In this document: positions 1 through 64,000 of the stretch, one piece after another | How the letters are laid out: each line of letters starts with the position of its first letter | Numbering within the stretch: the stretch's first letter is position 1 | From: Bacteroidales bacterium | Lineage (GTDB): Bacteria; Bacteroidota; Bacteroidia; Bacteroidales; F082 | DNA length: 64,000 nucleotides | Reading direction: 5' to 3' | NCBI GenBank assembly: GCA_017466405.1 | Contig: JAFTUF010000041.1 | Coordinates: forward strand, 10,119 to 74,118 | The notes under the pieces: generated by a model | The model's input: only the letters and a program-made list of their open reading frames with translations | Told to the model about the DNA's origin: nothing | The model's database searches: none | Program-made: the position numbers and the translations under genes

Positions 1-580
1 CAACTCCTGGGTCGGTGAGGTTGACGTGTCCGTTTTTGATTTTTTCGGATAATGTGAGCGATGATAAAAACAGAGCGTATTTCGCTTTTCCATACGTACC
101 GAGTTGCGAGAATCGCTTCTTATCCAATTCAAAGAAATGTTCGTCAAGCTTTGAAACTCCGCGTGTTACAGAGACTGTATTGACAATATTGAATTCTTCT
201 TCCATCAAAGGAATCATCAGTTTTGTAAGATATAAAGGTCCAATATAATTAACAGCCACCGTCGTCTCAAAACCGTCTTCGTTGACAGAGAAATCGCGAC
301 AGATAATTCCTGCGTTGTTAAGTAATTTATCAACTTTAAATCCTTGATTCTTAATATTATCAACAAAAGTCTTTATTGAAGAAAGCGAATTCAAATCTAA
401 TTCTAAGATGTTAATCTCAGAATGCGGAAATTGCTTTATCAGATTGTCTCTCTGCGTCTTGGCTTTATTCAGATTACGACATGCCATTATCACAGGCAAA
501 TCCTTTGACAACAACGACCTAACCGCAGCGAGTCCGATACTTCCCGTAGCTCCTGTGACAATTATTTGACTTTTCTCCAT
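1..580 (-). CDS. short-chain dehydrogenase/reductase (SDR), N-terminal part; C-terminus lies beyond the left window edge
   Basis: Not in the ORF track because there is no stop inside the window. Hand translation of the reverse strand from ATG at 580-578 gives MEKSQIIVTGATGSIGLAAVRSLLSKDLPVIMACRNLNKAKTQ..., open to position 1. Rossmann TGxxGxxG, NNAG and YGKAK (YxxxK) motifs are present. The start overlaps the stop of the preceding SDR gene by 19 nt. Confidence 0.8.
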   Translation of the reverse strand, partial: MEKSQIIVTGATGSIGLAAVRSLLSKDLPVIMACRNLNKAKTQRDNLIKQFPHSEINILELDLNSLSSIKTFVDNIKNQGFKVDKLLNNAGIICRDFSVNEDGFETTVAVNYIGPLYLTKLMIPLMEEEFNIVNTVSVTRGVSKLDEHFFELDKKRFSQLGTYGKAKYALFLSSLTLSEKIKNGHVNLTDPGV

Positions 581-1380
581 ATAAAATTTATCAAAGGTTT
601 TGGCAATATCGCAAGTAACGGCGGAAGATAGACGTTCATCGCTCCCGGCGCGACAATCATCTTCTTTCGGAACATCCCTCTAAGTGCTTTTCTCACAAGC
701 CATTGAGGCGTACCTATAAATCCGATTTTAACGCCGAGTTTCAATAACCTAGGATTTAATTTATATAAAGGTGTCGCAATGGCGCCCGGACAAACTGTCG
801 TCACTCCTACCCCATAATCTCTCATCTCATAATACAGTGACTTAGCGAAACTTTTAAGATAAGCCTTTGTAGCAGAATATGTTGTAATGCCAGGGAATGG
901 AAGCCGTGCCGCCATTGAGGAGACTAATATTATACGACCGAATCCTCTTTTCTTCATCTCGTCACCGAAAAGACGGCACATCCTCGATGGCGTCATAACA
1001 TGAAGATTCAGCATAAGTTCCATCTTCTTGTGATATTCGTCGTCTAACTCATGGAAGAAAAACATTCCTGCATTGTTAATCAATATATCAATAATAAGAT
1101 TATTTTCCTTGCAATAATCAAATAGTTGTTGAGCAGCATCTTCTCTCGACAAATCTTGATAACGAGCAATTACATTAACGCCAAATCTATCTTTAAGATT
1201 TAGCGCAACATCTTTCAATTCTTTTTCCTGATTACTAACAATCAGAAGGTTACAACCTGCTTCAGCAAGATATTCTGCGTATAGAAGTCCCATTCCGGAA
1301 CTTGCGCCAGTGATTAAAGCTGTAATATCACGTCCCTGCGATTGTTTTAATTTATCGATATGTTTTCTGAAAGATGTCAT
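562..1380 (-). CDS. short-chain dehydrogenase/reductase (SDR)
   Basis: 272-aa ORF with ALITGASSGMGL (TGxxxGxG), NNAG and YSATKAY (YxxxK). Confidence 0.9.
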   Translation of the reverse strand: MTSFRKHIDKLKQSQGRDITALITGASSGMGLLYAEYLAEAGCNLLIVSNQEKELKDVALNLKDRFGVNVIARYQDLSREDAAQQLFDYCKENNLIIDILINNAGMFFFHELDDEYHKKMELMLNLHVMTPSRMCRLFGDEMKKRGFGRIILVSSMAARLPFPGITTYSATKAYLKSFAKSLYYEMRDYGVGVTTVCPGAIATPLYKLNPRLLKLGVKIGFIGTPQWLVRKALRGMFRKKMIVAPGAMNVYLPPLLAILPKPLINFIWRKVK

Positions 1381-1381
1381 A

Positions 1382-2617
1382 TCATTTGCCTTCCAATTTT
1401 TCTATCTCTTTTTTAAGTCGCTCCGGCATTTTATCTACGCAATGATGGCAACGCATATCTTCGCTATACATTCTCCCGATACAATAATTTGAATGTTTGC
1501 ATGCGCTTCTCGTCACTTCGCCGCTTTGTAATTTGTTAACAAAATCGGTATCATTTATAAGAGCGCGTGCCATTTGGAAAGCAACGAAACCTGAATTAAG
1601 GACTTCTTCCATTTTATCTTTTGAAATCATTCCACCTACATAAATCAACGGAATGTTAAGATTCTCACGGAATTTCTTTGCTGTCTCAAGAAAATAAGCC
1701 TCTTTAAAAGGAATTGGAGGAATAATAAATCTGCCAGCGATTCTGAGTCCGAGTTTAAGCCACCAGAACTTCCACATATTCATGTAGTAAGCCATTGTCT
1801 TTATTGGCATTGCGCCACGCATCACTTCCATAGGAGCCTTGCTGACGAAACCCGCCGAAAGTACGATTGCATGAACGCCGAGTTTTTCCAACTCCTTGGC
1901 AATCAGTATCGCCTCATCGACTTGAATACCCTTTTTCATTCCATCGAACATATTGAGTTTCACCACGACAGCCATATCATCCAAAGCAGCGTCCATTACT
2001 TCTCTGATAACGAGTTTCATGAAACGCATTCTGTTTTCAAGATTACCGCCCCAGATGTCAGTACGATGATTTGTATATGGCGACAAAAACTGACTTATCA
2101 AATAACCATGACCCGCATGAATTTCAACGCAATCGAAGCCAGCTTCACGAGCAAGATTTACAGCTTTTCCAAAGTCTCTGACTGTGTCGAGAATCTCATA
2201 TTCAGTCATTCCTCTCACAAAAGTTGGAGAATAAAGATTGAATCCAGAAGACGCACCCATCGGTTTGCATCCGCAAGTGCTACGATGCGTCATATTACCG
2301 CAATGACCGAGTTGAATTGATGCTTTAGCACCTTCATTATGAATGGCATCTGTGAGTTTTTTCAGTTCTGGGACAATCTCCTCGCGCATCCAGAGCTGCC
2401 CGTCAAAAGAGACGCCGCTACGATTTACAGAGGCGTAGGCTATTGTCGTCATCCCGATTCCGCCTCGCGCCACAGCAGTATGGTAATCGAAGAGTTTCTG
2501 CGACGGACGATTATCCTTGCACATATTTTCAAATGCAGCGGAACGTATCGTCCTGTTTCTTAATTCAATAGGGCCTACCTTACAAGGTGTGAAAATAATA
2601 GAGTTGGTTGTATTCAT
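1382..2617 (-). CDS. Old Yellow Enzyme-type NADH:flavin oxidoreductase with a C-terminal Cys cluster
   Basis: 411 aa. HAGHGYLISQFLSPYTNHRTDIWGG is the OYE/2,4-dienoyl-CoA-reductase TIM-barrel signature. C-terminal cysteines: CKHSNYCIGRMYSEDMRCHHC. There is a 1-nt gap to the downstream SDR. Confidence 0.88.
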   Translation of the reverse strand: MNTTNSIIFTPCKVGPIELRNRTIRSAAFENMCKDNRPSQKLFDYHTAVARGGIGMTTIAYASVNRSGVSFDGQLWMREEIVPELKKLTDAIHNEGAKASIQLGHCGNMTHRSTCGCKPMGASSGFNLYSPTFVRGMTEYEILDTVRDFGKAVNLAREAGFDCVEIHAGHGYLISQFLSPYTNHRTDIWGGNLENRMRFMKLVIREVMDAALDDMAVVVKLNMFDGMKKGIQVDEAILIAKELEKLGVHAIVLSAGFVSKAPMEVMRGAMPIKTMAYYMNMWKFWWLKLGLRIAGRFIIPPIPFKEAYFLETAKKFRENLNIPLIYVGGMISKDKMEEVLNSGFVAFQMARALINDTDFVNKLQSGEVTRSACKHSNYCIGRMYSEDMRCHHCVDKMPERLKKEIEKLEGK

Positions 2618-2624
2618 TGTTGTT

Positions 2625-3389
2625 TTAATATATAAAAGGTATTATTCTCTTAACTTTTTTAGTATCAAGTTCGTCGCCGAATTCTTTCTTATAATTGTCG
2701 TATATCTTAGCGGCGCGTGGAGCGAGATTCGCGAATGTCCACAACGCGAAGACCGCGCCGGAGAGCGACCATGTCAGAACAGCGAAACCGCACCACTCGA
2801 CGAACTCGCCGAAATAATTGGCAGAAGTCACATATCTGAACATTCCTTTTTTAGGAAGGTAATGTTTAGTGTCGCCATGTTTACGTAAGTGTCTGATAAT
2901 GTAGTCAGAATGAATGTTTATAATCATACCAGCGAAAAATATCAAAGTTCCGATTATAAACTGAGGAGTTGTAAGCCAAGAAATGGAATACATATCTTCA
3001 GGAGAGATATAGAAAATCCATCCGCCTTGCATCAATGCATTCAAGACATTGAAAATCACGCCCATCAAAACTACAGACAATGGCATCACGCTTTTTCCTC
3101 TCATCAAAAACGGAAATATAAACGAGCGTTGAAAATAATGTATCTCAAACAAAATCAAAAAGATAAGACAAACCACATTGCTACTTCTTTCAGACAACAG
3201 AGCAAGTATAATCATCACTATAAAAACCGGTGATTCCATCAAAACCCAACCTAATTTATTTGGTATTGACGGTCCCCATTTTTTATTGTAAAAAACGCCA
3301 TAGCCTGCAGTGACGAAATATAAAGCGATGAAAACTATCACCGCTATTATTGTCATTATCAGAAGAAATATGTTAAAATTTTCTAACAT
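2625..3389 (-). CDS. steroid 5-alpha-reductase family membrane protein (3-oxo-5-alpha-steroid 4-dehydrogenase-like)
   Basis: 254 aa, polytopic. The C-terminal NYFGEFVEWCGFAV...APRA...Y...F...RIIPFIY pattern is typical of the SRD5A/DUF1295 family. Confidence 0.8.
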   Translation of the reverse strand: MLENFNIFLLIMTIIAVIVFIALYFVTAGYGVFYNKKWGPSIPNKLGWVLMESPVFIVMIILALLSERSSNVVCLIFLILFEIHYFQRSFIFPFLMRGKSVMPLSVVLMGVIFNVLNALMQGGWIFYISPEDMYSISWLTTPQFIIGTLIFFAGMIINIHSDYIIRHLRKHGDTKHYLPKKGMFRYVTSANYFGEFVEWCGFAVLTWSLSGAVFALWTFANLAPRAAKIYDNYKKEFGDELDTKKVKRIIPFIY

Positions 3390-3390
3390 C

Positions 3391-5217
3391 TTAATTAAAT
3401 GATTGCAAATCAGTCAGTCTTTTATAAACTCCATTTTTAGCGATAAGTTCATCGTGCTTTCCTTGTTCAACGATATTTCCTTTAGCAAGAACGACTATAT
3501 CATCTGCATTTTGAATTGTTGAAAGTCGGTGAGCAATCACGATAGAAGTCCTGTTACTCATCACTTTAGCAAGAGCATCCTGAACTAATTTTTCTGATTC
3601 AGTATCTAAAGAAGATGTCGCTTCGTCGAGAATTAAAATCGGAGGATTTTTCAAAACAGCGCGGGCAATACTCAAACGCTGCCTTTGACCGCCAGAGAGA
3701 TTCATACCTCTGTCGCCGATATATGTGTCGTAACCATTTTCGAGATTCATGATGAAATCGTGAGCGTTAGCGACTTTGGCAGCTTCTATAACTTCTTCAC
3801 GTGTAGCGTTTTCCATTCCGAAAGCGATGTTATTATGAACAGTGTCGTTAAACAAAATGCTCTCCTGACTGACGATTCCCATCAATCCGCGGATGTCGTT
3901 AATCTTGAAATCTCTAATATCTGTGCCGTCAATTGTAATGCTGCCTTCGCAGACATCATAGAAACGCGGCAACAAATCCACCATCGTCGATTTTCCACCG
4001 CCGCTCTCTCCTACCAATGCTATCATCTTACCTTTTTCTACGGTTAAGTTAATATTTTTTAACACATCATCTTTACCGTAACGGAAGACAACATTGTTAT
4101 ATTTGATAGAGTCTTTAAATTCATCAATATTTTTAGCATCAGTTTTCTCATGTATAACTTCATCAGCGTCAAGGATTTCAAAGACGCGTTCTGCAGATGC
4201 CATACCTTTTTGGAGATTATAAAATCCGTGAGAGAACGATTTTGCAGGAGGAATAATCTGCGAGAAGACAACTATATAAGCTATAAAATTAGCAGCAGTG
4301 ATCGTTGTGTCGCCTGATAAAATCAAAGTCGAGCCGAACCAAAGAACCACGGAAATCACTATCGCTGAGAGCAATTCGCTCATAGGAGAACTGAGGTCTC
4401 TTTTTCTGTGAACAAATCTTAACAATTTTGAATATCCTTCGTTTTGTTCTGCGAATTTCTCATTTGTATAATCTATTGCATTGAAAGCCTTTACGATACG
4501 TAAGCCCGAAATCGTCTCTTCAATATTAGCAATAATATTTGCGAGACGAGTCTGACCTTCTTTAGAGTCTTTCTTTAACGATTTTCCAATCTTACCTATT
4601 ATGATACCGCCGATTGGCAGAACACATAGCACAAACAAAGTGAGTTGCCAACTGACGCCGAGCATATAAGCGAAGTAGGCTATTATGGTTATCGGCGACT
4701 TGATAAATACATCCAGATAATTCATAATAGACACTTCAATCTCTTGTAAATCAGTAGTTATCCTTGCGATTATGTCGCCTTTTTTATGTTTGCTATAGAA
4801 TGACAATGGAAGTACCAATATTTTGTTATAAACAGCTGCTCGAAAATCCTTTATCGAGTTGACTCTCACCGACGCCATGTAAAAACTCGCCATATAAGTC
4901 GTGAGATTTCTCAAGAAGAATGCAAATACCAACAAAGCACAAATAAATATCAAAGCTGTCGATTGTCCTTTGTTGATGATTATCGAGCTGATATAATAAT
5001 TCATCGTTTCGATAAGAACGTCAGAACTTAAAGAAAATTCTGGTCTCACCGTGATAAGATTATTTGGATTAAACAAAAGATTGAGAAATGGAACGACCAT
5101 TGAGAATGAGAACAATGAGAATATCGTAGAAAGAATAACGAAAACGATATTCAAAGCGACACTGCCCCAATAAGGTTTCACGAATCCAAGAACTCTATTA
5201 AACTTACTGATTTTCAT
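3391..5217 (-). CDS. ABC exporter, fused permease/ATPase (MsbA-like)
   Basis: 608 aa with an N-terminal 6-TM domain, Walker A GESGGGKST, signature LSGGQRQR and Walker B ILILDEATS. Confidence 0.9.
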   Translation of the reverse strand: MKISKFNRVLGFVKPYWGSVALNIVFVILSTIFSLFSFSMVVPFLNLLFNPNNLITVRPEFSLSSDVLIETMNYYISSIIINKGQSTALIFICALLVFAFFLRNLTTYMASFYMASVRVNSIKDFRAAVYNKILVLPLSFYSKHKKGDIIARITTDLQEIEVSIMNYLDVFIKSPITIIAYFAYMLGVSWQLTLFVLCVLPIGGIIIGKIGKSLKKDSKEGQTRLANIIANIEETISGLRIVKAFNAIDYTNEKFAEQNEGYSKLLRFVHRKRDLSSPMSELLSAIVISVVLWFGSTLILSGDTTITAANFIAYIVVFSQIIPPAKSFSHGFYNLQKGMASAERVFEILDADEVIHEKTDAKNIDEFKDSIKYNNVVFRYGKDDVLKNINLTVEKGKMIALVGESGGGKSTMVDLLPRFYDVCEGSITIDGTDIRDFKINDIRGLMGIVSQESILFNDTVHNNIAFGMENATREEVIEAAKVANAHDFIMNLENGYDTYIGDRGMNLSGGQRQRLSIARAVLKNPPILILDEATSSLDTESEKLVQDALAKVMSNRTSIVIAHRLSTIQNADDIVVLAKGNIVEQGKHDELIAKNGVYKRLTDLQSFN

Positions 5218-5232
5218 TTAATAAAAATTTAA

Positions 5233-5251
5233 AGGGGAACTTTCATCCCCC
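5233..5251 (-). terminator. possible weak terminator/attenuator hairpin after purB
   Basis: GGGGA/TCCCC 5-bp stem with a 7-nt loop, followed on the minus strand by a T-rich stretch. It lies between the purB stop and the ABC exporter start. Confidence 0.35.
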
Positions 5252-5273
5252 TATTAACTATTTAATTATTGAA

Positions 5274-6626
5274 TTATTCAAAACTATAACCCGTATAATT
5301 CTCCGGTGTAATGACATGCATTTCTGCTTTGACAGCATCGCTGACAGGCAACTCGTCAATAAATTTATCTATCGATTCGCGAGTGACTTTTTCATTGGTA
5401 CGAGTCAAACCTTTTAACAATTCGTATGCACCTTCAACTTCTTCACGGCGAAGAATTGTCTGGATTGCTTCAGCCACAACAGCGTAATTATTAAGAAGGT
5501 CGGCACTGAGTTTTTCTTCGTTAAGAATAAGTTTATCAAGACCTTTCAAGAGCGAACTGATAGCAATCATAGTATGAGCCAAAGGCACGCCGACGTTTCT
5601 TGTCACTGTTGAATCGGTAAGGTCGCGTTGCATGCGGCTGATAGGAAGTTTTGCGCTGAGATGTTCGAAAATTGCGTTTGCGAGACCGAGGTTGCCTTCA
5701 GCGTTTTCAAAGTCGATAGGATTGACTTTATGAGGCATTGCCGATGAACCAACTTCGCCAGCTTTGATTTTTTGTTTGAAGTATTCCATTGAAACATATT
5801 GCCATACGTCGCGAGCAAGGTCAATGAGAATTGTATTGATACGTTTTACAGCATCGAAATAAGCAGCCATAAAGTCGTAATGTTCAATCTGAGTTGTTGT
5901 TTGAAGACGTGTAAGTCCTAAATTATTATTGATATAATTGTTAGTGAACTTCTTCCATTCAATTTGAGGATAAGCTATTTTATGAGCGTTCATATTACCT
6001 GTCGCGCCGCCGAATTTAGCGCAGAAAGGAATGTTTTTCAAAGCATTAAGCTGATTATCCAAACGTTCAACGAAAACATAAATCTCTTTGCCGAGGTGAG
6101 TTGGACTTGCAGGCTGTCCGTGAGTATGAGCCAACATAGGAACATCTTTCCATTCTTTAGCCATCTCGAAGAGTTTGTTTCTGAGGTCGTTCATTGCAGG
6201 CAAGAAGATATTTGCGTTAGCGTCTCTCAAAGTTAGAGGCACTGCCACGTTATTAATATCTTGTGATGTCAAACCGAAGTGGATAAACTCTTTAAATTTT
6301 TTAAGATTCAATTCATCGAAGCGGCGTTTCAAGAAATATTCAACCGCCTTCACATCATGATTTGTAACCTTTTCTATATCTTTGATTTCTTGAGCATTCT
6401 CGACTGTAAAGTCGTTATAGAAAGAACGTAATGTCTCAAAATATTTATGATCGAAGTCAGCGAGTTGAGGCAAAGGAAGTTCGCATAAAGCTATAAAATA
6501 TTCAACTTCAACCTTAACACGATAACGAATCAGTGCGAATTCTGAAAAATATTCGTCAAGACCGGCAGCTTTTGAACGGTATCTACCATCAACCGGAGAA
6601 ATTGCTGTAAGAGAATTTAATGTCAT
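5274..6626 (-). CDS. purB: adenylosuccinate lyase
   Basis: 450 aa. Fumarate-lyase signature GSSAMPHKVNP and typical PurB N-terminus SPVDGRY. Confidence 0.95.
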   Translation of the reverse strand: MTLNSLTAISPVDGRYRSKAAGLDEYFSEFALIRYRVKVEVEYFIALCELPLPQLADFDHKYFETLRSFYNDFTVENAQEIKDIEKVTNHDVKAVEYFLKRRFDELNLKKFKEFIHFGLTSQDINNVAVPLTLRDANANIFLPAMNDLRNKLFEMAKEWKDVPMLAHTHGQPASPTHLGKEIYVFVERLDNQLNALKNIPFCAKFGGATGNMNAHKIAYPQIEWKKFTNNYINNNLGLTRLQTTTQIEHYDFMAAYFDAVKRINTILIDLARDVWQYVSMEYFKQKIKAGEVGSSAMPHKVNPIDFENAEGNLGLANAIFEHLSAKLPISRMQRDLTDSTVTRNVGVPLAHTMIAISSLLKGLDKLILNEEKLSADLLNNYAVVAEAIQTILRREEVEGAYELLKGLTRTNEKVTRESIDKFIDELPVSDAVKAEMHVITPENYTGYSFE

Positions 6627-6664
6627 AACTCATTATTTTATGTAAAACGCAAAGATAAAAAAAA

Positions 6665-6693
6665 GTCAACAGACAACAGACAACAGACAACAG
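6665..6693. repeat. heptamer array (CAGACAA)n, family also at 9078-9108, 36865-36895 and 45825-45848
   Basis: gtcaacagacaacagacaacagacaacag read directly. The other copies are near-identical, two of them in reverse orientation. Confidence 0.85.
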
Positions 6694-6709
6694 TTTTTTT
6701 TCAATATTT

Positions 6710-7144
6710 CTAAGTCTCCCAAGCATATAATTTAACACTTTTATTATTTAATTTTATAAAATCAATATTAGACAGATATTTTTCAATATTATCAATATTA
6801 AAATTACAAGATTTAGAATATACCGTTAGATAATCACTATTTGTGTCTGACAATATCATCACGCCTTCTTTTTCGTCGAAAAATTCTATTTTCAATCTCT
6901 TTCTACAAAATAAACTCTTGAACAATATATACATACAATCATCTTTCTTGATTATTTTTGATGAAAATTTCTTTAGCAATTTGTTTCTATCTTCTTTTAT
7001 GCCAACATAAAGTGACTCAAGATTATCTTTATAACCGATTGAAAAATAAAGGAATACTTCAACAAAACACATTTCACGACGGCTGTAAGTCTTGGCGACT
7101 TGATACCATTTTCCCAACAATTGGGAATTAACAATTGATTTCAT
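6710..7144 (-). CDS. hypothetical protein, possibly lipocalin-like
   Basis: 144 aa, very AT-rich. N-terminal GKWYQVAK resembles the bacterial lipocalin GxWYxIAR motif. No signal peptide seen. Confidence 0.45.
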   Translation of the reverse strand: MKSIVNSQLLGKWYQVAKTYSRREMCFVEVFLYFSIGYKDNLESLYVGIKEDRNKLLKKFSSKIIKKDDCMYILFKSLFCRKRLKIEFFDEKEGVMILSDTNSDYLTVYSKSCNFNIDNIEKYLSNIDFIKLNNKSVKLYAWET

Positions 7145-7502
7145 GATTAAATAAATTTAGGTTAATGAATATGGTTCACCTATTCAGGCAAACATTTTTT
7201 AAATAAAGTCATCGATTATTTTCGAGGAGAGCCTCCTCATACTTCACGCTGCAAATATACAAACAAGTAAATTCAAAAGTCAAGAGGTTTTGTAGTATTT
7301 TTCACGGATTTAACATTTCATTTACTATCATTCACTATAATTTTAAGATTTACGTTAATAAAAATTAAGGGGATTTTGAGTTATAAATTGTTCAAAAAAA
7401 TACCTTAATTAATTATCCTTTTAACGAAAAAAATAAGTAAATTCGCAGTTCGGTATTTTTCCCGTTCTTTAGTGAATAATTTATAATTAAAAACATATTA
7501 TC

Positions 7503-8894
7503 ATGAATTACGATGTTATAGTAATAGGCAGTGGACCAGGCGGTTACGTTGCTGCTATCAGAGCTTCACAATTAGGCAAAAAAGTTGCTGTAGTTGAAAA
7601 ATCAGAAATTGGCGGAACATGTTTGAACTGGGGTTGTATTCCTACAAAAGCTCTTTTGAAGAGCGCTCAGGTTTACACATATATGAAACATGCTGAGAAT
7701 TACGGAATCAATGTAGAAGGCGAAGTCAAAGCCGACATGGAAGCCGTCGTTCGTCGCAGCCGTGGCGTTGCAGAAGGCATGAGCAAAGGCGTTCAATATC
7801 TTTTCAAGAAAAACAACGTTGAACTCATTGCAGGTTTCGGTTCACTCACATCAGACAAGAAAGTTAAAGTGGTTGACGCTGAAGGTAATGAAAACATCTA
7901 CGAAGCAGAACACATAATACTTGCAACAGGTTGCAGAGTTCGTCAGTTGCCAGCTCTTCCTATCGACGGCGAAAGAATCATCAGCTACCGTCAAGCTTTG
8001 GTATTAGACAAATTGCCAGAAACAATGTTGGTTGTAGGTTCAGGCGCTATAGGTTCTGAATTCGCATTCTTCTTCACATCAATGGGCGTTAAAGTCACAT
8101 TGGTAGAATTCATGCCAAACATATTACCTGTTGAAGATGAAGAAGTTTCAAAACAAGTAGAACGCTGCTTCAAGAAATTGAAGATGACTGTTATGACAGA
8201 AGCTTCTGTAACAAACGTTGACACAACAGGTGAAAAATGCGTCTGCACAATTGAAACTAAAAAAGGACCTAAAGTCGTTGAAGCTGACATTGTTCTCTCA
8301 GCAGTCGGCGTTCAGACAAACCTCGAAAACCTCGGCCTTGAAGAACTCGGCATCGCTAACGAAAGAGGTAAAATCATCGTTGACGACTATTACAGAACAA
8401 ATGTTGAAGGCGTTTATGCTATCGGCGACATCGTTCACGGACCAGCATTGGCACACAAAGCATCACACGAAGCTATTATCTGCGTAGAGAAATTCTGCGG
8501 CTTAGAACCAGAAAAATTGAATTACAACAATATACCAGGTTGTACGTACATCACTCCAGAAGTTGCATCAGTAGGTCTCACCGAAGCAAAAGCTATAGCA
8601 GCAGGCTATGAAGTGAAAGTCGGTAAATTCCCATTCACAGCATCAGGAAAAGCTTCAGCAGCAGGCAATAAGGACGGATTTATCAAAGTCGTCTTCAACG
8701 CTGCTAACGACGAATGGCTCGGCTGCCACATGGTTGGCGACAACGTAACAGAAATGGTTGCAACAGCAGTTCTCGGACGCGAGTTAGGAGCTAAAGGCCG
8801 CGACATCATCAACACCATCTTCCCTCACCCAACAATGTCGGAAGCTATGATGGAAGCAGCAGCCGCAGCTCACGGCGAAGTGGTACACCTTTAA
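7503..8894 (+). CDS. lpdA: dihydrolipoyl dehydrogenase
   Basis: 463 aa. FAD motif GSGPGGY, redox disulfide GGTCLNWGCIPTK and C-terminal HPTMSE. Confidence 0.95.
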   Translation: MNYDVIVIGSGPGGYVAAIRASQLGKKVAVVEKSEIGGTCLNWGCIPTKALLKSAQVYTYMKHAENYGINVEGEVKADMEAVVRRSRGVAEGMSKGVQYLFKKNNVELIAGFGSLTSDKKVKVVDAEGNENIYEAEHIILATGCRVRQLPALPIDGERIISYRQALVLDKLPETMLVVGSGAIGSEFAFFFTSMGVKVTLVEFMPNILPVEDEEVSKQVERCFKKLKMTVMTEASVTNVDTTGEKCVCTIETKKGPKVVEADIVLSAVGVQTNLENLGLEELGIANERGKIIVDDYYRTNVEGVYAIGDIVHGPALAHKASHEAIICVEKFCGLEPEKLNYNNIPGCTYITPEVASVGLTEAKAIAAGYEVKVGKFPFTASGKASAAGNKDGFIKVVFNAANDEWLGCHMVGDNVTEMVATAVLGRELGAKGRDIINTIFPHPTMSEAMMEAAAAAHGEVVHL

Positions 8895-8897
8895 TTC

Positions 8898-8930
8898 AAT
8901 TGACAATTAACAATTGACAGTTGACAATTA
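8898..8930. repeat. heptamer array (TTGACAA/TTAACAA)n
   Basis: aattgacaattaacaattgacagttgacaatta. Related arrays lie at 22551-22598 and 38749-38782. Confidence 0.8.
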
Positions 8931-8936
8931 AAATTT

Positions 8937-8987
8937 GTAGAGACGTATCAACAATACCATAGAATAGACAAATGTTGATGCGTCTCT
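8937..8987 (+). repeat. REP-like hairpin element GTAGAGACG...CGTCTCT (a second degenerate copy lies at 8994-9037)
   Basis: Arms gagacgtatcaac / gttgatgcgtctc around a loop of about 21 nt. Same family as 19825, 38802, 52637, 53582 and 59182. Confidence 0.85.
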
Positions 8988-9077
8988 TAAAAAACGTGTC
9001 AATGTTTCATACAATAAACAGAACATTGATGCGTCTCAAAAATTGAATAATATCAATCATATAAAGAATATGACAAT

Positions 9078-9108
9078 GACTGTTGTCCGTTGTCTGTTGT
9101 CTGTTGAC
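9078..9108. repeat. heptamer array, reverse copy of the CAGACAA family
   Basis: gactgttgtccgttgtctgttgtctgttgac is the reverse complement of the 6665-6693 type. Confidence 0.85.
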
Positions 9109-9117
9109 TAAATTAAT

Positions 9118-9663
9118 ATGGAAATAATAAAAACTTCGATTGAAGGACTTTTAATAATAAAACCTGACGTTTTCAAGGACGAAAGAGGATATTTTTTTGA
9201 ATCATACAACAAGGAACGTTTTGCAAAAGAAGGACTTGTAATGAACTTCGTACAAGACAATGAGTCGAAGTCGAGCAAGGGCGTTTTGAGAGGTTTGCAT
9301 TTTCAGAAGCCTCCTTTTGCACAAGGCAAACTCGTCAGAGTTGTAAAAGGTTCTGTGATGGACGTAGCCGTTGACCTTAGAAAGAACTCCCCTACTTACG
9401 GAAAATGGGAATCGAGGATTTTAAGTGAAGATAACAAGGAAATGTTCTGGATACCAGAAGGTTTCGCTCACGGATTCGTCACTTTGGAAGATAACACCGT
9501 CTTTACTTATAAATGTACAAACGTCTATAACAAAGAGTCGGAAGGCAGCATTCTTTGGAACGATCCAGATATCGATATAAATTGGAATATTGACAATCCA
9601 ATCCTATCAGAGAAAGACAAGATTTCTCCTTTATTCAAAAACTTTGAAACACCTTTTATATAA
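9118..9663 (+). CDS. rfbC: dTDP-4-dehydrorhamnose 3,5-epimerase
   Basis: 181 aa. DERGYFFE, RGLHFQ and FAHGF are RmlC cupin motifs. Confidence 0.95.
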   Translation: MEIIKTSIEGLLIIKPDVFKDERGYFFESYNKERFAKEGLVMNFVQDNESKSSKGVLRGLHFQKPPFAQGKLVRVVKGSVMDVAVDLRKNSPTYGKWESRILSEDNKEMFWIPEGFAHGFVTLEDNTVFTYKCTNVYNKESEGSILWNDPDIDINWNIDNPILSEKDKISPLFKNFETPFI

Positions 9664-9672
9664 AGCAATAAC

Positions 9673-10701
9673 ATGAAAAACACAAAGATTCTCTTTATAA
9701 TTGCAGCAGCATCTCTAATCGTGATGATTATCGCTGCCTTTACAATGAGTATTATAGCAATAAACACAGCCAACAAAAGACCTGTTTCTTTGGAACAGAT
9801 TGTAGTTCAAAGCAACGACATAGAATTTTGCGACGACATATATTTTGCAGATGAAAGAGTTCCTCTCGAGATGTTCAATATCAGAGAACGTTATGAAAGA
9901 GAGTTGCTTTCCAACACATATTTTCATAGTAACACTATGGTTTTATTAAAACGCTCAAAGCGTTGGTTTCCAGTGATTGAACCTATCTTAAAACAATATA
10001 ACGTCCCAGACGATTTCAAATATCTCTGCGTTATCGAAAGCTATTTAAGCAATGTTGTCTCTCCTGCAGGCGCAGCAGGATTCTGGCAGTTCATGAAAGG
10101 TACAGCCGAAGAATACGGATTGAAAATAAACAAAGAGGTTGATATGCGCTATAACGTTGAGTTAGAGACAGAAGCAGCATGTAAATATTTTCTCAAAGCA
10201 TACGAAAGATTCGGCAGCTGGACATTGGTTGCAGCAGCATATAACGCCGGTTCATCAAGAGTTGCTAAATTCATGAAAGAACAAGGCGCTACTTCTTATT
10301 ACGACCTTCTAATGGCTGAAGAAACAGAACGTTACGTATTCAGAATATTAGCAATCAAAACAATTTTCGAGAATCCAGAAAAATATGGAATATACGTAAG
10401 CGACAAATTATCTTACGAACCTTATAAATATGACATTGTCAAAGTTAACAAAAGCGTAGAAAACTGGGCTGAATTTGCTAAAGATCACGACATAACATAC
10501 AAACTTCTAAAAGTATTTAACCCTTGGCTAAGAAGTAACTCTTTGAAAGTCAAGAAAGGTGAAGTATATGAGATAAAAATCCCAAAGAAACCTTTCAACC
10601 TAACTCATGGTCACGTCATGAATCTAATCGGCGACGAAGATTTTTTACTAAACGATTCCATTTCACAAGAAGATACTGAATATCAAGATGAACTCGATTG
10701 A
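9673..10701 (+). CDS. lytic transglycosylase (SLT domain) membrane-anchored protein
   Basis: 342 aa with an N-terminal TM. VIESYLS...SPAGAAGFWQFM...AAAYNAG are SLT catalytic-domain motifs. The stop overlaps the uvrA start by 14 nt. Confidence 0.85.
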   Translation: MKNTKILFIIAAASLIVMIIAAFTMSIIAINTANKRPVSLEQIVVQSNDIEFCDDIYFADERVPLEMFNIRERYERELLSNTYFHSNTMVLLKRSKRWFPVIEPILKQYNVPDDFKYLCVIESYLSNVVSPAGAAGFWQFMKGTAEEYGLKINKEVDMRYNVELETEAACKYFLKAYERFGSWTLVAAAYNAGSSRVAKFMKEQGATSYYDLLMAEETERYVFRILAIKTIFENPEKYGIYVSDKLSYEPYKYDIVKVNKSVENWAEFAKDHDITYKLLKVFNPWLRSNSLKVKKGEVYEIKIPKKPFNLTHGHVMNLIGDEDFLLNDSISQEDTEYQDELD

Positions 10702-13534
10702 TAAGAATATTTTTTCCGAAGAAGAATTTTTAGAAATTTACGGAGCTAAAGAGAATAATCTCAAAGACATAAGTCTGAAAATTCCACGCGACAAACTCGT
10801 CGTCATCACTGGATTAAGCGGCAGCGGTAAGTCGTCATTAGCTTTCGAGACCATCTATGCTGAAGGTCAAAGAAGATATATGGAATCGATGTCGTCATAC
10901 GCACGTCAATTCATCGGCAATATGGAACGTCCTCAAGTTGACGACATTAAAGGTTTAAGTCCCGTTATATCTATCGAGCAGAAATCCGTAAATAAAAATC
11001 CGCGTTCTACAGTAGGAACAATTACGGAAATATATGATTATCTAAGACTTCTATACGCAAGAGTCGCAGAACCTTTCTCTTACAATACAGGAGAAAAAAT
11101 GGTTCGTTACTCAGAAGAACAAATCTGCGACATAATAATAAAATCATATAAAAACAAAAGAATCAATATCTTAGCACCTGTAGTCAGAGGACGTAAAGGT
11201 CATTACAGAGAATTATTTGAAAACGTACGTCAGCAAGGATTCTTGAAAGTACGCATCGATCGCGAGTTAAGAGAGCTTAGCTACGGAATGCAAGTCGATC
11301 GTTATAAAGTGCATGATATTGAAATTGTTATAGACAGACTTCTTGTTGGCGAAGATAAAAGCAGAATCAACAAAGCTGTCGAGTTAGCATTCAAACATGG
11401 CAAAGGACTGCTGTTCGTTTTGGAAGAAGGACTAAGCGACGTCCGTTATTTCAGCAGACTTCTCATGTGTCCTACAACTGGGCTTTCATATCAAGATCCA
11501 GAACCTAACTCATTCTCTTTCAACTCGCCATACGGTGCTTGTCCGAAATGTAACGGTCTGGGAGAAGTCACTGTTATCGACATGAACAAAATTATTCCCG
11601 ATATGGAAAAGAGTCTTAGAAAAGGCGGACTCGCTCCTATCGGAGAATACAAAAACTCATGGATTTTCAATCAGTTGGAGACATTAGGACTTCATTACGG
11701 CTTCGACTTAGACACACCTTTAAAAGAATTATCTGAAGAAGCATTAAGCGCAATTCTGTATGGAACGAATGAGGCATTCACCGTAACCAAAGAATTGTAT
11801 GGAACAATGTCAACTTTCAGCACGACATTCAACGGAATAATCAGTTTCATTCAAAGTCAGAACGACGAAAACGCTTCCACAACGATAAAACGCTGGGCCG
11901 CAAGTTTCATGAATGAGACACAATGTCCTGAATGTCACGGAGCTCGCTTGAAAAAAGAGTCTTTATATTTCAAAATCAATGACAAAAACATCGCTGAGTT
12001 AGCAGAGATGGACATCGTTAATTTAGCGAAGTGGTTTGAAGAACTGCCTGCTCATCTTAATAAAAAACAAAAAGAAATCGCCACCGATATCTTATCCGAG
12101 ATAAAGAAACGCATTGATTTTCTTCTGAATGTAGGCATCGATTACTTAAACCTCAATCGTCCCGCAAAAAGTTTATCTGGCGGCGAAGCACAACGAATCC
12201 GCCTTGCAACTCAAATCGGATCATTACTCACCGGCATCCTTTACATCTTAGACGAACCAAGTATCGGTTTGCATCAGCGCGATAATCAACGACTTATACA
12301 GTCTTTAAAAGAATTGAGAGACGTCGGGAACTCCATCATCGTTGTTGAACACGACAAAGACACGATGTTAGCTTCAGATTATATCGTCGATATTGGACCT
12401 GCCGCCGGCAAACACGGAGGCGAGATTACTTTTGAAGGAACTCCAAAAGACGTGAAGAAAGGCAAGAGTCTCACCTGCGACTATCTTAACGGCAAGAAAA
12501 AGATAGAAGTACCTAAGAAAAGACGCAAAGCTCGCAATGATGAGTTCCTTATTTTAAAAGGCGCTAAGGGACACAATCTCAAGAATGTAACGTTGAAACT
12601 ACCTTTGGGAGTTATGGTATGTGTCACCGGTGTTTCTGGTTCAGGAAAATCGAGTCTTATAAACGAGACCCTCTACCCTATCCTAAGCAAACACTTCTAC
12701 CGTTCTCTCAAAGAACCACTTGAATATAAATCTATTGAAGGTCTTGAACATATCGACAAAGTTATCGAGATAGATCAAGCACCGATTGGAAGAACGCCGC
12801 GTTCCAACCCAGCGACATACACTAAAGTATTCGACGACATAAGAAAACTTTTCGGTGAATTGCCCGAATCGAAGATCAGAGGTTATAAAGCAGGAAGATT
12901 CTCTTTCAACGTAAAAGGCGGTAGATGTGAGACTTGCTGTGGCGCAGGAGTGCGTGTCATTGAGATGAACTTCCTACCCGACGTACAAGTCGTCTGCGAG
13001 ACATGTCAGGGAAAACGCTACAACAGAGAGACTTTGGAAGTTCGTTATAAGGGAAAATCTATCAATGATGTTTTAAACCTGACTATAAGCGAGGCTCTTA
13101 CATTCTTCGAAAACATACCGAGCATAACACAGAAGATAAAGACTTTGGAAGATGTAGGATTAGGTTATCTCACTTTAGGACAAGCATCTACAACATTGTC
13201 AGGCGGCGAGGCTCAACGCGTCAAGTTAGCGGCTGAACTATCAAAACGCGACACCGGCAAAACGCTTTATATCTTAGACGAACCTACGACAGGACTTCAT
13301 TTTGAAGACATAAAAGTCTTGATGGAAGTACTTAACAAATTGGTTGACAAGGGCAACACCGTCCTTATCATCGAACATAATCTTGATGTGATAAAATTAG
13401 CCGATTATATCATCGATGTCGGTCCTGACGGCGGCGACAAAGGCGGAACCATCATCAGCGAAGGAACGCCAGAACAAATCGTGAAAAAAGGAATCGGTTT
13501 TACAGCTAAGTTTCTGAAAGAAGAACTGGATTGA
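10688..13534 (+). CDS. uvrA: excinuclease ABC subunit A
   Basis: 948 aa. Two ABC modules ([23 protein letters not shown]), LSGGEAQR twice, and zinc-finger CxxC pairs. Confidence 0.97.
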
Positions 13535-13544
13535 AACTGAGAGA

Positions 13545-14885
13545 TTATAGGAATTGGGTATAATAGATTGGCATACAAGTAGTATTACCATCTCTCCTGT
13601 AATCTTTGGTATAAAGCAATATCCTGTCATTTACACGTGATGAAAATTTCTCACAAAAGACATCTAACGACTTATGTGTCTTATATCCAGACGATTTTAC
13701 TTCTATAGGAATTACCTTTGCTCCTTTAGATAATATAAAGTCTATTTCATAATTGTGATTCTTGGTATGTTGAAAGGTGTGGTAAAATAATTCATGTCCG
13801 GCAGACCTTAACATTTGTGCCACAACGTTTTCAAAAATATATCCCAAATTAGTTTCTAATTTATCCGCCAATAATTTTTGATATATAACATTCTCCGTAA
13901 AATCTTTATCCCAAAACGCTAATGTCACAAATAATCCGGTATCTGCTAGATACATCTTATATTTAGTTTTATCAGATGTTAATGACAATCCTACACTCGG
14001 ATCTGATGAATGGTACGAGATATTTACTATCATACTCTCTCTCAATGTTTCTAACAAATCCTGTATTTTTTTCTGTTTAACATTATTTATGATTGTTGTT
14101 GTCTGATAGCGAGATGCATTTTTGCTCAACTCCGATGGTATAGCCCAAAATAAAGAACGTAATTTATTTGAAGGGTCCAATTTATGCAAGTCATCCGCAT
14201 ATAGATTTAAAATACGACGTTTAACAACATCTACTTTCTGCAAGTTATTTGTTTCAATATATTCATTTACAGCCTGTGGCATTCCTCCGACAAGCATATA
14301 CAAACGGAAATTTCTCATCAGATGCCTATTTGTTGCATCGCCTAGAGGTTCCATCTTTTCAAACATCTGTTTTAATAATGTCAAAGTAGAATTGTCACCT
14401 AACGCCAATCTAAATTCCTCGTAATCCATAGGATACATCTGTACACGTTCTTCTTCGCTTGGAATGACTATATTCCTCACATTTTGTTTTATACCAATCA
14501 GAGAACCTGTCTCAATATAATCATAACGACCGTCTTGCACAAGATATTTAATTGCCTGACGTACATTGGGACACAATTGCACTTCATCAAATATAATTAC
14601 CGATTTCCTTTCAATCAACACAACATTATAAATAAGTTGCAATCTCATGAAAAAATAATTCAGATCATACAAATTTGTCTCTATTATATCTTTAGTTTCG
14701 GGATTAAGATTTGCAAAATCTATAAAAATATACGATTGATACTCTCTTTCCGCGAAATGCTTGACCACTGTTGATTTTCCAACACGACGTGCACCTTCAA
14801 TAAGCAATGCTGTTTTTCCTGCAGATTCTTTTTTCCAGTTCAGCATCTTTTTATAAATCTTACGCTCAAATACTCTTCTATTCAT
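13545..14885 (-). CDS. AAA+ ATPase with C-terminal DUF4143-like domain
   Basis: Walker A GARRVGKST and Walker B IIFDEVQ. I use the ATG at 14885 (MNRRVFERKIY) rather than the track start at 14933. Confidence 0.8.
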   Translation of the reverse strand: MNRRVFERKIYKKMLNWKKESAGKTALLIEGARRVGKSTVVKHFAEREYQSYIFIDFANLNPETKDIIETNLYDLNYFFMRLQLIYNVVLIERKSVIIFDEVQLCPNVRQAIKYLVQDGRYDYIETGSLIGIKQNVRNIVIPSEEERVQMYPMDYEEFRLALGDNSTLTLLKQMFEKMEPLGDATNRHLMRNFRLYMLVGGMPQAVNEYIETNNLQKVDVVKRRILNLYADDLHKLDPSNKLRSLFWAIPSELSKNASRYQTTTIINNVKQKKIQDLLETLRESMIVNISYHSSDPSVGLSLTSDKTKYKMYLADTGLFVTLAFWDKDFTENVIYQKLLADKLETNLGYIFENVVAQMLRSAGHELFYHTFQHTKNHNYEIDFILSKGAKVIPIEVKSSGYKTHKSLDVFCEKFSSRVNDRILLYTKDYRRDGNTTCMPIYYTQFL

Positions 14886-14935
14886 AACTACAAAATAATG
14901 TTGCAAAAATACATTTTTAACATTACAAAACAAAC

Positions 14936-15028
14936 AAAAATACCGCTCTCCGCAAAATTTATTTTGTTAAAAATACCGCTCTCCGCAAAATTTATTTTGT
15001 TAAAAATACCGCTCTCCGCAAAATTTAT
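14936..15028. repeat. 33-bp tandem direct repeat, 2.8 copies
   Basis: aaaaataccgctctccgcaaaatttattttgtt at 14936-14968 and 14969-15001, then a partial copy at 15002-15028. The copies are identical, and the array sits just upstream of the AAA ATPase start. Confidence 0.95.
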
Positions 15029-15227
15029 ACATATACCATGAGCGATTCAAGTTCTTCGACATCTTTTAACGTCTTGTTACCGGCATTAAAGACGTAACGC
15101 ACAAACAAACGGAAAGCTGAGTATTTTGTCTCTCCCCAATCTCTTTGGTAATAATTCGGACCTATGTCAAAACTATATATATATTTTTTTTGATAAAATC
15201 GTAGGAGGAAGAAAAGCTATTTAATAA

Positions 15228-16226
15228 TCACCTCAACCTGATATTATCGCCAACATGAAGTATTGTATTCTCATCCATGTCGTTCATTTTGAAGATGGAT
15301 TTTAATTTCACGGCGTAAAGACGAGATACGTGCGACAGTGTCTCTCCTTTTTGTATGGTGTGATATTTATAACGGCGCATTGCCTTGTTTTTCTTAGGTT
15401 CTATATAAATTATCTCATTATCTTTCAAGGTCGTTCGCTTGCCAAGATTATTGTATTTTATAATCTGATAATCATAAATTCCAAGCATATCGGCAAGTTC
15501 ATACACAGTCTCACCTTCTCTTGCATATATGAATTTCACTTTATTATTTTCGCGGATATAACGTTCGTCAGTAGTCTTTCCAACAACTTCAGCGTCAGTG
15601 ATTTTATAAGGAGTATAAATGAGATTGTTATCAGCCTTCTGCTTTTTATCTTTAGTCTTTTGACTCTTTTCTTTCTTATACTTAAACTTACCTTTCACGA
15701 CCATCTGGTCATATTGTGTAAGGTTATAATCCTCAATATGTTTTATCAAGATATTGGCATATACAGGCAGAGTCGCATAACCTGCTTTTTTCAATCCTTT
15801 TGCCCAGCCTTTATAGTCGGTGATTTTCAAGTCGAATAGAAAAGCATAACGCTGACCTTGAGAAAGAAAAATAGAATGATCTCTATAAGAATCTTCAGGA
15901 GAATCATAAACCCGGAAACATTCTCCTTTCTCATCATCGTCGTGATAGGTGCGTTTTCCAGTCCAATCTTTATGACATTTTATTCCGAAATGATTATTGG
16001 ATTTTTTCGCCAACTCGCTGTTTCCATTACCTGATTCTATCAGTCCTTGTGCGAGAGTTATAGATGCCGGTATCTTATATTCCTGCATCTCTCTCATAGC
16101 GACATCTTTATATTTTTCAATATAATCCAAAGCTGCTTTAGACTTATTTTGCGCAAAAACAACGATATTCCACGACAGCATGAATATCATAAATACAAAA
16201 TTTCTAAAGCCTTTAAATTCCATCAA
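15228..16226 (-). CDS. secreted N-acetylglucosaminidase-domain protein with two LysM repeats
   Basis: 332 aa with a signal peptide. Glucosaminidase motif AQGLIESGNGNSELAKKSNNHFGIK. Two C-terminal LysM-like repeats (GETVYELADMLG..., GETLSHVSRLYAV...). Confidence 0.85.
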   Translation of the reverse strand: MMEFKGFRNFVFMIFMLSWNIVVFAQNKSKAALDYIEKYKDVAMREMQEYKIPASITLAQGLIESGNGNSELAKKSNNHFGIKCHKDWTGKRTYHDDDEKGECFRVYDSPEDSYRDHSIFLSQGQRYAFLFDLKITDYKGWAKGLKKAGYATLPVYANILIKHIEDYNLTQYDQMVVKGKFKYKKEKSQKTKDKKQKADNNLIYTPYKITDAEVVGKTTDERYIRENNKVKFIYAREGETVYELADMLGIYDYQIIKYNNLGKRTTLKDNEIIYIEPKKNKAMRRYKYHTIQKGETLSHVSRLYAVKLKSIFKMNDMDENTILHVGDNIRLR

Positions 16227-16343
16227 TATTTTTTTTTGTAAAATTACAAAATAAACGCAAACAATTGCTAAATATTTTTTCTTATTAATACAAGGTGCAT
16301 AAAATCTTTTTTCTTACTTTTGTAGAAATTAAGATTATTGAAT

Positions 16344-16970
16344 ATGGATTATACCATTATTAAGAAATACTTTCCCGAAATTACTGAAAATCAACTATTA
16401 CAATATCAAAAGTTATTACCTCTTTACGAAGATTGGAATAGCAAGATTAACGTCATTTCGCGTAAAGACATGGATAGTTTTTACGAACATCATGTCTTGC
16501 ATTCATTGGCAATCGCCAAATATTTCCCATTATTACCGGGAATGAAAGTGATGGACGTCGGCACTGGCGGCGGTTTCCCGGGAATTCCGTTGGCTATTAT
16601 GTTTCCTCAGACTTCATTCTTACTCGTCGATAGCATAGGCAAAAAAATCAAGGTCGTTCAAGCTGTCGCTGAATCTTTAGGATTACAGAATGTCACTGCA
16701 ATACAAGAACGCGTCGAGAAGGTAAAAGACAAATTCGATGTCATAACAAGTCGTGCTGTGACACGTTTGCCGGAGATAGCCGGTTGGGTTGGAAATAAGT
16801 TACGCATCCACAACGACATAGAAGCTGGCGGCATCTTATATCTAAAAGGCGGCGACATCGAACAAGAGTTACGCGATGTTCCTAAGAACTGGAAACGTAA
16901 ATCCACATCCATAACCAAATGGTATGCAGAGCCTTATTTCGTAGAAAAATATGTAGTTCATTTATATTAA
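16344..16970 (+). CDS. rsmG: 16S rRNA (guanine527-N7)-methyltransferase
   Basis: SAM motif DVGTGGGFPGIPLAI. The track ORF starts at a TTG (16338); the first ATG is at 16344. Confidence 0.9.
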   Translation: MDYTIIKKYFPEITENQLLQYQKLLPLYEDWNSKINVISRKDMDSFYEHHVLHSLAIAKYFPLLPGMKVMDVGTGGGFPGIPLAIMFPQTSFLLVDSIGKKIKVVQAVAESLGLQNVTAIQERVEKVKDKFDVITSRAVTRLPEIAGWVGNKLRIHNDIEAGGILYLKGGDIEQELRDVPKNWKRKSTSITKWYAEPYFVEKYVVHLY

Positions 16971-16988
16971 AATTTAAAAAATCAACTT

Positions 16989-19793
16989 ATGAGAAAGTTC
17001 TTATTATCGTTATTGATTGTCGTAGCATTCGGCATCAATGCATTTGCCCAAATGGCAATGCCAACTCCAATGGACCCTAACGTAAGATACGGAAAATTGG
17101 ACAACGGCTTGACGTATTACATCCGTCACAATGAAAAACCAGACAACAGAGCTGACTTCTACATCGCTCAAAAAGTAGGTTCTGTTCTTGAAGAAGAAAA
17201 CCAACGCGGTTTAGCTCACTTCCTCGAACACATGGCATTCAACGGAACAACAAACCTTCCTGGAATGACATTGAGAAACTACCTCCAAAGCAGAGGTATC
17301 AAATTCGGTGAGAACCTCAACGCTTACACAGCCATCGACCAAACAGTCTATATGGTGACAGAAGTTCCAACAGACCTCCCTGGTTTAGTTGACACTTGCT
17401 TGCTCATCCTCCACGACTGGTCAAGCTTCATCGCTCTTGAAGAAGAAGAAATCGACAACGAACGCGGCGTTATCCTTGAAGAAGAACGCACAACAGGCGG
17501 TGCTAACAGACGCGTCATGGAACAAATCCTTCCTAAGATGTACCCTGGCAGCCCTTACGGCGAACGCCTCCCTATCGGAACAAAAGAAGTCATCGCTAAC
17601 TTCTCATACCAAGATATTCGCGACTACTATCACAAATGGTATCGTCCTGACCTCCAAGGTATCATCATCGTCGGTGACGTCGATGTTGACGCTATCGAAG
17701 CTCGTATCAAAGAAATGTTCGCCGACATTCCTGCTCCTGTAAATCCAGCAACAAGAACACAATTCATGATTGACGACAACGTTGAACCTATCGTAGCTGT
17801 AGCTTCTGACCCAGAACAAACATCTTATCAAATCATGATGTTCAACAAACACGAAGCAACACCAGACTCACTCAAAAACGACGTCAACTATTGGATGGCT
17901 GAATATATCCTTTCTTTGATTTCAGACATGCAAATCAACAGATTACAAGAATTAGTACAAAAACCTAATCCTCCTTTCGTTTATGGTTACAGCTACTATG
18001 GTGATTACTATGTAGCTCCAACAAAAGAAGCTTGGACAAGCGTTGCTGTAGCTAAAGACGTTGAAGGTATCGACGAAGCTATCACAGCAATCGTTGCAGA
18101 AAACAAACGTATGCAACAATACGGTTTCACAGCATCAGAATATGAAAGAGCAAAAGCCGACTTCATGAAATCTATCGAAAGCGCATACAACGAAAGAAAC
18201 AATACTGAAAACAGCAAACTCGTCGATGCTTGCTTGAACCACTTCTTAAGCAACGAACCAATGATGGGCATCGAAACAGAATATATGCTCTATCAACAAA
18301 TTATGCCTAACCTCCCATTAGAAGCTATCAATGCTTTCGCATCACAGCTCATCACAAACGACAACCTCGTCATTACATTGACAGCTCCTCAGAAAGAAGG
18401 CGAAACACTTCCAACAGAAGAAGAATTGTTAGCTATGTATAACAAAGCCAATGCTATGGAAGTAGAACCATACGAAGAAGAAGTATTCGACGGTCCAATA
18501 GTAGCAGAACTTCCTAAACCAGGTAAAATCAAGAAAGAAGCTGTTAACGAAACATTCGGAACAACAGAATGGACACTCAGCAACGGCATGAAAGTCATAT
18601 ACAAACAAACAACTTTCAAAGACGACGAAATCAGAATGAGCGCTTATAGCCCAGGCGGTTTGACAGCTCTTCCACAAGACGATCCTTACACACTCCAAAA
18701 CTTAGGCGACATCATCACATTAGGCGGCGTTGGCGAATTCAGCGCAATCGACCTTCCTAAAGTTCTCGCTGGTAAGAAAGTAAGCGTAACACCTCAAATC
18801 GGAACTTATTCAGAAGGTATGACAGGTTACTGCTCACCTAAAGACTTGGAAACAATGATGCAACTTATCTATTTGTATTTCACAGCTCCACGCGCAGATC
18901 AGGAAGCTTACGAATCAACAATGGAACGTACAAAAGCTATGTTGAAAAACATGGAATTAAACCCAATGATTACATTCTCAGACTCATTGACAAAAATATT
19001 GTACAACGACCACCCATTGAGATTAAGAATGAAAGTTGAAGACTACGACAAAGTTGATTACGCTAAAGCAATGGAAATGTATGAAGATCGTTTCGCAGAT
19101 CCTAACAACTTCACATTCACATTCGTAGGTAACATCGATGTAGAAACATTCAAACCTCTCGTAGAACAATATTTAGCTTCTTTGAAGAAAAACAAACGTA
19201 AAGAAGACTGGAAAGACGTCGGTCTTAGCGTCGCTGAAGGAAACCACGTAGCTCATTTCACAAAAGAAATGCAAGATCCTAAGACATCTGTCTATATGAT
19301 TTACAACGGCGAAATGGAATATAATCTTTATAACCAAGTTTATATGTCAGTTCTTTCTGACATCATGGACATCGTTTATACAAAGACAATCCGTGAGGAA
19401 CAAGGCGGAACATACGGCGTTGGCGTTATGGGTTATGTAGATAACAAACCAACAGATAACTACATGTTCTACATCGCTTTCGATACAAACGACGAAGTTT
19501 ATGCAACATTGATGGACATCGCTAAGGCAGGTCTTAACGATATAGTAACAAACGGTCCACGTCAAGAAGACCTCGACAAAGTATTGGGCAACAAACTCAA
19601 GAAAAGACAAGAACAACTTCAAGAAAACGGATTCTGGACAAATGTCATCACATCTGAAGTAAGAGACAACATCGACGTATTGACAGATTATGAAAACATC
19701 ATCAATGGCGTTACTGTCGAATCAGTTGCTGAATTCGCAAAACAAATCTTGAACGGTAACTTGAAAGAAATAGTTCAACTTCCAGCTAAATAA
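16989..19793 (+). CDS. M16 family (insulinase-like) zinc peptidase, secreted
   Basis: 934 aa with a signal peptide and the inverted zinc motif HFLEH followed by MAFNGT. Confidence 0.9.
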   Translation: MRKFLLSLLIVVAFGINAFAQMAMPTPMDPNVRYGKLDNGLTYYIRHNEKPDNRADFYIAQKVGSVLEEENQRGLAHFLEHMAFNGTTNLPGMTLRNYLQSRGIKFGENLNAYTAIDQTVYMVTEVPTDLPGLVDTCLLILHDWSSFIALEEEEIDNERGVILEEERTTGGANRRVMEQILPKMYPGSPYGERLPIGTKEVIANFSYQDIRDYYHKWYRPDLQGIIIVGDVDVDAIEARIKEMFADIPAPVNPATRTQFMIDDNVEPIVAVASDPEQTSYQIMMFNKHEATPDSLKNDVNYWMAEYILSLISDMQINRLQELVQKPNPPFVYGYSYYGDYYVAPTKEAWTSVAVAKDVEGIDEAITAIVAENKRMQQYGFTASEYERAKADFMKSIESAYNERNNTENSKLVDACLNHFLSNEPMMGIETEYMLYQQIMPNLPLEAINAFASQLITNDNLVITLTAPQKEGETLPTEEELLAMYNKANAMEVEPYEEEVFDGPIVAELPKPGKIKKEAVNETFGTTEWTLSNGMKVIYKQTTFKDDEIRMSAYSPGGLTALPQDDPYTLQNLGDIITLGGVGEFSAIDLPKVLAGKKVSVTPQIGTYSEGMTGYCSPKDLETMMQLIYLYFTAPRADQEAYESTMERTKAMLKNMELNPMITFSDSLTKILYNDHPLRLRMKVEDYDKVDYAKAMEMYEDRFADPNNFTFTFVGNIDVETFKPLVEQYLASLKKNKRKEDWKDVGLSVAEGNHVAHFTKEMQDPKTSVYMIYNGEMEYNLYNQVYMSVLSDIMDIVYTKTIREEQGGTYGVGVMGYVDNKPTDNYMFYIAFDTNDEVYATLMDIAKAGLNDIVTNGPRQEDLDKVLGNKLKKRQEQLQENGFWTNVITSEVRDNIDVLTDYENIINGVTVESVAEFAKQILNGNLKEIVQLPAK

Positions 19794-19794
19794 A

Positions 19795-19825
19795 TTGAAA
19801 ACTTAAAGTTGAAAGTTGAAAGTTG
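19795..19825. repeat. heptamer array (GTTGAAA)n
   Basis: ttgaaaacttaaagttgaaagttgaaagttg. A reverse-oriented relative lies at 59240-59272. Confidence 0.8.
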
Positions 19826-19873
19826 TAGAGACGTACCAATGTAACATAAAAGCAAACACATTGATGCGTCTCT
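19825..19873 (+). repeat. REP-like hairpin element GTAGAGACG...CGTCTCT
   Basis: gtagagacgtaccaatgt ... acattgatgcgtctct, downstream of the M16 peptidase gene. Confidence 0.85.
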
Positions 19874-19911
19874 ATAGTTAGATTGAATTAATAATTTAAA
19901 ACAATATCATC

Positions 19912-21528
19912 ATGACACAAAAGATTCAAACATTACGCGACTCGGCAGCGATGAGATGGATTGCCTTGTTGCTTTTGGCATTTGCGATGTTCTGTTCATA
20001 TATCTTTATGGACATCTTATCGCCTATCAAAGACCTCATGCAATCGACAAGAGGTTGGGATTCCACAGCATTCGGAACAATGCAAGGTTCTGAGACATTC
20101 TTGAACGTATTCGTATTCTTCCTCATCTTCGCAGGTATCATCCTCGACAAGATGGGTGTTCGTTTCACAGCAGTATTGTCGGGCGCTGTTATGCTCGTCG
20201 GCGCTGTCATCAAATGGTACGCTGTATCAGGCAGTTTCATTGGCAGCGGCATGGAAAGATGGTTCACAGAAAACCTCAACTACATTCCATTATTTGACGA
20301 ATTAGGCGTTTCACCATTCTACAGAGGCATGCCTGCTTCAGCAAAGGTCGCAGCTATCGGCTTCATGATTTTCGGTTGCGGCGTTGAGATGGCTGGTATC
20401 ACCGTTTCCCGCGGTATCGTAAAATGGTTCAAAGGTCGTGAAATGGCTTTGGCAATGGGTTCAGAAATGGCATTGGCACGTCTCGGCGTCGCTACATGTA
20501 TGATCTTCTCCCCTATGTTCGCTAACTTAGGCGACAAAGTTGATGTCTCTCGTTCAGTAGCTTTCGGCGTTGTATTGTTATGTATCGCTCTCATCATGTT
20601 CATCGTTTATTTCTTCATGGATAAGAAATTAGATGCACAGACAGGCGAAGCAGAAGAAAAAGACGACCCATTCAAAGTCAGCGACATCGGCAAGATCTTA
20701 TCAAGCTGGGGATTCTGGTTGGTTGCTCTTCTCTGCGTTCTTTATTATTCAGCAATCTTCCCATTCCAAAAATACGCTGTTAACATGTTGCAATGTAACC
20801 TTACATTCACAGAACCTACAGAATTCTGGGCATCTAACGCAGTTACAATTATTCAATACGTGATTATGTTGGTTGTTGCAGCTGGTTCATTCGCAAGCAA
20901 CTTCTCAAAGAACAAAGGCATGAAATATGGTTTAATGGCACTCGCTATCGTCGCTTTGATAGTTTATTGCTATATGGGTTACATGCGCGGTTCAGCAGCT
21001 TCAGTATTCGCAGTATTCCCATTGTTGGCTGTCGCCATCACTCCTATCCTCGGCAACTATGTTGACCACAAAGGAAAAGCAGCTTCAATGTTGATGATTG
21101 GTTCATTATTGCTCATCGTATGCCACCTCACCTTCGCTTTCATTTTACCTATGTTTAAAGGACAAGCTGTCGGCGGTATCATCGTAGCATACGTAACAAT
21201 CTTAGTATTAGGTGCATCATTCTCATTAGTACCTGCAGCATTATGGCCAAGCGTTCCAAAATTAGTTGACGCTAAAGTTATCGGTTCAGCATATTCATTG
21301 ATATTCTGGATTCAAAACATCGGATTATGGTTATTCCCAATGTTAATCGGTAAGATTTTGGACAAGACAAATCCTGGCGTGACAAACCCAGTAGAACAAA
21401 ACTACACATGGGCTTTGGTTATGTTAGCATGTTTAGGCATTGCAGCTCTCATCATCGGAGTTATCTTGAAGAGAGTCGATGCTAAGAAACATTTAGGTTT
21501 GGAATTGCCAAACATCACAGAAGAATAA
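19912..21528 (+). CDS. MFS-type transporter
   Basis: 538 aa, about 12-14 hydrophobic segments in two halves separated by a charged loop (DAQTGEAEEKDDPF). Confidence 0.75.
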   Translation: MTQKIQTLRDSAAMRWIALLLLAFAMFCSYIFMDILSPIKDLMQSTRGWDSTAFGTMQGSETFLNVFVFFLIFAGIILDKMGVRFTAVLSGAVMLVGAVIKWYAVSGSFIGSGMERWFTENLNYIPLFDELGVSPFYRGMPASAKVAAIGFMIFGCGVEMAGITVSRGIVKWFKGREMALAMGSEMALARLGVATCMIFSPMFANLGDKVDVSRSVAFGVVLLCIALIMFIVYFFMDKKLDAQTGEAEEKDDPFKVSDIGKILSSWGFWLVALLCVLYYSAIFPFQKYAVNMLQCNLTFTEPTEFWASNAVTIIQYVIMLVVAAGSFASNFSKNKGMKYGLMALAIVALIVYCYMGYMRGSAASVFAVFPLLAVAITPILGNYVDHKGKAASMLMIGSLLLIVCHLTFAFILPMFKGQAVGGIIVAYVTILVLGASFSLVPAALWPSVPKLVDAKVIGSAYSLIFWIQNIGLWLFPMLIGKILDKTNPGVTNPVEQNYTWALVMLACLGIAALIIGVILKRVDAKKHLGLELPNITEE

Positions 21529-21550
21529 GACGCTGATATCACAATAAAAA

Positions 21551-21582
21551 AAACGGGTGAAATTTGATTCTACCCGTTTTTT
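21551..21582 (+). terminator. intrinsic terminator after the MFS gene
   Basis: aaacgggt ... acccgttt stem followed by a T-run. Confidence 0.8.
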
Positions 21583-21628
21583 GTTTGAAATGTATTATAA
21601 GTAATAATATGAATAAATGCTATAAAAC

Positions 21629-21651
21629 AAAAAAACTCGCTCATCGCGAGT
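21629..21651 (-). terminator. intrinsic terminator after tRNA-Val
   Basis: Minus strand reads actcgc gatga gcgagt followed by ttttttt. Confidence 0.7.
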
Positions 21652-21660
21652 CTTATTTTG

Positions 21661-21735
21661 TGGAAACTACTGGGGTCGAACCAGTGACCTCCTGCTTGTA
21701 AGGCAGGCGCTCTAAACCAACTGAGCTAAGCTTCC
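21661..21735 (-). tRNA. tRNA-Val (anticodon TAC)
   Basis: Reverse complement GGAAGCTTAGCTCAGTTGGTTTAGAGCGCCTGCCTTACAAGCAGGAGGTCACTGGTTCGACCCCAGTAGTTTCCA folds as a cloverleaf with anticodon loop CTTACAA and T-loop GGTTCGA. Confidence 0.92.
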
Positions 21736-21937
21736 ATTAAGTTCAAGAACCTGTTTCCTTGTGTTTTGCGAGTGCAAAGGTACAAAATTATTTCAAACGC
21801 ACAACACTTTTTTCAAAAAAAATTAAATATTTTTTAATCTATAAAAATCAAGTAATTACATCCGTAAAACATATCTTCTAAGATTTCTCATCAAGTTATT
21901 TCTCACAAAATGTCTAAGAAAATCTCTCAATATTTAA

Positions 21938-22358
21938 CGTAAGTTCGATATAAGGAACTATCATATAAACAAGCAACCATCTTCATCAGATGAGTTTCAA
22001 CCCTGAAAGGGTGACAGATAATAGGCAGGTGATGGAGCGTTAGCGGAATCCCTGCTCAAAATGTACCAAGACCAATCAGAGCGCTGTAGGCGCGACAGAA
22101 CAACCAGCACCCATTGATTTTCAATTTTCGACTTCGCAACTTCAAACTAAGTTCTGTCGTCCCTACGGGACTTGGATAATGGAATGCTCTTGTATAGCAG
22201 GCGTTCCGTTCCACTTCACACCTACCTGCTGTCTTACGTCCTTACAGGACTATCTGTTGTCGGATGACATAACGTTTTGTTCTTATTGTTAGCACTTTGA
22301 AGATAAAAAAATCGTTATGTTATTTATTTTTAATGAATTACTATATATCGAACTCACG
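21938..22358. mobile_element. MITE-like multi-hairpin repeat element, full copy with about 15-bp terminal inverted repeats
   Basis: Ends cgtaagttcgatata (21938-21952) and tatatcgaactcacg (22344-22358) are inverted repeats with one mismatch. The interior carries short hairpins ccctgaaaggg, gcgctgtaggcgc, tccctacggga and tccttacagga. A second inverted copy lies at 50667-50934. Confidence 0.75.
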
Positions 22359-22472
22359 TTATTTACTATTTTCATTTTTATCGCTTCTGCATATGAATAA
22401 AAAAATAGGTCGTAACTAATTACAACCTATTTCTTGCATTAACACTTTAGCGAATTACACTAGATAAATCAG

Positions 22473-22544
22473 CAACCCCGCTGGGAATCGAACCCAGATC
22501 TAAGGAACCGGAATCCTTTATTCTATCCGTTGAACTACGGAGCC
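22473..22544 (-). tRNA. tRNA-Arg (anticodon CCG)
   Basis: Reverse complement GGCTCCGTAGTTCAACGGATAGAATAAAGGATTCCGGTTCCTTAGATCTGGGTTCGATTCCCAGCGGGGTTG. Anticodon loop TTCCGGT; T-arm CTGGG TTCGATT CCCAG. The acceptor stem needs three G-U pairs. Confidence 0.75.
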
Positions 22545-22550
22545 GTTTGC

Positions 22551-22598
22551 AACTGACAATTAACAATTATCAGTGTTTATTGTCAGTTGTCAATAATC
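22551..22598. repeat. TTGACAA-family heptamer array / imperfect palindrome
   Basis: aactgacaattaacaattatcag tgtttattgtcagttgtcaataatc, between tRNA-Arg and the T9SS cargo gene. Confidence 0.7.
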
Positions 22599-22619
22599 GG
22601 CAAAGATAAGAATTATTTC

Positions 22620-23960
22620 TTATCTGACAATGTTAATACGTTTTGTTATAATGCCGTTTTCTGTTGTGATACGAACTAAATAAACTCCATCATTGTATTG
22701 AGAAAGGTTGATGATTGCATTGTCATCACCGACATTATTATCATAAACAATTTGTCCTAAAGCATTGATTATAGAGATATGAGTCATGTCTTTAGACTCG
22801 ATATTTAACTGAGCGACTGCAGGATTAGGATAAATCTTTACATCATCGATTTCGTTTTCTTCAACCGAAGTACCATCAATCTTTGCGGTTTGAGGGCAAG
22901 CCATAAAATAATGTTCATAGTCCTTCTCACCTGCATAAACCACTCTCAATGTATATTCGTCGTCGTTTTGAGCCTCATTGTCAATATAAACCTCTTCAGT
23001 AACAAGTTCCGACAAGAGTTCGTCGTTGCGATATAGAACTGCACCAATAACTTCTGTTATCACAGGTTCTTCGTGCATTTCGACGTAAGCACGAATTTGC
23101 CATGTGTAAGCAGGCATTGAGAGCATAGCAAAGTCCATCCATCCGTAGCCTTCATAATAAATCCAGCGACCGTTTGAGTCACCTTGGTCGGCGCAGGCAG
23201 CAGCAGGCTGTTGTCCGTTATAATTCGTAATGACGACCCAAACATTCTGACTTCCGCTTACTTCCACGGATGTACTCAATGCAATTTCCATATAATCTTG
23301 AGAACCTGTTGTTGAAAACTCTTGACTATATAATAAGGTGCCAGGTTCCGAAGAGCCACCTTCATAAATGAAAACCTCGCCGTTGAACGCCTCGCAGTCG
23401 TAGATAGATACCTTTGTGATAGATTGTCCTGCATAATTTGCCACATCTGAAGCAGGAAACATCACAGCCCACTTAAACGACTCGAAGGTAACGCCGTCGA
23501 AAGTGAGACCTACCGGCATAGAGAAATTACCGTCATCATAATGAAGCCAATTGCCTTCTTTAGAATCTTTAGCATCTTTATAAACTGCAGGTAAGGTCCA
23601 ACTAAGGACACCTACATTATTAATCATACCAGCTGTGAAATTTGTAGCCCCGGCGTACAAGTCACAGCTTTTCTTTGTCCATACATAATCAGCACTTTCT
23701 CCTGAGCCATTAGCGAAGACTGGTATAACGGTAGTCTTATATTCCTGTCCGTCAACGAGGTTTTCATGTTGATAGAATAAAGTTGTCAGTTCTTCAGCAA
23801 CCAATTCGCCATCAAGATAAACCTGATACGATGAAGCATCGTTGAGTTCGTCCCACATCGCCCATCCTGTTGGTGAGACATATAAGTTATTGACAGTTTG
23901 TGCATTAAGCGACACCATCGCAAACATACACATAATAATAAAAGTAAATGTTTTTCTCAT
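22620..23960 (-). CDS. secreted protein with type IX secretion (Por) C-terminal sorting domain
   Basis: 446 aa with a signal peptide. C-terminal KIYPNPAVAQLNIES...GVYLVRITTENGIITKRINIVR is a typical T9SS CTD. Confidence 0.85.
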   Translation of the reverse strand: MRKTFTFIIMCMFAMVSLNAQTVNNLYVSPTGWAMWDELNDASSYQVYLDGELVAEELTTLFYQHENLVDGQEYKTTVIPVFANGSGESADYVWTKKSCDLYAGATNFTAGMINNVGVLSWTLPAVYKDAKDSKEGNWLHYDDGNFSMPVGLTFDGVTFESFKWAVMFPASDVANYAGQSITKVSIYDCEAFNGEVFIYEGGSSEPGTLLYSQEFSTTGSQDYMEIALSTSVEVSGSQNVWVVITNYNGQQPAAACADQGDSNGRWIYYEGYGWMDFAMLSMPAYTWQIRAYVEMHEEPVITEVIGAVLYRNDELLSELVTEEVYIDNEAQNDDEYTLRVVYAGEKDYEHYFMACPQTAKIDGTSVEENEIDDVKIYPNPAVAQLNIESKDMTHISIINALGQIVYDNNVGDDNAIINLSQYNDGVYLVRITTENGIITKRINIVR

Positions 23961-23998
23961 AGTTTAATTAAGTTAAATAATAATACAAAGATAATAAA

Positions 23999-24036
23999 AG
24001 TCTAAAGTCGAATGATTAAAGTCTAAAGTTTTTTTT
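23999..24036. repeat. heptamer array (GTCTAAA)n plus T-run
   Basis: agtctaaagtcgaatgattaaagtctaaag tttttttt. Relatives lie at 41741-41764, 47848-47876 and 52529-52565. Confidence 0.8.
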
Positions 24037-24251
24037 GACAACTATCGACTTTTCTTAATACCTATTAATATAATATTCATATTTTCATTAAGATTACGTT
24101 AAAAAGAGATAAAATCGAGATTTTTCTTTATGATGAACTTGACAAAGCGACAAAGACTATTGTAAATTTGCAACAAAAATAAATAACAATTTAGAGAAAG
24201 TTCCGTACATACGCCATTATGTTTTATTGAAAAAAATCATTAATTTTTGTT

Positions 24252-24280
24252 TTTGATTTGTTACAAAATAATTAACTTTG
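24252..24280 (+). promoter_or_regulatory. Bacteroidota-type promoter (TTTG ... TAACTTTG) for RNA copy A
   Basis: The -7 box TAACTTTG at 24273-24280 matches TAnnTTTG. TTTG at 24252-24255 lies 17 nt upstream. Confidence 0.6.
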
Positions 24281-24286
24281 TCGCAG

Positions 24287-24509
24287 ATAAACAAAACATA
24301 ATTTTAATGATATAAAAGGTTTGAAATAGACATATTGAAGTAAGTGTTTGCTTATTGCGAGTGATATTCTGAAAATCGCCAAATTAAAATGAATGACCAC
24401 CGCTGCATTAAGTAAGGCTTCGCACTTTGTGCGGACTTTCTTATTTGCGTGGTCGTGGGCGTTTGGCGATGCCCCAGAATAACGAGTAAGATTGTTTCGC
24501 ACTTTTTTT
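24287..24509 (+). ncRNA. structured RNA / 5' leader, copy A (unclassified family)
   Basis: Conserved core 24320-24509 aligns with 25093-25283. It has nested helices (atcgccaaa/tttggcgat, ttctg/cagaa, gaccac(c)gc/gcgtggtc, cgcac/gtgcg) and ends in ttcgcac + T7. Five compensatory pair changes separate it from copy B. Confidence 0.7.
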
Positions 24510-24539
24510 ATTGTCTAAAATCTAATAAGGAACAACGCC

Positions 24540-24698
24540 ATGACCACTGACGAAATCAAAAACCATATTACCATCTCAGAAGAAACAGAACGTGACAAGA
24601 CCGCTTACGAAAGCAGTGAAGAAATATTCGGAAGGATAACATATTTAGAGACAGAGATTTGTGAAGCCATGTTTGAATTCAAGACCAAGTTTATGTAA
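24540..24698 (+). CDS. small hypothetical ORF (52 aa) downstream of RNA copy A
   Basis: Hand-translated as MTTDEIKNHITISEETERDKTAYESSEEIFGRITYLETEICEAMFEFKTKFM*. The stop lies 1 nt before the next ATG. Below the track length cut-off, with no recognisable motif. Confidence 0.3.
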   Translation: MTTDEIKNHITISEETERDKTAYESSEEIFGRITYLETEICEAMFEFKTKFM

Positions 24699-24699
24699 T

Positions 24700-24969
24700 A
24701 TGGAAGAAATCGCCGAAACTGAAATCAAAGAATTTATTTCAATAATAATTGAAAAGAAGAGGCAGCAGTTAAAAGAATACAACCTCCTCACCCACTCCAT
24801 ATTTCATGAGATGTTCGGCGATTCTGCAGGATTTGAAGGAAGTGATGATAAGAAGAAACAGAATTATTCCGAGATTATTAAATCTATCAACAAGCAGAAA
24901 GAGCTGATAGAAAGGTCGATTGAGTTATTAAAAGTCGCTGAGTCTCCGAGTCTCCGAGTCACCAAGTAA
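24700..24969 (+). pseudogene. hsdS: remnant of a type I R-M specificity subunit (HsdS): conserved coiled-coil regions only, no target-recognition domains
   Basis: From ATG at 24700: ...EKKRQQLKEYNLLTHSIFHEMFGDS... matches the HsdS central conserved helix followed by FxEMFGDP. A second helix QKELIERSIELLK follows. The C-terminus runs into the repeat gtctccgagtctccgagtc. Confidence 0.5.
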
Positions 24970-25022
24970 TTATGGAATTCAGGGACTCGTTTCTGAGGTT
25001 TAAAAATAATATTAAAATTTAT

Positions 25023-25054
25023 TTTGGATTTTAGAATAAAACTAATTACTTTTG
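25023..25054 (+). promoter_or_regulatory. Bacteroidota-type promoter (TTTG-N20-TACTTTTG) for RNA copy B and probably the downstream operon
   Basis: The -7 box TACTTTTG at 25047-25054 and TTTG at 25023-25026. No other TAnnTTTG lies between here and the ATG at 25322. Confidence 0.6.
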
Positions 25055-25059
25055 TCGCA

Positions 25060-25283
25060 AGTAATGAAAAGAGAAATATTATGAAGTAGAATTTTGAAAT
25101 AGACATAATGAAGTAAGTGTTTACTTATTGCCAGTGATGTTCGGAAAATCGCCAAAATGAAGAAATAGTCACTACTGCAATAGGAGATGCTTCGCACCAT
25201 GAGTGCGGACTTTCTTATTTGTGTGACTATAGGCGTTTGGCGATGCCTCCGAATATCAAATAAGGAAGGTTCGCACTTTTTTT
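25060..25283 (+). ncRNA. structured RNA / 5' leader, copy B, immediately upstream of the nine-gene operon
   Basis: Core 25093-25283, paralogous to 24320-24509. Helices agtcac(t)ac/gtgtgact, ttcgg/ccgaa, atcgccaaa/tttggcgat and cgcac/gtgcg. Ends in ttcgcac + T7, 38 nt before the ATG at 25322. Confidence 0.7.
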
Positions 25284-25321
25284 ATTGTGGGTAGTTGTAT
25301 AGAAAAACAAATCTATGTATT

Positions 25322-26674
25322 ATGGAAAAAAGATTTTTACTTGCTTTTTTGCTCATCATCCTTGCAGCTGGATGTAGCAGAAATCCGTCTCGGCAAAGCA
25401 GTGGTAGAGAAAATGTTGAGACAAAAGAAACACTAGAATTAGTTGAAAAAACGGATGTGGAAAATCCAGTAGTTAAACCCACACTCAAAGTCAAACCTGT
25501 AGTAAATATCTACATTGAGAATTCTGGTAGTATGAATGGATTTATAAATAAAACGTCCGAATATCAGGATGCTATTCAAAATATGGTAGTATGGTTAGAA
25601 TACTATTACGATACCGATAATATCAAACTACATTATATCAACGAGCGTGTCATTCTTAAAGAAAAACCAGTAAGTATACCTTTACCAGACTTTGCACAAC
25701 AAATGCTGTCTCCTGTAGAATTTAAATCAAATGGTAATGGCGCATCAACTAATCTTAATAGTATAATAGCGATGATATTAGATCGTACTGACGATAATAC
25801 AATATCTATATTGTTATCAGATAACATTTATTCTATTTCGGGTTCACAAACAGCACCTGTGTTGTTAGCTGAATGTAAAAATAAAACATTACAGGCTTTC
25901 TTGGGAAAAAGCAAGGAACTGAATATGCAACATCAACAAGCTTTATCCACAACAATCATTCAACTACATTCTCAATTTAGTGGTAATTATTGGGATTATA
26001 AACATCCTACTGGAAAAGCATCTCAACAGTTGAATTGTAAGAGACCTTATTATATGTGTGTTATTGGAGTTAATGATTTGATTTCTGATTTTAACAACAA
26101 ATTTAATGTCAATGAAATGAATGGTTACAGAAACAAATACACATTAACAGACATGGAAGAGTTGAATCCTAAATATGGTGTGCTAGTAAACACATATAAG
26201 ACAGGTAGATTTAGGAAAGTAAATGACACAACAATAAGAGAAGCTTCATTAGATGGACGTAAAAACATTTTTGCCTTGGCGATAGCTGTTGATTTGAGTG
26301 AAATACCTCTGAATGATGATGAAAAATGTGATACACGTTTATTTGAAGCAACAGAAGATTATGATATAGAGGAAATTATAAAGATAGATGATGCAACAAT
26401 ATCTCCAGTTGATATGCAAGTGACCAAGAATTGCACACACATAATAAAGGTTTCTACATCAAATAAAACTATTCCTGGTTTTACATTAAAAATGAAAAGA
26501 TTGTTGCCAAATTGGGTGGAAAATACATCATCTGTAGATGATACAAAAATAGGAACTGATACTGAAGAACAAAAACGGACATTTGGTTTAGCATACTTCG
26601 TCAATGGAATAAAAGAAGCATACGACAAAGGAGCTGATAATTATTTTGAAATTAACATTACAGTAAACAAATAA
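25322..26674 (+). CDS. lipoprotein with vWA-like domain (operon gene 1)
   Basis: Start taken at MEKRFLLAFLLIILAAGC (lipobox LAAGC). VVNIYIENSGSMNGFI resembles the vWA beta1-MIDAS motif DxSGSM with E for D, and ISILLSDNIYS resembles the vWA TDG strand. Confidence 0.6.
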   Translation: MEKRFLLAFLLIILAAGCSRNPSRQSSGRENVETKETLELVEKTDVENPVVKPTLKVKPVVNIYIENSGSMNGFINKTSEYQDAIQNMVVWLEYYYDTDNIKLHYINERVILKEKPVSIPLPDFAQQMLSPVEFKSNGNGASTNLNSIIAMILDRTDDNTISILLSDNIYSISGSQTAPVLLAECKNKTLQAFLGKSKELNMQHQQALSTTIIQLHSQFSGNYWDYKHPTGKASQQLNCKRPYYMCVIGVNDLISDFNNKFNVNEMNGYRNKYTLTDMEELNPKYGVLVNTYKTGRFRKVNDTTIREASLDGRKNIFALAIAVDLSEIPLNDDEKCDTRLFEATEDYDIEEIIKIDDATISPVDMQVTKNCTHIIKVSTSNKTIPGFTLKMKRLLPNWVENTSSVDDTKIGTDTEEQKRTFGLAYFVNGIKEAYDKGADNYFEINITVNK

Positions 26675-26684
26675 AAATAAGATT

Positions 26685-27110
26685 ATGATACAAGATTTTA
26701 TTGCAAACATTTACGAACTATGGGGAGCCGCTTATTTTGAAGGTTTCTCTGATGATATGTACAATATCAACGCCTATTTACCTATATTTTTATGGATGAT
26801 TATTTCCATAATTGTTGTAAGTGTAACATATTATTACATAATAAATCATTCGAGATTAAATCGGTGGTATTGGTGGGGATTATTTAATTTGGTCACATCG
26901 TTGTTGAATTTTGGGATAGCATGGGGAGCATCTCATGGAAAATTATTGGATTTATATAATAGTCAAAATATGGATTTCCCATATTCTGCGATGATAGAAT
27001 TTTTCCCATTTGCAGTTATCTGCTTTTGCTGGACATTCGTACTATATTTTGTCTTCTCTATGGTTATAAAATGGGGAAGTAAAAACTGTAAACATTCACC
27101 GTTTTTGTAA
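26685..27110 (+). CDS. small integral membrane protein, 3 predicted TM segments (operon gene 2)
   Basis: 141 aa. Hydrophobic stretches YLPIFLWMIISIIVVSVTYYYII, WYWWGLFNLVTSLLNFGIAWGA and FFPFAVICFCWTFVLYFVFSMVI. Confidence 0.7.
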   Translation: MIQDFIANIYELWGAAYFEGFSDDMYNINAYLPIFLWMIISIIVVSVTYYYIINHSRLNRWYWWGLFNLVTSLLNFGIAWGASHGKLLDLYNSQNMDFPYSAMIEFFPFAVICFCWTFVLYFVFSMVIKWGSKNCKHSPFL

Positions 27111-27127
27111 TTAAAAAAAGTAAAGAT

Positions 27128-28534
27128 ATGAGTAAAGTTTATGTATTTGGAATAGGAGGAACGGGTTCTCGTGTATTGAGATCCTTAACTTTGTTATTAG
27201 CATCAGGTGTTGATTGTGGTAACGACACAATAGTTCCCATAATTATTGATCCAGATGCTTCTGGCGGTGATTTGACAAGAACTGTCTCTCTGATGAGATG
27301 TTATAGTGATATAAGAAAACAACTTGTTTTTGATGGAACAAGTCAAAATGAGTTTTTTAAAACGGAGATAGATCAAGTTGTTCCCGGTTTCCAGTTGCCG
27401 TTAGATAATAAAGTACAAACATTGAAATTTCAAGATTATATGGGAGTAAGTTCTATGACTTCTAATAATCAATGCTTGATGTCAATGTTGTTCTCCGATA
27501 AAAACCTGAGTGCAAATATGAACGTCGGTTTTAAAGGGAATCCAAATATTGGTTCTGTTGTTTTAAATCAGTTTTCTCAATCAGAGGATTTCAAAGCATT
27601 TGCGAACAACTTTCAACAAGGCGATAGAATATTTATTATTAGTTCTATATTTGGAGGAACAGGAGCTAGCGGTTTTCCATTGTTACTTAAAACATTACGT
27701 AGCAATACAAACATTCCAAATTTTGCTTTAATCAACAATGCCATAATAGGTGGAATAACTGTTTTGCCTTATTTTAATGTAAAACAGGATAATAGCAGTG
27801 AAATTGATTCAACCACTTTCATATCAAAAACAAAGTCGGCATTGGCTTATTATGACAAAAATATAAGCGGCAACAATTCTATAGATGCACTATATTATGT
27901 GGCGGATGATATCAATAATGCTTATGATAACCATGAAGGTGGAGGAAATCAAAAGAATGATGCACATATGGTTGAGCTTATTTCAGCCTTAGCTATAATA
28001 GATTTCGTTAATAATATTAACAACAGAATAAATCCAACAATACATAAAGAATTTGGAATTAAAGATTTGCAAAATGGGGCTAATGATGTAATTCTTTCAG
28101 ATTTTGCAAAAGGAACCGAAGATATAATTAAAGATTCTTTGATAAGTATGTTCCTTTTTGCAAAATACAACAATAATTGTTTGGAAAAACAATACGAACA
28201 CCAGCCATGGGCAATAGACAGAAAACTGGATAGAGCGTTCTTTAGAGGCAGTTTCTACAAAAATATAGAAATGATTCAGACTGATTTCTTCGCTTGGTTA
28301 GGGGAATTATCATCTAATAAAAGAAAACTTACCATGTTTGAATTAGGTGATGACTGTGAATTGTTTAAATCAGTTAAAGATTATTCTCCCAAAAAGAGCT
28401 TTGGATTCACAAAAAATTATGCGTTGATTGACAAATGCCTTAATAAACAAGTCCAAAGCGGAACGAATAAGGAACAATTATACATAAACCTATTCTATAG
28501 TGCTTTAAAAGAAGTCGTATCACTAAAATTCTAA
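27128..28534 (+). CDS. tubulin/FtsZ-superfamily-like GTPase (operon gene 3)
   Basis: 468 aa. N-terminal VYVFGIGGTGSRVLRSL matches the FtsZ T1 G-box position. SSIFGGTGASGFPLL is close to the tubulin/FtsZ T4 signature GGGTG(S/T)G. No TM and no FtsZ-type C-terminal tail recognised. Confidence 0.7.
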   Translation: MSKVYVFGIGGTGSRVLRSLTLLLASGVDCGNDTIVPIIIDPDASGGDLTRTVSLMRCYSDIRKQLVFDGTSQNEFFKTEIDQVVPGFQLPLDNKVQTLKFQDYMGVSSMTSNNQCLMSMLFSDKNLSANMNVGFKGNPNIGSVVLNQFSQSEDFKAFANNFQQGDRIFIISSIFGGTGASGFPLLLKTLRSNTNIPNFALINNAIIGGITVLPYFNVKQDNSSEIDSTTFISKTKSALAYYDKNISGNNSIDALYYVADDINNAYDNHEGGGNQKNDAHMVELISALAIIDFVNNINNRINPTIHKEFGIKDLQNGANDVILSDFAKGTEDIIKDSLISMFLFAKYNNNCLEKQYEHQPWAIDRKLDRAFFRGSFYKNIEMIQTDFFAWLGELSSNKRKLTMFELGDDCELFKSVKDYSPKKSFGFTKNYALIDKCLNKQVQSGTNKEQLYINLFYSALKEVVSLKF

Positions 28535-28538
28535 AGTT

Positions 28539-31500
28539 ATGTCTAAAGTTTTCAGATTACATCAGGATAATAATACATTGATTGATTGGCAGCAATCACA
28601 ACCATATAGCACCAATGTTATAAATCAGATAAAAGACCCTAATGGAGCTACTTCAAGAAATGAAATCACTTCAATACCATCACCATTCGCAAGAATAGAC
28701 CTGGTAAAAAGTGCGTTTAAAGAAGTGAATATGTTAGGTCTTGACGGTAATACAATTTACCATAAAATGGTGTCAGATAGTTTGGACATTGGGCAAATAT
28801 TCTTTAATTATCCAAAATTTAAGAATCTTGTAAATGTTGTTTTTTGGGATAAGACTAACGATTTACAAGCTTTAAAGCAATCGACAATAACATCTCATAG
28901 AGTTGTTGGAGAAACACTTGAGATGTATATGCAACAAGATGGCAGTACATATAATTTCAATAATATGCAAAGAATATATATGCTGCAATACATTGGACCT
29001 CAATGCAAGATAAATGATATTATTGGTGCGACATCTCCATGCACATTGTTTTTTAGTTCCGCAAATGATTTATCAAGAATCTCAAATTACATATCCTTTG
29101 ATGGTAATGACAAACCATTTGACAACCAATATCAACCTTTATATAAACGTGATATTGAATATGTCAAATATTTATGTGCTTTAAGAGCATCTTATCCAAT
29201 GTTTGCTGTTGAATTTTCAGAAGTCAATGAATATATAAATCTTACAATAAATAAATTAGGACAAGATATAAATAATCAGGGATTTATTAATCAAATTAGC
29301 ACTTTTGATACTAGTACAATAAATAATTATACCAAACTAGTTGTTAATAACAATAACATTGATGTAATAAATGGCATAACATTATGTGAAGTGCCAAAAG
29401 TTCATGTAAAAAGTGATTTTGAGATTAATTCCACGATATTTGCAGGTGAACAAAAGCCGTTAGTTTTACCGGTTGAAAAAGGCAATCAATATTCTTCGTT
29501 GACTTATACATCTACAGTTTGGAATCCAAACAATTCAGCCCCGTATTTTGACGGCAATCCGTTGGCAAGAAGGACTTTGCCTTCCACAAGTGACGCTCAT
29601 CCATATCTCACAATTAGCGATTTCTTAGAAGATAACATCATTAAGATGCCTTATCGTATGAATGAAAAGGATTATTATGATGGTGGCTTTAACGCAATTA
29701 GTGATGAAAATGAATCATATTTATTGCCATTGAAGAAATTATTTTTTGATTTCTTTACGGTCGACGAGTTATTAGGGACTCTTCCTAACGGACAAAAGAT
29801 GTTCGAGTTTAGAAGTAATGCAGGAGGTATTACTGTAATTTTACGAATTCCTATTCAGAAGAACTATTGTGTTGAGTATAAAAGGATTTATTTGAACAAT
29901 AGTATTGCAGATATTTCAAAGAACTTAGGTGGTGTTATAATCAAGAAATTTGGTCTTGGTATTTTGCCACCCGTTAAGACAGATAATGAACTTTCATATT
30001 ACAGAATAGCGTTATTTGATAAAGGTGATAACAATATTACCTTAACACCATGCATGGGAAAAGATTCTGTTGCTGCTATCAATGTTGTTCATACTCCCAA
30101 AACAAATAAAACATCTGGCGTGGAATCATACATCATTGATAAACATTCTTTTGATAGGATTGAAGTATCAGTTGGTTCAAATATGGCAGTTTTGGTTCCT
30201 ATTTTAAGATCTGCGGTTGGAAATAGGAAATTTACTATTGCCATTGACTTTGGAACTACTAACACTCATATAGAGTACAGTAAAGACAATAATCCATCTT
30301 CTTCATTCTATATCAATACAAATGATATTCAAATCTCAAGATTACATATTGATTATACAGACATTGATATTGATACGTCATTCGACAGATATTTTATTCC
30401 TTCTGTAATTGACGGAGTCGAGTATGGTTATCCAATGAGAACTGTTCTTGCCGAAAGCAATTCAATTAGTTATAATAAACCGGTGTATTCAATGGCTCAT
30501 GCTCATGTTCCATTTAAATATGAGAAAGAAGCTTGTTCAAGATATTATTCTATTAAGACTAACTTAAAATGGTCTAACGAAGAAAGGAAAAGGGTTGAAT
30601 TATATATAGAAAATATTGTTATATTGTTAAGGAACAAAGTTTTGTTAAATGATGGAGACTTATCAAAGACCCAAATTAAATGGTTTTACCCGACAAGTAT
30701 GGTGCAGTATCAGATTGATGGACTGAAGAGAATATGGTGTGACCTATACAAAAAATATTTTGGTAGTGATGTTCAGAATGTTATTGGAATTCCAGAATCG
30801 ATAGCACCTTACAAATATTACAAAACTACACAAGGAGCTCAGTCTAGCGTATTAACAATTGATATTGGAGGTGAAACCAGTGATGTATTTGTAGTTGAAG
30901 ATTCAAAAGCAAAAATGATGTCATCTTTCCGTTTTGCGTCAAACGCAATTTTTGGAGATGCATTCGGATATAATTCTGATAATAATGGTTTCGTATTAGG
31001 GTATCTTGATAAATTCAAAACTATACTTAATGATAATGGATTAAACACATTATCAAATGCTCTTGATGATATTGTAGTTCAGAAAAAATCATCTGACATA
31101 GTTGCATTTTTTTATGCTTTATCCAATAATAAAGAGGTCAAGAAGAAGAATATCACAGCATTGGATTTTCAAGATAAATTATCCAATGACGATTGTTTGA
31201 AATATGTGTTTGTGATGTTCTATACTTCCTTGCTGTATTTTATCGCAAAAGAAATGAAATCAAAGGGACTTAGAATGCCATTGACGATAGCTTTTAGCGG
31301 AAACGGTTCAAATTCTATAAAGATTCTCTCCAATGATACTGTAACATTAAAGAAATATGCACAGATGATATTTGAAGATGTGTATGAAGAAAAATATGCA
31401 AAGGGAGAAATGTTAGATGTAATTTGTGAAGAAAACCCTAAAACCGCAACGTGTAAAGGTGGAATTCTAACAAACAACGATGATGTTGACTTTGATACAG

Positions 31501-31868
31501 ATGAATTAAAATACAATTTGTTAGGAATCAATGCTGTTGATACTATTGACAGTTTTAAGTATAGTGATGTTGACAATAATATCATAAATAAGGTTGTAAA
31601 TCAAGTGGAATCGATGATTGACTATGCCTTGTCTCCTGATAAAATCAAATTTTATATAAAATATTTTGGAGTTAATCAAGGTAAGTCAAATTCCATCAGC
31701 GAATTGACAAAAATTAAACTTCATGAATATGCAAAATCAGCATTAGATGCAAGAAAAGAAGAACTCAAAACATGGAATGCTGATGAAACTTGCAGCTTAG
31801 AAGAAACATTGTTCTTCTATCCTATAATCGGTATGTTAAACAATCTTGCAAGAGAAATAACAAAATAA
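28539..31868 (+). CDS. 1109-aa protein: unknown N-terminal half plus C-terminal actin/Hsp70-like (ASKHA) ATPase (operon gene 4)
   Basis: FTIAIDFGTTNTHIEY (phosphate-1, compare DnaK IDLGTTNS), VLTIDIGGETSDVFVV (phosphate-2 DxGGGTxD) and LTIAFSGNGSNSIKIL (adenosine motif). The first 550 aa or so have no recognisable motif. Confidence 0.75.
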   Translation: MSKVFRLHQDNNTLIDWQQSQPYSTNVINQIKDPNGATSRNEITSIPSPFARIDLVKSAFKEVNMLGLDGNTIYHKMVSDSLDIGQIFFNYPKFKNLVNVVFWDKTNDLQALKQSTITSHRVVGETLEMYMQQDGSTYNFNNMQRIYMLQYIGPQCKINDIIGATSPCTLFFSSANDLSRISNYISFDGNDKPFDNQYQPLYKRDIEYVKYLCALRASYPMFAVEFSEVNEYINLTINKLGQDINNQGFINQISTFDTSTINNYTKLVVNNNNIDVINGITLCEVPKVHVKSDFEINSTIFAGEQKPLVLPVEKGNQYSSLTYTSTVWNPNNSAPYFDGNPLARRTLPSTSDAHPYLTISDFLEDNIIKMPYRMNEKDYYDGGFNAISDENESYLLPLKKLFFDFFTVDELLGTLPNGQKMFEFRSNAGGITVILRIPIQKNYCVEYKRIYLNNSIADISKNLGGVIIKKFGLGILPPVKTDNELSYYRIALFDKGDNNITLTPCMGKDSVAAINVVHTPKTNKTSGVESYIIDKHSFDRIEVSVGSNMAVLVPILRSAVGNRKFTIAIDFGTTNTHIEYSKDNNPSSSFYINTNDIQISRLHIDYTDIDIDTSFDRYFIPSVIDGVEYGYPMRTVLAESNSISYNKPVYSMAHAHVPFKYEKEACSRYYSIKTNLKWSNEERKRVELYIENIVILLRNKVLLNDGDLSKTQIKWFYPTSMVQYQIDGLKRIWCDLYKKYFGSDVQNVIGIPESIAPYKYYKTTQGAQSSVLTIDIGGETSDVFVVEDSKAKMMSSFRFASNAIFGDAFGYNSDNNGFVLGYLDKFKTILNDNGLNTLSNALDDIVVQKKSSDIVAFFYALSNNKEVKKKNITALDFQDKLSNDDCLKYVFVMFYTSLLYFIAKEMKSKGLRMPLTIAFSGNGSNSIKILSNDTVTLKKYAQMIFEDVYEEKYAKGEMLDVICEENPKTATCKGGILTNNDDVDFDTDELKYNLLGINAVDTIDSFKYSDVDNNIINKVVNQVESMIDYALSPDKIKFYIKYFGVNQGKSNSISELTKIKLHEYAKSALDARKEELKTWNADETCSLEETLFFYPIIGMLNNLAREITK

Positions 31869-32641
31869 TGAGTATGAGAAAAGTAATAATATGTATGTTG
31901 ATGGTTTTTGTTTCCATAACAACAATATCTTGTGGTAAAATTAGTCGAAAGGATAAAGTAACACATCCTTCGGAACAATTAAAACAAAAATCAAGAAAAT
32001 CAGAGTCTGGTAATAACCATTTCCTATTGTGGAGCGCATTGATTATTTCTTTGTTTGCTAATGCTGGTTATACCTATGTTTTGTATAACAAAACAAAAGA
32101 ACGTACAGAATCTAGATTACAGAGGTTGAGGAATAATGTCGATAAGTTGGAAAATGATTTTATTTTAGAAAAATCACAACAACATGCAAGAGAAACCACT
32201 CGTAATGGCAGTTCTACTCGATACACATTGATAGACGGCGATATAAACTTAATTGTTGACAGAGTACTTGAATGCATAAACATTGACAAAACCCATGAAA
32301 ATACTTATGATGATGTGGGTAAAAATCCACCGCAACCCAAAACGATAAAGAAATTATATGCCGAAGCAGCTAACAAAGATAATGAGTTTTTTAGAAAGGT
32401 TACAGAATATCAAAGTGAAGACACAATTTATGTTTTGTCATTGATAGATGATAACCGTGCTGAATTTGTTATATGTGATAGCGCCAAAAGCACCATTATA
32501 GGTTGTGAGGATTATTTAAGGAATGTTTGCGATATTATAGGTAGCGGACGCAATATTGAAAATTGTGAACCGGGTATCGCCCAAAAAACAAGCGATGGTT
32601 CTTGGAAGGTTATCGAAAAAGCTAATGTAAAATTCGTGTAA
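31868..32641 (+). CDS. membrane/lipoprotein-like protein with coiled-coil segment (operon gene 5)
   Basis: The ATG at 31868 overlaps the TAA of gene 4 (TAATG). MSMRKVIICMLMVFVSITTISC is a signal/lipobox. Second hydrophobic segment FLLWSALIISLFANAGYTYVLY, then a charged helical region. Confidence 0.6.
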   Translation: MSMRKVIICMLMVFVSITTISCGKISRKDKVTHPSEQLKQKSRKSESGNNHFLLWSALIISLFANAGYTYVLYNKTKERTESRLQRLRNNVDKLENDFILEKSQQHARETTRNGSSTRYTLIDGDINLIVDRVLECINIDKTHENTYDDVGKNPPQPKTIKKLYAEAANKDNEFFRKVTEYQSEDTIYVLSLIDDNRAEFVICDSAKSTIIGCEDYLRNVCDIIGSGRNIENCEPGIAQKTSDGSWKVIEKANVKFV

Positions 32642-32642
32642 A

Positions 32643-34379
32643 ATGGGACACTATTTAATAATAGGAATCATCGTTTTGCTAATTATTGGAGTTCAGATAT
32701 ACTTCTTTAGCAAAACATCAAAAGAGATAAGAAAATTCTCTAACATTTTTCCTAAATCAACAGACAACTTGTATGCTCATGATTCGGAAATTTATGTAAG
32801 AGATTATGAAAATAAGATAGATTACGATATAGATGATAAACTTGATAAATATATCAAGAAACATGATTCAGTTTTTGAAAGAATAATATCGAGCTTAAAT
32901 ACTTATTTGCGAAAAAATAAAGGCGCTGCAAGCGACTATCATCTTATGAAAGATATAGTTGAAAGAAACTGTGATGCCAAAGAAAATGAAATAGATACTC
33001 AAATTCCGACTCCATTATATACAGGTTTGATGGGAACTGTTTTAGGAATCATTGTCGGTGTTGCATTCTTACTTTTTAGTGGTGGATTGTCAGCTTTGTT
33101 GGATAGCAATTATGATTTGATCAATAGCACAACAAATGTAAATGAGATTGTAGGCAGAGAATCTGCACAAGATATTAAAGATGAACATATAATCATCATT
33201 AAAGAAGGTGAATTGATAGATTCTGAACATAAAGCTAGCAAATTGATTGATTATGCGAAGAGAAATAATACCGAAATAAAATTAAAGTCAGATAATTCTG
33301 GAAGTAAAGGTGTTTCAGCTTTATTGAGTGGTATTGCATTAGCAATGATAGCTAGTTTTGTTGGGATTTTGCTTACTACAATAGCGTCATATCGTTTTAA
33401 AGGAGCAAAAAGCAAGGAAGAAGAAGGCAAAGATAAATTCTTAAGTTGGATTCAATCGGAATTGTTGCCGCAATTATCATCCGATGTTTCAGGTACCCTC
33501 GTGAAAATGGGGCAGAATCTCAGAGATTTTAACACTACATTCTCTGAAAATACAAAAGAACTCAGTGCAACATTAGACAAGGTAAATGAATCGTACAGAG
33601 GTCAAGCTGAAGTACTTCAGTCAATAAAAGAATTGAGAATAAATGAAATAGCCACTGCAAACATCACTATTTATGATAAGTTAAAAGATAGTACTCAAGA
33701 ATTAGGAGATGTAACACAACATATTTCAGAATATTCAGAGCAGTTGTCAAAACTTGGAAAGTATCTAAAGAATTCTGAAAAATATCTGATTCAAGTTAAA
33801 GAACTTAACGAGAAACTTGATGAAGGTGAAGAAAGAATGAAAATGATAGAACGACTTGGACAATTCTTTGAGACTGAATTACAACAAATTCAAAATAGAA
33901 AGTCGGAAATGACAAAGGCTGTCGGTATTGTTGATGATGCATTACAAGAAGCTTTAATAAAGATGCAGGAAAATGTCGGCAGACAATTCAATGAACTTGA
34001 AAAATCATCTGCTATACAACAAGACATTCTGCAAGAAAAACTTAAAGAAACGACTGCACTTGTTGATGAACTGAAAAATCTCACAGCAGTTAAAGCAAGT
34101 TTGGATAAAATTGAGAAATCAACTGAAAAAACATCGAATGAGCAAAATAAACGTTTGGACACACTTATATCATCAATAAATATATTAACGTCTGAAATCA
34201 AGAAAGGTAATTCTGTAAATATAGGATTTAATAGCGGTGGTGCTCCCGTAGTAACTAAAAAAATGCCTAAATGGGCAAAAGTGCTGTTAATAATAGGCGG
34301 CTCTTTAGTAAGTCTTACTTGCTTGATAATAATATCTGTTATAGTTCTAAAAGTCCTAAAAGATATAAATATTATTTAA
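32643..34379 (+). CDS. MotA/TolQ/ExbB-like ion-channel protein with long coiled-coil tail and C-terminal TM anchor (ZorA-like; operon gene 6)
   Basis: 578 aa. PLYTGLMGTVLGIIVGVAF and GIALAMIASFVGILLTTIASY resemble the two conserved MotA/ExbB helices (GLLGTVxG; A-x-x-T-T-x-x-G). About 270 aa of heptad-rich sequence follow, then MPKWAKVLLIIGGSLVSLTCLIIISVIVL. Confidence 0.65.
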   Translation: MGHYLIIGIIVLLIIGVQIYFFSKTSKEIRKFSNIFPKSTDNLYAHDSEIYVRDYENKIDYDIDDKLDKYIKKHDSVFERIISSLNTYLRKNKGAASDYHLMKDIVERNCDAKENEIDTQIPTPLYTGLMGTVLGIIVGVAFLLFSGGLSALLDSNYDLINSTTNVNEIVGRESAQDIKDEHIIIIKEGELIDSEHKASKLIDYAKRNNTEIKLKSDNSGSKGVSALLSGIALAMIASFVGILLTTIASYRFKGAKSKEEEGKDKFLSWIQSELLPQLSSDVSGTLVKMGQNLRDFNTTFSENTKELSATLDKVNESYRGQAEVLQSIKELRINEIATANITIYDKLKDSTQELGDVTQHISEYSEQLSKLGKYLKNSEKYLIQVKELNEKLDEGEERMKMIERLGQFFETELQQIQNRKSEMTKAVGIVDDALQEALIKMQENVGRQFNELEKSSAIQQDILQEKLKETTALVDELKNLTAVKASLDKIEKSTEKTSNEQNKRLDTLISSINILTSEIKKGNSVNIGFNSGGAPVVTKKMPKWAKVLLIIGGSLVSLTCLIIISVIVLKVLKDINII

Positions 34380-34380
34380 T

Positions 34381-35058
34381 ATGAAAAAGAATAAAAAAGA
34401 ATCATTCTTTTGGACAAGCTATTCAGATTTGATGACCAGTATGTTTTTTATAATGCTGGTGTTGTTTGTTGTTACAGTAGCCTTGCTTCACAAGGAAATG
34501 GTCAAGATTGGTGAGGAAAGAGAGGCAATGCGTATTGAGAGAGATATTACGCAGGCACAACTTGATAAGATAAAAGAAATTCAGGAGGCAACACAAACCA
34601 TTGATACCACATACTTTAGATTCGATAAAAATTTTAATAGACATACGTTGAGAAACATAACAGTCTCTTTTAATAGATCTAGTTCTAACATAAACGACAT
34701 TCCTCAAGATGTTAGGAATACTTTAGCCGAAGCAGGAAAAGCAATAAGAGAATCTTTGTTAGAAGCACAAAATAAAACTCCGGAAGCAAAATTTTTACTG
34801 ATAATTGAAGGTCAAACATCAAACGATGGTTATGTTGCTAATTACGAGCTCAGTTATAGCAGAGCCCTAAGTCTTGTGAAATTCTGGTCAAGTCAAAAGA
34901 TTTATTTTGACGAAGCAGGTGGTATACATAATTGTGAAGTTATTATTTCAGGTAGCGGAAGGTCTAGTCAATTTAGAGAATTGCCTGATAACAAATATAA
35001 TACTAAAAATCAAAGATTTGTAATTCATATCATTCCAAAGCCGGGAGAAATAAAATGA
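34381..35058 (+). CDS. MotB/OmpA-like stator partner (ZorB-like; operon gene 7)
   Basis: 225 aa. N-terminal FWTSYSDLMTSMFFIMLVLFVV is the MotB-type TM plug with the conserved Asp. C-terminal LLIIEGQTSNDGYVANYELSYSRALSLVKFW is an OmpA-like peptidoglycan-binding motif. Confidence 0.78.
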   Translation: MKKNKKESFFWTSYSDLMTSMFFIMLVLFVVTVALLHKEMVKIGEEREAMRIERDITQAQLDKIKEIQEATQTIDTTYFRFDKNFNRHTLRNITVSFNRSSSNINDIPQDVRNTLAEAGKAIRESLLEAQNKTPEAKFLLIIEGQTSNDGYVANYELSYSRALSLVKFWSSQKIYFDEAGGIHNCEVIISGSGRSSQFRELPDNKYNTKNQRFVIHIIPKPGEIK

Positions 35059-35810
35059 TAAAGAAACTGATATTATGCATTTGCGTACTAGTGCTTTTCT
35101 TTTCTTGTGTAAGAAGACGAGAAGGAGTACATAACTCCAATTCAAGAAATCATTATGCTCAAGAACGAGTTAGAACAAGTAGTAATAGACACAAACCGGT
35201 GAGAACACAAGAAACCAGTCCGATTCAACCTGTAAATAGGGCGGATAACAAAATATTAAATGGTTCTCAGATATTTGAAAAATACAACCCTGCAGTTTTT
35301 ATGATTTTTACTTCTGACGGGTGGAACGATTATCAAGGTTCTGGCTTCTTTGTCACGTCATCTGGAATTGGTGTTAGCAATTATCATGTTTTTGAAGGTA
35401 CGACAGTCGGGTATGAAACAATTAAATTATCAAATGGACAAACATATAAAATAAGAAATGTCATCGCTAAGAGTAAAGATGATGATTTCATTGTGTTTCA
35501 GGTAGAATCTAAAGGAGTTTCGTTTAAATATATACCTATGGGAATAAAGAATCCAAAAGTAGGCGAAAAAGTCTATACAATAGGCAGTCCGTTAGGTTTG
35601 GAAAACACATTCTCGTCAGGAGAAATTTCACAGTTGAGAGAGGATAATTTAATTCAAATCAATGCTCCTATAGATCATGGCAGTAGTGGTGGTGCACTTA
35701 TAAATGAATATGGAGAAGTCATTGGCATTACTACAGCAGGCATAGGAAGTTCAGGAGCAAACCTAAATTTTGCAGTTGATATTGATGTTGTGAGACCGTA
35801 TGTGAGATGA
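35055..35810 (+). CDS. lipoprotein trypsin-like (S1/DegP-fold) serine protease (operon gene 8)
   Basis: ATGA overlap with gene 7. Lipobox LVLFFSC. Catalytic triad context SNYHVFEG (His), DDDFIVFQV (Asp) and DHGSSGGALIN (Ser). Confidence 0.82.
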   Translation: MIKKLILCICVLVLFFSCVRRREGVHNSNSRNHYAQERVRTSSNRHKPVRTQETSPIQPVNRADNKILNGSQIFEKYNPAVFMIFTSDGWNDYQGSGFFVTSSGIGVSNYHVFEGTTVGYETIKLSNGQTYKIRNVIAKSKDDDFIVFQVESKGVSFKYIPMGIKNPKVGEKVYTIGSPLGLENTFSSGEISQLREDNLIQINAPIDHGSSGGALINEYGEVIGITTAGIGSSGANLNFAVDIDVVRPYVR

Positions 35811-35880
35811 AAAAGTTTAGAAATCCTTGAACTAATATTAATATTTATATATCAATGAAGATTCTAAATAATAACCTATT

Positions 35881-36261
35881 ATGAAAACATTTCTCAAAAT
35901 ATTAGCATTCGCTATCTCTATCCCATTGTTTATTTCGGCAACTCCAATAGATTCACAAGATACTGAGACTTACACTATCTATAAAATTTATGAAAAGATT
36001 GAACTCGACAATGGTTCAAAAGTCATTGATAGTTGGGGCAATGTCGAAGATGCAAAAGCCGTTTTGGTTCCAACTGAAATAGACCGCGGAAGATATAGTA
36101 TCGAAATTACACGCATCAGCAGTAACTTGTATCAGATATGCGGAACATCGCTCTATATTGAAACAAAATACTGCTATGAATACGCTACGAGAGAAGAGGT
36201 GCTTTTAAACATCACATCTACTTTCGGATATGACCTCGGAGAAGTGATTTTCTTTGATTGA
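35881..36261 (+). CDS. small secreted protein, unknown function (operon gene 9)
   Basis: 126 aa with signal peptide MKTFLKILAFAISIPLFISA. No motif recognised. It lies 70 nt after gene 8. Confidence 0.55.
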   Translation: MKTFLKILAFAISIPLFISATPIDSQDTETYTIYKIYEKIELDNGSKVIDSWGNVEDAKAVLVPTEIDRGRYSIEITRISSNLYQICGTSLYIETKYCYEYATREEVLLNITSTFGYDLGEVIFFD

Positions 36262-36381
36262 AGTTCTAAAAAAAATATGATGGAATGGCACATTGCCAAA
36301 AAGTTATAATATCAATACATTTTTTCGAGAAAAATTATTTCAATGTGATTAAATTGCACGTAAATTCCGATTGTAACAAAC

Positions 36382-36418
36382 AAAAAAAGCACTAACATAT
36401 TCGTGTTATATTAGTGCT
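36382..36418 (-). terminator. intrinsic terminator of ssrA
   Basis: Minus strand reads aagcactaa ... ttagtgctt followed by ttttttt. Confidence 0.8.
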
Positions 36419-36443
36419 TATTCGTGGATAAAATCCATTAGGG

Positions 36444-36842
36444 GGTGGAGCTGGAGGGAGTCGAACCCTCGTCCAAACAAGGAACACCCATGCTTTCTAC
36501 ATGCTTATTTTGTTGTTGTTTTTCGAATCATGCAAGGAAACAAACACCCTAAACATAACCTTATCTCCTAAACTTCGCTATGCGGCCGGAGCTTCCGCAT
36601 CGCTATCCCGAAATTGATGAGCACCTCGTACCCGGACCGGAATCAGGAAAGTCCATCCGCGAGATGTCCCGTTCATCCACCTTGTGGACGAATTAAGCTT
36701 CAATCTACTGTGCTTCGATTAAGCAGCGAGAGCGTAGTTATTTTCGCCAATTAATTTTTCGCAGCCAAGATTTATGAGCTTCACTGCAAGGCTCAGCATG
36801 CTTACATGACCATTCTACAAGCTGTCAAAACCGGTCAACCCC
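36444..36842 (-). ncRNA. ssrA: tmRNA
   Basis: The reverse complement starts GGGGTTGACCGGTTTTGACAGC and ends GGACGAGGGTTCGACTCCCTCCAGCTCCACC. G3-U70 in the acceptor stem. Tag reading frame GGCGAAAATAACTACGCTCTCGCTGCTTAA encodes GENNYALAA*. Confidence 0.95.
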
Positions 36843-36864
36843 AGATTTCAATGAACAAATCTAT

Positions 36865-36895
36865 GTCAACGGACAACAGACAACTGTCAACAGAC
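36865..36895. repeat. CAGACAA-family heptamer array
   Basis: gtcaacggacaacagacaactgtcaacagac, just upstream of ssrA. Confidence 0.8.
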
Positions 36896-37141
36896 TTCGT
36901 CCATACAATACAACCCAATGACATTTTTGGAATTGCAAAGGTACACTTTTTTTGATTACCCTTGATATTTAACAAGTATTATTTTTTATTGTTTTATGAA
37001 CTTGTTCGTTGAATAGTTTTAACCACAGATTACACTGATTATCACTGATTCAATTTTTTATAACTGTCTACGAATTGACACAAATTGGCACGAATTACAT
37101 GTTACAGATTTGTGTTTCATTAGTGAGATTAGTGGTCAGAA

Positions 37142-38305
37142 CTAATTCATTAGCGGCTGCACATATTTCCTCACATCGTCTCCACCGATTTTGTTTCCGC
37201 ATAAAATTACAAGTCTTTCTATGACATTATGCAGTTCGCGGATGTTACCTGTCCAGCGATATTTTTGCAGTTCTTCTATCGCATCTTGTGTAAAGACAGG
37301 GACTTGTTTTCCCATCTCTGATGAAATATTCTCGACAAAATAATTTATCAACTCTGGAATGTCGTCCAACCTATCGCGTAACGGCGGCACATTGATAATT
37401 ATCACACTCAGACGATGATATAGGTCTTCCCTGAAGTTACCTTTCTGTATCTCTTCTTTGAGATTCTTATTCGTGGCAGCTATGATTCTCACATTGACAT
37501 TTATCTCGCTCTCTCCTCCTACCCTCGTTATCTTGTTTTCTTGTAATGCTCTCAACACCTTAGCCTGAGCCGAGAGACTCATATCGCCTATCTCATCTAA
37601 AAACAGAGTCCCGTTATTGGCGAGTTCAAAGTCGCCTTTTTTCATCTTAATCGCTGAAGTGAACGAGCCTTTCTCATGACCAAACAACTGACTTTCTATC
37701 AACTCCGATGGTATCGCAGCACAGTTAACTTCTATGAAAGGTGCGTAGGAACGATTGCTCATCTCATGAAGACGACGTGCAACGAGTTCTTTTCCAGTGC
37801 CATTCTCGCCTTCTATAAGAACTCTGGCATTCGTCGGCGCTACCTTATCTATAATATCTAGAACCTCATTCATCGCAGCAGAACTTCCAATCATCTCATA
37901 CTTGCGACTGACGACTTTCTTCAAGGCTTTCGTCTCCGACATAAGTTTTGATTTGTCGAGAGCATTACGCAAAGTAATGAGCATTCTGTTTAAATCCGGC
38001 GGTTTAGAAATATAATCGAAGGCACCTTTTTTTATTGCCTCAACGGCGGTCTCTATAGTGCCATGACCAGAAATCATTATTATCGGTGCTTCGCTAATCT
38101 TCTTTGCTTCCTCAAGAAACTCTATGCCGTCCATCTGAGGCATTTTGATGTCGCACAATATCGCATCATATTCATTTTCTTTTACTAAAGGAAGTGCTTC
38201 AATAGCAGATGAAGCGTCATCAACTTGATATTGTTCGTGTTCTAAAATCTCACGCAGTATGCGTCGGATAGCAGCTTCGTCGTCAATTACTAAAATCTTT
38301 GCCAT
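37142..38305 (-). CDS. sigma-54-dependent response regulator (REC + AAA+), apparently lacking a C-terminal HTH
   Basis: REC domain ILVIDDE...DIKMP. Walker A GENGTGKEL, GAFTGA-variant GSFTSA, and FREDLYHRL. The protein ends about 20 aa after the AAA+ module. ATG at 38305; the track start at 38311 is a TTG. Confidence 0.85.
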   Translation of the reverse strand: MAKILVIDDEAAIRRILREILEHEQYQVDDASSAIEALPLVKENEYDAILCDIKMPQMDGIEFLEEAKKISEAPIIMISGHGTIETAVEAIKKGAFDYISKPPDLNRMLITLRNALDKSKLMSETKALKKVVSRKYEMIGSSAAMNEVLDIIDKVAPTNARVLIEGENGTGKELVARRLHEMSNRSYAPFIEVNCAAIPSELIESQLFGHEKGSFTSAIKMKKGDFELANNGTLFLDEIGDMSLSAQAKVLRALQENKITRVGGESEINVNVRIIAATNKNLKEEIQKGNFREDLYHRLSVIIINVPPLRDRLDDIPELINYFVENISSEMGKQVPVFTQDAIEELQKYRWTGNIRELHNVIERLVILCGNKIGGDDVRKYVQPLMN

Positions 38306-38307
38306 AA

Positions 38308-38745
38308 TCAATATTTTGGAGTGAGACGCATTTTCTTTGACTTGTAATTAATAATAGCCTGATATTTCTTCATCAAGTCGCCGCCAAGGACACCGTCGAT
38401 AGGTGGAAGTTTTATCATAGCGTACGAATTGTTGATATTCGACAAATCCATTGCTACAGCCTGATAATTATTTATCTTTAAATCACCAAAACTTAATTCT
38501 TTTATGGTGAATATAAAACTTGAAATATCAGTTCCACCTATTCCAGCAGAGAGTCCTTCTTTCTCGGAAAACTCGGTATCATCAGCAAACGTCAATATTC
38601 TTTCTTTGTCGAAGACAGTCCTCGAAGCTCCGGTATCTACGACAAAACGAGCTTTCTTATTATTTATCAGACCTTCCGCAACGAGATGAAATCCATCACC
38701 CTCGATGTTTATAATATTAATAGGTATTTCTATGTAGCGACGCAT
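38308..38745 (-). CDS. retropepsin-like (clan AA) aspartic protease
   Basis: FVVDTGASRTVF (D-T-G-A) and GVLGGDLM. ATG at 38745; the track start is a TTG. Confidence 0.75.
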   Translation of the reverse strand: MRRYIEIPINIINIEGDGFHLVAEGLINNKKARFVVDTGASRTVFDKERILTFADDTEFSEKEGLSAGIGGTDISSFIFTIKELSFGDLKINNYQAVAMDLSNINNSYAMIKLPPIDGVLGGDLMKKYQAIINYKSKKMRLTPKY

Positions 38746-38748
38746 AAA

Positions 38749-38782
38749 CAATTTACAATTGACAGTTTACAATTAACAATTA
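38749..38782. repeat. TTGACAA-family heptamer array
   Basis: caatttacaattgacagtttacaattaacaatt. Confidence 0.75.
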
Positions 38783-38801
38783 AATAAATCAGAATCTATC
38801 T

Positions 38802-38857
38802 GAGACGTATCAATTACATATTGTTTATAATTAATGGTGTAATTGGTGCGTCTCTAC
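38802..38857 (-). repeat. REP-like hairpin element GAGACG...CGTCTCTAC
   Basis: gagacgtatcaattaca ... tgtaattggtgcgtctctac. Confidence 0.85.
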
Positions 38858-38861
38858 CTAA

Positions 38862-39569
38862 TTAAAAGTTCGGTTTCAAGGCATATTTATGATAGAACTC
38901 TTCTATTATCGCGACGGCTTCTTCCACAGTGTCAACGACATGGAAAATATCAAAATCGCTTTCGCTTACCATTCCTTCTTCGAGCAGGGTGTTTTTAAAC
39001 CAGTCGTTGATAGGTTGCCAATATTCCTTTCCGACCATGATAATAGGGAAAGATACGAGTTTGTGAGTCTGTATCAACGTTATAGCTTCGAAGAGTTCGT
39101 CCAATGTACCGAAGCCTCCAGGGAACGCGATGAATCCTTGGGCGTAGCGCATAAACATAGTCTTTCTTACATAGAAGAAGTCGAAGTTGATGCTTTTATC
39201 GGCGTCGATGAAGTCGTTAGGACGTTGTTCATGAGGAAGGACAATGTTGAGACCTACGCTTTTTCCGCCTCCAAAGTGAGCTCCTTTATTACCGGCTTCC
39301 ATAATTCCAGGACCGCCGCCGGTGATGATACCGAAGCCTTTTTTCACCAAGAGGTATGCGGTCTCTTCTGCCATCTTATAATATTTATTGTCTGGTTTTG
39401 TACGTGCCGAACCAAATATCGCCACGCAAGGTCCTATCTTAGAGAGAGTTTCATAACCAGTGACAAATTCTGACATTATTTTAAACACTGACCATGAGTC
39501 TTGCGACTTGATTTCTGTCCAGTTCTTTTCTTCAAAAGCTTCTCTTATTTTAGATTCGTCGATGTTCAT
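38862..39569 (-). CDS. LOG/TIGR00730-family Rossmann protein (nucleotide 5'-monophosphate nucleosidase-like)
   Basis: GGGPGIMEA and PGGFGTLDEL motifs. Confidence 0.88.
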   Translation of the reverse strand: MNIDESKIREAFEEKNWTEIKSQDSWSVFKIMSEFVTGYETLSKIGPCVAIFGSARTKPDNKYYKMAEETAYLLVKKGFGIITGGGPGIMEAGNKGAHFGGGKSVGLNIVLPHEQRPNDFIDADKSINFDFFYVRKTMFMRYAQGFIAFPGGFGTLDELFEAITLIQTHKLVSFPIIMVGKEYWQPINDWFKNTLLEEGMVSESDFDIFHVVDTVEEAVAIIEEFYHKYALKPNF

Positions 39570-39637
39570 TGCATACGATTTTAATGTAATTTACAAAGAT
39601 AACAATTTATCACGAAAAATATTACAAGAAAACAGAA

Positions 39638-40075
39638 TTAAAATTGTTTTATGGCACGACATTCCTTCGCATTATAAACAGCAATGCTAAGATAAGAATT
39701 ATAATCTTTAGTGTTTTGAGTAAAAAAGGCCCCACATTTTAATTTGTTTGCGAGAACATATTGAATATTATCCTCCATATCATCTTCTTCCATAAGCATC
39801 GATCTGTTGATATCATCTTTGGTAAAATCAATAATATCAACCTTAGCAAGGATATTACCTACATAATCTTTTATCTGATTCTTGTTTATTTTATGATGCT
39901 GAAAAATAGATACAAATTGAGCAATACTCAAAGAAGAGACATAAATCTTTTTACCAATTAATGATGTAAGATAATTCCAGCATCTTCTTTCATCTTCATA
40001 CTTTTTATCATTCGAGTATGCTCCTACTAGTATATTGGTATCAATAAAAATATGGTTTTGGTTCGATTTCATCAT
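39638..40075 (-). CDS. PIN-domain protein (VapC-like toxin)
   Basis: 145 aa. N-terminal IFIDTNILV with the acidic Asp, and later acidic residues (MEEDDMEDN). ATGA overlap with the upstream small ORF. Confidence 0.7.
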   Translation of the reverse strand: MMKSNQNHIFIDTNILVGAYSNDKKYEDERRCWNYLTSLIGKKIYVSSLSIAQFVSIFQHHKINKNQIKDYVGNILAKVDIIDFTKDDINRSMLMEEDDMEDNIQYVLANKLKCGAFFTQNTKDYNSYLSIAVYNAKECRAIKQF

Positions 40076-40242
40076 AATATTATACTTCTATACCTCTCTA
40101 ATTCCTGTTCATTAAAAAGTTCCATATAATTCCAAGCCCATACCTTCAAAGCCAAATCTGTAACACGTTCTTTCTTCAACTCAGCTTTCTGAAGAAGAAG
40201 ATTTATCATCTCCTCCTGTAATTTCTTTTCTTGTGTGCTCAT
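40072..40242 (-). CDS. small protein (56 aa), putative antitoxin partner of the PIN protein
   Basis: Hand-translated as MSTQEKKLQEEMINLLLQKAELKKERVTDLALKVWAWNYMELFNEQELERYRSIIL*. ATGA overlaps at both ends. Below the track cut-off. Confidence 0.55.
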   Translation of the reverse strand: MSTQEKKLQEEMINLLLQKAELKKERVTDLALKVWAWNYMELFNEQELERYRSIIL

Positions 40243-40454
40243 GACCATTCCTCCTTATGCGCGTTATTGTAGTCTATTATCGGTTTGAAATATTCATATT
40301 CTTCTTCAGTGAGAAGATCTAAATTGTTCATCGACCATCTTATTAAAGCTCGATTAATAACATCTGATTTTTTTGTGCCTGTTTTCTTGAGTAGCACCTC
40401 TATAGCCTCATCGACTAACTCTTTCGATTTTTTAATTTCTTCTTTAGTTGCCAT
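40239..40454 (-). CDS. small protein (71 aa), paralog of the 56-aa ORF
   Basis: From ATG at 40454: MATKEEIKKSKELVDEAIEVLLKKTGTKKSDVINRALIRWSMNNLDLLTEEEYEYFKPII... It shares the pattern (V)xxxAL..W....(L)..E.E.E.(Y/F)..II with the 56-aa ORF. Confidence 0.55.
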   Translation of the reverse strand: MATKEEIKKSKELVDEAIEVLLKKTGTKKSDVINRALIRWSMNNLDLLTEEEYEYFKPIIDYNNAHKEEWS

Positions 40455-40621
40455 AAATTTAATTTTTGCCTTGTGTTGCAAATGTAAACATAATAAATCA
40501 TTTACGAAACATATAACAATAATATTTTTGCAACAAATTTGATTTTTCTAAATTATTACAGAAATATGATGTTTTTGTCTTAAAATTAATTAACAATTAG
40601 CACCAAACAAAAAAAGGAGCG

Positions 40622-41707
40622 TCAAGCTCCTTTCTCCTTAATCATAACATCGATGGCCCCGACGCCGAATTTCATTATCGATGCCATTCTGTTGCTTGTA
40701 TTATCATAATGTTTCAACTCCTCGATGATGGCGTTCTTCAAAACTCCGTTGCCTACACCGTGAATGAATGTCACCTTGTCGTATTCATTGGCGATGGCAC
40801 TTTCCAACATCTTCTTGAAATAATTTATCTGTGTCCTGAAAATATCGTTGCTCGACATTCCGAGAATATTATCCACCAGCTCTCCGATATGAAGATCCAC
40901 TATTGCCTCACCTGGCGCTGTCTGATGGCGGTCGATGGCTGTTTTCTCTTTAACGAGTTTCTGATTAGCAACGACTTTCTTATTATCTTCTTTCATCAAT
41001 TTTGTAAAATCGACATCCGTTCCTTTAAGAGCGATGACACTCGACAATTTTATCATCACGGCTTTCTCGCCAAGAACACCCGACTCGACATAGCTGCCGT
41101 CTTTAAAGAAACGACTACTTCTCAAAGAAAAAGGCGCATGCAAAGGATGATATACAAAGTCGGCTTCTTCTTGAGTGAGAAGAACCTGGATATAACCTTC
41201 GCACCAATATTCGATATCATCGCGGGAGATTGACTCTATCACGACCTTAGAATGAGGAGCGACGCTGCCATAATCGACGTTGATATATTTCTCTTCTTCC
41301 TTGATATTGAAGCTATATAAAGTATCTGCCTCAGTATGATTTATGAGAACCACGTCGAGCAGACCTGTCAGAAGCCACTGCTGATCTTGAGGCACGAAGG
41401 CAAGATATAATCCTTCTTCTTCGGCATTACGTCCAAAACGACGCAAAGTGCTCTTACGCGCAGCTTCGTTTTCTTTTTCTTCAATAATCTGTTTCTGCTG
41501 TATCTCTTTCTGAACATTGTCAACGACTTGCTGTCTTCTGTCAGGTTGTGAACGGAAATCCAAGACCAAGTCGCTCATCAAAACAGGAATATCAAAACCA
41601 TCTTCTATCGTCACCTCTACCATTCTGGTATCAATAATTTTCTTCACCACGCCACCGCCTGTAGCGTTAAGAAAATTCACTTTATCACCTACTTGAAACT
41701 TTTCCAT
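40622..41707 (-). CDS. Smr-domain protein (DUF2027-like N-terminus)
   Basis: 361 aa. The C-terminal DLHIGELV...FIHGVGNGVLKNAIIEELK is an Smr domain pattern. Confidence 0.75.
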   Translation of the reverse strand: MEKFQVGDKVNFLNATGGGVVKKIIDTRMVEVTIEDGFDIPVLMSDLVLDFRSQPDRRQQVVDNVQKEIQQKQIIEEKENEAARKSTLRRFGRNAEEEGLYLAFVPQDQQWLLTGLLDVVLINHTEADTLYSFNIKEEEKYINVDYGSVAPHSKVVIESISRDDIEYWCEGYIQVLLTQEEADFVYHPLHAPFSLRSSRFFKDGSYVESGVLGEKAVMIKLSSVIALKGTDVDFTKLMKEDNKKVVANQKLVKEKTAIDRHQTAPGEAIVDLHIGELVDNILGMSSNDIFRTQINYFKKMLESAIANEYDKVTFIHGVGNGVLKNAIIEELKHYDNTSNRMASIMKFGVGAIDVMIKEKGA

Positions 41708-41740
41708 TGTTTTAAAATTTATATTGCAAAGATAAGAAAA

Positions 41741-41764
41741 GTCTAAAGTCGAAAGATGAAAGAC
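41741..41764. repeat. GTCTAAA-family heptamer array
   Basis: gtctaaagtcgaaagatgaaagac. Confidence 0.7.
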
Positions 41765-41863
41765 AAAAGATTTTTAGGGAATACATCTAAAAAAATTCTT
41801 TCATATTTTCAGTTTATTCATAGTGGTTTTTATTAACTTTGCGAAACAATTTAAATTGAGGAT

Positions 41864-42643
41864 ATGACGAAGGAAATATTTATAGATTTGTTAAGGAATG
41901 CTGTTGTCAATGAATTTGAAAAACACATAAGTACTGATAATGGAGAATGGATTGTAAAAGGTTTTATAGACATATACAAAAACATCTACACGATTTCATC
42001 TGACACCAAAGTAATCTCCAAAATCATTGAGCTCTATATCTTTCCTAAGATCTTGGAATTTGCAAATAAAAACAATTTAGAAATTGAATTAACCAAAGAA
42101 CAGAATTTTTATCCTGACATAACATTTAAAGATAACGAAGGAAACCTTTTCGCTGTTGATTTGAAAAGCAGTTACAGAAAAAACGAAAGTCACATCAACG
42201 GCATGACATTGGGCGCATTCACTGGATATTTTCGCGACAGAAATAGTTTAAAAAACATAACTCACCCCTACAACGATTATAAAGCTCATATCGTCCTTGG
42301 CGTCATTTACGATTCTGTATTGGATATAGATGAAAGGAAATCTTATTCTATAGAACAATTATCAGATATAACTTCTGTGATTAGAAATTTTCAGTTTTTT
42401 GTTCAAGAAAAATGGAAAATTGCTACGGACAGACCAGGCAGTGGCAACACGAAAAATATAGGTTCTGTCAGTAACATCAATGATTTGATAAACGGCAAAG
42501 GTGTATTCGCAGAGTTGGGAGAAGACATTTTTAATGATTATTGGATGTACTATTTAACCACGGATATGGCAAAAATGGCTGAACTTCCCAAACCATTCTA
42601 CAGAAACATTACCGAATATAAGCAATTCAAAAACATAGAATAA
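41864..42643 (+). CDS. EcoRV-family type II restriction endonuclease
   Basis: 259 aa. SSDTKVISKIIELY, EQNFYPDITF...FAVDLKSSY (PD...D-x-K) and FVQEKWKIATDRPGSGNTKNIGS align closely with my recollection of EcoRV (GSDTKVLSTIFELF; QQNHYPDFTL...IAIDIKTTY; FLQDKWVIAGDLAGSGNTTNIGS). Confidence 0.85.
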   Translation: MTKEIFIDLLRNAVVNEFEKHISTDNGEWIVKGFIDIYKNIYTISSDTKVISKIIELYIFPKILEFANKNNLEIELTKEQNFYPDITFKDNEGNLFAVDLKSSYRKNESHINGMTLGAFTGYFRDRNSLKNITHPYNDYKAHIVLGVIYDSVLDIDERKSYSIEQLSDITSVIRNFQFFVQEKWKIATDRPGSGNTKNIGSVSNINDLINGKGVFAELGEDIFNDYWMYYLTTDMAKMAELPKPFYRNITEYKQFKNIE

Positions 42644-43711
42644 ATGGATTCCCAACTTTCATTGTTTGCAGAAGTTATTCCAACTAAAGCTAAGTTTCCC
42701 TCCACACGATATCAGGGCAGCAAACTGAAATTCGTCGACTGGATTTGGCAATGTATAAAAGATATTCCTTTTTATACGATGTTAGATGCCTTTGGAGGAA
42801 CCGGATGTATTTCCTTTAAAATGAAAGAAGAAGGGAAAAAAGTAACCTACAACGACATTCTTCCTTTTAACCATATTATCGGGAAAGCCTTAATCGAAAA
42901 CAATAGTACGTTGTTATCAGATTATGATATCGAAAACATTTTAAGAATTCATAAGGATATATCATATCCTGACTTTATCGAAAAAACTTTCAAAGACATT
43001 TACTATACTGACGAAGAGAACCATTGGCTTGACATTGTGACAACCAATATTAAGTTTATGGACGATGAATACAAACAGGCAATAGCCTATTTCGCACTGT
43101 TTCAATCATGTATTATAAAACGACCATATAATTTATTTCACAGAAAGAATTTATATGTTCGGATGCAAGATGTAAAAAGAAGCTTTGGCAATAAAAAGAC
43201 ATGGGACACTCCATTTGAAACGCATTTCCGTAAATTTGTTCAAGAAGCAAATTCAGCTGTTTTCAGCAACAATGGGTCATGTGTTTCGATAAATCAGAAT
43301 GTATTCGACATCAATCAGAAGTTCGATTTGATTTATATTGACACACCATATATCAATAGCGACGGAATTGGAATCGATTATGCTGACTTTTATCATTTTT
43401 TAGACGGACTTACAAACTACGACACATGGAGCTCTCAGATTGATTATAGCAGCAAACATCTACGATTAAAGAGAACCCCCAATGATTGGAATAATTCTGA
43501 AACTATTTACAATGCTTTTGAAAATTTATTCGGTAAATTTTCAGATTCCATCTTGGTTATCTCTTATCGTTCAAATGGAATCCCGACAATTGAAGAACTT
43601 ACTGATATGTTAAAGAAAAACGGAAAAGACGTTAAAATTTATCAAAGTTCCGAAATAAAATACGTATTAAGCAACAAACAATCTAATGAAGTTTTAATTG
43701 TAGCTCAGTAA
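42644..43711 (+). CDS. Dam-class (D12) N6-adenine DNA methyltransferase
   Basis: N-terminal RYQGSKLKFVDWI, SAM motif DAFGGTGC, catalytic IYIDTPY (DPPY variant). The ATG directly follows the endonuclease TAA. Confidence 0.88.
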   Translation: MDSQLSLFAEVIPTKAKFPSTRYQGSKLKFVDWIWQCIKDIPFYTMLDAFGGTGCISFKMKEEGKKVTYNDILPFNHIIGKALIENNSTLLSDYDIENILRIHKDISYPDFIEKTFKDIYYTDEENHWLDIVTTNIKFMDDEYKQAIAYFALFQSCIIKRPYNLFHRKNLYVRMQDVKRSFGNKKTWDTPFETHFRKFVQEANSAVFSNNGSCVSINQNVFDINQKFDLIYIDTPYINSDGIGIDYADFYHFLDGLTNYDTWSSQIDYSSKHLRLKRTPNDWNNSETIYNAFENLFGKFSDSILVISYRSNGIPTIEELTDMLKKNGKDVKIYQSSEIKYVLSNKQSNEVLIVAQ

Positions 43712-43715
43712 TCCT

Positions 43716-44696
43716 ATGAATCGTCGTTTCAATAGTTATAACTCTTATTTTGTAAAGAATTTCGGAGGCAGAGTGCAGAAGATAAGCATCGACGCCGGCT
43801 TCAGCTGTCCTAACCGTGATGGCAAGATAAGCACCGGCGGTTGTTCTTTCTGCCGTAACGATGCCTTCAATCCTTCATATTGTCGTCCCGAAAAAAGCAT
43901 CCGTCAGCAGATTGAAGAAGGCATTGAGTTTCATCAGAGACGTTATCGCCGCGCAAAAAAATATCTCGCTTACTTCCAGCCTTACAGCAACACATATAAA
44001 GGTGTAAATGAGTTAGAAAAAATTTACAGACAAGCTCTCGAAGTAGAAGGCGTCATCGGCATCGTAGTCGGGACACGCCCTGATTGCATAGACGAAGATA
44101 AATTATCTTTGTTAAAGGAAATTAACAAATCACATTATGTGATGATGGAATATGGAGTAGAGTCGGTATATAACGAGACATTAAAAAGAATTAATCGAGG
44201 TCACGATTTCGAGACTGCCAAGAAAGCGATACATCTCACTCACGAATACGGACTGCCTTGCGGAGCTCATTTCATCTTCGGACTGCCAGGAGAATCAAGA
44301 GAGATGATGATAAAGTCAGCCGACATAATATCAGAGCTTCCTCTCACGACAGTAAAATTTCATCAGCTGCAGATATTCAAAGACACACTTATGGCAGAAG
44401 AATATCTCAACAAACCAGAAGCGTTTCATCTTTTTACATTAGAAGATTATATCGAGTTCGTGATTGACTTCACCGAACGACTGAATCCGGATTTCGTCAT
44501 AGAACGTTTCGCCGGTGAGGTTCCGCCTCGCTTCCTTATTTCAGAGCCTTGGATGAATCTTCGTTACGACGAAGTGCTTAATCTCATTGAAAAAAGAATG
44601 AAAGAACGAAAAAGTTTTCAGGGAAAACTTTTTAGGAGAGCGGGAGCGGGAATGGGAACGGGAGCGGGAGCGGGATTTGAGGACGGGATTATTTAA
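43716..44696 (+). CDS. radical SAM protein (TIGR01212-like)
   Basis: CPNRDGKISTGGCSFC cluster. The last 20 codons or so (RRAGAGMGTGAGAGFEDGII) are encoded by the G-rich repeat, so the native C-terminus is uncertain. Confidence 0.85.
   Translation: MNRRFNSYNSYFVKNFGGRVQKISIDAGFSCPNRDGKISTGGCSFCRNDAFNPSYCRPEKSIRQQIEEGIEFHQRRYRRAKKYLAYFQPYSNTYKGVNELEKIYRQALEVEGVIGIVVGTRPDCIDEDKLSLLKEINKSHYVMMEYGVESVYNETLKRINRGHDFETAKKAIHLTHEYGLPCGAHFIFGLPGESREMMIKSADIISELPLTTVKFHQLQIFKDTLMAEEYLNKPEAFHLFTLEDYIEFVIDFTERLNPDFVIERFAGEVPPRFLISEPWMNLRYDEVLNLIEKRMKERKSFQGKLFRRAGAGMGTGAGAGFEDGII
44637..44688 (+). repeat. G-rich dispersed repeat (GGGAGCGGG/GGGAACGGG units)
   Basis: gagcgggagcgggaatgggaacgggagcgggagcgggatttgaggacggga. 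The inverted partner lies at 45121-45229, and a third copy at 53003-53066. Confidence 0.9.
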
Positions 44697-45081
44697 TTCT
44701 ATTACTTACTTTTTTAACTATACTTATTAATATCTTGATTATTCTTGTGCAATCTTTTATTAATGAATCTGCTTCTGTCTCTGTTATATAAGAACTATCT
44801 TTGAGTAATTTCAGCCAAAATTCTGTTTCACTGGCTTCTTTCAAGGCAATATTGACTTTACTAAGATAATCAGCATCTGATTGAGGATATTTTGATTCAT
44901 ATAAATTGGCACCAATACTCGTTCCTGACTTCAATATCTGTTTGGATATTACATCATCTTTATTTGAGAATCGCAGACTTCTATACAGAGCTACAATTCT
45001 TTTAGCAAAATCAAAAGTCAAATCATGAATTCTCATAGACTGCTTCTCTTCTTCAGAAGCGAAAATATTTTTTGTGTTCAT
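44689..45081 (-). CDS. four-helix-bundle protein (23S rRNA intervening-sequence protein family)
   Basis: IHDLTFDFAKRIVALYRSL...ILKSGTSIGANLYES...ALKEASETEFWLKLL is the family signature. Start set at ATG 45081, because the upstream 33 codons of the track ORF are encoded by the repeat. Confidence 0.85.
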   Translation of the reverse strand: MNTKNIFASEEEKQSMRIHDLTFDFAKRIVALYRSLRFSNKDDVISKQILKSGTSIGANLYESKYPQSDADYLSKVNIALKEASETEFWLKLLKDSSYITETEADSLIKDCTRIIKILISIVKKVSNRIK

Positions 45082-45120
45082 ATATTTAAATTTTTGGTTA
45101 ATAACAAAACATTCTAATTC

Positions 45121-45229
45121 GTTCCCATCTCCCATTCCCCACTCTAACCCGCTCTCATCACCCATCCCCGTTCCCAACACCCGTCCCCGCTCTCATCACC
45201 CGTCCCCGCTCTCAACTCCCGTTCCCAAC
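45121..45229 (-). repeat. G-rich dispersed repeat (C-rich on the plus strand), inverted relative to 44637-44688
   Basis: gttcccatctcccattccccactctaacccgctctcatcacccatccccgttcccaacacccgtccccgctctcatcacccgtccccgctctcaactcccgttcccaac. Confidence 0.9.
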
Positions 45230-45732
45230 ATCTGTCTCTGCCATTCAAAAAGCGCCACTGCGGCTGCATGACTTACGTTCAATGAGCGTGTCGGTCCTGG
45301 AACTGGAATATATACAATCTTATCGCATTGCCTAAGAATCTCCTCTCTTATGCCACGACTTTCGTTTCCTACCACAAAAGCGACATCTCTCGGCAAATCG
45401 CAGTCGTAGATACACTCAGCATCGTCGGAGGTCTCGATAGCGACAATCTTCTTTTCGCCGACAATCTTCCTCAAATCATCGTCTTCTGTATAATACCATT
45501 TTATGTTATCCTTACTGCTTGCAGCGGCTTTCTTCACTTTAGAAAGACTATGCGTAGGTGCGACACCGAGGAAACACATCTCCGAAGCCCCGATATTATC
45601 TGCCAAACGAATCATTGAACCCATATTGTCGGGAGTCAGCAGATGGTCGGCGATGACGATAGGCTTAGGGATATTATCATAAATCTTCTCAGGATGAGTT
45701 TCTTTAAACAGATCGTTAGATTTTATATACAT
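45196..45732 (-). CDS. TrmH/SpoU-family RNA 2'-O-methyltransferase
   Basis: FVVGNESRGI and IPVPGPTRSLNVSHAAAVALFEW. The C-terminal approx 11 aa (MLGTGVESGDG) are encoded by the G-rich repeat. Confidence 0.88.
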   Translation of the reverse strand: MYIKSNDLFKETHPEKIYDNIPKPIVIADHLLTPDNMGSMIRLADNIGASEMCFLGVAPTHSLSKVKKAAASSKDNIKWYYTEDDDLRKIVGEKKIVAIETSDDAECIYDCDLPRDVAFVVGNESRGIREEILRQCDKIVYIPVPGPTRSLNVSHAAAVALFEWQRQMLGTGVESGDG

Positions 45733-45775
45733 GGCAAAATTTATTTACCTGCAAATTTAATATTAATATGTAAAC

Positions 45776-45810
45776 AAAAAAGCGACCTTAATTAAAAGAT
45801 CGCTTTTTAA
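45776..45810 (-). terminator. intrinsic terminator after T9SS cargo gene A
   Basis: Minus strand reads aaaaagcgatc ttttaattaag gtcgcttttttg. Confidence 0.75.
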
Positions 45811-45824
45811 ATCTATCAGACACC

Positions 45825-45848
45825 GACTGTTGTCCGTTGTCTGTTGTC
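45825..45848. repeat. CAGACAA-family heptamer array (reverse)
   Basis: gactgttgtccgttgtctgttgtc. Confidence 0.8.
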
Positions 45849-45851
45849 ATC

Positions 45852-47720
45852 TTATTTAGCAACAACAACACGTTGTAATGATTCTTGACCTGCGTTGTCA
45901 ACGATGTTGAAGAAGTAAACTCCGTTTTCGTATGAGCTCATATCAACAATATTGTTATCGTTTTTAACAACGTTCACCAATTGACCAACTGAGTTGTAAA
46001 CTGCGATGTAGTCGATGTTTTCACCTTCTACCATAACAGCGCCTGTTGTTGGGTTAGGATATACGTTATAAGCGTTGCTTAACACTTCGTTAACATTACC
46101 GCCAGTGATTGTGAGTGTAAGAGGAATCTCAATTGTTGGGTTTGCCGGGTCGTTTGTAACGAATTTAACCACTGATTCATAAACGCCTTCATCGAGACCG
46201 ATAGAGCTGAGGGTTAATGTGATTTCATCTGATGCACCAATTGCCAATGTTCCGTTTGTCTTGCTTAATGTTGCGTAGCCTGCTGGCACAGGAGCGCCTT
46301 GGCAAAGCATTGCGAGACACCAGTTACCGTAGTCGCTGCCAGCGTCTTCTGTGATTGAACGGAATGCGCCATTGTTTTGACGATATAAATCACCTTGACC
46401 TTGAACAGCCTGTGCTCCGTCTAAGTTCATCGCAATACCATTGACAGCTGCTGTTACTTCAATTGCTACATAAACATCAAAGCCTGTCAAAGCAACTGGT
46501 TCGTCAAATTCAACTAAAGTATAGTCGTTGTATGTAATAGCGTCTTGAGAAATTGTTTTCTCTGCTAAGATTTCTCCTGGCATACCATTGACACCTTGAC
46601 CGTAGATACGGAAAATAACGTCAGTACCTGGTTCTAAGATTGGCAATATTTCATCTTGATTATTATTGTTAATCCATTCAAAGAAAGCGTACATAGCGTG
46701 AGTGATGTAAGTGCCTGTCACAGCGTTGCCGTATGCTGTTGCTGGGAACAGAGCTGCCATTTCGAATGTGACAGGGCTTGTTGAGTTCCATCCTAAACCT
46801 TTTGGATTGTTGATAGCATCAGAAGCGTATGAGATAGGATTTTGTTGGTTTCCGCCAGGGCCTACTCCGTAGTCAACCCATGCTGAATATTCAGCGATTG
46901 AAGTACCAGTATTTTCGATGTTGATATCGACTTCTGTCATTTCTACGTCTTGAGGAAGTCCTTCTGCAATTTCATTTGGAGTGATGACTAATGCAGCAGC
47001 TGTTTCGCCACCTATTCTAGAAAACTTGACGTTATCTAAGTAGAACTCTGATGTAGCAGCGTCTTTTGGAGGATAGAATCCCATAGCGTCGAGTTGACGG
47101 TTGCTGCCTGTACCTTGAACGCCCAAGCTCCATTGCCATTCATTGACTTTCACTTCTGAAGCGTCTGGTGCTGTGTAATAAAATTGAGCGAGGTCAGCGT
47201 CAGTGTTGACAACGAGACGGAAGTGCATCCATTCGTCATAAACACATTCAAATTGTTCGTCGATATTAGCACCTACGGCATGACCTTCGCCTGGAGCTGG
47301 TGTTTGATAGTCAGCCATGTGAAGGTGAGCTTCCATTGCCCATTCTGAGTCGATAGATTCGAATTTGTGAAGTGCGTTGAAATAGCCGTTCTTTCCTTCT
47401 GGAATCAAAATGTCTAATTCAATTTCATAAACGCCTGCTTGTACGCCGCCGAGGTCTAACACTTGGTCGTTACCGAAAGTTAAATGTGCACATTTGTTTC
47501 CGTCATATTCTGCTATGACGCCGTCTTCTGCAGAACCTGGATAATATGACCAAGTGGTCCACCAGTTGTTACCTAATGCATTTGCTCCTTGAGCAAGTTT
47601 GTCACCAACAGTGTAAGCTGAGAAATCGTCTTCGATTAAGACAACAGCTTCGTCTTGAGCCTTTACGTTGCCAGCAAATAAAAACAAGGCAACTAACACA
47701 AGTAAAGATACTTTTTTCAT
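45852..47720 (-). CDS. T9SS-secreted protein, paralog A
   Basis: 622 aa with a signal peptide and the C-terminal sorting domain NVYPNPTTGAVMVEGENIDYIAVYNSVGQLV...VYFFNIVDNAGQESLQRVVVAK. Confidence 0.85.
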   Translation of the reverse strand: MKKVSLLVLVALFLFAGNVKAQDEAVVLIEDDFSAYTVGDKLAQGANALGNNWWTTWSYYPGSAEDGVIAEYDGNKCAHLTFGNDQVLDLGGVQAGVYEIELDILIPEGKNGYFNALHKFESIDSEWAMEAHLHMADYQTPAPGEGHAVGANIDEQFECVYDEWMHFRLVVNTDADLAQFYYTAPDASEVKVNEWQWSLGVQGTGSNRQLDAMGFYPPKDAATSEFYLDNVKFSRIGGETAAALVITPNEIAEGLPQDVEMTEVDINIENTGTSIAEYSAWVDYGVGPGGNQQNPISYASDAINNPKGLGWNSTSPVTFEMAALFPATAYGNAVTGTYITHAMYAFFEWINNNNQDEILPILEPGTDVIFRIYGQGVNGMPGEILAEKTISQDAITYNDYTLVEFDEPVALTGFDVYVAIEVTAAVNGIAMNLDGAQAVQGQGDLYRQNNGAFRSITEDAGSDYGNWCLAMLCQGAPVPAGYATLSKTNGTLAIGASDEITLTLSSIGLDEGVYESVVKFVTNDPANPTIEIPLTLTITGGNVNEVLSNAYNVYPNPTTGAVMVEGENIDYIAVYNSVGQLVNVVKNDNNIVDMSSYENGVYFFNIVDNAGQESLQRVVVAK

Positions 47721-47811
47721 TTTTGATTTGTTTAAAATAATGATTAATTATAGTTTAATTTATACTTTGCAAATATAGCACATTTATGGAAACCCCAGCA
47801 TATAAAAGCAA

Positions 47812-47847
47812 ACAAAAAAAGCGACCTTAAAAAAGATCGCTTTTTAT
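47812..47847 (-). terminator. intrinsic terminator after T9SS cargo gene B
   Basis: aaaaaaagcgacc ttaaaaaa gatcgcttttt. The stem is flanked by A/T runs on both sides. Confidence 0.7.
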
Positions 47848-47877
47848 CTTTAGTCTTTCGACTTTAGCCTCTAGTCA

Positions 47878-49758
47878 TTATTTAGCAACAACAACGCGTT
47901 GTAATGATTCTTGACCTGCATTGTCAACGATGTTGAAGAAGTAAACTCCGTTTTCGTATGAGCTCATATCAACAACATTTGTTTCGTTTTTAACAACGTT
48001 TACTAATTGACCAACTGAGTTGTAAACTGCGATGTAGTCGATGTTTTCACCTTCTACCATAACAGCACCTGTTGTTGGGTTAGGATATACGTTGTATGTA
48101 TTGCTTAATACTTCGTTAACATTGTCACCATCAACTACGAGTGTGAGAGGAATTTCAACTGTTGGGTTAGCTGGGTCGTTTGTAACGAATTTAACAGCTG
48201 CTTCGTATGTTTCGCCAGCATCAAGACCGATTGTGCTTAAGTTAACTGTAACTTCATCTGAGCCACCGATTGGCAAAGAACCGTATGTTTTGTTCAATGT
48301 TGCATAGCCACCTTCTACTGGAGTACCTTCGCAGAGCATTGCAAGGCACCAGTTACCATTGTTAGCACCCATATCTTCATTAAGTGATGAGTATGCGCCA
48401 CCATTTTGACGGATTAAGTCACCATAACCCATAACTGCTTGACCTGAACCATCTAAGTTCATGATACAACCACCAACAGCTGCTGTCATTTCAACTGCAA
48501 CATATACATCATAACCTGTCAATGCTACTGGTTCGTCAAATTCAACTAATGTATATTGATCCCAGATGATTTCATTTTGAGAGATAGTTTTTTCAGCTAA
48601 AACTCTACCTGGGTTACCATTACGGCCTTGTTCATAAATACGGAAGATAATATCTGTACCTGGTTCAAATGTTGGTGATGGTTCTTGAGTTGTTTGATCA
48701 ACCCATTGGAAGAATGCGTACATAGCTCCTGTGATGTATGTACCCATGACTGAGTTACCGTAAGATGTAGCTGGATATAAAGCTGCCAATTCAAAGTTGA
48801 TAGCTTGTTCTGCAGTCCATGTGATTAAAGATGGATTTTGAACAGGATCAACAGCGTAAGAAATGATTTCTTCAGGACCGTTAGCTGAACCCACACCGTA
48901 GTCAACCCATGCTGAGTAGTCACCGATTGATGTACCTTCGTTTTCAATGCTGATAGTTACAGATGCCATATCGTCAGCAGCAACTGTTTCGTTGATTTCA
49001 CCTGGATTGAATACTAATTCAGCAGCTGTTTCACCACCGATTCTTGTGCATTTGAAGTTGTCGAGGTAGTATTCTGAACCTGCATCTGGAGGGAAGAAGT
49101 CCATAGCGTCTAATTCACGACCTACTGTGTTTTCACCGAAGCTGTCTAAGCTCCATTGCCATTCGCAAACCTTTACTTCATCGTTACCTGGAGTTGAGTA
49201 GTAATATTGAGCAAGGTCAGCGTCTGTGTCAACGTGGAGACGGAAGTGCATCCATTCATCATAGATAGCAGCAACATCACCTGTACCATTGCTACCAGCG
49301 TGAACTGTACCATGACCTGGAGCGTATGTGCTGTTTTGTCCGTCGTTTGTCATGTGTAAATAAGCTTGCATAGCCCATTTTGAATTACCACCGTTGAATT
49401 TGTGAAGAATGTTGAAATAACCATGGCTTCCATTAGGAACCAAAATATCAAATTCAAGGTCATAAACACCTGATTGTGCACCACCGAGCATAAGAACTTG
49501 GTCGTTACCTTCTGTTAAATGAGCACATTTGTTACCATTTAAGTCAACGATAACACCGTCTTCGTCAGAACCTGGAGCATTTGACCATGTTGTCCACCAA
49601 TCTATACCAGCTGCTACAGCCCCTTGTGCGAGCTTGTTACCAACTGTGTAAGCTTCGAAGTCGTCATCAATCAAAACTTCAACTTCGTCTTGAGCTTTTA
49701 CTACGTTGCCAATGAATAAGAACATAGCAACTAACATAAGTAAAGAATACTTTTTCAT
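47878..49758 (-). CDS. T9SS-secreted protein, paralog B
   Basis: 626 aa, collinear with paralog A. The CTD is nearly identical at nucleotide level. Confidence 0.85.
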   Translation of the reverse strand: MKKYSLLMLVAMFLFIGNVVKAQDEVEVLIDDDFEAYTVGNKLAQGAVAAGIDWWTTWSNAPGSDEDGVIVDLNGNKCAHLTEGNDQVLMLGGAQSGVYDLEFDILVPNGSHGYFNILHKFNGGNSKWAMQAYLHMTNDGQNSTYAPGHGTVHAGSNGTGDVAAIYDEWMHFRLHVDTDADLAQYYYSTPGNDEVKVCEWQWSLDSFGENTVGRELDAMDFFPPDAGSEYYLDNFKCTRIGGETAAELVFNPGEINETVAADDMASVTISIENEGTSIGDYSAWVDYGVGSANGPEEIISYAVDPVQNPSLITWTAEQAINFELAALYPATSYGNSVMGTYITGAMYAFFQWVDQTTQEPSPTFEPGTDIIFRIYEQGRNGNPGRVLAEKTISQNEIIWDQYTLVEFDEPVALTGYDVYVAVEMTAAVGGCIMNLDGSGQAVMGYGDLIRQNGGAYSSLNEDMGANNGNWCLAMLCEGTPVEGGYATLNKTYGSLPIGGSDEVTVNLSTIGLDAGETYEAAVKFVTNDPANPTVEIPLTLVVDGDNVNEVLSNTYNVYPNPTTGAVMVEGENIDYIAVYNSVGQLVNVVKNETNVVDMSSYENGVYFFNIVDNAGQESLQRVVVAK

Positions 49759-49893
49759 AATGTTAAATTTTAATAATACATTTAATTAATAGTCTATTTT
49801 ACAGAACGCAAATATAATGGATTTTTTTATCTTAAGTAATATTTTTTCAAAAAATTTTATCTATCAAAACAATTATTATTTTTGCAAAAATAT

Positions 49894-49920
49894 GTAGGGA
49901 CGTATCGCATACGTCCGGTA
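49894..49920. repeat. minimal REP-like hairpin variant (GTAGGGACGTAT CGC ATACGTCC)
   Basis: gtagggacgtatcgcatacgtccggta. It lies inside the 5' extension of the track ORF at 49882. Confidence 0.6.
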
Positions 49921-49929
49921 AAAGGGAAA

Positions 49930-50628
49930 ATGAAAAATTACGAACATATATTCTTCGATCTCGACAATACGCTGTGGGATTTCGACAAGAGTTCCATCTT
50001 GGCGTTCGATAAGATTTTTGATTTATTTCATCTTACAGATTACGGCATTCCAAGTGCGAAAGAGTTTCATAAGACTTATTTCACTTATAACAATCAGCTC
50101 TGGGAACAATATCGTCAAGGAAAGATTGATAAGGATTTTCTGAAAATTGAGCGTTTTAGATTGCCTTTGAAAGATTACGGCATCTATGACGAGAATCTCG
50201 CTCACGAATTAGGTGAGAGTTATACCGACTACGCGGCTCGTTTGGTGGCTTTAGTACCTAACACAATGGAAATCCTTACTTATCTCAAAAACAAAGGTTA
50301 CAAGCTACACCTTATTACTAATGGATTTCTTGAAGTTCAGACCATCAAGATGCAGGCTTCCGGCCTAGATAAATTTATTGACGTTTCCATCATCTCTGAA
50401 GAAGTAGGTTTCAAGAAACCCGACCACAGAATCTTCTATAAAGCAATTGAGAAAGTAGGAGGTTCAATAGATAACAGCGTCATGATTGGCGATGATTTGT
50501 CTGTTGACATTCTTCCTGCCAAGGAAATCGGTATGTTTCATATCTATTTTAACAGAAAACAAATCCCGCATAATGAGACATTAGATTGTGAGATAAAAGA
50601 CCTTATTGAAATAAAGAATTATATTTAA
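49930..50628 (+). CDS. HAD-superfamily hydrolase (YjjG-like nucleotidase subfamily)
   Basis: The ATG at 49930 gives MKNYEHIFFDLDNTLWDF (DxDxT motif I). LITNG (motif II) and MIGDDLSVDI (motif IV). Confidence 0.85.
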   Translation: MKNYEHIFFDLDNTLWDFDKSSILAFDKIFDLFHLTDYGIPSAKEFHKTYFTYNNQLWEQYRQGKIDKDFLKIERFRLPLKDYGIYDENLAHELGESYTDYAARLVALVPNTMEILTYLKNKGYKLHLITNGFLEVQTIKMQASGLDKFIDVSIISEEVGFKKPDHRIFYKAIEKVGGSIDNSVMIGDDLSVDILPAKEIGMFHIYFNRKQIPHNETLDCEIKDLIEIKNYI

Positions 50629-50666
50629 AAATGAGAATCTGAAAAAAAGTTAGAATTTTATCAGAT

Positions 50667-50934
50667 AACAAACAGTCCTGTAAGGACGTAAGACAACAGG
50701 CAGGTGTGAAGTGAAACGGAACGCCTGCTAAACAAGAGCATCCCATCATCCTAGTCCCGTAGGGACGAGAGAACTGTCGCGCCTACAGCGCTCTGATTGG
50801 TCTTGGTTCATTTTAAGCAGGGATTCCGCTAACGCTCCATCGCCTGCCTATTTTCTGCCACCCTTTCAGGGTTAATTTTCATCTAATGAAGATTATTGCT
50901 TTATTACTTGATAGTCCCTTATATCGAACTCACG
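50667..50934. mobile_element. MITE-like multi-hairpin repeat, second (inverted, one-ended) copy
   Basis: The reverse complement aligns with 21938-22265, including cgtgagttcgatataagggactatca, ccctgaaagggtg, gagcgctgtaggcgcgacag, gtccctacgggac and cgtccttacaggac. It lacks the roughly 50-bp insert seen at 22097-22150 and lacks the other terminal repeat. Confidence 0.75.
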
Positions 50935-50967
50935 ATATTTAAATATTTCTCAGTTTTTCAGATTTTA

Positions 50968-51627
50968 TCAAAAATGAGCCAGCACGCTAATCTTACCTCT
51001 GACCTTGTCGCCTATTTTCACATTGACTTTAGCGTCTAATGGAAGGAAGAAATCGACGCGAGAACCGAAGCGTATCAATCCGAACTCCTCTCCTACTTTA
51101 GCAGTAGCGCCTTTATCGACATTGCATATTATACGTCGCGCCATCACACCGGCAATCTGACGGAACAAGACTTCTCTTCCTTGCTCGTCTTTAACAACCA
51201 AAGTGTTGCGTTCGTTCAACTCAGACGACTTAGGATTTATGGCAAACAATTTCTTGCCTGGATGATATTTATAATAACTCACGATGCCATTGATAGGAAA
51301 CCAATTGACGTGAACATTATAAGCTGACATAAAAATTGATATTTGTATTCTCTTATCGTGAAAATATTCTTTTTCCTCGACTTCTTCTATCACAACGACT
51401 TCGCCGTCAGCTGCCGACACTATAGCGTCTTTTTCTATAGTTGTCGTTCTGTTGGTCGGCACTCTGAAGAACGTGATACTCCATATAAATATAGCGAGAG
51501 GAATGAGACAGATTAACAATTGGAGCCACAGCAGTTTAGGCACAAAGAAAAAAATCAACGCTACTATTATTACAGCGATAACAAACACTGTAGAGATGAC
51601 TCCGTAACCTTTTTTATGAATGTACAT
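50968..51627 (-). CDS. psd: phosphatidylserine decarboxylase proenzyme
   Basis: 219 aa with N-terminal TMs and a self-cleavage context FGSRVDFFLP. Confidence 0.88.
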   Translation of the reverse strand: MYIHKKGYGVISTVFVIAVIIVALIFFFVPKLLWLQLLICLIPLAIFIWSITFFRVPTNRTTTIEKDAIVSAADGEVVVIEEVEEKEYFHDKRIQISIFMSAYNVHVNWFPINGIVSYYKYHPGKKLFAINPKSSELNERNTLVVKDEQGREVLFRQIAGVMARRIICNVDKGATAKVGEEFGLIRFGSRVDFFLPLDAKVNVKIGDKVRGKISVLAHF

Positions 51628-51639
51628 GATTTTGTCGAA

Positions 51640-52479
51640 TTAAATTAATAATAGGTAAATGAAGACGAACGGCATCGCCATGAACGTAGCGTCGAAGCGG
51701 TCTAATATCCCACCATGACCAGGAATGATGTTACCAGAATCTTTCACTCCTGCATATCTCTTCATCATAGACTCCGTCAGGTCGCCGAGCGTACCGAAAA
51801 GCACAACGCCTAATGCGAGGAAAAGAACCTGAAGTTCGCTGATAAGATTATCGAAGAAAAATACGTTCAATACAAAACGATTGATAAAATATGCGAACAA
51901 CATTGTAAACACAGCGCCGCCGATACTGCCTTCGATGGTTTTCTTAGGAGATATTCTTGGACATAACTTATGACGTCCTATCGCGCTTCCTGTGAGATAA
52001 GCGAAAATGTCGTTGACCCAAATCAAGATGGATGCGAATATCAGAAGAATCCAGCCGTTATCGGTTCCTATAAGATTCTCATTATAGAACTGCATCATGA
52101 TTCCGCATGGCAAAGCGACGAAAATCATCGAGAGCCACGACGCTCCTACCACACTGACGTAATCGTGTTTCTTGGAGAACAATGCAATCAATAATGGTAT
52201 ATTGAAAAATATAGGAGCGATATAAATACCACTTTCGATAGAATCTGAATTCATTGAGAAAATCGTGAGAAAGACATACAACATCACAGAGCAGCATCCC
52301 ACAATATTTTTCAAAGGTTTATTCTCGCCGTGAGGGAAAAGGTTGGCAATCTCAGAAGAACCTATCATCACCACACACAAAAGCATCAAGGCAGCTGTAT
52401 ATTTACCTAATATAATACTTCCAATAACAACTATCACAAACAAGGCACCAAAGACAGTCCTCTTCCAAAAATTACCCAT
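51640..52479 (-). CDS. cdsA: phosphatidate cytidylyltransferase
   Basis: SMMKRYAGVKDSGNIIPGHGGILDRFD is the CdsA signature. Polytopic. Confidence 0.92.
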   Translation of the reverse strand: MGNFWKRTVFGALFVIVVIGSIILGKYTAALMLLCVVMIGSSEIANLFPHGENKPLKNIVGCCSVMLYVFLTIFSMNSDSIESGIYIAPIFFNIPLLIALFSKKHDYVSVVGASWLSMIFVALPCGIMMQFYNENLIGTDNGWILLIFASILIWVNDIFAYLTGSAIGRHKLCPRISPKKTIEGSIGGAVFTMLFAYFINRFVLNVFFFDNLISELQVLFLALGVVLFGTLGDLTESMMKRYAGVKDSGNIIPGHGGILDRFDATFMAMPFVFIYLLLI

Positions 52480-52528
52480 TTTTATACTTAAATGATTATA
52501 AATAAATAATTTTGCAAATATAATAAAA

Positions 52529-52627
52529 AGACTAAAGTCTATAGTCTAAAGTCTAAAGTTTTTTTCAAATAATTCTTATATTCTCAATTTCTCATTTTTT
52601 CAGTTTCTCAGTTTTTCAGTTTCTCAG
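52529..52627. repeat. two adjacent heptamer arrays (GTCTAAA)n and (TTTCTCAG)n
   Basis: agactaaagtctatagtctaaagtctaaag at 52529-52558 and ttctcaatttctcattttttcagtttctcagtttttcagtttctcag at 52581-52627. Confidence 0.8.
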
Positions 52628-52636
52628 ATTCTAACA

Positions 52637-52659
52637 AGACGTATGCGATACGTCTCTAC
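52637..52659 (-). repeat. minimal REP-like hairpin AGACGTAT GCG ATACGTCT CTAC
   Basis: Read directly. The arms are the same as in the long elements, but there is no internal loop segment. Confidence 0.75.
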
Positions 52660-52672
52660 GAAAGAGCAGTTA

Positions 52673-53548
52673 TCAAAACTTCACAGCTATTCCAAGTCCG
52701 TAATTTGTAGTTATAGGTTGTATTTCAACGTTTGTGACATTACCTATTTTCTCATTGAATTTAACGACGCCTCTACCTATGAAATATCCTAATGCTGCGC
52801 CCACTATCACGTCGGAAGCCCAGTGTTCCTTGCTAATCACACGTCCGACAGAAGTCGCTGTCGCTAATGAATATGAGACTATCCCGACCCAAGTCTTATC
52901 AGGATAGAAACCTGCCACCGTCGATGCCAAGGCAAAGGCTCGCATCGAATGACCAGAAGCAAACGACGTACTTTCAAAAGTCGCGAAAGGACCTAACCAT
53001 TGTTGGGAGTTGGGGACGGGATTTGGGGACGGGGTGTCGAATGGGGAGTTGGGGACGGGAGTTGGGCGCATGCGGCAGGTCAAGACTTTGATTCCAGCGG
53101 AAGCGACTTCGGCATAGATAAAACTCTGCAATGCCGCCAACGACACATTCCTCAACCTACAATCTTTATTTATTGCGCTGATGGCGTAAGTCAATGCTAT
53201 TGACGGAACTATGAATAGTTCTTCTCCAAAAACATCAGAATATTGAGAAATCGTATTCGATTGAGAATCTGTGAATGTTTTGTTGACATAATTGTAAATT
53301 TCATCATCGTAAATAAAAGATAAAGTCGCTGCAGCAGCTACTCCTCCGAAGACAGTCCAATCTTTCCAGTCGTAATGCAAAGGCTGAGCGAGAACCGTCA
53401 ATCCTGAATTCCAATATGATTTAAGATACGACTTGCTCAATAAGGTTTCACACTTTGAGTTTGACTCTGACTTTGTACTTTGTGCCAAAGACAGCTGACC
53501 ACCGACAACCGTCAACAGAAATAATATGAGGAAAAACCTTTTCATCAA
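52673..53548 (-). CDS. PAP2-family phosphatase, secreted/membrane, carrying an in-frame G-rich repeat insertion
   Basis: PAP2 motifs KVLTCRMRP, SFASGHS and GRVISKEHWASDV. The segment TPVPNSPFDTPSPNPVPNS between motifs 1 and 2 is encoded by the repeat at 53003-53066. Confidence 0.85.
   Translation of the reverse strand: MMKRFFLILFLLTVVGGQLSLAQSTKSESNSKCETLLSKSYLKSYWNSGLTVLAQPLHYDWKDWTVFGGVAAAATLSFIYDDEIYNYVNKTFTDSQSNTISQYSDVFGEELFIVPSIALTYAISAINKDCRLRNVSLAALQSFIYAEVASAGIKVLTCRMRPTPVPNSPFDTPSPNPVPNSQQWLGPFATFESTSFASGHSMRAFALASTVAGFYPDKTWVGIVSYSLATATSVGRVISKEHWASDVIVGAALGYFIGRGVVKFNEKIGNVTNVEIQPITTNYGLGIAVKF
53003..53066 (+). repeat. G-rich dispersed repeat copy inside the PAP2 gene
   Basis: gttgggagttggggacgggatttggggacggggtgtcgaatggggagttggggacgggagttggg. 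Confidence 0.9.
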
Positions 53549-53579
53549 TTCATAATTCTTAATTCATAATTCATAATTG
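53549..53579. repeat. heptamer array (TTCATAA)n
   Basis: ttcataattcttaattcataattcataattg. Confidence 0.75.
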
Positions 53580-53581
53580 AT

Positions 53582-53642
53582 GAGACGCAGCAATTACGTT
53601 ACGTATTGTTAAATTTCATCGGTGTAATTGATACGTCTCTAC
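53582..53642 (-). repeat. REP-like hairpin element GAGACG...CGTCTCTAC
   Basis: gagacgcagcaattac ... gtaattgatacgtctctac. Confidence 0.85.
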
Positions 53643-53673
53643 TGGAGGACACATTCAATGTGTCCGTACATTG

Positions 53674-54456
53674 TTAATTCTTTTTCGCCATATCCCAAAG
53701 CTCATTCATCTCATCCAAGCTCATGTCAACGAGCGATTTTCCCATCTCGCGAGCCTTCTCCTCGACGAAGTTAAAACGGCTTCTGAATTTCTTGTTAGCG
53801 ATTTCGAGAGCGTCCATCGGATTGACTTTTATGAAACGAGAGTAATTGACAAGAGTAAACATAAGGTCTCCAAATTCTTCCGTTACTCGTTCCTTGCTTC
53901 CCGTTCCAGCTCCCATATTATCAACTTCTTCTTTCAACTCACCTATCTCCTCCTCGACCTTTTCCCAAACCTGTTCCTTATTTTCCCAGTCGAATCCTAC
54001 GCCAGATGCTTTCTCTTGCATGCGATAAGCCTTCACCAAGTCAGGCAGGGCGTTAGGAACTCCTCCGAGAACGCTTCTGTTATGTTCTTTCGTAAGTTTT
54101 ATCTTCTCCCAATTGTCGGCAACTTCTTCTGCGTTTTTCACCGAAGTGTCGCCAAAAACATGAGGATGACGAATTATCAATTTTTCGCAAATTCCATTTA
54201 TAACATCGTCGATGGTGAAGAGATTTCTGTCTTCCGCGATACGGGAATAAAAAACGATATGCATTATAATATCACCAAGTTCTTTCTTAACATCTTGATA
54301 ATCTTCATCGACAATCGCCTGACTCAACTCAAACACTTCTTCAATAGTAAGATGGCGCAGACTCTCGATAGTCTGTTTTCTATCCCAAGGACACTCCACG
54401 CGAAGTCGGTCCATAATATCCAATAATCTTTGGAAAGCTTCTAAACTTTTGTTCAT
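53674..54456 (-). CDS. mazG: nucleoside triphosphate pyrophosphohydrolase
   Basis: 260 aa with two MazG repeats: EEVFELSQAI...ELGDIIMHIVF and EEIGELKEEV...EFGDLMFTLVN. Confidence 0.92.
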   Translation of the reverse strand: MNKSLEAFQRLLDIMDRLRVECPWDRKQTIESLRHLTIEEVFELSQAIVDEDYQDVKKELGDIIMHIVFYSRIAEDRNLFTIDDVINGICEKLIIRHPHVFGDTSVKNAEEVADNWEKIKLTKEHNRSVLGGVPNALPDLVKAYRMQEKASGVGFDWENKEQVWEKVEEEIGELKEEVDNMGAGTGSKERVTEEFGDLMFTLVNYSRFIKVNPMDALEIANKKFRSRFNFVEEKAREMGKSLVDMSLDEMNELWDMAKKN

Positions 54457-54716
54457 GTAATTTTATTTTTATGCAAAGATAGTTATTTTTGGCTATCAGA
54501 CGTCAGCAATTAGTTTCTAAATAATTATAAACAGTATTCAACTATATCAACGAGTTATGATAATGTAAATAATTATCTAAAAAAACTTGTAAATTAGAAA
54601 TAAAAACACCAAATTTGCAGGATAATTGCAGTTCTATCGTCAACGACACTAAACCATAGAGCTCTCTTATAGTTACAAAAATTATTAGCATAAAAAAACT
54701 TTAAAAATTAATCCGT

Positions 54717-55157
54717 ATGAAAAAATCAATTACAAAATTGTGTACCGTTTTATTGATGTTCTCAGCAATAATCTTAAGTAGCTGTAATCCAAGAGACAAA
54801 GAATTAGAATGGCACGTAATAGTCACAAACGACACTAATGAAGAACTTTACGTCGAGCCGGAAAGCGACGACACAGGCTTTGCTGTAACTATTTATCCAA
54901 CATATTCCTACTCAATGATTAACCAAAGAATTTATAGAGAAAGAAATCAAGACACACCAAGCGAAGAAAGCATCGTTCACCTATTGGAACTATGGAACAT
55001 TTATCGTTTGGTTGATGGTGAAAAACAATATTTGCCAAGAAACTATTACAATTCTTCCTCCGACTTTGAAATGTCAATCACAGAGGAAAGATTTTGGGAC
55101 AACGTTAATCTGATAGATTATAGATTGAACGTAACAGAAGAAATGTTTGAAGAATAA
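54717..55157 (+). CDS. small lipoprotein, unknown function
   Basis: 146 aa with lipobox ILSSC. Confidence 0.6.
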   Translation: MKKSITKLCTVLLMFSAIILSSCNPRDKELEWHVIVTNDTNEELYVEPESDDTGFAVTIYPTYSYSMINQRIYRERNQDTPSEESIVHLLELWNIYRLVDGEKQYLPRNYYNSSSDFEMSITEERFWDNVNLIDYRLNVTEEMFEE

Positions 55158-55201
55158 CATCATAACATCTAATCTGCAAACGACTATTTCTTAAACACAA
55201 T

Positions 55202-56362
55202 ATGAAAAGACACAATTATTTTTTGGTAATTTTGTGCTTCCTCCTTATTAATATACTTACAATTTCGGAAGCAGCTGCCGGCAACAAAAAAGAAGGCGGC
55301 AACAGCACATTCTCCATCGATTCTTTGATGAAAAACGTAGAAGTCGATTTCAGACTCAATTATGGTTTTTATATGCACCATCATTACGAGATGGAAGGCT
55401 ACAGAGCTCACTTCCCGATGTTTGAGCTTTCGTTGCAGAAACAGACCTACGGAAAATCATATTGGCAGTCGTGTTTCAATTATCCTGCTGTCGGCGTGAC
55501 ATTTTTCGCTTCCGGCATGGGTAATATTGATGTCTTAGGAAAAGCTTTCGCGCTTTATCCGTACATCTACTTCCCTTTCATCAAGAGCAAGACGACGAAC
55601 TTCGGAATACGTTTCGGTCTGGGCTTAGGCTATCTCACCGAACATTACAACCACATCGAGAACCCATATAATATATGTATAGGCTCCTCGCTCAACGCCG
55701 CTGCCAGCATAACGTTCGACATCTCACATCATTTCTCCGACAGATTCAAGATGTCTATCTTCGGCGGACTTCAGCACTTCTCCAACGGCTGCACCTCGGA
55801 ACCTAACAAAGGTACCAATGTGATAAAAGGCGGTATCAGCGCTGCTTACATGATTAACGAGCCTGTACCTTATATAAATCCTGCTCAACTTAAGGAAAAA
55901 ACCACTCTCGAATATCTCAAAGAGTTCAGACCTGAATTATACGTCGGATTGTCGTACGGTTACAAGAGAATCGACTATCTTCAAAAGGACTACACTTCCG
56001 TGTATGACCTCGAGATATACGTCATGGAACAAATTGCACGACTCTTCAAGTTAGGTGTCGGCTTCGACTTGGTGTACGACAGCAACGACATTCTCCGCAA
56101 CATCAGAAACGGCGTTGAATGGACCACTACTCAGATAATGAATCCTGGAGTTCATGTTGCGGGAGAGCTGCTTATGGGAAAGACATCGTTTATGTTCGTG
56201 GTAGGAAAACATCTCGGAGAATATATGCACACCAAAGAAAACTATCAACGACTTGGACTTAAGATAGAGTTCCTCAACCATTTCTACGGAAAAGTAACTC
56301 TCAACGTACATCAATGGCATATAGCAGATTATCTCGGTTTCGGCTTAGGTTTCAAATTATAA
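55202..56362 (+). CDS. acyloxyacyl hydrolase / PagL-like lipid A deacylase, copy 1
   Basis: 386 aa with a signal peptide and QHFSNG (His-x-Ser-Asn catalytic motif of PagL-like beta-barrels). Confidence 0.7.
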   Translation: MKRHNYFLVILCFLLINILTISEAAAGNKKEGGNSTFSIDSLMKNVEVDFRLNYGFYMHHHYEMEGYRAHFPMFELSLQKQTYGKSYWQSCFNYPAVGVTFFASGMGNIDVLGKAFALYPYIYFPFIKSKTTNFGIRFGLGLGYLTEHYNHIENPYNICIGSSLNAAASITFDISHHFSDRFKMSIFGGLQHFSNGCTSEPNKGTNVIKGGISAAYMINEPVPYINPAQLKEKTTLEYLKEFRPELYVGLSYGYKRIDYLQKDYTSVYDLEIYVMEQIARLFKLGVGFDLVYDSNDILRNIRNGVEWTTTQIMNPGVHVAGELLMGKTSFMFVVGKHLGEYMHTKENYQRLGLKIEFLNHFYGKVTLNVHQWHIADYLGFGLGFKL

Positions 56363-56379
56363 TATTTAAGAAAAGTATC

Positions 56380-57165
56380 ATGAAAAAGCATATATTAAAA
56401 AAACTTTCAATTTTCAGTTTCCAACTTTCAATTCTAGCATTATTGCTGTCATCATGCGAGCCTGCCCCTTGGACAAACGGCAAAGCTGTAACGGAGACGC
56501 GTTGGTTCGATGAGCCAATCAGCGCGATACATGTTTATCACGACATTGATGTCACTTTGATTGAAGCCGATACATTCAGAATCGAAATCACGACGGGCGA
56601 AAACCTTATGGAGAAAATCACAAGTAATGTAGAAGACGGCATTTTATATTTAAAGAACGAAAACATTCGCAACTGGATTAGAAGCTACGATTATCCTTTG
56701 GATGTAAAAGTCTATCACAACGGCATCACACGTATCAATTATGAGTCGTGGGGTGATTTGGTATCTGAGGGTTATATCAGTCAAGACACTATCGATCATT
56801 TTGATTTAGATGTAAAACACGGTTCTGGTCATATCGGCATCCACCTCAACTGCAAAACCTTAAACATAATATCACGCGACGGAACTGCCAAGATTGTCGT
56901 TAGCGGATCTTCAGACTATACCGACATCTACCACAATGCAAGAAACGACATTCAAACAATAGGATTAGAATCCAAAGACGCATCTGCTAAAGTATATTAC
57001 GAAGGCTCTATCATTGTTAATTGCACAAACAAATTAGACGCTTTGATTGACAACTTCGGCAGCATCTACTACAACAGCAATGTAAGAGAACTTAACGACA
57101 GCATAACTTATAGCCCTGTTCCTAATTCAAGAGGTGTTATTGAACCTTACGATTTCTTCAATTGA
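56380..57165 (+). CDS. GIN-domain (DUF2807-like) lipoprotein, copy 1
   Basis: The ATG at 56380 gives MKKHILKKLSIFSFQLSILALLLSSC (lipobox), then IHVYHDIDVTLIEADTFRIEITTGENLMEKITSNVEDGILYLKNEN. Confidence 0.6.
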   Translation: MKKHILKKLSIFSFQLSILALLLSSCEPAPWTNGKAVTETRWFDEPISAIHVYHDIDVTLIEADTFRIEITTGENLMEKITSNVEDGILYLKNENIRNWIRSYDYPLDVKVYHNGITRINYESWGDLVSEGYISQDTIDHFDLDVKHGSGHIGIHLNCKTLNIISRDGTAKIVVSGSSDYTDIYHNARNDIQTIGLESKDASAKVYYEGSIIVNCTNKLDALIDNFGSIYYNSNVRELNDSITYSPVPNSRGVIEPYDFFN

Positions 57166-57248
57166 TACATTATAATTTATAGATAAATTTACAAATAGTT
57201 CGGTGATTTTTGCCAACTTTTTAATAAAAGAATTGTTAGTTTTGTATT

Positions 57249-58388
57249 ATGAAAAACTACGTAATACACATACTAACATTCTTTTTTTTGATTGTTTTCT
57301 CACAGAACGATGTCGTTGCAGAAACAAAAAAAGACAAATCCTTCTCCATCGACTCTTTGATGAGAAACACCGAAATCGACTTTAGAACCAGCTATGGTTT
57401 TTACGCTCATCATCATTTCGAGATGAGTTCCTACTCGGCCCATTTTCCGATGTTCGAACTTTCATTACAGCAACAGACTTACGGGAAATCATCTTGGCAA
57501 TCATACTTCAACTATCCAATCATAGGTTTTACAGCTTTCTACTCCGACTTAGGAAATATTGACATAATGGGAAAAGCCTACGCCATCTATCCTTTCATCA
57601 ATTTTCCTTTCAACAAAAGTAAAGTCAACACCTTCGGACTCAGATTCGGTGTAGGTCTCGGATATATCACAGAGAAATTCGACCACGTCAGAAATTACCA
57701 TAATATCTCTATAGGTAGCAATTTCAACGCAGCCATAAACCTGACACTCGAATACAAACGCCTTATCTCTGAAAGATTCAGAATCTCAGTCTTCGCAGGA
57801 CTGACACATTTCTCCAACGGATGTTCCAACTATCCTAACAACGGAATCAACATCATCAATGCCGGAGCCGGCCTGACTTATCTCATAAACGAGCCTCAGA
57901 AATTCATCCCAAAGAAAATCAATACTGAAGATTATCTAAGAACAGTAGATCTCGATTATTATCTCGGAATGTCGTTCGGCATCAAAAGAATTGAATATGC
58001 TCAGAAAGAAAACATCGGTGTCTATCATCTTGACTTCTACATCATGGACAGAATCAGTAATTTGAGCAAGGTTGGAATTGGCTTAGATTTGGTTTATGAC
58101 GCTACCGACAATATTTCAATAATAGACGATTACGACAATCAGAAGTTTACATTTATGGAAATGCTGAAACCTGGCATCAGCTTAACCTACGAACTTATGA
58201 TGAGCGACGTCTCATTCCTTTTCAACTTCGGCTATCATCCTTACGGGCTCGACATGAGCTATGGACGCTGGTATCAGAAGATTGGAATGAAAGTCAATGT
58301 CGGAGAATACATCTACGGAAAAATCACACTTAACACACATTTCGGCGTCGCCGATTTCATTGGTTTCGGAATAGGAGTAAGATTATGA
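57249..58388 (+). CDS. acyloxyacyl hydrolase / PagL-like lipid A deacylase, copy 2
   Basis: 379 aa, collinear with 55202-56362 (FSIDSLM.N.E.DFR..YGFY.HHH.EM..Y.AHFPMFELSLQ.QTYGKS.WQS.FNYP; THFSNG). Confidence 0.7.
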   Translation: MKNYVIHILTFFFLIVFSQNDVVAETKKDKSFSIDSLMRNTEIDFRTSYGFYAHHHFEMSSYSAHFPMFELSLQQQTYGKSSWQSYFNYPIIGFTAFYSDLGNIDIMGKAYAIYPFINFPFNKSKVNTFGLRFGVGLGYITEKFDHVRNYHNISIGSNFNAAINLTLEYKRLISERFRISVFAGLTHFSNGCSNYPNNGINIINAGAGLTYLINEPQKFIPKKINTEDYLRTVDLDYYLGMSFGIKRIEYAQKENIGVYHLDFYIMDRISNLSKVGIGLDLVYDATDNISIIDDYDNQKFTFMEMLKPGISLTYELMMSDVSFLFNFGYHPYGLDMSYGRWYQKIGMKVNVGEYIYGKITLNTHFGVADFIGFGIGVRL

Positions 58389-59137
58389 AAAGATTTATTA
58401 TAATAGCGCTCATATTAATATCATGTGTTTCTTGCAAGAAAGCACCTCTGACAAACGGAGATATAGTGTCGAGAACTACAGAGCTATCCTCATTCAATAC
58501 CATTAATATATATGACAATATTGACGTGAATCTAATCAAGTCCGATACCTTCAAAATAGAAATCACTACGGGCGATAATTTGATAGAAAACATCGTCTGC
58601 GAAGTTGCCGACAGCATTTTGACTTTAAGAAACGAAAACATTATGAATTGGATAAGAAGCTACGACTATCCTTTAAGTGCCAACATTTATTTCAAAGACG
58701 ATATAAAGAAGATTTATTACGAATCGGTAGGACATTTAAAATCTGACGACTATATCTGTGACGACACGCTTTCAAATTTGACACTGACTTTGATGCAAGG
58801 CTCTGGCGACATTAACCTAAGATTCAACTGCCGTTCATTCAGTCTGTTCTCCAACGACAAATGTACAAATAAGATAAATCTGGAAGGAAAATCTTCTTAT
58901 GGCACCATAAATCAGAGAGGATTAGGACCGATATATGCTGAAGAAATGTCATGCAGGAATTTATCAGTTCATTCCACCGATGTCAACGATATATACGTGA
59001 ATTGTCGGGACAATCTCAGCGTTCAGATTTATCATAGCGGCAACGTATATTACAAAGGGCATCCGGAGATAAACTTGTATATTGCTCCGAATGCCCGAGG
59101 TAAACTTGTTTCAATTGACTCTGACTTTGACAATTGA
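58385..59137 (+). CDS. GIN-domain (DUF2807-like) lipoprotein, copy 2
   Basis: 250 aa with lipobox LISCVSC. INIYDNIDVNLIKSDTFKIEITTGDNLIENIVCEVADSILTLRNEN parallels copy 1. ATGA overlap with the upstream gene. Confidence 0.6.
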   Translation: MKRFIIIALILISCVSCKKAPLTNGDIVSRTTELSSFNTINIYDNIDVNLIKSDTFKIEITTGDNLIENIVCEVADSILTLRNENIMNWIRSYDYPLSANIYFKDDIKKIYYESVGHLKSDDYICDDTLSNLTLTLMQGSGDINLRFNCRSFSLFSNDKCTNKINLEGKSSYGTINQRGLGPIYAEEMSCRNLSVHSTDVNDIYVNCRDNLSVQIYHSGNVYYKGHPEINLYIAPNARGKLVSIDSDFDN

Positions 59138-59181
59138 CTCTGACAACGACTAAATAATTGTCAATTATTAACTTCTATTGA

Positions 59182-59237
59182 GAAGACGTGGCAATTACAT
59201 ATTGTTTGTTTCTAAGGTGTAATTGAAACGTCTCTAC
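59182..59237 (-). repeat. REP-like hairpin element GAAGACG...CGTCTCTAC
   Basis: gaagacgtggcaattaca ... gtgtaattgaaacgtctctac, followed by the heptamer array ttttcaactttcaattttcaactttcaattta (59240-59272). Confidence 0.85.
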
Positions 59238-59272
59238 AGATTTTCAACTTTCAATTTTCAACTTTCAATTTA

Positions 59273-60745
59273 TCAATACGCTCTTGCGAATATCACGCGA
59301 CGTTTTGAAGGTTGACCTGAATAGATGCATTTTCCATCTTCGAAGTCGTCGTCCAAAGGAATGCAGCGTATTGTAGCTTTTGTTTCTTCCTTAATCTTTT
59401 GTTCTGTCTCTGGAGTGCCGTCCCAGTGAGCATATACGAACATACTATTCTCGATTTGTTCTTTGAACTCTTCCCAAGTATCAGCTTTGACAGTTCTTGA
59501 CTGACGGAAGTCGAGAGCTTTTTGGTAGATGTTATTTTGAATCTCGTCGAGGAGGTTTGTGATATAATCTTCGATATTATCTATTGTGATAGTATTCTTC
59601 TCGAGAGTATCGCGGCGAGCTATTTCCACCGAGTTATTTTCCACGTCGCGAGGACCTGCTGCTATACGTACCGGCACGCCTTTGAGTTCCCATTCAGCGA
59701 ATTTGAATCCAGGCTTTTGAGTATCGCGGTCGTCGAACTTCACGCGCATTCTTCTGTTTTCGAGGCGTTTCTTAAGTTCGTTGCAGTAGTTAGCCACTGT
59801 TTCTCTTTGTTCGTCTGTTTTATAGATAGGGACGATAACCACTTCTATAGGAGCGATTTTTGGAGGAAGCACGAGGCCGTTGTCGTCGGAGTGAGCCATA
59901 ATGAGAGCACCCATCAAACGAGTTGAGACGCCCCATGAGGTAGCCCATACATATTCCAATTTATTTTCCTTGTTCAAGAATTTCACGTCGAAAGCCTTAG
60001 CGAAGTTCTGAGCCAAGAAGTGAGAGGTACCAGCTTGCAGAGCCTTACCATCTTGCATCATAGCCTCGATACAGAATGTCTCTTCAGCGCCGGCGAAGCG
60101 TTCGTTAGCAGATTTGATACCGCGGATGACAGGGAGAGCCATATATTTCTCAGCGAACTCTGAATAAACATCAAGCATCTTTCTTGCTTCAGCCATAGCC
60201 TCTTCTTTTGTAGCGTGAGCTGTGTGACCTTCTTGCCAGAGGAACTCAGCGGTACGGAGGAACAAACGAGTACGCATTTCCCAACGCACCACGTTAGCCC
60301 ATTGATTAACCAATATAGGGAGGTCTCTGTAACTCTTAATCCAGTTGCGATATGTATCCCAAATGATTGTTTCTGAAGTAGGACGTACTATAAGTTCTTC
60401 TTCGAGTTTTGCTTCAGGGTCAACGACGACTCCCGAGCCGTTGGGATTATTCTTAAGACGGTAGTGAGTCACAACAGCGCATTCTTTAGCGAAGCCTTCA
60501 ACGTGGCTTGCTTCTTTGCTGAAGAAACTCTTTGGAATGAACAAGGGGAAATAAGCGTTGACGTGACCTGTGTCTTTAAACATTTTGTCGAGAGCGTCGT
60601 GCATGAACTCCCAAATTGCATATCCGTAAGGTTTGATAACCATACAACCTCTAACAGCAGAATTTTCTGCCAAGTCAGCTTTAGTTACAAGATCATTATA
60701 CCACTGGGAATAATTTTCTTGACGAGATGTTAATTCTTTTGCCAT
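59273..60745 (-). CDS. proS: proline--tRNA ligase (archaeal/eukaryotic-like type)
   Basis: Start at ATG 60745 ([19 protein letters not shown]). Class II motifs FRCE-like [27 protein letters not shown] and a C-terminal Y. Confidence 0.93.
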
Positions 60746-60832
60746 CGTTATTTTGGTATAGTATTTGTATATTTTTACGCATGCAAAAATAAAAAAAAAT
60801 TGCATGTATTCATAACTTTAAATAGTATAAAA

Positions 60833-62101
60833 ATGAACCGATTTAAATTTTTTATCATTGCTGCGATTGCGCTGCTAACATCTTGCTCAACAAGCAACAA
60901 CGTTATTAAAGACGATGCATACTATTCTCCTTTCGACAAAGAAAGCCAATCAAACAAAGAGTTAGTTGTATCAAACAATGGAACCTTCAACACCGCAATG
61001 ATAAGCAGCAACTCACAATACGACTACCAATCGTATTACAGTGAAGACGCGACACAAGAATCAAAAGCTGAACCTCTATACGAAAAGACAGAAACCGTCA
61101 CCGACACCAACGGCGTCGTTTACACAAGCACAGAGATTTATTATGACGAGAACTATCTCGGAAAGAACTCCGGAGGATATCCAGAAGATAACTACGACTA
61201 TTATTACGACGATGATGAAGAAAGCGGCTACTACGACGGAGGTAACACCAGCATTTACTTCGGCATAGGATTCCCTTACGGTGTTTATGCAGGCTTCGGC
61301 TATGGATACCCTTACTATTATTCATCGTATTATAATTGGTATTATGACTGGTGGTGGACTCCTTATTACTATAGTCCGTTCTATTATCCATACTATTATT
61401 ATCCTTATTATCCAATTTATCCTTCGTATCCTCCTTATAACCCAGGAGGTCATCATCCTCATCCAGGAGGTGGCGGTTTAAATCCAAATGGACCAAGACC
61501 TGGCGGAGGCGGATTACACGTAGCTAACAACAGCAACCGCCCATCGTCGGCAGGACTGAATGTCACAAGCAATAGAAACGGAAATGTCACTCCATCAGCA
61601 GCGTCAAGACCTACAAGTGCTGCAAGAGCCGAGAACAGACCTACAAGTTCATCAAGACCTTCAAGCAGTTCTATCAGCACAACAACACCTCGCATGACAG
61701 CTAACGAAAGAGTATCCAATGCTCAAAACAGATATAACAGACCTTCAAGTACAAGCAGCAGCAGTTCCGTAAGACCATCGTCATCATCAGACCGTAAGAC
61801 TTATACTCCTGCTAACAGCAACAGACAGGTTCGTTCAAGTTCAGAATATGTAAGACCTAATTCAAGTTCTTCATCAGAAAGAAACAACAATTCAATCAAT
61901 GTAAGAAGCAACAACACCAACAACAGAAGCTCATCCAACATCAACAGATCGAGCAGCAACAGCAGCCAAAGAAGCAGTTCGAGCATCAGCCGACCAAGCA
62001 GCGGCTCAACAAGAAGCAGCGGAAGCTTTAACAGCGGAGGCTCAAGAGGTGGCAGCATCGGCGGTGGCGGCGGTGCAAGAGTTGGTGGCGCAAGAAGATA
62101 A
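60833..62101 (+). CDS. lipoprotein with Tyr/Trp/Pro-rich core and Ser/Arg/Asn-rich low-complexity tail
   Basis: The ATG at 60833 gives MNRFKFFIIAAIALLTSC (lipobox). Core GFGYGYPYYYSSYYNWYYDWWWTPYYYSPFYYPYYYYPYYPIYPSYPPYNPGGHHPHPGGGG, then about 200 aa of S/R/N/P repeats ending GGGGARVGGARR. Confidence 0.6.
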   Translation: MNRFKFFIIAAIALLTSCSTSNNVIKDDAYYSPFDKESQSNKELVVSNNGTFNTAMISSNSQYDYQSYYSEDATQESKAEPLYEKTETVTDTNGVVYTSTEIYYDENYLGKNSGGYPEDNYDYYYDDDEESGYYDGGNTSIYFGIGFPYGVYAGFGYGYPYYYSSYYNWYYDWWWTPYYYSPFYYPYYYYPYYPIYPSYPPYNPGGHHPHPGGGGLNPNGPRPGGGGLHVANNSNRPSSAGLNVTSNRNGNVTPSAASRPTSAARAENRPTSSSRPSSSSISTTTPRMTANERVSNAQNRYNRPSSTSSSSSVRPSSSSDRKTYTPANSNRQVRSSSEYVRPNSSSSSERNNNSINVRSNNTNNRSSSNINRSSSNSSQRSSSSISRPSSGSTRSSGSFNSGGSRGGSIGGGGGARVGGARR

Positions 62102-62119
62102 AGACAAAAACCAACAATT

Positions 62120-63571
62120 ATGAAAAAGTTATTTTTGATATTATTAGCAATTGTGCCTTTCTGCATCCAAGCCCAGAACATCAATGATGTCTATAGTGTC
62201 TCGACATCATACTACCAAGGCACAGCAAAGAGCATGGCAATGGGCAATGCAATGGGTGCCGTTGGTCAGGATTTCTCCTCCATCAGCATCAACCCTGCTG
62301 GCTTGGGACTATTCAGAAAACCAACATTTACGTTCACGCCTTCTATAATAACGACTTACACAAAGTCAGAGTTGAACGGTGAACTAGCGACAGAATCAAA
62401 AGCGAAACTGTCGGTAAACAATTTCGGTTATGTAGGCATTAACAACAAAGAAAAGAATGTGGTTAACTGGGCATTCGGAATGAATAGAACCAACAACTAT
62501 AACAACAGTATCTATGTTAACGCCTATAACGGAGACAATTCTCTAATAGATGCCTATCTGTGGGAAATAGCAGAAAACAACATCCTTAACAATGTTGAAT
62601 TAGAGCAATACTCCCCCACTTACATTTATCCTTTATGGGAAACATATCTCATCAACTTAGAAAGCGACGGAGGTTTGTCATCACCTGTTCCTATGGGTGG
62701 ATTAAGACAACTTAAAGGCGTCAACTCATGGGGCGGCACTAACGAATGGACTGTAACATCAAGCGTCAACTTCAACGACAGAATCTTTTTAGGCTTTTCT
62801 ATTAACATGCCTTACGTATATAACAGAAAAGTAAGCGACTACAAAGAAGATTTCTCAACAGAAACGTATAATAACTACTGGCTGCAAGAAGAAGTGATGT
62901 CAACCACAGGTTGGGGTGTCAACGGAAAAGTCGGCATCATTGCATATCCAGCACGTTGGATTCGTCTCGGCGCTTCGGTCCACACTCCTACATTATACGA
63001 ACTAACCGACAGCTGGAGAACAGAAACCATTGCCAATTTGGATGAATATAGAATTTACGAAAGTTTTGTTGTACCAACATCCTACTTCAGATATTCTATG
63101 ATGACACCTTGGAGACTCAACGGCAGCGCTGCCTTGATTTTCGGCAACTACGGAATGTTGACAGCCGACTATGAATACGTAGATTACAGACAGATAATGT
63201 TAGCAGCCGATGAATATGACTACACTATGTACAATCAAGGTATCAGAAACACATTCAGCCCAACGATGAATCTTAGAATCGGTACCGAATGGCGTTATCA
63301 GAACTATTGCTTCAGAGGCGGTTACGCATTCTATGGAAGTCCATACGGAATAACAGAAACGGATTATAGAAGAAATGCATTTTCCTGCGGCATCGGCTAC
63401 ACACAACATTTCCTAACAATAGATTTCGCTTACGTATATACACTTCAAAATCACAACTATAATTTATATTCACAATACACAAGCTATTACGACATCGCTC
63501 CTAACTTAATAGTGGATGAAAGAACCAATATGCATAACTTGGTCGTTTCATTAAAATTCCGGTTAAATTAA
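62120..63571 (+). CDS. outer-membrane beta-barrel protein (FadL/PorV-like architecture)
   Basis: 483 aa with a signal peptide ending IQAQ. N-terminal AMGNAMGAVGQDFSSISINPAGLG, alternating aromatic beta-strand pattern, and a C-terminal ...LVVSLKFRLN ending typical of OM barrels. Confidence 0.6.
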   Translation: MKKLFLILLAIVPFCIQAQNINDVYSVSTSYYQGTAKSMAMGNAMGAVGQDFSSISINPAGLGLFRKPTFTFTPSIITTYTKSELNGELATESKAKLSVNNFGYVGINNKEKNVVNWAFGMNRTNNYNNSIYVNAYNGDNSLIDAYLWEIAENNILNNVELEQYSPTYIYPLWETYLINLESDGGLSSPVPMGGLRQLKGVNSWGGTNEWTVTSSVNFNDRIFLGFSINMPYVYNRKVSDYKEDFSTETYNNYWLQEEVMSTTGWGVNGKVGIIAYPARWIRLGASVHTPTLYELTDSWRTETIANLDEYRIYESFVVPTSYFRYSMMTPWRLNGSAALIFGNYGMLTADYEYVDYRQIMLAADEYDYTMYNQGIRNTFSPTMNLRIGTEWRYQNYCFRGGYAFYGSPYGITETDYRRNAFSCGIGYTQHFLTIDFAYVYTLQNHNYNLYSQYTSYYDIAPNLIVDERTNMHNLVVSLKFRLN

Positions 63572-63590
63572 AAACGAGCATACAAAAAAA

Positions 63591-63620
63591 TAGAGGCATC
63601 TTTTCAGGTGCCTCTATTTA
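63591..63620. terminator. bidirectional terminator hairpin between convergent genes
   Basis: tagaggc atcttttcaggt gcctcta flanked by an A-run and a T-rich run. Confidence 0.7.
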
Positions 63621-63637
63621 TATTGAGTAATTTAAAA

Positions 63638-64000
63638 TCAATTGTTGTTGTACATACCAACGATATCCTCATCTATCAAGATACGTCCGCAATATTCACA
63701 AACGATGATTTTCTTGTGCATACGGATGTCTAATTGGTGCTGTGGTGGGATTTTGTTGAAGCAACCGCCACAAGCGTCACGTTCAATCTTAACAACTGCC
63801 AAACCGTTACGTGCATTTTTTCTGATGCGTTTGTATGCTGTAAGAAGACGCTCTTCAATAAGTTGTTCACTTTCTTTTGAACGAGCGATGAGTTCTTCTT
63901 CTTCTTTTTCTGTTTCTTCAACTATTGAAGAGAGTTCGCTTTTCTTAAGTTCTAAATCGCCTTTACGTTCTTCAAGACGTGCTTTAGTGTCTTCCAAAGA
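63638..64000 (-). CDS. zinc-ribbon/coiled-coil protein (COG1579-like), C-terminal part; N-terminus beyond the right edge
   Basis: Coiled-coil followed by CGGCFNKIPPQ...CEYCGRIL (C4 zinc ribbon). The frame is open to the window edge. Confidence 0.7.
   Translation of the reverse strand, partial: SLEDTKARLEERKGDLELKKSELSSIVEETEKEEEELIARSKESEQLIEERLLTAYKRIRKNARNGLAVVKIERDACGGCFNKIPPQHQLDIRMHKKIIVCEYCGRILIDEDIVGMYNNN

Follow-up and report, generated by a model that had tools for sequence, protein, structure and literature searches.

A giant actin-fold protein and its tubulin-like GTPase neighbour in a conserved, membrane-associated bacterial gene module

A 64,000-nucleotide stretch of Bacteroidales DNA (the window) encodes a giant cytoplasmic protein, g4, that is competent to bind ATP and combines an actin fold (MreB/FtsA-like) with a large N-terminal scaffold specific to its family. 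Its gene is the fourth of a conserved core, after those of a vWA-motif lipoprotein (g1), a small transmembrane (TM) protein (g2) and a short tubulin-like GTPase (g3). This uncharacterised, membrane-associated module occurs in several bacterial phyla, and gut Bacteroidales extend it with an exported hydrolase that differs between loci and a putative proton motor resembling that of Zorya. We tentatively infer, with a probability of roughly 0.45, that it serves conflict or defence as a nucleotide-gated machine spanning the envelope, with g4 taking an FtsA-like part toward g3. The locus contains the following genes:

25295..26674, + strand: g1, lipoprotein of 459 aa with a vWA-type MIDAS-like motif (ENSGSM) and the lipobox LAAGC; first core gene
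26685..27110, + strand: g2, small membrane protein of 141 aa with two to three TM segments by hydropathy; second core gene
27128..28534, + strand: g3, short tubulin/FtsZ-like GTPase of 468 aa; third core gene, directly upstream of g4
28539..31868, + strand: g4, giant protein of 1109 aa with an ATG start
31868..32641, + strand: g5, fast-evolving lipoprotein or membrane protein of 257 aa with the lipobox TTISCGK; its start overlaps the g4 stop (TAATG)
32643..34379, + strand: g6, MotA/ExbB/ZorA-like membrane protein of 578 aa
34381..35058, + strand: g7, MotB/ZorB-like protein of 225 aa with a conserved TM aspartate and an OmpA-like peptidoglycan-binding motif
35055..35810, + strand: g8, exported trypsin-like serine protease lipoprotein of 251 aa, at a variable operon position
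36444..36842, - strand: tmRNA gene (ARAGORN), bordering the low-GC island that holds the operon

The 1109-aa open reading frame at 28539-31868 that a preliminary description had reported is present on the forward strand. We found 3,658 clusters of g4 relatives (50% identity) at E<=1e-3, and 1,892 at E<=1e-30. Because nearly all of the best 150 cluster representatives, about 1078-1309 aa long, match g4 in a single end-to-end alignment, g4 is not a frameshift fusion, and its architecture is fixed. At least 120 homologues among the matches listed are all full length with ~100% coverage, and full-length g4 was found in about 80 genomic loci. Median identity among homologues is 40%. That the frame is an artefact (a frameshift or assembly join of two genes) or encodes a degenerate pseudo-ATPase was considered and rejected on these grounds and on the invariance of its catalytic-site residues across phyla; nothing in its favour was found, which leaves it a negligible likelihood. 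From its N-terminus, g4 runs from a scaffold through an Ig-like domain to an actin-like ASKHA ATPase and closes with a helical segment:

28668..28703, + strand: residues 44-55, TSIPSPFARIDL, the best-conserved 12-mer in the entire protein
28680..29798, + strand: residues 48-420, alpha/beta (48-270) followed by an irregular part (271-420), without detectable relative
29019-29057, + strand: residues 161-173, second signature motif IIGATSPCTLFFS
29799..30218, + strand: residues 421-560, beta-rich Ig-like sandwich domain(s)
30219..31493, + strand: residues 561-985 (approximately), ASKHA (actin/MreB/FtsA-like) ATPase domain, assigned by Foldseek and profiles
30231-30278, + strand: residues 565-580, Phosphate 1, FTIAIDFGTTNTHIEY
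30795-30809, + strand: residues 753-757, Connect 1, E753-S-x-A-P757
30849-30896, + strand: residues 771-786, Phosphate 2, VLTIDIGGETSDVFVV
31281-31316, + strand: residues 915-926, Adenosine motif, LTIAFSGNGSNS
31434-31469, + strand: residues 966-977, Connect 2, P967-K-x-x-T-C-K-G-G975
31494..31865, + strand: residues 986-1109, helical C-terminal segment ending in the conserved helix EETLFFYPxVGxLNxLAR

All three ASKHA motifs quoted earlier (FTIAIDFGTTNTHIEY, VLTIDIGGETSDVFVV and LTIAFSGNGSNS) occur in the order claimed, and Connect 1 and Connect 2 complete the set of five. Residues D570, G572, E753, D775, G777, D782 and G921 are invariant in cross-phylum alignments, and because these key positions persist at only ~16-18% overall identity, chance is excluded for the motif matches. 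The AlphaFold2 model of g4 (mean pLDDT 88.8, pTM 0.78) contains a two-lobed ASKHA core. Foldseek searches of the PDB with this model returned MreB, actin/Arp and Hsp70 nucleotide-binding domains at E 8e-9 to 1e-6 and probability 1.00, with an MreB match at E 7.8e-9 and a target TM score of 0.52-0.56. Motifs, structure prediction and fold search therefore agree on a C-terminal ASKHA ATPase behind a large motif-less N-terminal region. The MreB/bacterial actins (MamK, ParM-like) are the best matches by Foldseek and by sequence profile, the latter giving MreB at 1.3e-6, actin-family 8r2n at 5.2e-7 and FtsA (7q6f) at 9e-5 for the ASKHA domain. Unlike these proteins, with which it shares just 10-13% identity, g4 has a large helical insertion (~800-910) and a 124-aa C-terminal extension, and its significant sequence similarity to MreB/FtsA is mostly restricted to the Phosphate 2 region. 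In the model helices span 1013-1108, and residues 986-1109 are the least conserved of the protein, the last helix excepted. The g4 sequence itself stays below every Pfam threshold and has no significant match in Pfam, NCBIfam or PADLOC; members of its family match Pfam FtsA (19/42) and MreB_Mbl (18/42).

The label "actin/Hsp70-like" given previously holds for the actin-like fold, while the Hsp70 match proved weaker than those to MreB, FtsA and actin, to which the ATPase is closer. This bears on whether g4 could be an Hsp70-type chaperone or remodeller instead of an actin-like assembling protein. In that reading, drawn by analogy from MoxR-vWA and from the HSP70 themes of GTPase-centric conflict systems, the N-terminal and Ig-like region would bind a client, and ATP cycles would remodel either the vWA protein or the polymer of the tubulin-like protein. 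Hsc70 was the first profile match of g4 (E 0.023), Hsp70 domains are among the Foldseek matches, HSP70 and tubulin themes occur in conflict systems (Kaur et al. 2020, PMC7159879), and in Dyadobacter, Chlorobium and one further locus (L095) the core is followed by a genuine HSP70 gene. However, with broader profiles Hsp70 weakens to E 0.05-0.7 while MreB reaches 1e-6, and none of the 42 family members matches Pfam HSP70. Moreover, the model has no Hsp70-type substrate-binding domain C-terminal to the ATPase, Pfam detects no DnaJ or GrpE in the operon, and the separate true HSP70 in some loci suggests a role that g4 does not fill. We thus regard a chaperone role as quite improbable.

The 550-aa N-terminal half had been described as devoid of recognisable motifs. 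This stands for residues 48-420, which have no known fold: modelled separately (AlphaFold2 pLDDT 82), the region gave no Foldseek match at E<1e-3 to the PDB or to BFVD (viral) for these residues. It does not stand for the last ~140 residues, an Ig-like beta-sandwich with all-beta secondary structure in the models; the sole Foldseek matches of the N-terminal model are Ig-fold domains of ~95 residues such as beta-2-microglobulin, with a TM score of 0.6 and probability 0.99-1.0, but E 0.01-0.07. Two motifs here, SIPSPF and GATSPxT, match the ATP-binding loops in conservation. The 12-mer TSIPSPFARIDL has a column conservation of 0.97 within Bacteroidota and is among the four best-conserved stretches across phyla; S45 and P47 are invariant across phyla, a Picosynechococcus homologue retains IHSIPSPWAR at this site, and the motif lies partly within an unplaced segment (pLDDT <50 at residues 1-35 and 41-47). 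GATSP, within IIGATSPCTLFFS, is found in 78/80 homologues and is conserved across phyla. Since the region has no acidic, His or Cys residue conserved across phyla and its motifs are conserved at the level of the ATP-binding loops, an interface is favoured over an active site.

The tubulin-like nature claimed for the upstream neighbour was borne out by its FGGTGASG signature and by matches to Pfam Tubulin and Tubulin_2 in 38/39 family members. For g3 alone these matches (4.2e-5 and 2.1e-4) fall under the gathering score. GGTG[AS]SG is found in 76/81 members, PDB 3zid (a tubulin/FtsZ GTPase) is matched at E 0.02, and hhalign pairs g3 with a cyanobacterial gene named "tubulin-like domain-containing protein" by NCBI at a probability of 99.9%. 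Median identity among g3 homologues is 48%. Neither g3 nor g4 has a hydrophobic stretch reaching the TM threshold, as had been stated for the N-terminal half of g4. The reported spacing is likewise exact: the g3 stop ends at 28534 and the g4 ATG lies at 28539, leaving 4 nt, and the g4 TAA (31866-31868) shares one base with the next ATG at 31868. In Bacteroidota the g3-g4 gap has a median of 5 nt and is <=20 nt in 74/78 cases, and the two genes are adjacent in every complete locus examined, from Bacteroidales and Cytophagales to Chlorobium and cyanobacteria. Together, these results strongly support a functional coupling of g4 to g3.

In bacterial division clusters, adjacency of ftsA and ftsZ is the rule. 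A pair of actin-fold and tubulin-fold genes is therefore not rare as such, and its supposed rarity had been overstated. As in FtsA-FtsZ, an ASKHA protein gene adjoins that of a tubulin/FtsZ-superfamily GTPase, the ASKHA domain matches FtsA, and both proteins are cytoplasmic within a membrane-linked gene set. In contrast to FtsA-FtsZ, the gene order is inverted, g4 has ~560 additional N-terminal residues without FtsA counterpart, and g3 is short and divergent; the g3-g4 pair is a distinct family. The patchy, island-borne distribution of the module argues that it is not division machinery.

Across 83 loci, BLAST finds g1, g3 and g4 together in 76-81 and g2 in 67, with g1 accompanying g4 in 76. 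The same four-gene order is found on cyanobacterial plasmids and chromosomes, in Dyadobacter (Cytophagales), in Chlorobium and in metagenomic clades; a gene of the same size occupies the g2 position in cyanobacteria, Dyadobacter and Chlorobium. The vWA-type assignment of g1 is putative and made by motif: [DE]xS[GSA]SM occurs in 72/76 homologues, with the canonical DGSGSM in one cyanobacterial homologue, and profile searches of Pfam and the PDB gave no match. The envelope-exposed parts evolve fastest, g1 having a median identity of 26% and g5 being mostly undetectable (25/83 loci by BLAST, with a gene of 196 to 664 aa in that position). In Bacteroidales a ZorA/ZorB-like stator and a single exchangeable exported hydrolase usually come after the core. 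The hydrolase here, g8, matches Pfam Trypsin_2 (6.3e-22); elsewhere its slot holds an Endonuclease_NS, a retropepsin-like aspartyl protease, a transglutaminase-like protein, an SNase or a Peptidase_C92, for a total of six enzyme classes, most with signal or lipoprotein leaders.

The stator genes resemble the ZorAB motor of Zorya (Hu et al. 2024, PMC11946911). The g7 protein matches ZorB1 in PADLOC (5.9e-15) and, under the cut-off, in NCBIfam (2.2e-8), and its homologues retain Y[SA]DLMT around the TM aspartate (65/69) and the OmpA-like N..LS..RA (61/69). The MotA/ExbB-like g6 begins with three TM helices, continues as a coiled coil of ~300 aa and has a further TM helix at its C-terminus; it matches Pfam MotA_ExbB at 1.1e-3 and, weakly, PADLOC ZorA2 (1.3e-5, homologues as low as 3.3e-7), and GLxGTxxG is present in 71/71 homologues. 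By analogy, this stator may be proton-driven. Unlike the ZorA tail, described as reaching into the cytoplasm (PMC11946911), that of g6 closes with a TM helix, and nearly all of 35 homologues have one at or close to their C-terminus. PADLOC finds no ZorC, ZorD, ZorE, ZorF or ZorG at the operon, the partners being instead tubulin-like and actin-like NTPases and exported hydrolases, and the core also occurs without the stator. Because the g4/tubulin pair exists without a MotA-like gene, a link between g4 and the g6 coiled-coil tail, proposed earlier, would be secondary.

A possible but rather unlikely alternative to immunity is a housekeeping or accessory apparatus for membrane remodelling, vesiculation or export, in which the inner membrane would be shaped or constricted by the tubulin-like and actin-like pair with energy from the stator. 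The lipoprotein hydrolase would then be a cargo, sent to the periplasm, surface or vesicles and serving nutrition or interbacterial competition. MotAB-type stators typically energise envelope processes; all accessory products carry export signals, and cyanobacteria keep the core with coiled-coil partners and without a hydrolase. Membrane remodelling is also the published prediction for the nearest published analogues, the FtsZl1-vWA-MotB/OmpA operons (Makarova and Koonin 2010, PMC2875224). Those operons, for example Anabaena Ava_1847 to Ava_1850 (PMC2875224), likewise encode a vWA-type protein, a divergent tubulin-like GTPase, a ~520-aa membrane protein and a ~215-aa MotB-family protein, and g3 shares the match to Tubulin_2. 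They lack the giant g4: FtsZl1 is 760-1200 aa long with a coiled coil and a helical C-domain, whereas the 468-aa g3 is followed by g4, and the descriptions of associated families A1-A2 and B1-B9 mention no actin-like or ATPase domain (PMC2875224). Against remodelling speak the patchy, island-like distribution with variable flanks, the exchange of enzyme classes at one operon position, and the ZorB models being the closest relatives of g7 in the PADLOC and NCBIfam profile libraries.

A constant NTPase core with vWA proteins, variable effectors, and tubulin-family and HSP70-family proteins as assembling components is also seen in DO-GTPase/GAP1-N2 conflict systems (Kaur, Burroughs, Iyer, Aravind 2020, PMC7159879). 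In contrast to those systems, Pfam finds neither the defining DO-GTPases nor GAP1 here; their tubulin and HSP70 themes are described as non-overlapping and as found in Firmicutes and Actinobacteria, and that text speaks of no MotAB-type stator, "MotA" having 0 occurrences in it (PMC7159879).

Returning to a conflict or defence machine, an envelope disturbance would be detected by periplasmic g1 and g5 and by the stator, with g2 and the tail of g6 carrying the signal across the membrane. On the cytoplasmic side, g3 and g4 would build a GTP/ATP-dependent assembly in which g4, perhaps using SIPSPF and GATSPxT as partner interface, binds g3, organises it at the membrane and sets the threshold, as FtsA does toward FtsZ; as a result, the exported protease or nuclease would be deployed or activated. 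Polymerisation and the FtsA-like role of g4 are suggested by analogy. Consistent with such a machine are the fold and motifs, the fixed architecture, the core synteny, the tight g3-g4 gap and a ZorAB-like module with its defining motifs, and further the swapped terminal enzymes, fast-evolving envelope parts, patchy island distribution, defence-family flanks and N-terminal motif conservation. On the other hand, no PADLOC model covers the core genes, and exported lipoprotein hydrolases would be unusual effectors for anti-phage immunity acting inside the cell. In cyanobacteria and locus L081 the core lacks the stator or the hydrolase, so immunity inferred from ZorAB may not extend to it.

We found the operon in 258 of 185,579 species genomes, a patchy, island-like distribution, and on 8 IMG/VR contigs; 50,697 phage records gave no match. 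Its presence on these contigs, and of some g4 homologues on cyanobacterial plasmids, would suit a device that segregates or maintains a mobile element, with the tubulin-like/actin-like pair acting like TubZ or ParM partition NTPases. This is highly improbable given the chromosomal location of most copies and the 0 phage matches; Pfam results reveal no centromere-binding adaptor gene, and obligatory lipoprotein and TM partners plus a stator are ill-suited to partition. In the window, the operon lies in an island of GC 0.31-0.33 over 24-36 kb, against ~0.39 in the flanks, bounded by tRNA-Arg and tmRNA; a tmRNA gene also adjoins the operon in two other loci (L004, L005) and, independently, in the distant L072. 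The genes flanking the operon differ between loci and include integrases and some defence-family matches (PDC-S01, MkoA, mad, PD-T4-6), but only about one flanking gene in ten matches a defence model, a proportion that has no background rate for comparison. An EcoRV endonuclease and a PIN protein are encoded near the operon in the window.

We confirmed the open reading frame of the giant protein g4, which runs from 28539 to 31868 on the plus strand, starts with ATG and encodes 1109 aa. It begins after a 4-nt gap from the end of g3 (28534), the gene for a tubulin-like GTPase, and its TAA stop codon (31866-31868) overlaps the start codon of the gene that follows by a single base (TAATG). The preliminary description had read g4 as a C-terminal ASKHA ATPase joined to a large N-terminal region. 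This reading was supported, with refinements. The three motifs quoted for the ATPase are found at residues 565-580, 771-786 and 915-926, in the order stated, and no segment of the protein rises above the transmembrane hydropathy threshold. An identical sequence has been deposited, annotated as hypothetical, for a Bacteroidales metagenome-assembled genome. The single g4 sequence gave no significant match when searched against Pfam, PADLOC, NCBIfam and the PDB, and informative evidence came only from family profiles and structure prediction.

A word-indexed search returned 2,597 homologues of g4, and the 120 listed among them all had ~100% query coverage, 42-83% identity and no name. When a cross-phylum profile was run with HMMER against 1.84 billion representatives, we obtained 3,658 clusters at E ≤ 1e-3, of which 2,890 passed E ≤ 1e-10 and 1,892 passed E ≤ 1e-30. 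Almost every representative of the best 150 clusters is 1078-1309 aa long and aligns in a single end-to-end match, and the few shorter ones look truncated. Therefore, g4 is not two genes run together by a frameshift, an artefact also ruled out by the full-length homologues and the genomic loci. The family is large (~1,900 clusters at E ≤ 1e-30) and its architecture is rigidly kept. Among GTDB contigs (one genome per species), 258 of 185,579 species carry g4, nearly all of them Bacteroidales or Bacteroidota, and the family is present in cultured gut and oral bacteria; named carriers are Parabacteroides distasonis An897, Bacteroides muris and Prevotella jejuni DSM 26989. Distant clades are found in cyanobacteria (Picosynechococcus and Gloeothece plasmids, Synechocystis chromosomes and Snowella) and in Dyadobacter, Pedobacter and Chlorobium. 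One homologue of the cyanobacterial clade (P0154, 1418 aa) is fused to a Ser/Thr protein kinase domain. At a separate locus (L003), the operon is followed by an FHA protein and by three kinases that contain FGE-sulfatase domains.

All five ASKHA motifs are present in g4 in the order Phosphate 1, Connect 1, Phosphate 2, Adenosine and Connect 2. Across an alignment of 109 full-length homologues, D570FGTTNT, E753SxAP757, D775xGGxTxD782, F919SGNG923 and P967KxxTCKGG975 are invariant or nearly so, and the core residues are invariant across phyla. With its conserved nucleotide-site residues, g4 may bind and hydrolyze ATP. An AlphaFold2 model built on the same alignment had a mean pLDDT of 88.8 and a pTM of 0.78, with pLDDT below 50 only at residues 1-35 and 41-47. 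Foldseek comparison of this model with the PDB gave 194 matches at E ≤ 1e-3; the 50 listed among them were all MreB, actin/Arp or Hsp70 nucleotide-binding domains, with MreB first (E 7.8e-9, target TM 0.52-0.56). By its pLDDT values and Foldseek matches, g4 is predicted to have the two-lobed, duplicated RNase-H-like fold, so the ASKHA core was not missing from the predicted structure.

The preliminary description had called this ATPase "actin/Hsp70-like". Family profiles spanning phyla found MreB (1.3e-6), 8r2n ("actin family protein", 5.2e-7), FtsA (9.7e-5, ~1e-4) and MamK in the PDB, whereas Hsp70 chains scored E 0.02-0.7, or 0.05-0.7 with broader profiles. When 42 diverse members were scanned singly against Pfam, 19 matched FtsA and 18 matched MreB_Mbl (best E ~2e-6), over stretches that mostly comprise only the Phosphate 2 region and with no Pfam match for the window protein; HSP70 was matched at E ≤ 0.01 by none of the 42. 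These scores place the ATPase probably nearer to the actin-like branch (MreB/FtsA) than to Hsp70, and favor the first half of the earlier label over the second. An Hsp70-style remodeler mechanism for the giant, whose model did match Hsp70 nucleotide-binding domains, is possible but quite unlikely: in addition to the Pfam result, no Hsp70-type substrate-binding domain follows the ATPase in the AlphaFold2 model, which has only ~124 helical residues there, and Pfam detected neither DnaJ nor GrpE in the operon.

The N-terminal 562 residues were modeled separately from database proteins trimmed to that half (pLDDT 82), and this model had no match at E < 1e-3 in the PDB or the BFVD viral library. 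The sole recurrent matches were ~95-residue Ig-fold domains, which fit the beta-rich residues 421-560, so that residues 48-420 are without a detectable relative. The term "uncharacterised" holds for residues 48-420 and fits less well for the final, Ig-like part, and none of the folds put forward for testing in this half (nuclease, sensor or peptide-binding) appeared in the PDB/BFVD search. A new fold with two near-invariant motifs seems to be formed by the N-terminal ~370 residues, whichever reading of the system is preferred, the most conservative included. The first, TSIPSPFARIDL (residues 44-55), is the most conserved 12-residue window of the whole protein (conservation 0.97), and the second, IIGATSPCTLFF (residues 161-172), ranks third in conservation, between the two phosphate loops. 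Both are kept in cyanobacterial homologues at ~17% overall identity (IHSIPSPWAR and LGMTSPATL). No acidic, histidine or cysteine residues are conserved across phyla in this half, which suggests an interaction surface rather than a hydrolytic active site; with no nuclease fold found either, a nuclease is unlikely. The giant combines an actin-fold domain whose ATP site is intact with a family-specific N-terminal scaffold bearing the two motifs.

In the window, the operon consists of co-directional genes, with g4 preceded by g1 (a lipoprotein with a vWA-type motif), g2 (a small TM protein) and g3. This core, in the order ~430-aa lipoprotein, ~155-aa TM protein, ~500-aa tubulin-like protein and ~1100-aa giant, recurs unchanged on both plasmids and chromosomes of cyanobacteria, in one Dyadobacter genome and one Chlorobium MAG, and on metagenomic contigs. 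BLAST over 83 related loci recovered g3 in 81, g1 in 76 and g2 in 67, and the MotA/ZorA-like g6 and MotB/ZorB-like g7 in 71 and 69, the missing genes being mostly a matter of contig ends. The linkage of g4 to the tubulin-like GTPase, the vWA-motif lipoprotein and the small TM protein is obligatory, and the earlier claim that an actin-fold and a tubulin-fold protein are rarely paired in one operon was overstated. Between g3 and g4 the median gap is 5 nt, and 74 of 78 gaps are ≤20 nt. Such tight coupling is not universal, since in a Synechocystis chromosome an inserted gene for a Uma2-family endonuclease (L094, 8408-8968) separates the tubulin-like gene from the giant.

The g3 signature FGGTGASG does not vary within the alignment and occurs in 76 of 81 homologues. 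Pfam Tubulin and Tubulin_2 were matched by 38 of 39 family members (best 3.5e-8), with the window copy below the gathering score (24.3 vs 33 bits), and the PDB search gave 3zid at E 0.02. Signature loop and GTPase-domain profile match thus point to membership in the tubulin/FtsZ superfamily, and in cyanobacteria the tubulin-like gene is an ortholog of g3 (hhalign 99.9%, E 1.5e-33). For g1, the vWA assignment rests on its MIDAS-type motif (ENSGSM in the window, DGSGSM in Synechocystis; 72 of 76 homologues), because the g1 profile had no vWA match in Pfam or the PDB. Median identity is 26% for g1, 40% for g4, 43% for g7 and 48% for g3, and g5, a lipoprotein or membrane protein, is mostly undetectable; the envelope-exposed components (g1, g5) evolve fastest.

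After the core, most Bacteroidales encode the fast-evolving g5, the MotA-like g6, the MotB-like g7 and one hydrolase. The MotA/ExbB signature GLxGTxxG is found in 71 of 71 g6 homologues, and similarity to ZorA is weak (1.3e-5, down to 3.3e-7 in homologues); the g6 profile search of the PDB was swamped by coiled-coil noise. Three N-terminal TM helices of g6 are followed by a ~300-residue coiled coil and a C-terminal TM helix, so the tail would be anchored in the membrane at both ends, and nearly all of 35 homologues have a TM helix at or near the C-terminus. The MotB-type TM aspartate of g7 (Y[SA]DLMT) occurs in 65 of 69 homologues and the OmpA-like motif in 61 of 69. With its TM aspartate and peptidoglycan-binding motif, a ZorB feature, g7 is predicted to be MotB-like. 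It matches ZorB1 of PADLOC at 5.9e-15 but reaches only 33.8 bits against the NCBIfam ZorB1 cut-off of 400, and therefore is not a ZorB1 equivalog.

The stator lies outside the core, as cyanobacteria encode coiled-coil proteins after it and hhalign found no homology between these and a MotA-like profile. Loci of Dyadobacter, Chlorobium and a metagenomic clade instead have a bona fide HSP70-family gene (~485-536 aa), along with other genes, after the core (L095, metagenomic, 9271-10881; L097, 13579-15120; L098, 14775-16232). CHAT and caspase-like (C14) peptidases are also seen near the core in Dyadobacter. A few Bacteroidales loci have no g6 and g7; L010 carries a different downstream gene set, and L081 only two small genes between the core and a tRNA. 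In Draconibacterium (L012, 13456-23181), an expanded operon has two genes between g4 and the MotA-like gene and five extra genes (120, 584, 324, 200 and 177 aa) between the MotA-like and MotB-like genes, and ends in an SNase-type nuclease.

The slot after g7 is variable. It holds a trypsin-like protease in the window (g8, a lipoprotein) and in >25 loci, and elsewhere Endonuclease_NS (10 loci), a retropepsin-like aspartyl protease (~10), a transglutaminase-like protein (3), SNase or Peptidase_C92. Representatives inspected mostly have signal or lipoprotein leaders, and in Bacteroidales g4 is frequently linked both to a ZorAB-like stator and to an exported hydrolase that can be swapped. The trypsin-like protein of L003 (16710-17447) and the SNase of L012 (22600-23181) have a similar leader after the lipobox cysteine (C-E-R-K-S-G-R-K/R). 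This similarity across enzyme classes may reflect a shared N-terminal segment, used for targeting or as an adaptor, that precedes swapped catalytic domains. A small secreted protein after the protease (g9, 35881-36261, plus strand, 126 aa) is limited to close relatives and one other locus, and is therefore probably outside the conserved system.

The operon lies in a low-GC island at 24-36 kb of the window (GC 0.31-0.33 vs ~0.39), between a tRNA-Arg and a tmRNA gene. The RNA genes are as follows.
21660-21735: tRNA-Val
22472-22544: tRNA-Arg
36444-36842, minus strand: tmRNA gene, tag GENNYALAA, directly after the operon

A tmRNA gene adjoins the operon not only in the window and its close relatives L004 and L005 but also, as an independent case, in the distant L072. 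This recurrence suggests that insertion beside ssrA took place repeatedly; at several other loci the operon abuts tRNA genes. The flanks of 54 loci are heterogeneous: the 137 proteins encoded there represent 177 Pfam families. Among these proteins are 5 tyrosine integrases, 5 PDC-S01-type ATPases, 3 MkoA-like proteins, 3 mad6-like proteins and 3 PD-T4-6-type kinases; as counts uncorrected for a background rate, they are only suggestive. Eight IMG/VR contigs carry the operon, and GenBank phage records gave no match.

The closest published analogue of the module is the FtsZl1 operon, which comprises vWA, FtsZl1 and OmpA/MotB genes along with unknown families (Makarova and Koonin 2010, PMC2875224). 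In Anabaena these are Ava_1847 (vWA), Ava_1848 (FtsZl1, 1085 aa), Ava_1849 (membrane protein, 524 aa) and Ava_1850 (MotB-type, 215 aa) (PMC2875224). Both systems have a MotB-family partner (g7 here), and g1, which has the MIDAS-type motif but no vWA profile match, is a possible counterpart of the vWA partner. The module differs in its tubulin-like protein: FtsZl1 is long (763-1208 aa in published examples), with a tubulin domain, a coiled coil and a helical C-domain, whereas g3 has 468 aa and its relatives 444-541 aa. By description, none of the families listed with FtsZl1 is actin-like or an ATPase. A membrane-remodeling or export role, as proposed in 2010 for these related operons, is the main rival to a conflict role for the module; we consider it somewhat unlikely. 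The published Bacteroides caccae FtsZl1 operon is a different one: its FtsZl1 has 913 aa, and it encodes a cysteine protease.

DO-GTPases and GAP1 define a set of GTPase-centric conflict systems in which tubulin or HSP70 is a theme; they are described from Firmicutes and Actinobacteria, with the two themes treated as non-overlapping (Kaur et al. 2020, PMC7159879). The module is not a member, as the defining GTPase and GAP1 are absent; none of the nine operon proteins matched a P-loop GTPase in Pfam or NCBIfam. In Zorya, ZorA5B2 is described as a proton-driven motor whose tail recruits ZorC and ZorD (Hu et al. 2024, PMC11946911). That tail is described as projecting into the cytoplasm, whereas the g6 tail ends in a TM helix, and PADLOC matched no other operon protein to the soluble Zorya partners (ZorC/ZorD, ZorE, ZorF/ZorG). 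We found no description of the module in the literature on Zorya/ZorAB or anti-phage defense with tubulin-like or actin-like proteins, or in FtsZl1 follow-up work, and the literature searched contained no description of the giant family or the four-gene core. We group the module, as a variant, with the predicted tubulin-like/vWA/MotB membrane systems and NTPase-gated conflict systems.

By analogy with FtsA and FtsZ, the giant and the tubulin-like GTPase may form a nucleotide-gated cytoplasmic assembly at the inner membrane. Through this assembly, the hydrolase would be deployed in response to envelope events that g1, g5 and the stator sense. A conflict or defense role is the single most likely reading, at a probability of roughly 0.45, and three features favor it: the terminal enzyme varies, the spread is island-like and the motor is of the Zorya type. 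A more specific proposal, unlikely when taken as a whole, is an undescribed immune machine with two cytoskeletons. Here, the dedicated tubulin-like GTPase and the giant actin-like ATPase would co-assemble beneath the inner membrane, connected to a vWA-type sensor in the periplasm and, in gut Bacteroidales, also to a Zorya-like proton motor; residues 48-420 (~370) of g4 would adopt a new fold, whose SIPSPF and GATSPxT motifs would form the interface that couples actin to tubulin. Such an envelope-level immune system would free periplasmic proteases or nucleases against incoming phage or competitors. If the model holds, bacteria would use an actin-fold/tubulin-fold pair in a second way, outside division, and the Zorya-type motor would gain a new partner set, making ZorAB-like stators reusable signal transducers, and the 2010 "membrane-remodelling" prediction for FtsZl1/vWA/MotB would become testable in a tractable host.

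The protein-coding genes noted around the island are as follows.
22620-23960, minus strand: protein with a type IX secretion C-terminal sorting domain, just upstream of the island
37142-38311, minus strand: sigma-54 response regulator
38308-38751, minus strand: retropepsin-like aspartyl protease, overlapping the start of the response regulator
38862-39569, minus strand: LOG/SLOG-family ("lysine decarboxylase-like") protein
39638-40075, minus strand: PIN-domain protein
40622-41707, minus strand: DUF2027/Smr protein
41864-42643, plus strand: EcoRV-family restriction endonuclease (Pfam 1e-106)

The EcoRV-family endonuclease and the PIN protein lie 3-6 kb from the operon, and the PIN-domain and DUF2027/Smr proteins may be toxin-like or defense-associated. 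SLOG domains are found in nucleotide-signaling conflict systems. The retropepsin-like protein is of the same family as the one in the hydrolase slot of ~10 other loci, and the type IX sorting-domain protein fits a Bacteroidota host.

Follow-up and report, generated by a model that had tools for sequence, protein, structure and literature searches.

Membrane motors of the 5:2 type drive flagella, Ton and Tol transport, gliding together with type IX secretion, and Zorya immunity, and each further output has exposed another route from ion flow to work. In Zorya, whose hosts are mainly Proteobacteria, the A subunit ZorA has three membrane helices with a Gly-Thr motif in TM2/TM3, the third of which continues into a helical tail of about 500 residues (~380-500 in a pair of type I ZorAs that were examined) that projects free into the cytoplasm (PMC11946911), and its partner ZorB (8QYD, 8VVN) has an FW.S..DLMT helix with the essential Asp, from which a helical linker leads to an OmpA-like domain. 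[quoted passage not shown] In TolQ and ExbB, the same three-helix arrangement (N-terminus out) is accompanied by a helical domain in the cytoplasm close to the membrane; they have neither a long tail nor a fourth helix, and work with TolR and ExbD, which are without an OmpA-like domain. MotA is a four-helix membrane protein with a large cytoplasmic loop touching FliG. Finally, Makarova and Koonin (2010) described operons around FtsZl1 (Pfam Tubulin_2) and proposed that they encode a membrane-associated multiprotein machine (PMC2875224). These patchily spread operons combine a divergent FtsZ-like GTPase, extending into a coiled coil and an alpha-helical C-terminal domain, with an OmpA-domain protein, a vWA protein and membrane proteins, and the paper mentions no MotA-type partner, no actin-fold protein and no MotB/ZorB-type identity of the 'OmpA' protein (PMC2875224).

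The locus described here is an unannotated eight-gene cassette of a gut Bacteroidales genome, with an A/B subunit pair (g6-g7) near its distal end. Within the window, i.e. the whole stretch of 64,000 nucleotides that was analysed, the relevant features are the following.

24320..24514, + strand: structured repeat, copy 1, ~195 nt, 5' of small ORFs at 24541-24969
25093..25288, + strand: structured repeat, copy 2, ending 7 nt 5' of the g1 start
25295..26674, + strand: g1, lipoprotein, 459 aa, in 64 of 82 related loci and always first in the cassette
26685..27110, + strand: g2, 141 aa, two membrane helices, in 65 of 82 loci
27128..28534, + strand: g3, divergent tubulin/FtsZ-superfamily GTPase, 468 aa (profile and loop motifs)
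28539..31868, + strand: g4, 1109 aa, alpha/beta domains at ~50-560 and an actin/MreB/Hsp70-fold ATPase at ~560-1109
31868..32641, + strand: g5, membrane protein, ~255 aa, one or two copies per locus elsewhere
32643..34379, + strand: g6, A subunit, 578 aa, MotA/ExbB/TolQ/ZorA superfamily
33021..33374, + strand: TM2-insert-TM3 of g6, predicted ion-channel hairpin (conservation and hhalign)
33375..34283, + strand: cytoplasmic helical tail of g6, aa 245-547, ~300 residues (AlphaFold2, profile matches)
34284..34352, + strand: TM4 anchor of g6, aa 548-570 (hydrophobicity, AlphaFold2, conservation)
34381..35058, + strand: g7, B subunit, ZorB-type, 225 aa (profiles, PDB sequence matches, hhalign)
35055..35810, + strand: g8, exported trypsin/HtrA-like serine protease (Trypsin_2), 251 aa, without PDZ
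35881..36261, + strand: g9, exported protein, 126 aa, in the closest relatives only (3 loci)

We consider it probable that the g6-g7 pair is a 5:2-type membrane motor whose tail is re-anchored in the membrane, and that it forms the envelope module of a mobile-looking cassette, most likely directed against phages. An earlier note on this DNA had not tied the pair to the surrounding cassette with its tubulin-like and actin-fold NTPases.

These two NTPases have cytoskeletal-type signatures. In g3, the putative nucleotide-binding loops are GIGGTGSR (T1), GFKGNPNIG (T3-like) and FGGTGASGFP (T4), the first and the last being invariant in the family; sub-threshold matches to Pfam Tubulin were obtained for 19 of 20 family members, and likewise to Tubulin_2 for 19 of 20, and the PDB sequence matches are FtsZ and CetZ only. 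However, g3 (461-520 aa across the protein and its homologues) is without the coiled-coil and alpha-helical C-terminal regions of FtsZl1, and no coiled-coil type match to it was obtained with Pfam, PADLOC or NCBIfam profiles. In g4, the ATPase motifs are DFGTTNT, DIGGxTxD and FSGNGS, and an AlphaFold2 model built with database homologues (pLDDT 86.9, pTM 0.75) gives 254 PDB matches at E <= 1e-3 with Foldseek, the best being MreB at 1.4e-8; in addition, a search with the family profile retrieves MreB, Hsc70 and FtsA through the phosphate-2 motif.

The g1 family has an invariant Cys27 and an invariant E-N-S-x-S, which resembles the MIDAS site of vWA domains, with an S-D further on. A Pfam search on 20 members gave zero matches, to vWA models included, and a family profile run against PDB sequences gave none either; compared to the FtsZl1 operons with their vWA protein, g1 is a possibly vWA-like lipoprotein. 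In g5, a lipobox-like N-terminus is followed by a second hydrophobic segment, a coiled coil and a C-terminal domain, and this protein is hypervariable, with 42-46% identity to its closest relatives versus 73-90% for all other genes. The start of g8 (Pfam Trypsin_2, 6e-22) overlaps the g7 stop, and the gene lies directly 3' of g7 in 54 of 82 loci.

The cassette order, i.e. lipoprotein, small membrane protein, tubulin/FtsZ-like GTPase, 1109-aa actin-fold protein, hypervariable membrane protein, A subunit, B subunit and usually the protease, recurs as g1-g2-g3-g4-g5-g6-g7(-g8) in ~64-70 of 82 loci across Bacteroidota orders, and was found again in three loci selected via g4 and not via g6. The cassette lies on a low-GC island (31-33% versus ~39% GC) adjoining a tmRNA gene, and the family, large with its 1084 clusters at 50% identity, was found in no more than 190 of 185,579 species-representative genomes; a search of a phage genome collection yielded no g6 relative. 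Its parts also occur separately: the tubulin/actin core is found without the pair on cyanobacterial plasmids, one of them from Picosynechococcus, the pair is found without the rest of the cassette amid housekeeping genes in other genomes, and a cousin pair lacking the C-terminal anchor adjoins a DUF4433 gene in an integrase-bearing element. The pair, like ZorAB, is apparently a portable module, since it is found beside different partner genes, and the cassette as a whole looks horizontally mobile. Nevertheless, its position is unchanged in three related genomes of the window's own lineage, and vertical descent fits this constancy as well as mobility does. In a search for an allele without the island, every contig carrying an identical flanking response-regulator protein also had the cassette. 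A nuclease gene (non-specific) is added to the cassette in ~7 loci, and several flanks hold defence-type genes in a raw flank scan without a baseline rate. Taken together, the low-GC island, the hypervariable g5, the sparse spread, the defence-type flanks and the appended nuclease hint at an accessory or conflict role, and the case for defence is circumstantial. PADLOC matched g6, g7 and g8 only, the last to a protease model only, with zero matches for g1-g5 and g9.

In Myxococcus, the Agl-Glt motor works with MreB and a GTPase. Loosely like this motor, or as Makarova and Koonin propose for the FtsZl1 operons, the cassette could encode a membrane-remodelling, vesicle or envelope-transport machine, in which the proton-driven pair would power tubulin-like and actin-like filaments. 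The operon content, with an OmpA-type protein and numerous membrane proteins beside a tubulin-like GTPase as in those operons (PMC2875224), would fit such a machine, as would the actin-fold ATPase, the stand-alone pairs amid housekeeping genes, the constant position in related genomes and the absence of PADLOC matches for g1 to g5. We nonetheless judge it rather unlikely, since the patchy and sparse spread, the island at the tmRNA gene, the hypervariability of g5, the appended protease and sometimes nuclease, and the defence-type genes in several flanks all speak against it, and g3 departs from the FtsZl1 architecture.

The nature of the pair itself is clearest for g7. At the coordinates given in the earlier note, exactly two tightly packed ORFs on the + strand occupy 32643-35058, g7 starting 2 nt past the end of g6. 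The second one encodes a membrane helix (17-35) with Asp16 (nt 34426-34428, in FWTSYSDLMTS), a helical linker and, at ~90-215, a peptidoglycan-binding domain of OmpA-like type with the motif G.T..DG...N..LS..RA; among 77 homologues, conservation is at least 95% for Asp16 and for the LS.RA core. The N-terminus matches the ZorB motif FW.S..DLMT residue by residue, the best PDB sequence matches are the ZorB chains 8vvn_B and 8qyd_F (Shewanella, E. coli), and PADLOC ZorB1 matches residues 2-212 at 6e-15. In hhalign, the g7 family (77 members) scores 97.4% against genuine ZorB (E 1e-11), 56% against MotB, with which it shares the Asp-bearing membrane helix and the OmpA-like domain and, presumably, the 5:2 architecture, and only 2.1% against ExbD and 0.2% against TolR. 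By these matches g7 is clearly ZorB-type, and its assignment in the earlier note to the MotB/OmpA type rather than to the ExbD/TolR type, together with the conserved Asp, is upheld; no flagellar genes were found in the cassette, in line with the same note. Since the NCBIfam ZorB1 score of 33.8 bits is below the equivalog cutoff of 400, g7 is a relative of ZorB and not an orthologue.

The A subunit is more remote. Kyte-Doolittle windows indicate four hydrophobic segments in g6 (5-23, 127-145, 226-244 and 550-568), corresponding in the AlphaFold2 model to helices 2-33, 123-146, 219-280 and 543-574, of which the third runs on as tail helices to residue 520. Between TM2 (aa 127-145) and TM3 (aa 226-244) lies a predicted periplasmic insert (146-225, pLDDT 92-95) restricted to the close subfamily. 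The strings GLMGTVLGI (128-136) and GILLTTIA (241-248), which had been quoted as MotA/ExbB-type, are present, and G128, L129, G131, T132, G135, A234, M235, S238 and G241 are 99-100% conserved in 190 sequences. Thr132, conserved in 100% of them, aligns with the TM2 Gly-Thr of genuine ZorA and would be the counterpart of E. coli ZorA Thr147 (PMC11946911).

Three independent signals agree on g6 as a member of the superfamily, each of them weak and sub-threshold: Pfam MotA_ExbB (PF01618) matches at TM3 with 19.2 bits versus a cutoff of 22.9, PADLOC ZorA profiles match up to 8 of 20 family members when the N-domains are used without the tail, and hhalign pairs the TM2-TM3 stretch with TM2-TM3 of genuine ZorA. 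In this last comparison, the family scores 56% against TolQ, 53% against ZorA and only 6% against MotA, the sequence similarity to ZorA being marginal and no better than that to TolQ. NCBIfam models gave zero matches to g6, and family and N-domain profiles run against PDB sequences retrieved only coiled-coil proteins and LacY and no motor subunit, so that sequence alone cannot place g6. With Foldseek, the best eight matches of the predicted structure are all TolQ or ExbB (probability at least 0.96, E ~1e-2); the closest solved folds to the model are hence these two and not ZorA. We regard g6 as a divergent and remote relative within the MotA/ExbB/TolQ/ZorA superfamily, equidistant from ZorA and TolQ. 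The earlier note had proposed MotA/ExbB-type helices and had called the pair ZorAB-like, a label that we keep mainly because of g7 and because both A subunits combine three membrane helices with a long tail.

The resemblance of g6 to TolQ and ExbB, in fold as well as in hhalign, and the periplasmic proteins encoded in the cassette could suggest a Tol/Ton-like energiser, in which proton flow would drive a periplasmic or outer-membrane process (e.g. via g1 or g8) and the tail would not signal. This is improbable in view of the B subunit, which is not of ExbD/TolR type and has a peptidoglycan-binding domain like ZorB and MotB; besides, no TonB or TolA domain was found in g1-g9 with Pfam and NCBIfam, and among close relatives no part of g6 is better conserved than the tail, which is thus no dispensable appendage.

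The tail is modelled as helices 219-280, 282-329, 337-391 and 398-520, with a confidence of 45-70, and draws coiled-coil type profile matches, in agreement with the heptad-rich tail previously proposed; it is shorter than that of ZorA (~300 versus ~500 residues). Across 190 homologues, segment 245-340 is constant in length, and length changes in the two halves of the tail, compared with a possible hairpin or arch in mind, show no positive correlation. At its end, the hydrophobic string VLLIIGGSLVSLTCLIIISVIVL (aa 547-569) falls in the TM4 helix (543-574), modelled with a pLDDT of ~85, and is preceded at the cytoplasmic edge by a partly conserved P-[KR]-W-x-K (P-K-W-x-K in g6). The suggestion that the tail may loop back into a membrane gains weight from conservation: close homologues have the anchor in 119 of 120 cases, down to ~35% identity, and diverse full-length representatives (<50% identity to each other) in 114 of 127, where it lies within 60 residues of the end in 109 and is followed by a longer extension in 5. 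Such a distribution indicates that the C-terminal hydrophobic segment is not due to chance; neither an ExbD/TolR-type partner nor a missing or non-conserved anchor, either of which would have spoken against the earlier proposal, was found. Variants without TM4 do occur in the same cassette, and ~8 of the 13 anchor-less representatives end in a basic amphipathic tail, which may replace the role of TM4 in a minority of the family.

One could also consider that the motor likeness is superficial, g6 being a coiled-coil scaffold tethered at both ends and g7 a peptidoglycan anchor, with neither conduction nor rotation. All similarity scores of the A subunit are sub-threshold, and fixation of both tail ends might conflict with free rotation; however, TM4 is part of the A subunit and could move along in the bilayer. 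Moreover, the Asp in the membrane helix of g7 is invariant, the N-terminus of g7 is ZorB-like, and the near-invariant Thr/Gly-rich motif of TM2-TM3 in g6 is what one would expect of a channel interface and not of a passive anchor. We give this possibility little credence. As for a mis-annotated ordinary Zorya of type I, II or III, to which the ZorB and ZorA profile matches and the long-tailed three-helix A subunit might point, it is ruled out by gene content, because PADLOC finds no neighbour matching ZorC, D, E, F or G, the partner genes being a conserved but wholly different set, and it is further contradicted by the low ZorB1 score and the absence of a ZorA match in NCBIfam and by a tail tip that is membrane-anchored rather than free.

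Returning to the motor that we favour, g6 and g7 would together conduct ions across the inner membrane, as a complex belonging to the 5:2 rotary-motor superfamily (MotAB, ExbBD, TolQR, ZorAB). Asp16 of g7 would bind the ion and the OmpA-like domain would fix g7 to peptidoglycan, while g6 would adopt the ExbB/ZorA-type three-helix topology with its N-terminus out and line the channel with the TM2-TM3 hairpin and Thr132. TM3 would run on into the cytoplasmic tail, the tip of which would be brought back to the inner membrane by TM4. In the cassette, the pair would act as the envelope-coupled module: ion flow through A5B2 would be gated by the condition of the cell wall or envelope and would cause rotation or strain of the membrane-tethered tail cage, and the resulting signal would bring both cytoskeletal-type NTPases to the membrane or switch them there, in the way that ZorAB acts on ZorC and ZorD. 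The most likely function of the pair is that of an energiser or sensor of an envelope conflict system, probably anti-phage; phage defence set off at the envelope would accordingly be the main role envisaged, membrane remodelling or transport being less likely. More tentatively, and with clearly less confidence than for the reading above, the whole cassette might be a new immune or envelope-response machine in which an ion-driven, ZorAB-like rotor, anchored to peptidoglycan and with a tethered tail cage, controls the tubulin-like and actin-like NTPases. These would polymerise at the site of envelope damage under mechanical or allosteric control of the rotor, the hypervariable g5 would give specificity, and the periplasmic protease and the nuclease would be the effectors.

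If so, a defence-type system would here for the first time combine the two cytoskeletal folds of prokaryotes, and no earlier 5:2 motor would have had an output element anchored at both ends. The g6 family would represent a new output design for such motors, with fixed tubulin-like and actin-like NTPase partners in place of ZorC-G, together with membrane proteins, lipoproteins and a periplasmic protease, and it raises the question of whether ZorA-type tail signalling needs rotation or whether torsional strain is enough. In the literature searched, neither a two-end-tethered output element nor tubulin-like or actin-like partners of a 5:2 motor are described; no paper on the cassette or on a ZorAB-like pair with a tubulin was found, nor anything relevant on FtsZl1/Tubulin_2 in defence. 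The pair could also serve as a first entry point for functional work on the FtsZ-like operons, which Makarova and Koonin (2010) had described without following them up by experiment, and, if defensive, the cassette would be a common gut Bacteroidales immune system missing from defence catalogues.

Regarding possible expression signals, a sigma-70 promoter and terminator scan, a method ill-suited to Bacteroidota, gave counts no higher than those of shuffled sequence. Upstream of g1, the direct repeats D1 and D2 share 83-90% identity with copy 2 of the structured repeat, the RNA of which folds into one long hairpin (MFE -74.3 kcal/mol, z = -8.1) and had zero matches in an Rfam search. A core 16-mer of this copy is also found 5' of g1 in four other loci (L003, L004, L045 and L058), and the element could act as a leader or attenuator RNA, or else represent an inverted repeat of the MITE-like kind.

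The two-gene stator-like pair that an earlier note had proposed at window positions 32643-35058 corresponds to two plus-strand ORFs, here called g6 (A subunit) and g7 (B subunit):

32643-34379, + strand, g6, ORF of 578 aa
34381-35058, + strand, g7, ORF of 225 aa, one base after g6

Four hydrophobic segments are found in g6 (aa 5-23, 127-145, 226-244 and 550-568; TM1 to TM4). Its AlphaFold2 model, for which 43 homologues served as input (mean pLDDT 72), displays helices at 2-33, 123-146 and 219-280, then the tail helices at 282-329, 337-391 and 398-520, and a last helix at 543-574 with a pLDDT of about 85. The distribution of Lys and Arg along the sequence agrees with a topology in which the N-terminus is out, residues 24-126 in, 146-225 out, the tail in and the final eight residues out. 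Residues 146-225 (window 33078-33317) form a periplasmic insert of about 80 residues between TM2 and TM3, modelled as strands and a helix with a pLDDT of 92-95; this insert is limited to the close subfamily, most homologues having about 20 residues at that place. In comparison with the counterparts from the two closest genomes, the identity of g6 is highest in the tail (88-96%) and lowest in the periplasmic insert (56-74%). As for g7, it contains the FWTSYSDLMTS stretch including Asp16, a single membrane helix and an OmpA-like motif. The membrane helix with a conserved Asp and the OmpA-like domain previously described for this protein are thereby confirmed, with conservation of Asp16 and the LS.RA core at 95% or more across 77 homologues.

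The suspicion that the strongly hydrophobic tail end of g6 loops back into a membrane is likewise supported, since the segment, modelled as the 543-574 helix, is a conserved feature: it lies at most 40 residues from the end in 119 of the 120 best database homologues (identity down to about 35%), the sole exception looking truncated. When the tail-less N-domain of g6 was taken as the profile for an exhaustive search, 1084 cluster representatives were obtained at E <= 1e-3, 512 of them at <= 1e-30. Within the best 150 of these matches, 127 are full-length proteins, of which 109 possess the terminal helix and five a fourth helix with a longer extension (114 with a fourth helix), while 13 have none. 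Two of these 13 were examined, and both belong to the same cassette as the anchored proteins. Besides, about eight of the 13 finish with a basic stretch whose hydrophobic moment is high and which we infer to be an amphipathic helix. In the light of these basic ends, it is the membrane attachment of the tail tip that looks like the conserved trait of the g6 family. About 70% of 190 sequences carry a P-[KR]-W-x-K motif ahead of the terminal helix.

The comparison with ZorA and ZorB profiles gave a clear answer for g7, which matches PADLOC ZorB1 at 6e-15 across nearly the whole protein and whose best solved-structure matches are 8vvn_B (Shewanella ZorB) and 8qyd_F (E. coli ZorB), followed by Campylobacter MotB. 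With hhalign, for which a genuine type I Zorya locus recovered from a Nitrosospira plasmid provided the ZorA and ZorB references, the g7 family scores 97.4% against Nitrosospira ZorB (E 1e-11), 56% against E. coli MotB, 2% against ExbD and 0.2% against TolR. A TolQ/ExbB match followed by an ExbD/TolR gene, the alternative raised earlier, is hence not what is encoded here, and g7 can be classified on its profile matches as a ZorB-type B subunit. Nevertheless, it falls short of the NCBI ZorB1 equivalog cutoff and is therefore a relative of ZorB rather than an orthologue.

The A subunit is more distant. Pfam MotA_ExbB gives a sub-threshold match at TM3, a search of g6 against NCBIfam returned nothing relevant, and no motor subunit was found when the g6 family profiles were compared with PDB sequences. 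PADLOC ZorA profiles match the tail-less N-domains of up to 8 of 20 family members (best E 3e-5). On TM2-TM3, hhalign scores are 53% for Nitrosospira ZorA (E 1.4e-4), 56% for E. coli TolQ and about 5-6% for ExbB and MotA, and Foldseek ranks TolQ and ExbB chains, with no others among them, as the best matches to the model (probability up to 1.0, target TM-score 0.43-0.52, E only about 1e-2). The motif P-x-P-L-Y-x-G-L-x-G-T-x-x-G-I ... A-M-x-x-S-x-x-G in TM2-TM3 is 99-100% conserved in 190 sequences, and hhalign aligns Thr132 with the Gly-Thr of ZorA TM2. On this evidence we take the pair to be a true member of the 5:2 motor superfamily, albeit a very divergent one, in which g6 has a ZorA-like plan (three helices and a long tail), yet is no closer specifically to ZorA than to TolQ. 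The ZorAB-like reading of the pair thus draws mainly on the B subunit, together with this plan that g6 has in common with ZorA.

The pair closes a conserved cassette and belongs to a run of nine tightly packed plus-strand genes, g1-g9 (25295-36261), with a G+C content of 31-33% along the run vs about 39% in the remaining window. Relatives of g6 were detected in 190 genomes in a scan with one genome per species. Judged by their record titles, the 80 loci retrieved all belong to Bacteroidota, except three probably mis-binned MAGs, and span Bacteroidales, Prolixibacteraceae, Saprospiraceae, Chitinophagales, Pedobacter, Dyadobacter and Flavobacteriaceae; Bacteroides sp. 224 is one carrier of the cassette. 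With iterated profiles, the order g1-g2-g3-g4-g5 (one or two copies)-g6-g7 is observed in about 64-70 of 82 loci, g8 being present in 54; most departures are loci interrupted by contig ends, and three loci picked through g4 instead of g6 show the identical arrangement. In GenBank, every cassette protein except g8 is annotated as hypothetical (g6 is MBQ8761005.1, from a Bacteroidales MAG).

Regarding the partners, g3 has invariant T1, T3-like and T4 loops; for Tubulin as for Tubulin_2, sub-threshold matches are obtained in 19 of 20 family members, and only FtsZ and CetZ are matched among PDB sequences, so that g3 is by sequence a divergent GTPase of the tubulin/FtsZ superfamily. The C-terminal half of the 1109 aa g4 is predicted to be an actin/MreB/Hsp70-fold ATPase: in the model (pLDDT 86.9, pTM 0.75) it gives 254 PDB matches at E <= 1e-3, with MreB on top at 1.4e-8, and with the family profile, similarity to MreB, Hsc70 and FtsA is seen at their phosphate-2 motif. 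The genetic coupling of the pair to these tubulin-like and actin-fold NTPase genes is fixed. The lipoprotein g1 carries a MIDAS-like E-N-S-x-S motif, and Pfam and profile-vs-PDB searches gave no confirmation of a vWA fold; g8 is an exported trypsin/HtrA-like protease. The membrane protein g5 (31868-32641), of which other loci have one or two copies, shares 42-46% identity with the corresponding proteins of the two closest genomes, against 73-90% for the eight other cassette genes; it may be the component that sets specificity or faces a target. No PADLOC model matched g1-g5 or g9, and the pair with its cassette is not a Zorya system. In the literature searched, neither a ZorAB-type pair with a membrane-anchored tail nor the coupling of such a pair to tubulin-like and actin-like genes was found. 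The closest prior work, on FtsZl1, mentions 'OmpA-like' neighbours and does not recognise the motor (Makarova and Koonin 2010, PMC2875224). We regard the pair as a variant of a known machine within a possibly new kind of system.

The data show the architecture of g6 and g7, the conservation of the predicted channel residues and what looks like a conserved anchoring of the tail tip in the membrane. By analogy with solved 5:2 motors and Zorya (PMC11946911, PMC11890865), the two proteins would form an A5B2 complex fixed to the peptidoglycan through g7, in which ion flow would pass Asp16 and Thr132 and the A ring would rotate or twist (torsion). Since TM4 is part of the A subunit, it would be able to travel with the ring in the bilayer, in which case the five tails would form a cage or arches beneath the membrane. 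If TM4 were gripped by a static partner (g2, a small membrane protein, or g5), torque would be stored as strain instead. The module might then tell g3 and g4 of the state of the envelope, or power them.

In terms of genomic setting, a tmRNA gene (36444-36842, minus strand) borders the cassette island and a tRNA-Arg gene lies upstream of it, as is also the case in the two closest genomes. The tmRNA genes found beside related cassettes, in locus coordinates, are:

L003, 14684-15082, tmRNA gene
L004, 15462-15859, tmRNA gene
L011, 541-937, tmRNA gene

In a distant Prolixibacteraceae locus, a tmRNA gene adjoins g1. The occurrence of this adjacency in the lineage of the window and, independently, in that distant locus suggests that insertion has happened more than once at a site classically used by genomic islands; the island itself showed no integrase. 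Defence-type genes are present in several flanks (TIR and TPR genes; CHAT, helicase, PRTase and DprA genes), and PADLOC on 125 flanking ORFs gave AbiE, restriction-modification and candidate-system matches, which are raw matches without baseline. A phage collection contained no g6 relative. Past the cassette end, the window encodes a PIN-domain toxin with a small upstream partner ORF (39638-40481, about 3.4 kb away) and an EcoRV-family restriction endonuclease with a D12-class adenine methyltransferase (41864-43711, about 5.6 kb away). In about seven loci, a DNA/RNA non-specific endonuclease gene adjoins the cassette on the same strand, mostly directly after g7 or g8, and may be an optional effector:

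L007, 16361-17200, cassette strand, phmmer match
L039, 13847-14659, cassette strand, phmmer match
L045, 13166-13900, cassette strand, phmmer match
L053, 13759-14595, cassette strand, phmmer match
L055, 13113-14006, cassette strand, phmmer match
L096, 14276-15010, cassette strand, Pfam Endonuclease_NS
L097, 3688-4524, cassette strand, Pfam Endonuclease_NS

Of the possible roles of the cassette, a conflict (anti-phage) one is the likeliest, in view of its location on an island, the hydrolases appended to it and the hypervariability of g5. The main rival is a membrane-remodelling or transport machine, as guessed for FtsZ-like operons (Makarova and Koonin, PMC2875224).

Like ZorAB among the Zorya types, the g6-g7 pair appears to be portable as a module, because the core occurs without the pair, the pair occurs alone, and a cousin pair sits beside a DUF4433 protein. 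The first case is a Picosynechococcus sp. PCC 8807 plasmid (NZ_CP016489.1, 4026-12649), whose g1-g2-g3-g4-g5-like core encodes proteins of 409, 155, 509, 1100, 302 and 326 aa: homologues of g1 (E 8.5e-9), g3 (9e-51) and g4 (1.4e-33), with a three-helix protein at the place of g2, then two g5-like proteins. This locus has no g6, g7 or g8, and the core is followed by a TM2-domain coiled-coil protein; similar matches occur on two further Picosynechococcus plasmids and one Gloeothece plasmid. Conversely, several rumen Bacteroidales have stand-alone pairs which keep the terminal helix (at about 9950-12100 of loci L046, L056, L059 and L060); their neighbours are housekeeping genes (for riboflavin synthase, DPP-IV and QueG), with none of g1-g5 within 10 kb. 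Finally, a cousin pair in Parabacteroides distasonis (NZ_OY725823.1, 10523-14645) comes after the genes for a DUF4433 protein (419 aa) and an unknown protein (222 aa). The A subunit of this pair shares 24% identity with g6, and its tail ends free, with no terminal helix; between the B subunit and g7, identity is 53%. The locus, part of an element that also encodes an integrase, PD-(D/E)XK, AAA and toprim proteins, looks like another uncharacterised motor-plus-effector combination.

At one further locus (L098), the genes right behind the cassette (15578-19423) encode an FHA-domain protein and two Ser/Thr kinase-FGE-sulfatase fusions, and these kinases recall the protein kinases reported beside FtsZl1 genes (Makarova and Koonin, PMC2875224). 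Upstream of g1, the window contains two copies of a structured element about 195 nt long (24320-24514 and 25093-25288, 773 nt apart), the second copy stopping 7 nt before g1. This copy folds into one long hairpin (-74.3 kcal/mol, z = -8.1) with a U-run at its end, and the core 16-mer is also present upstream of g1 in four other loci (L003, L004, L045 and L058). Rfam gave no match to the element, which could be a leader/attenuator RNA or a MITE-like repeat.
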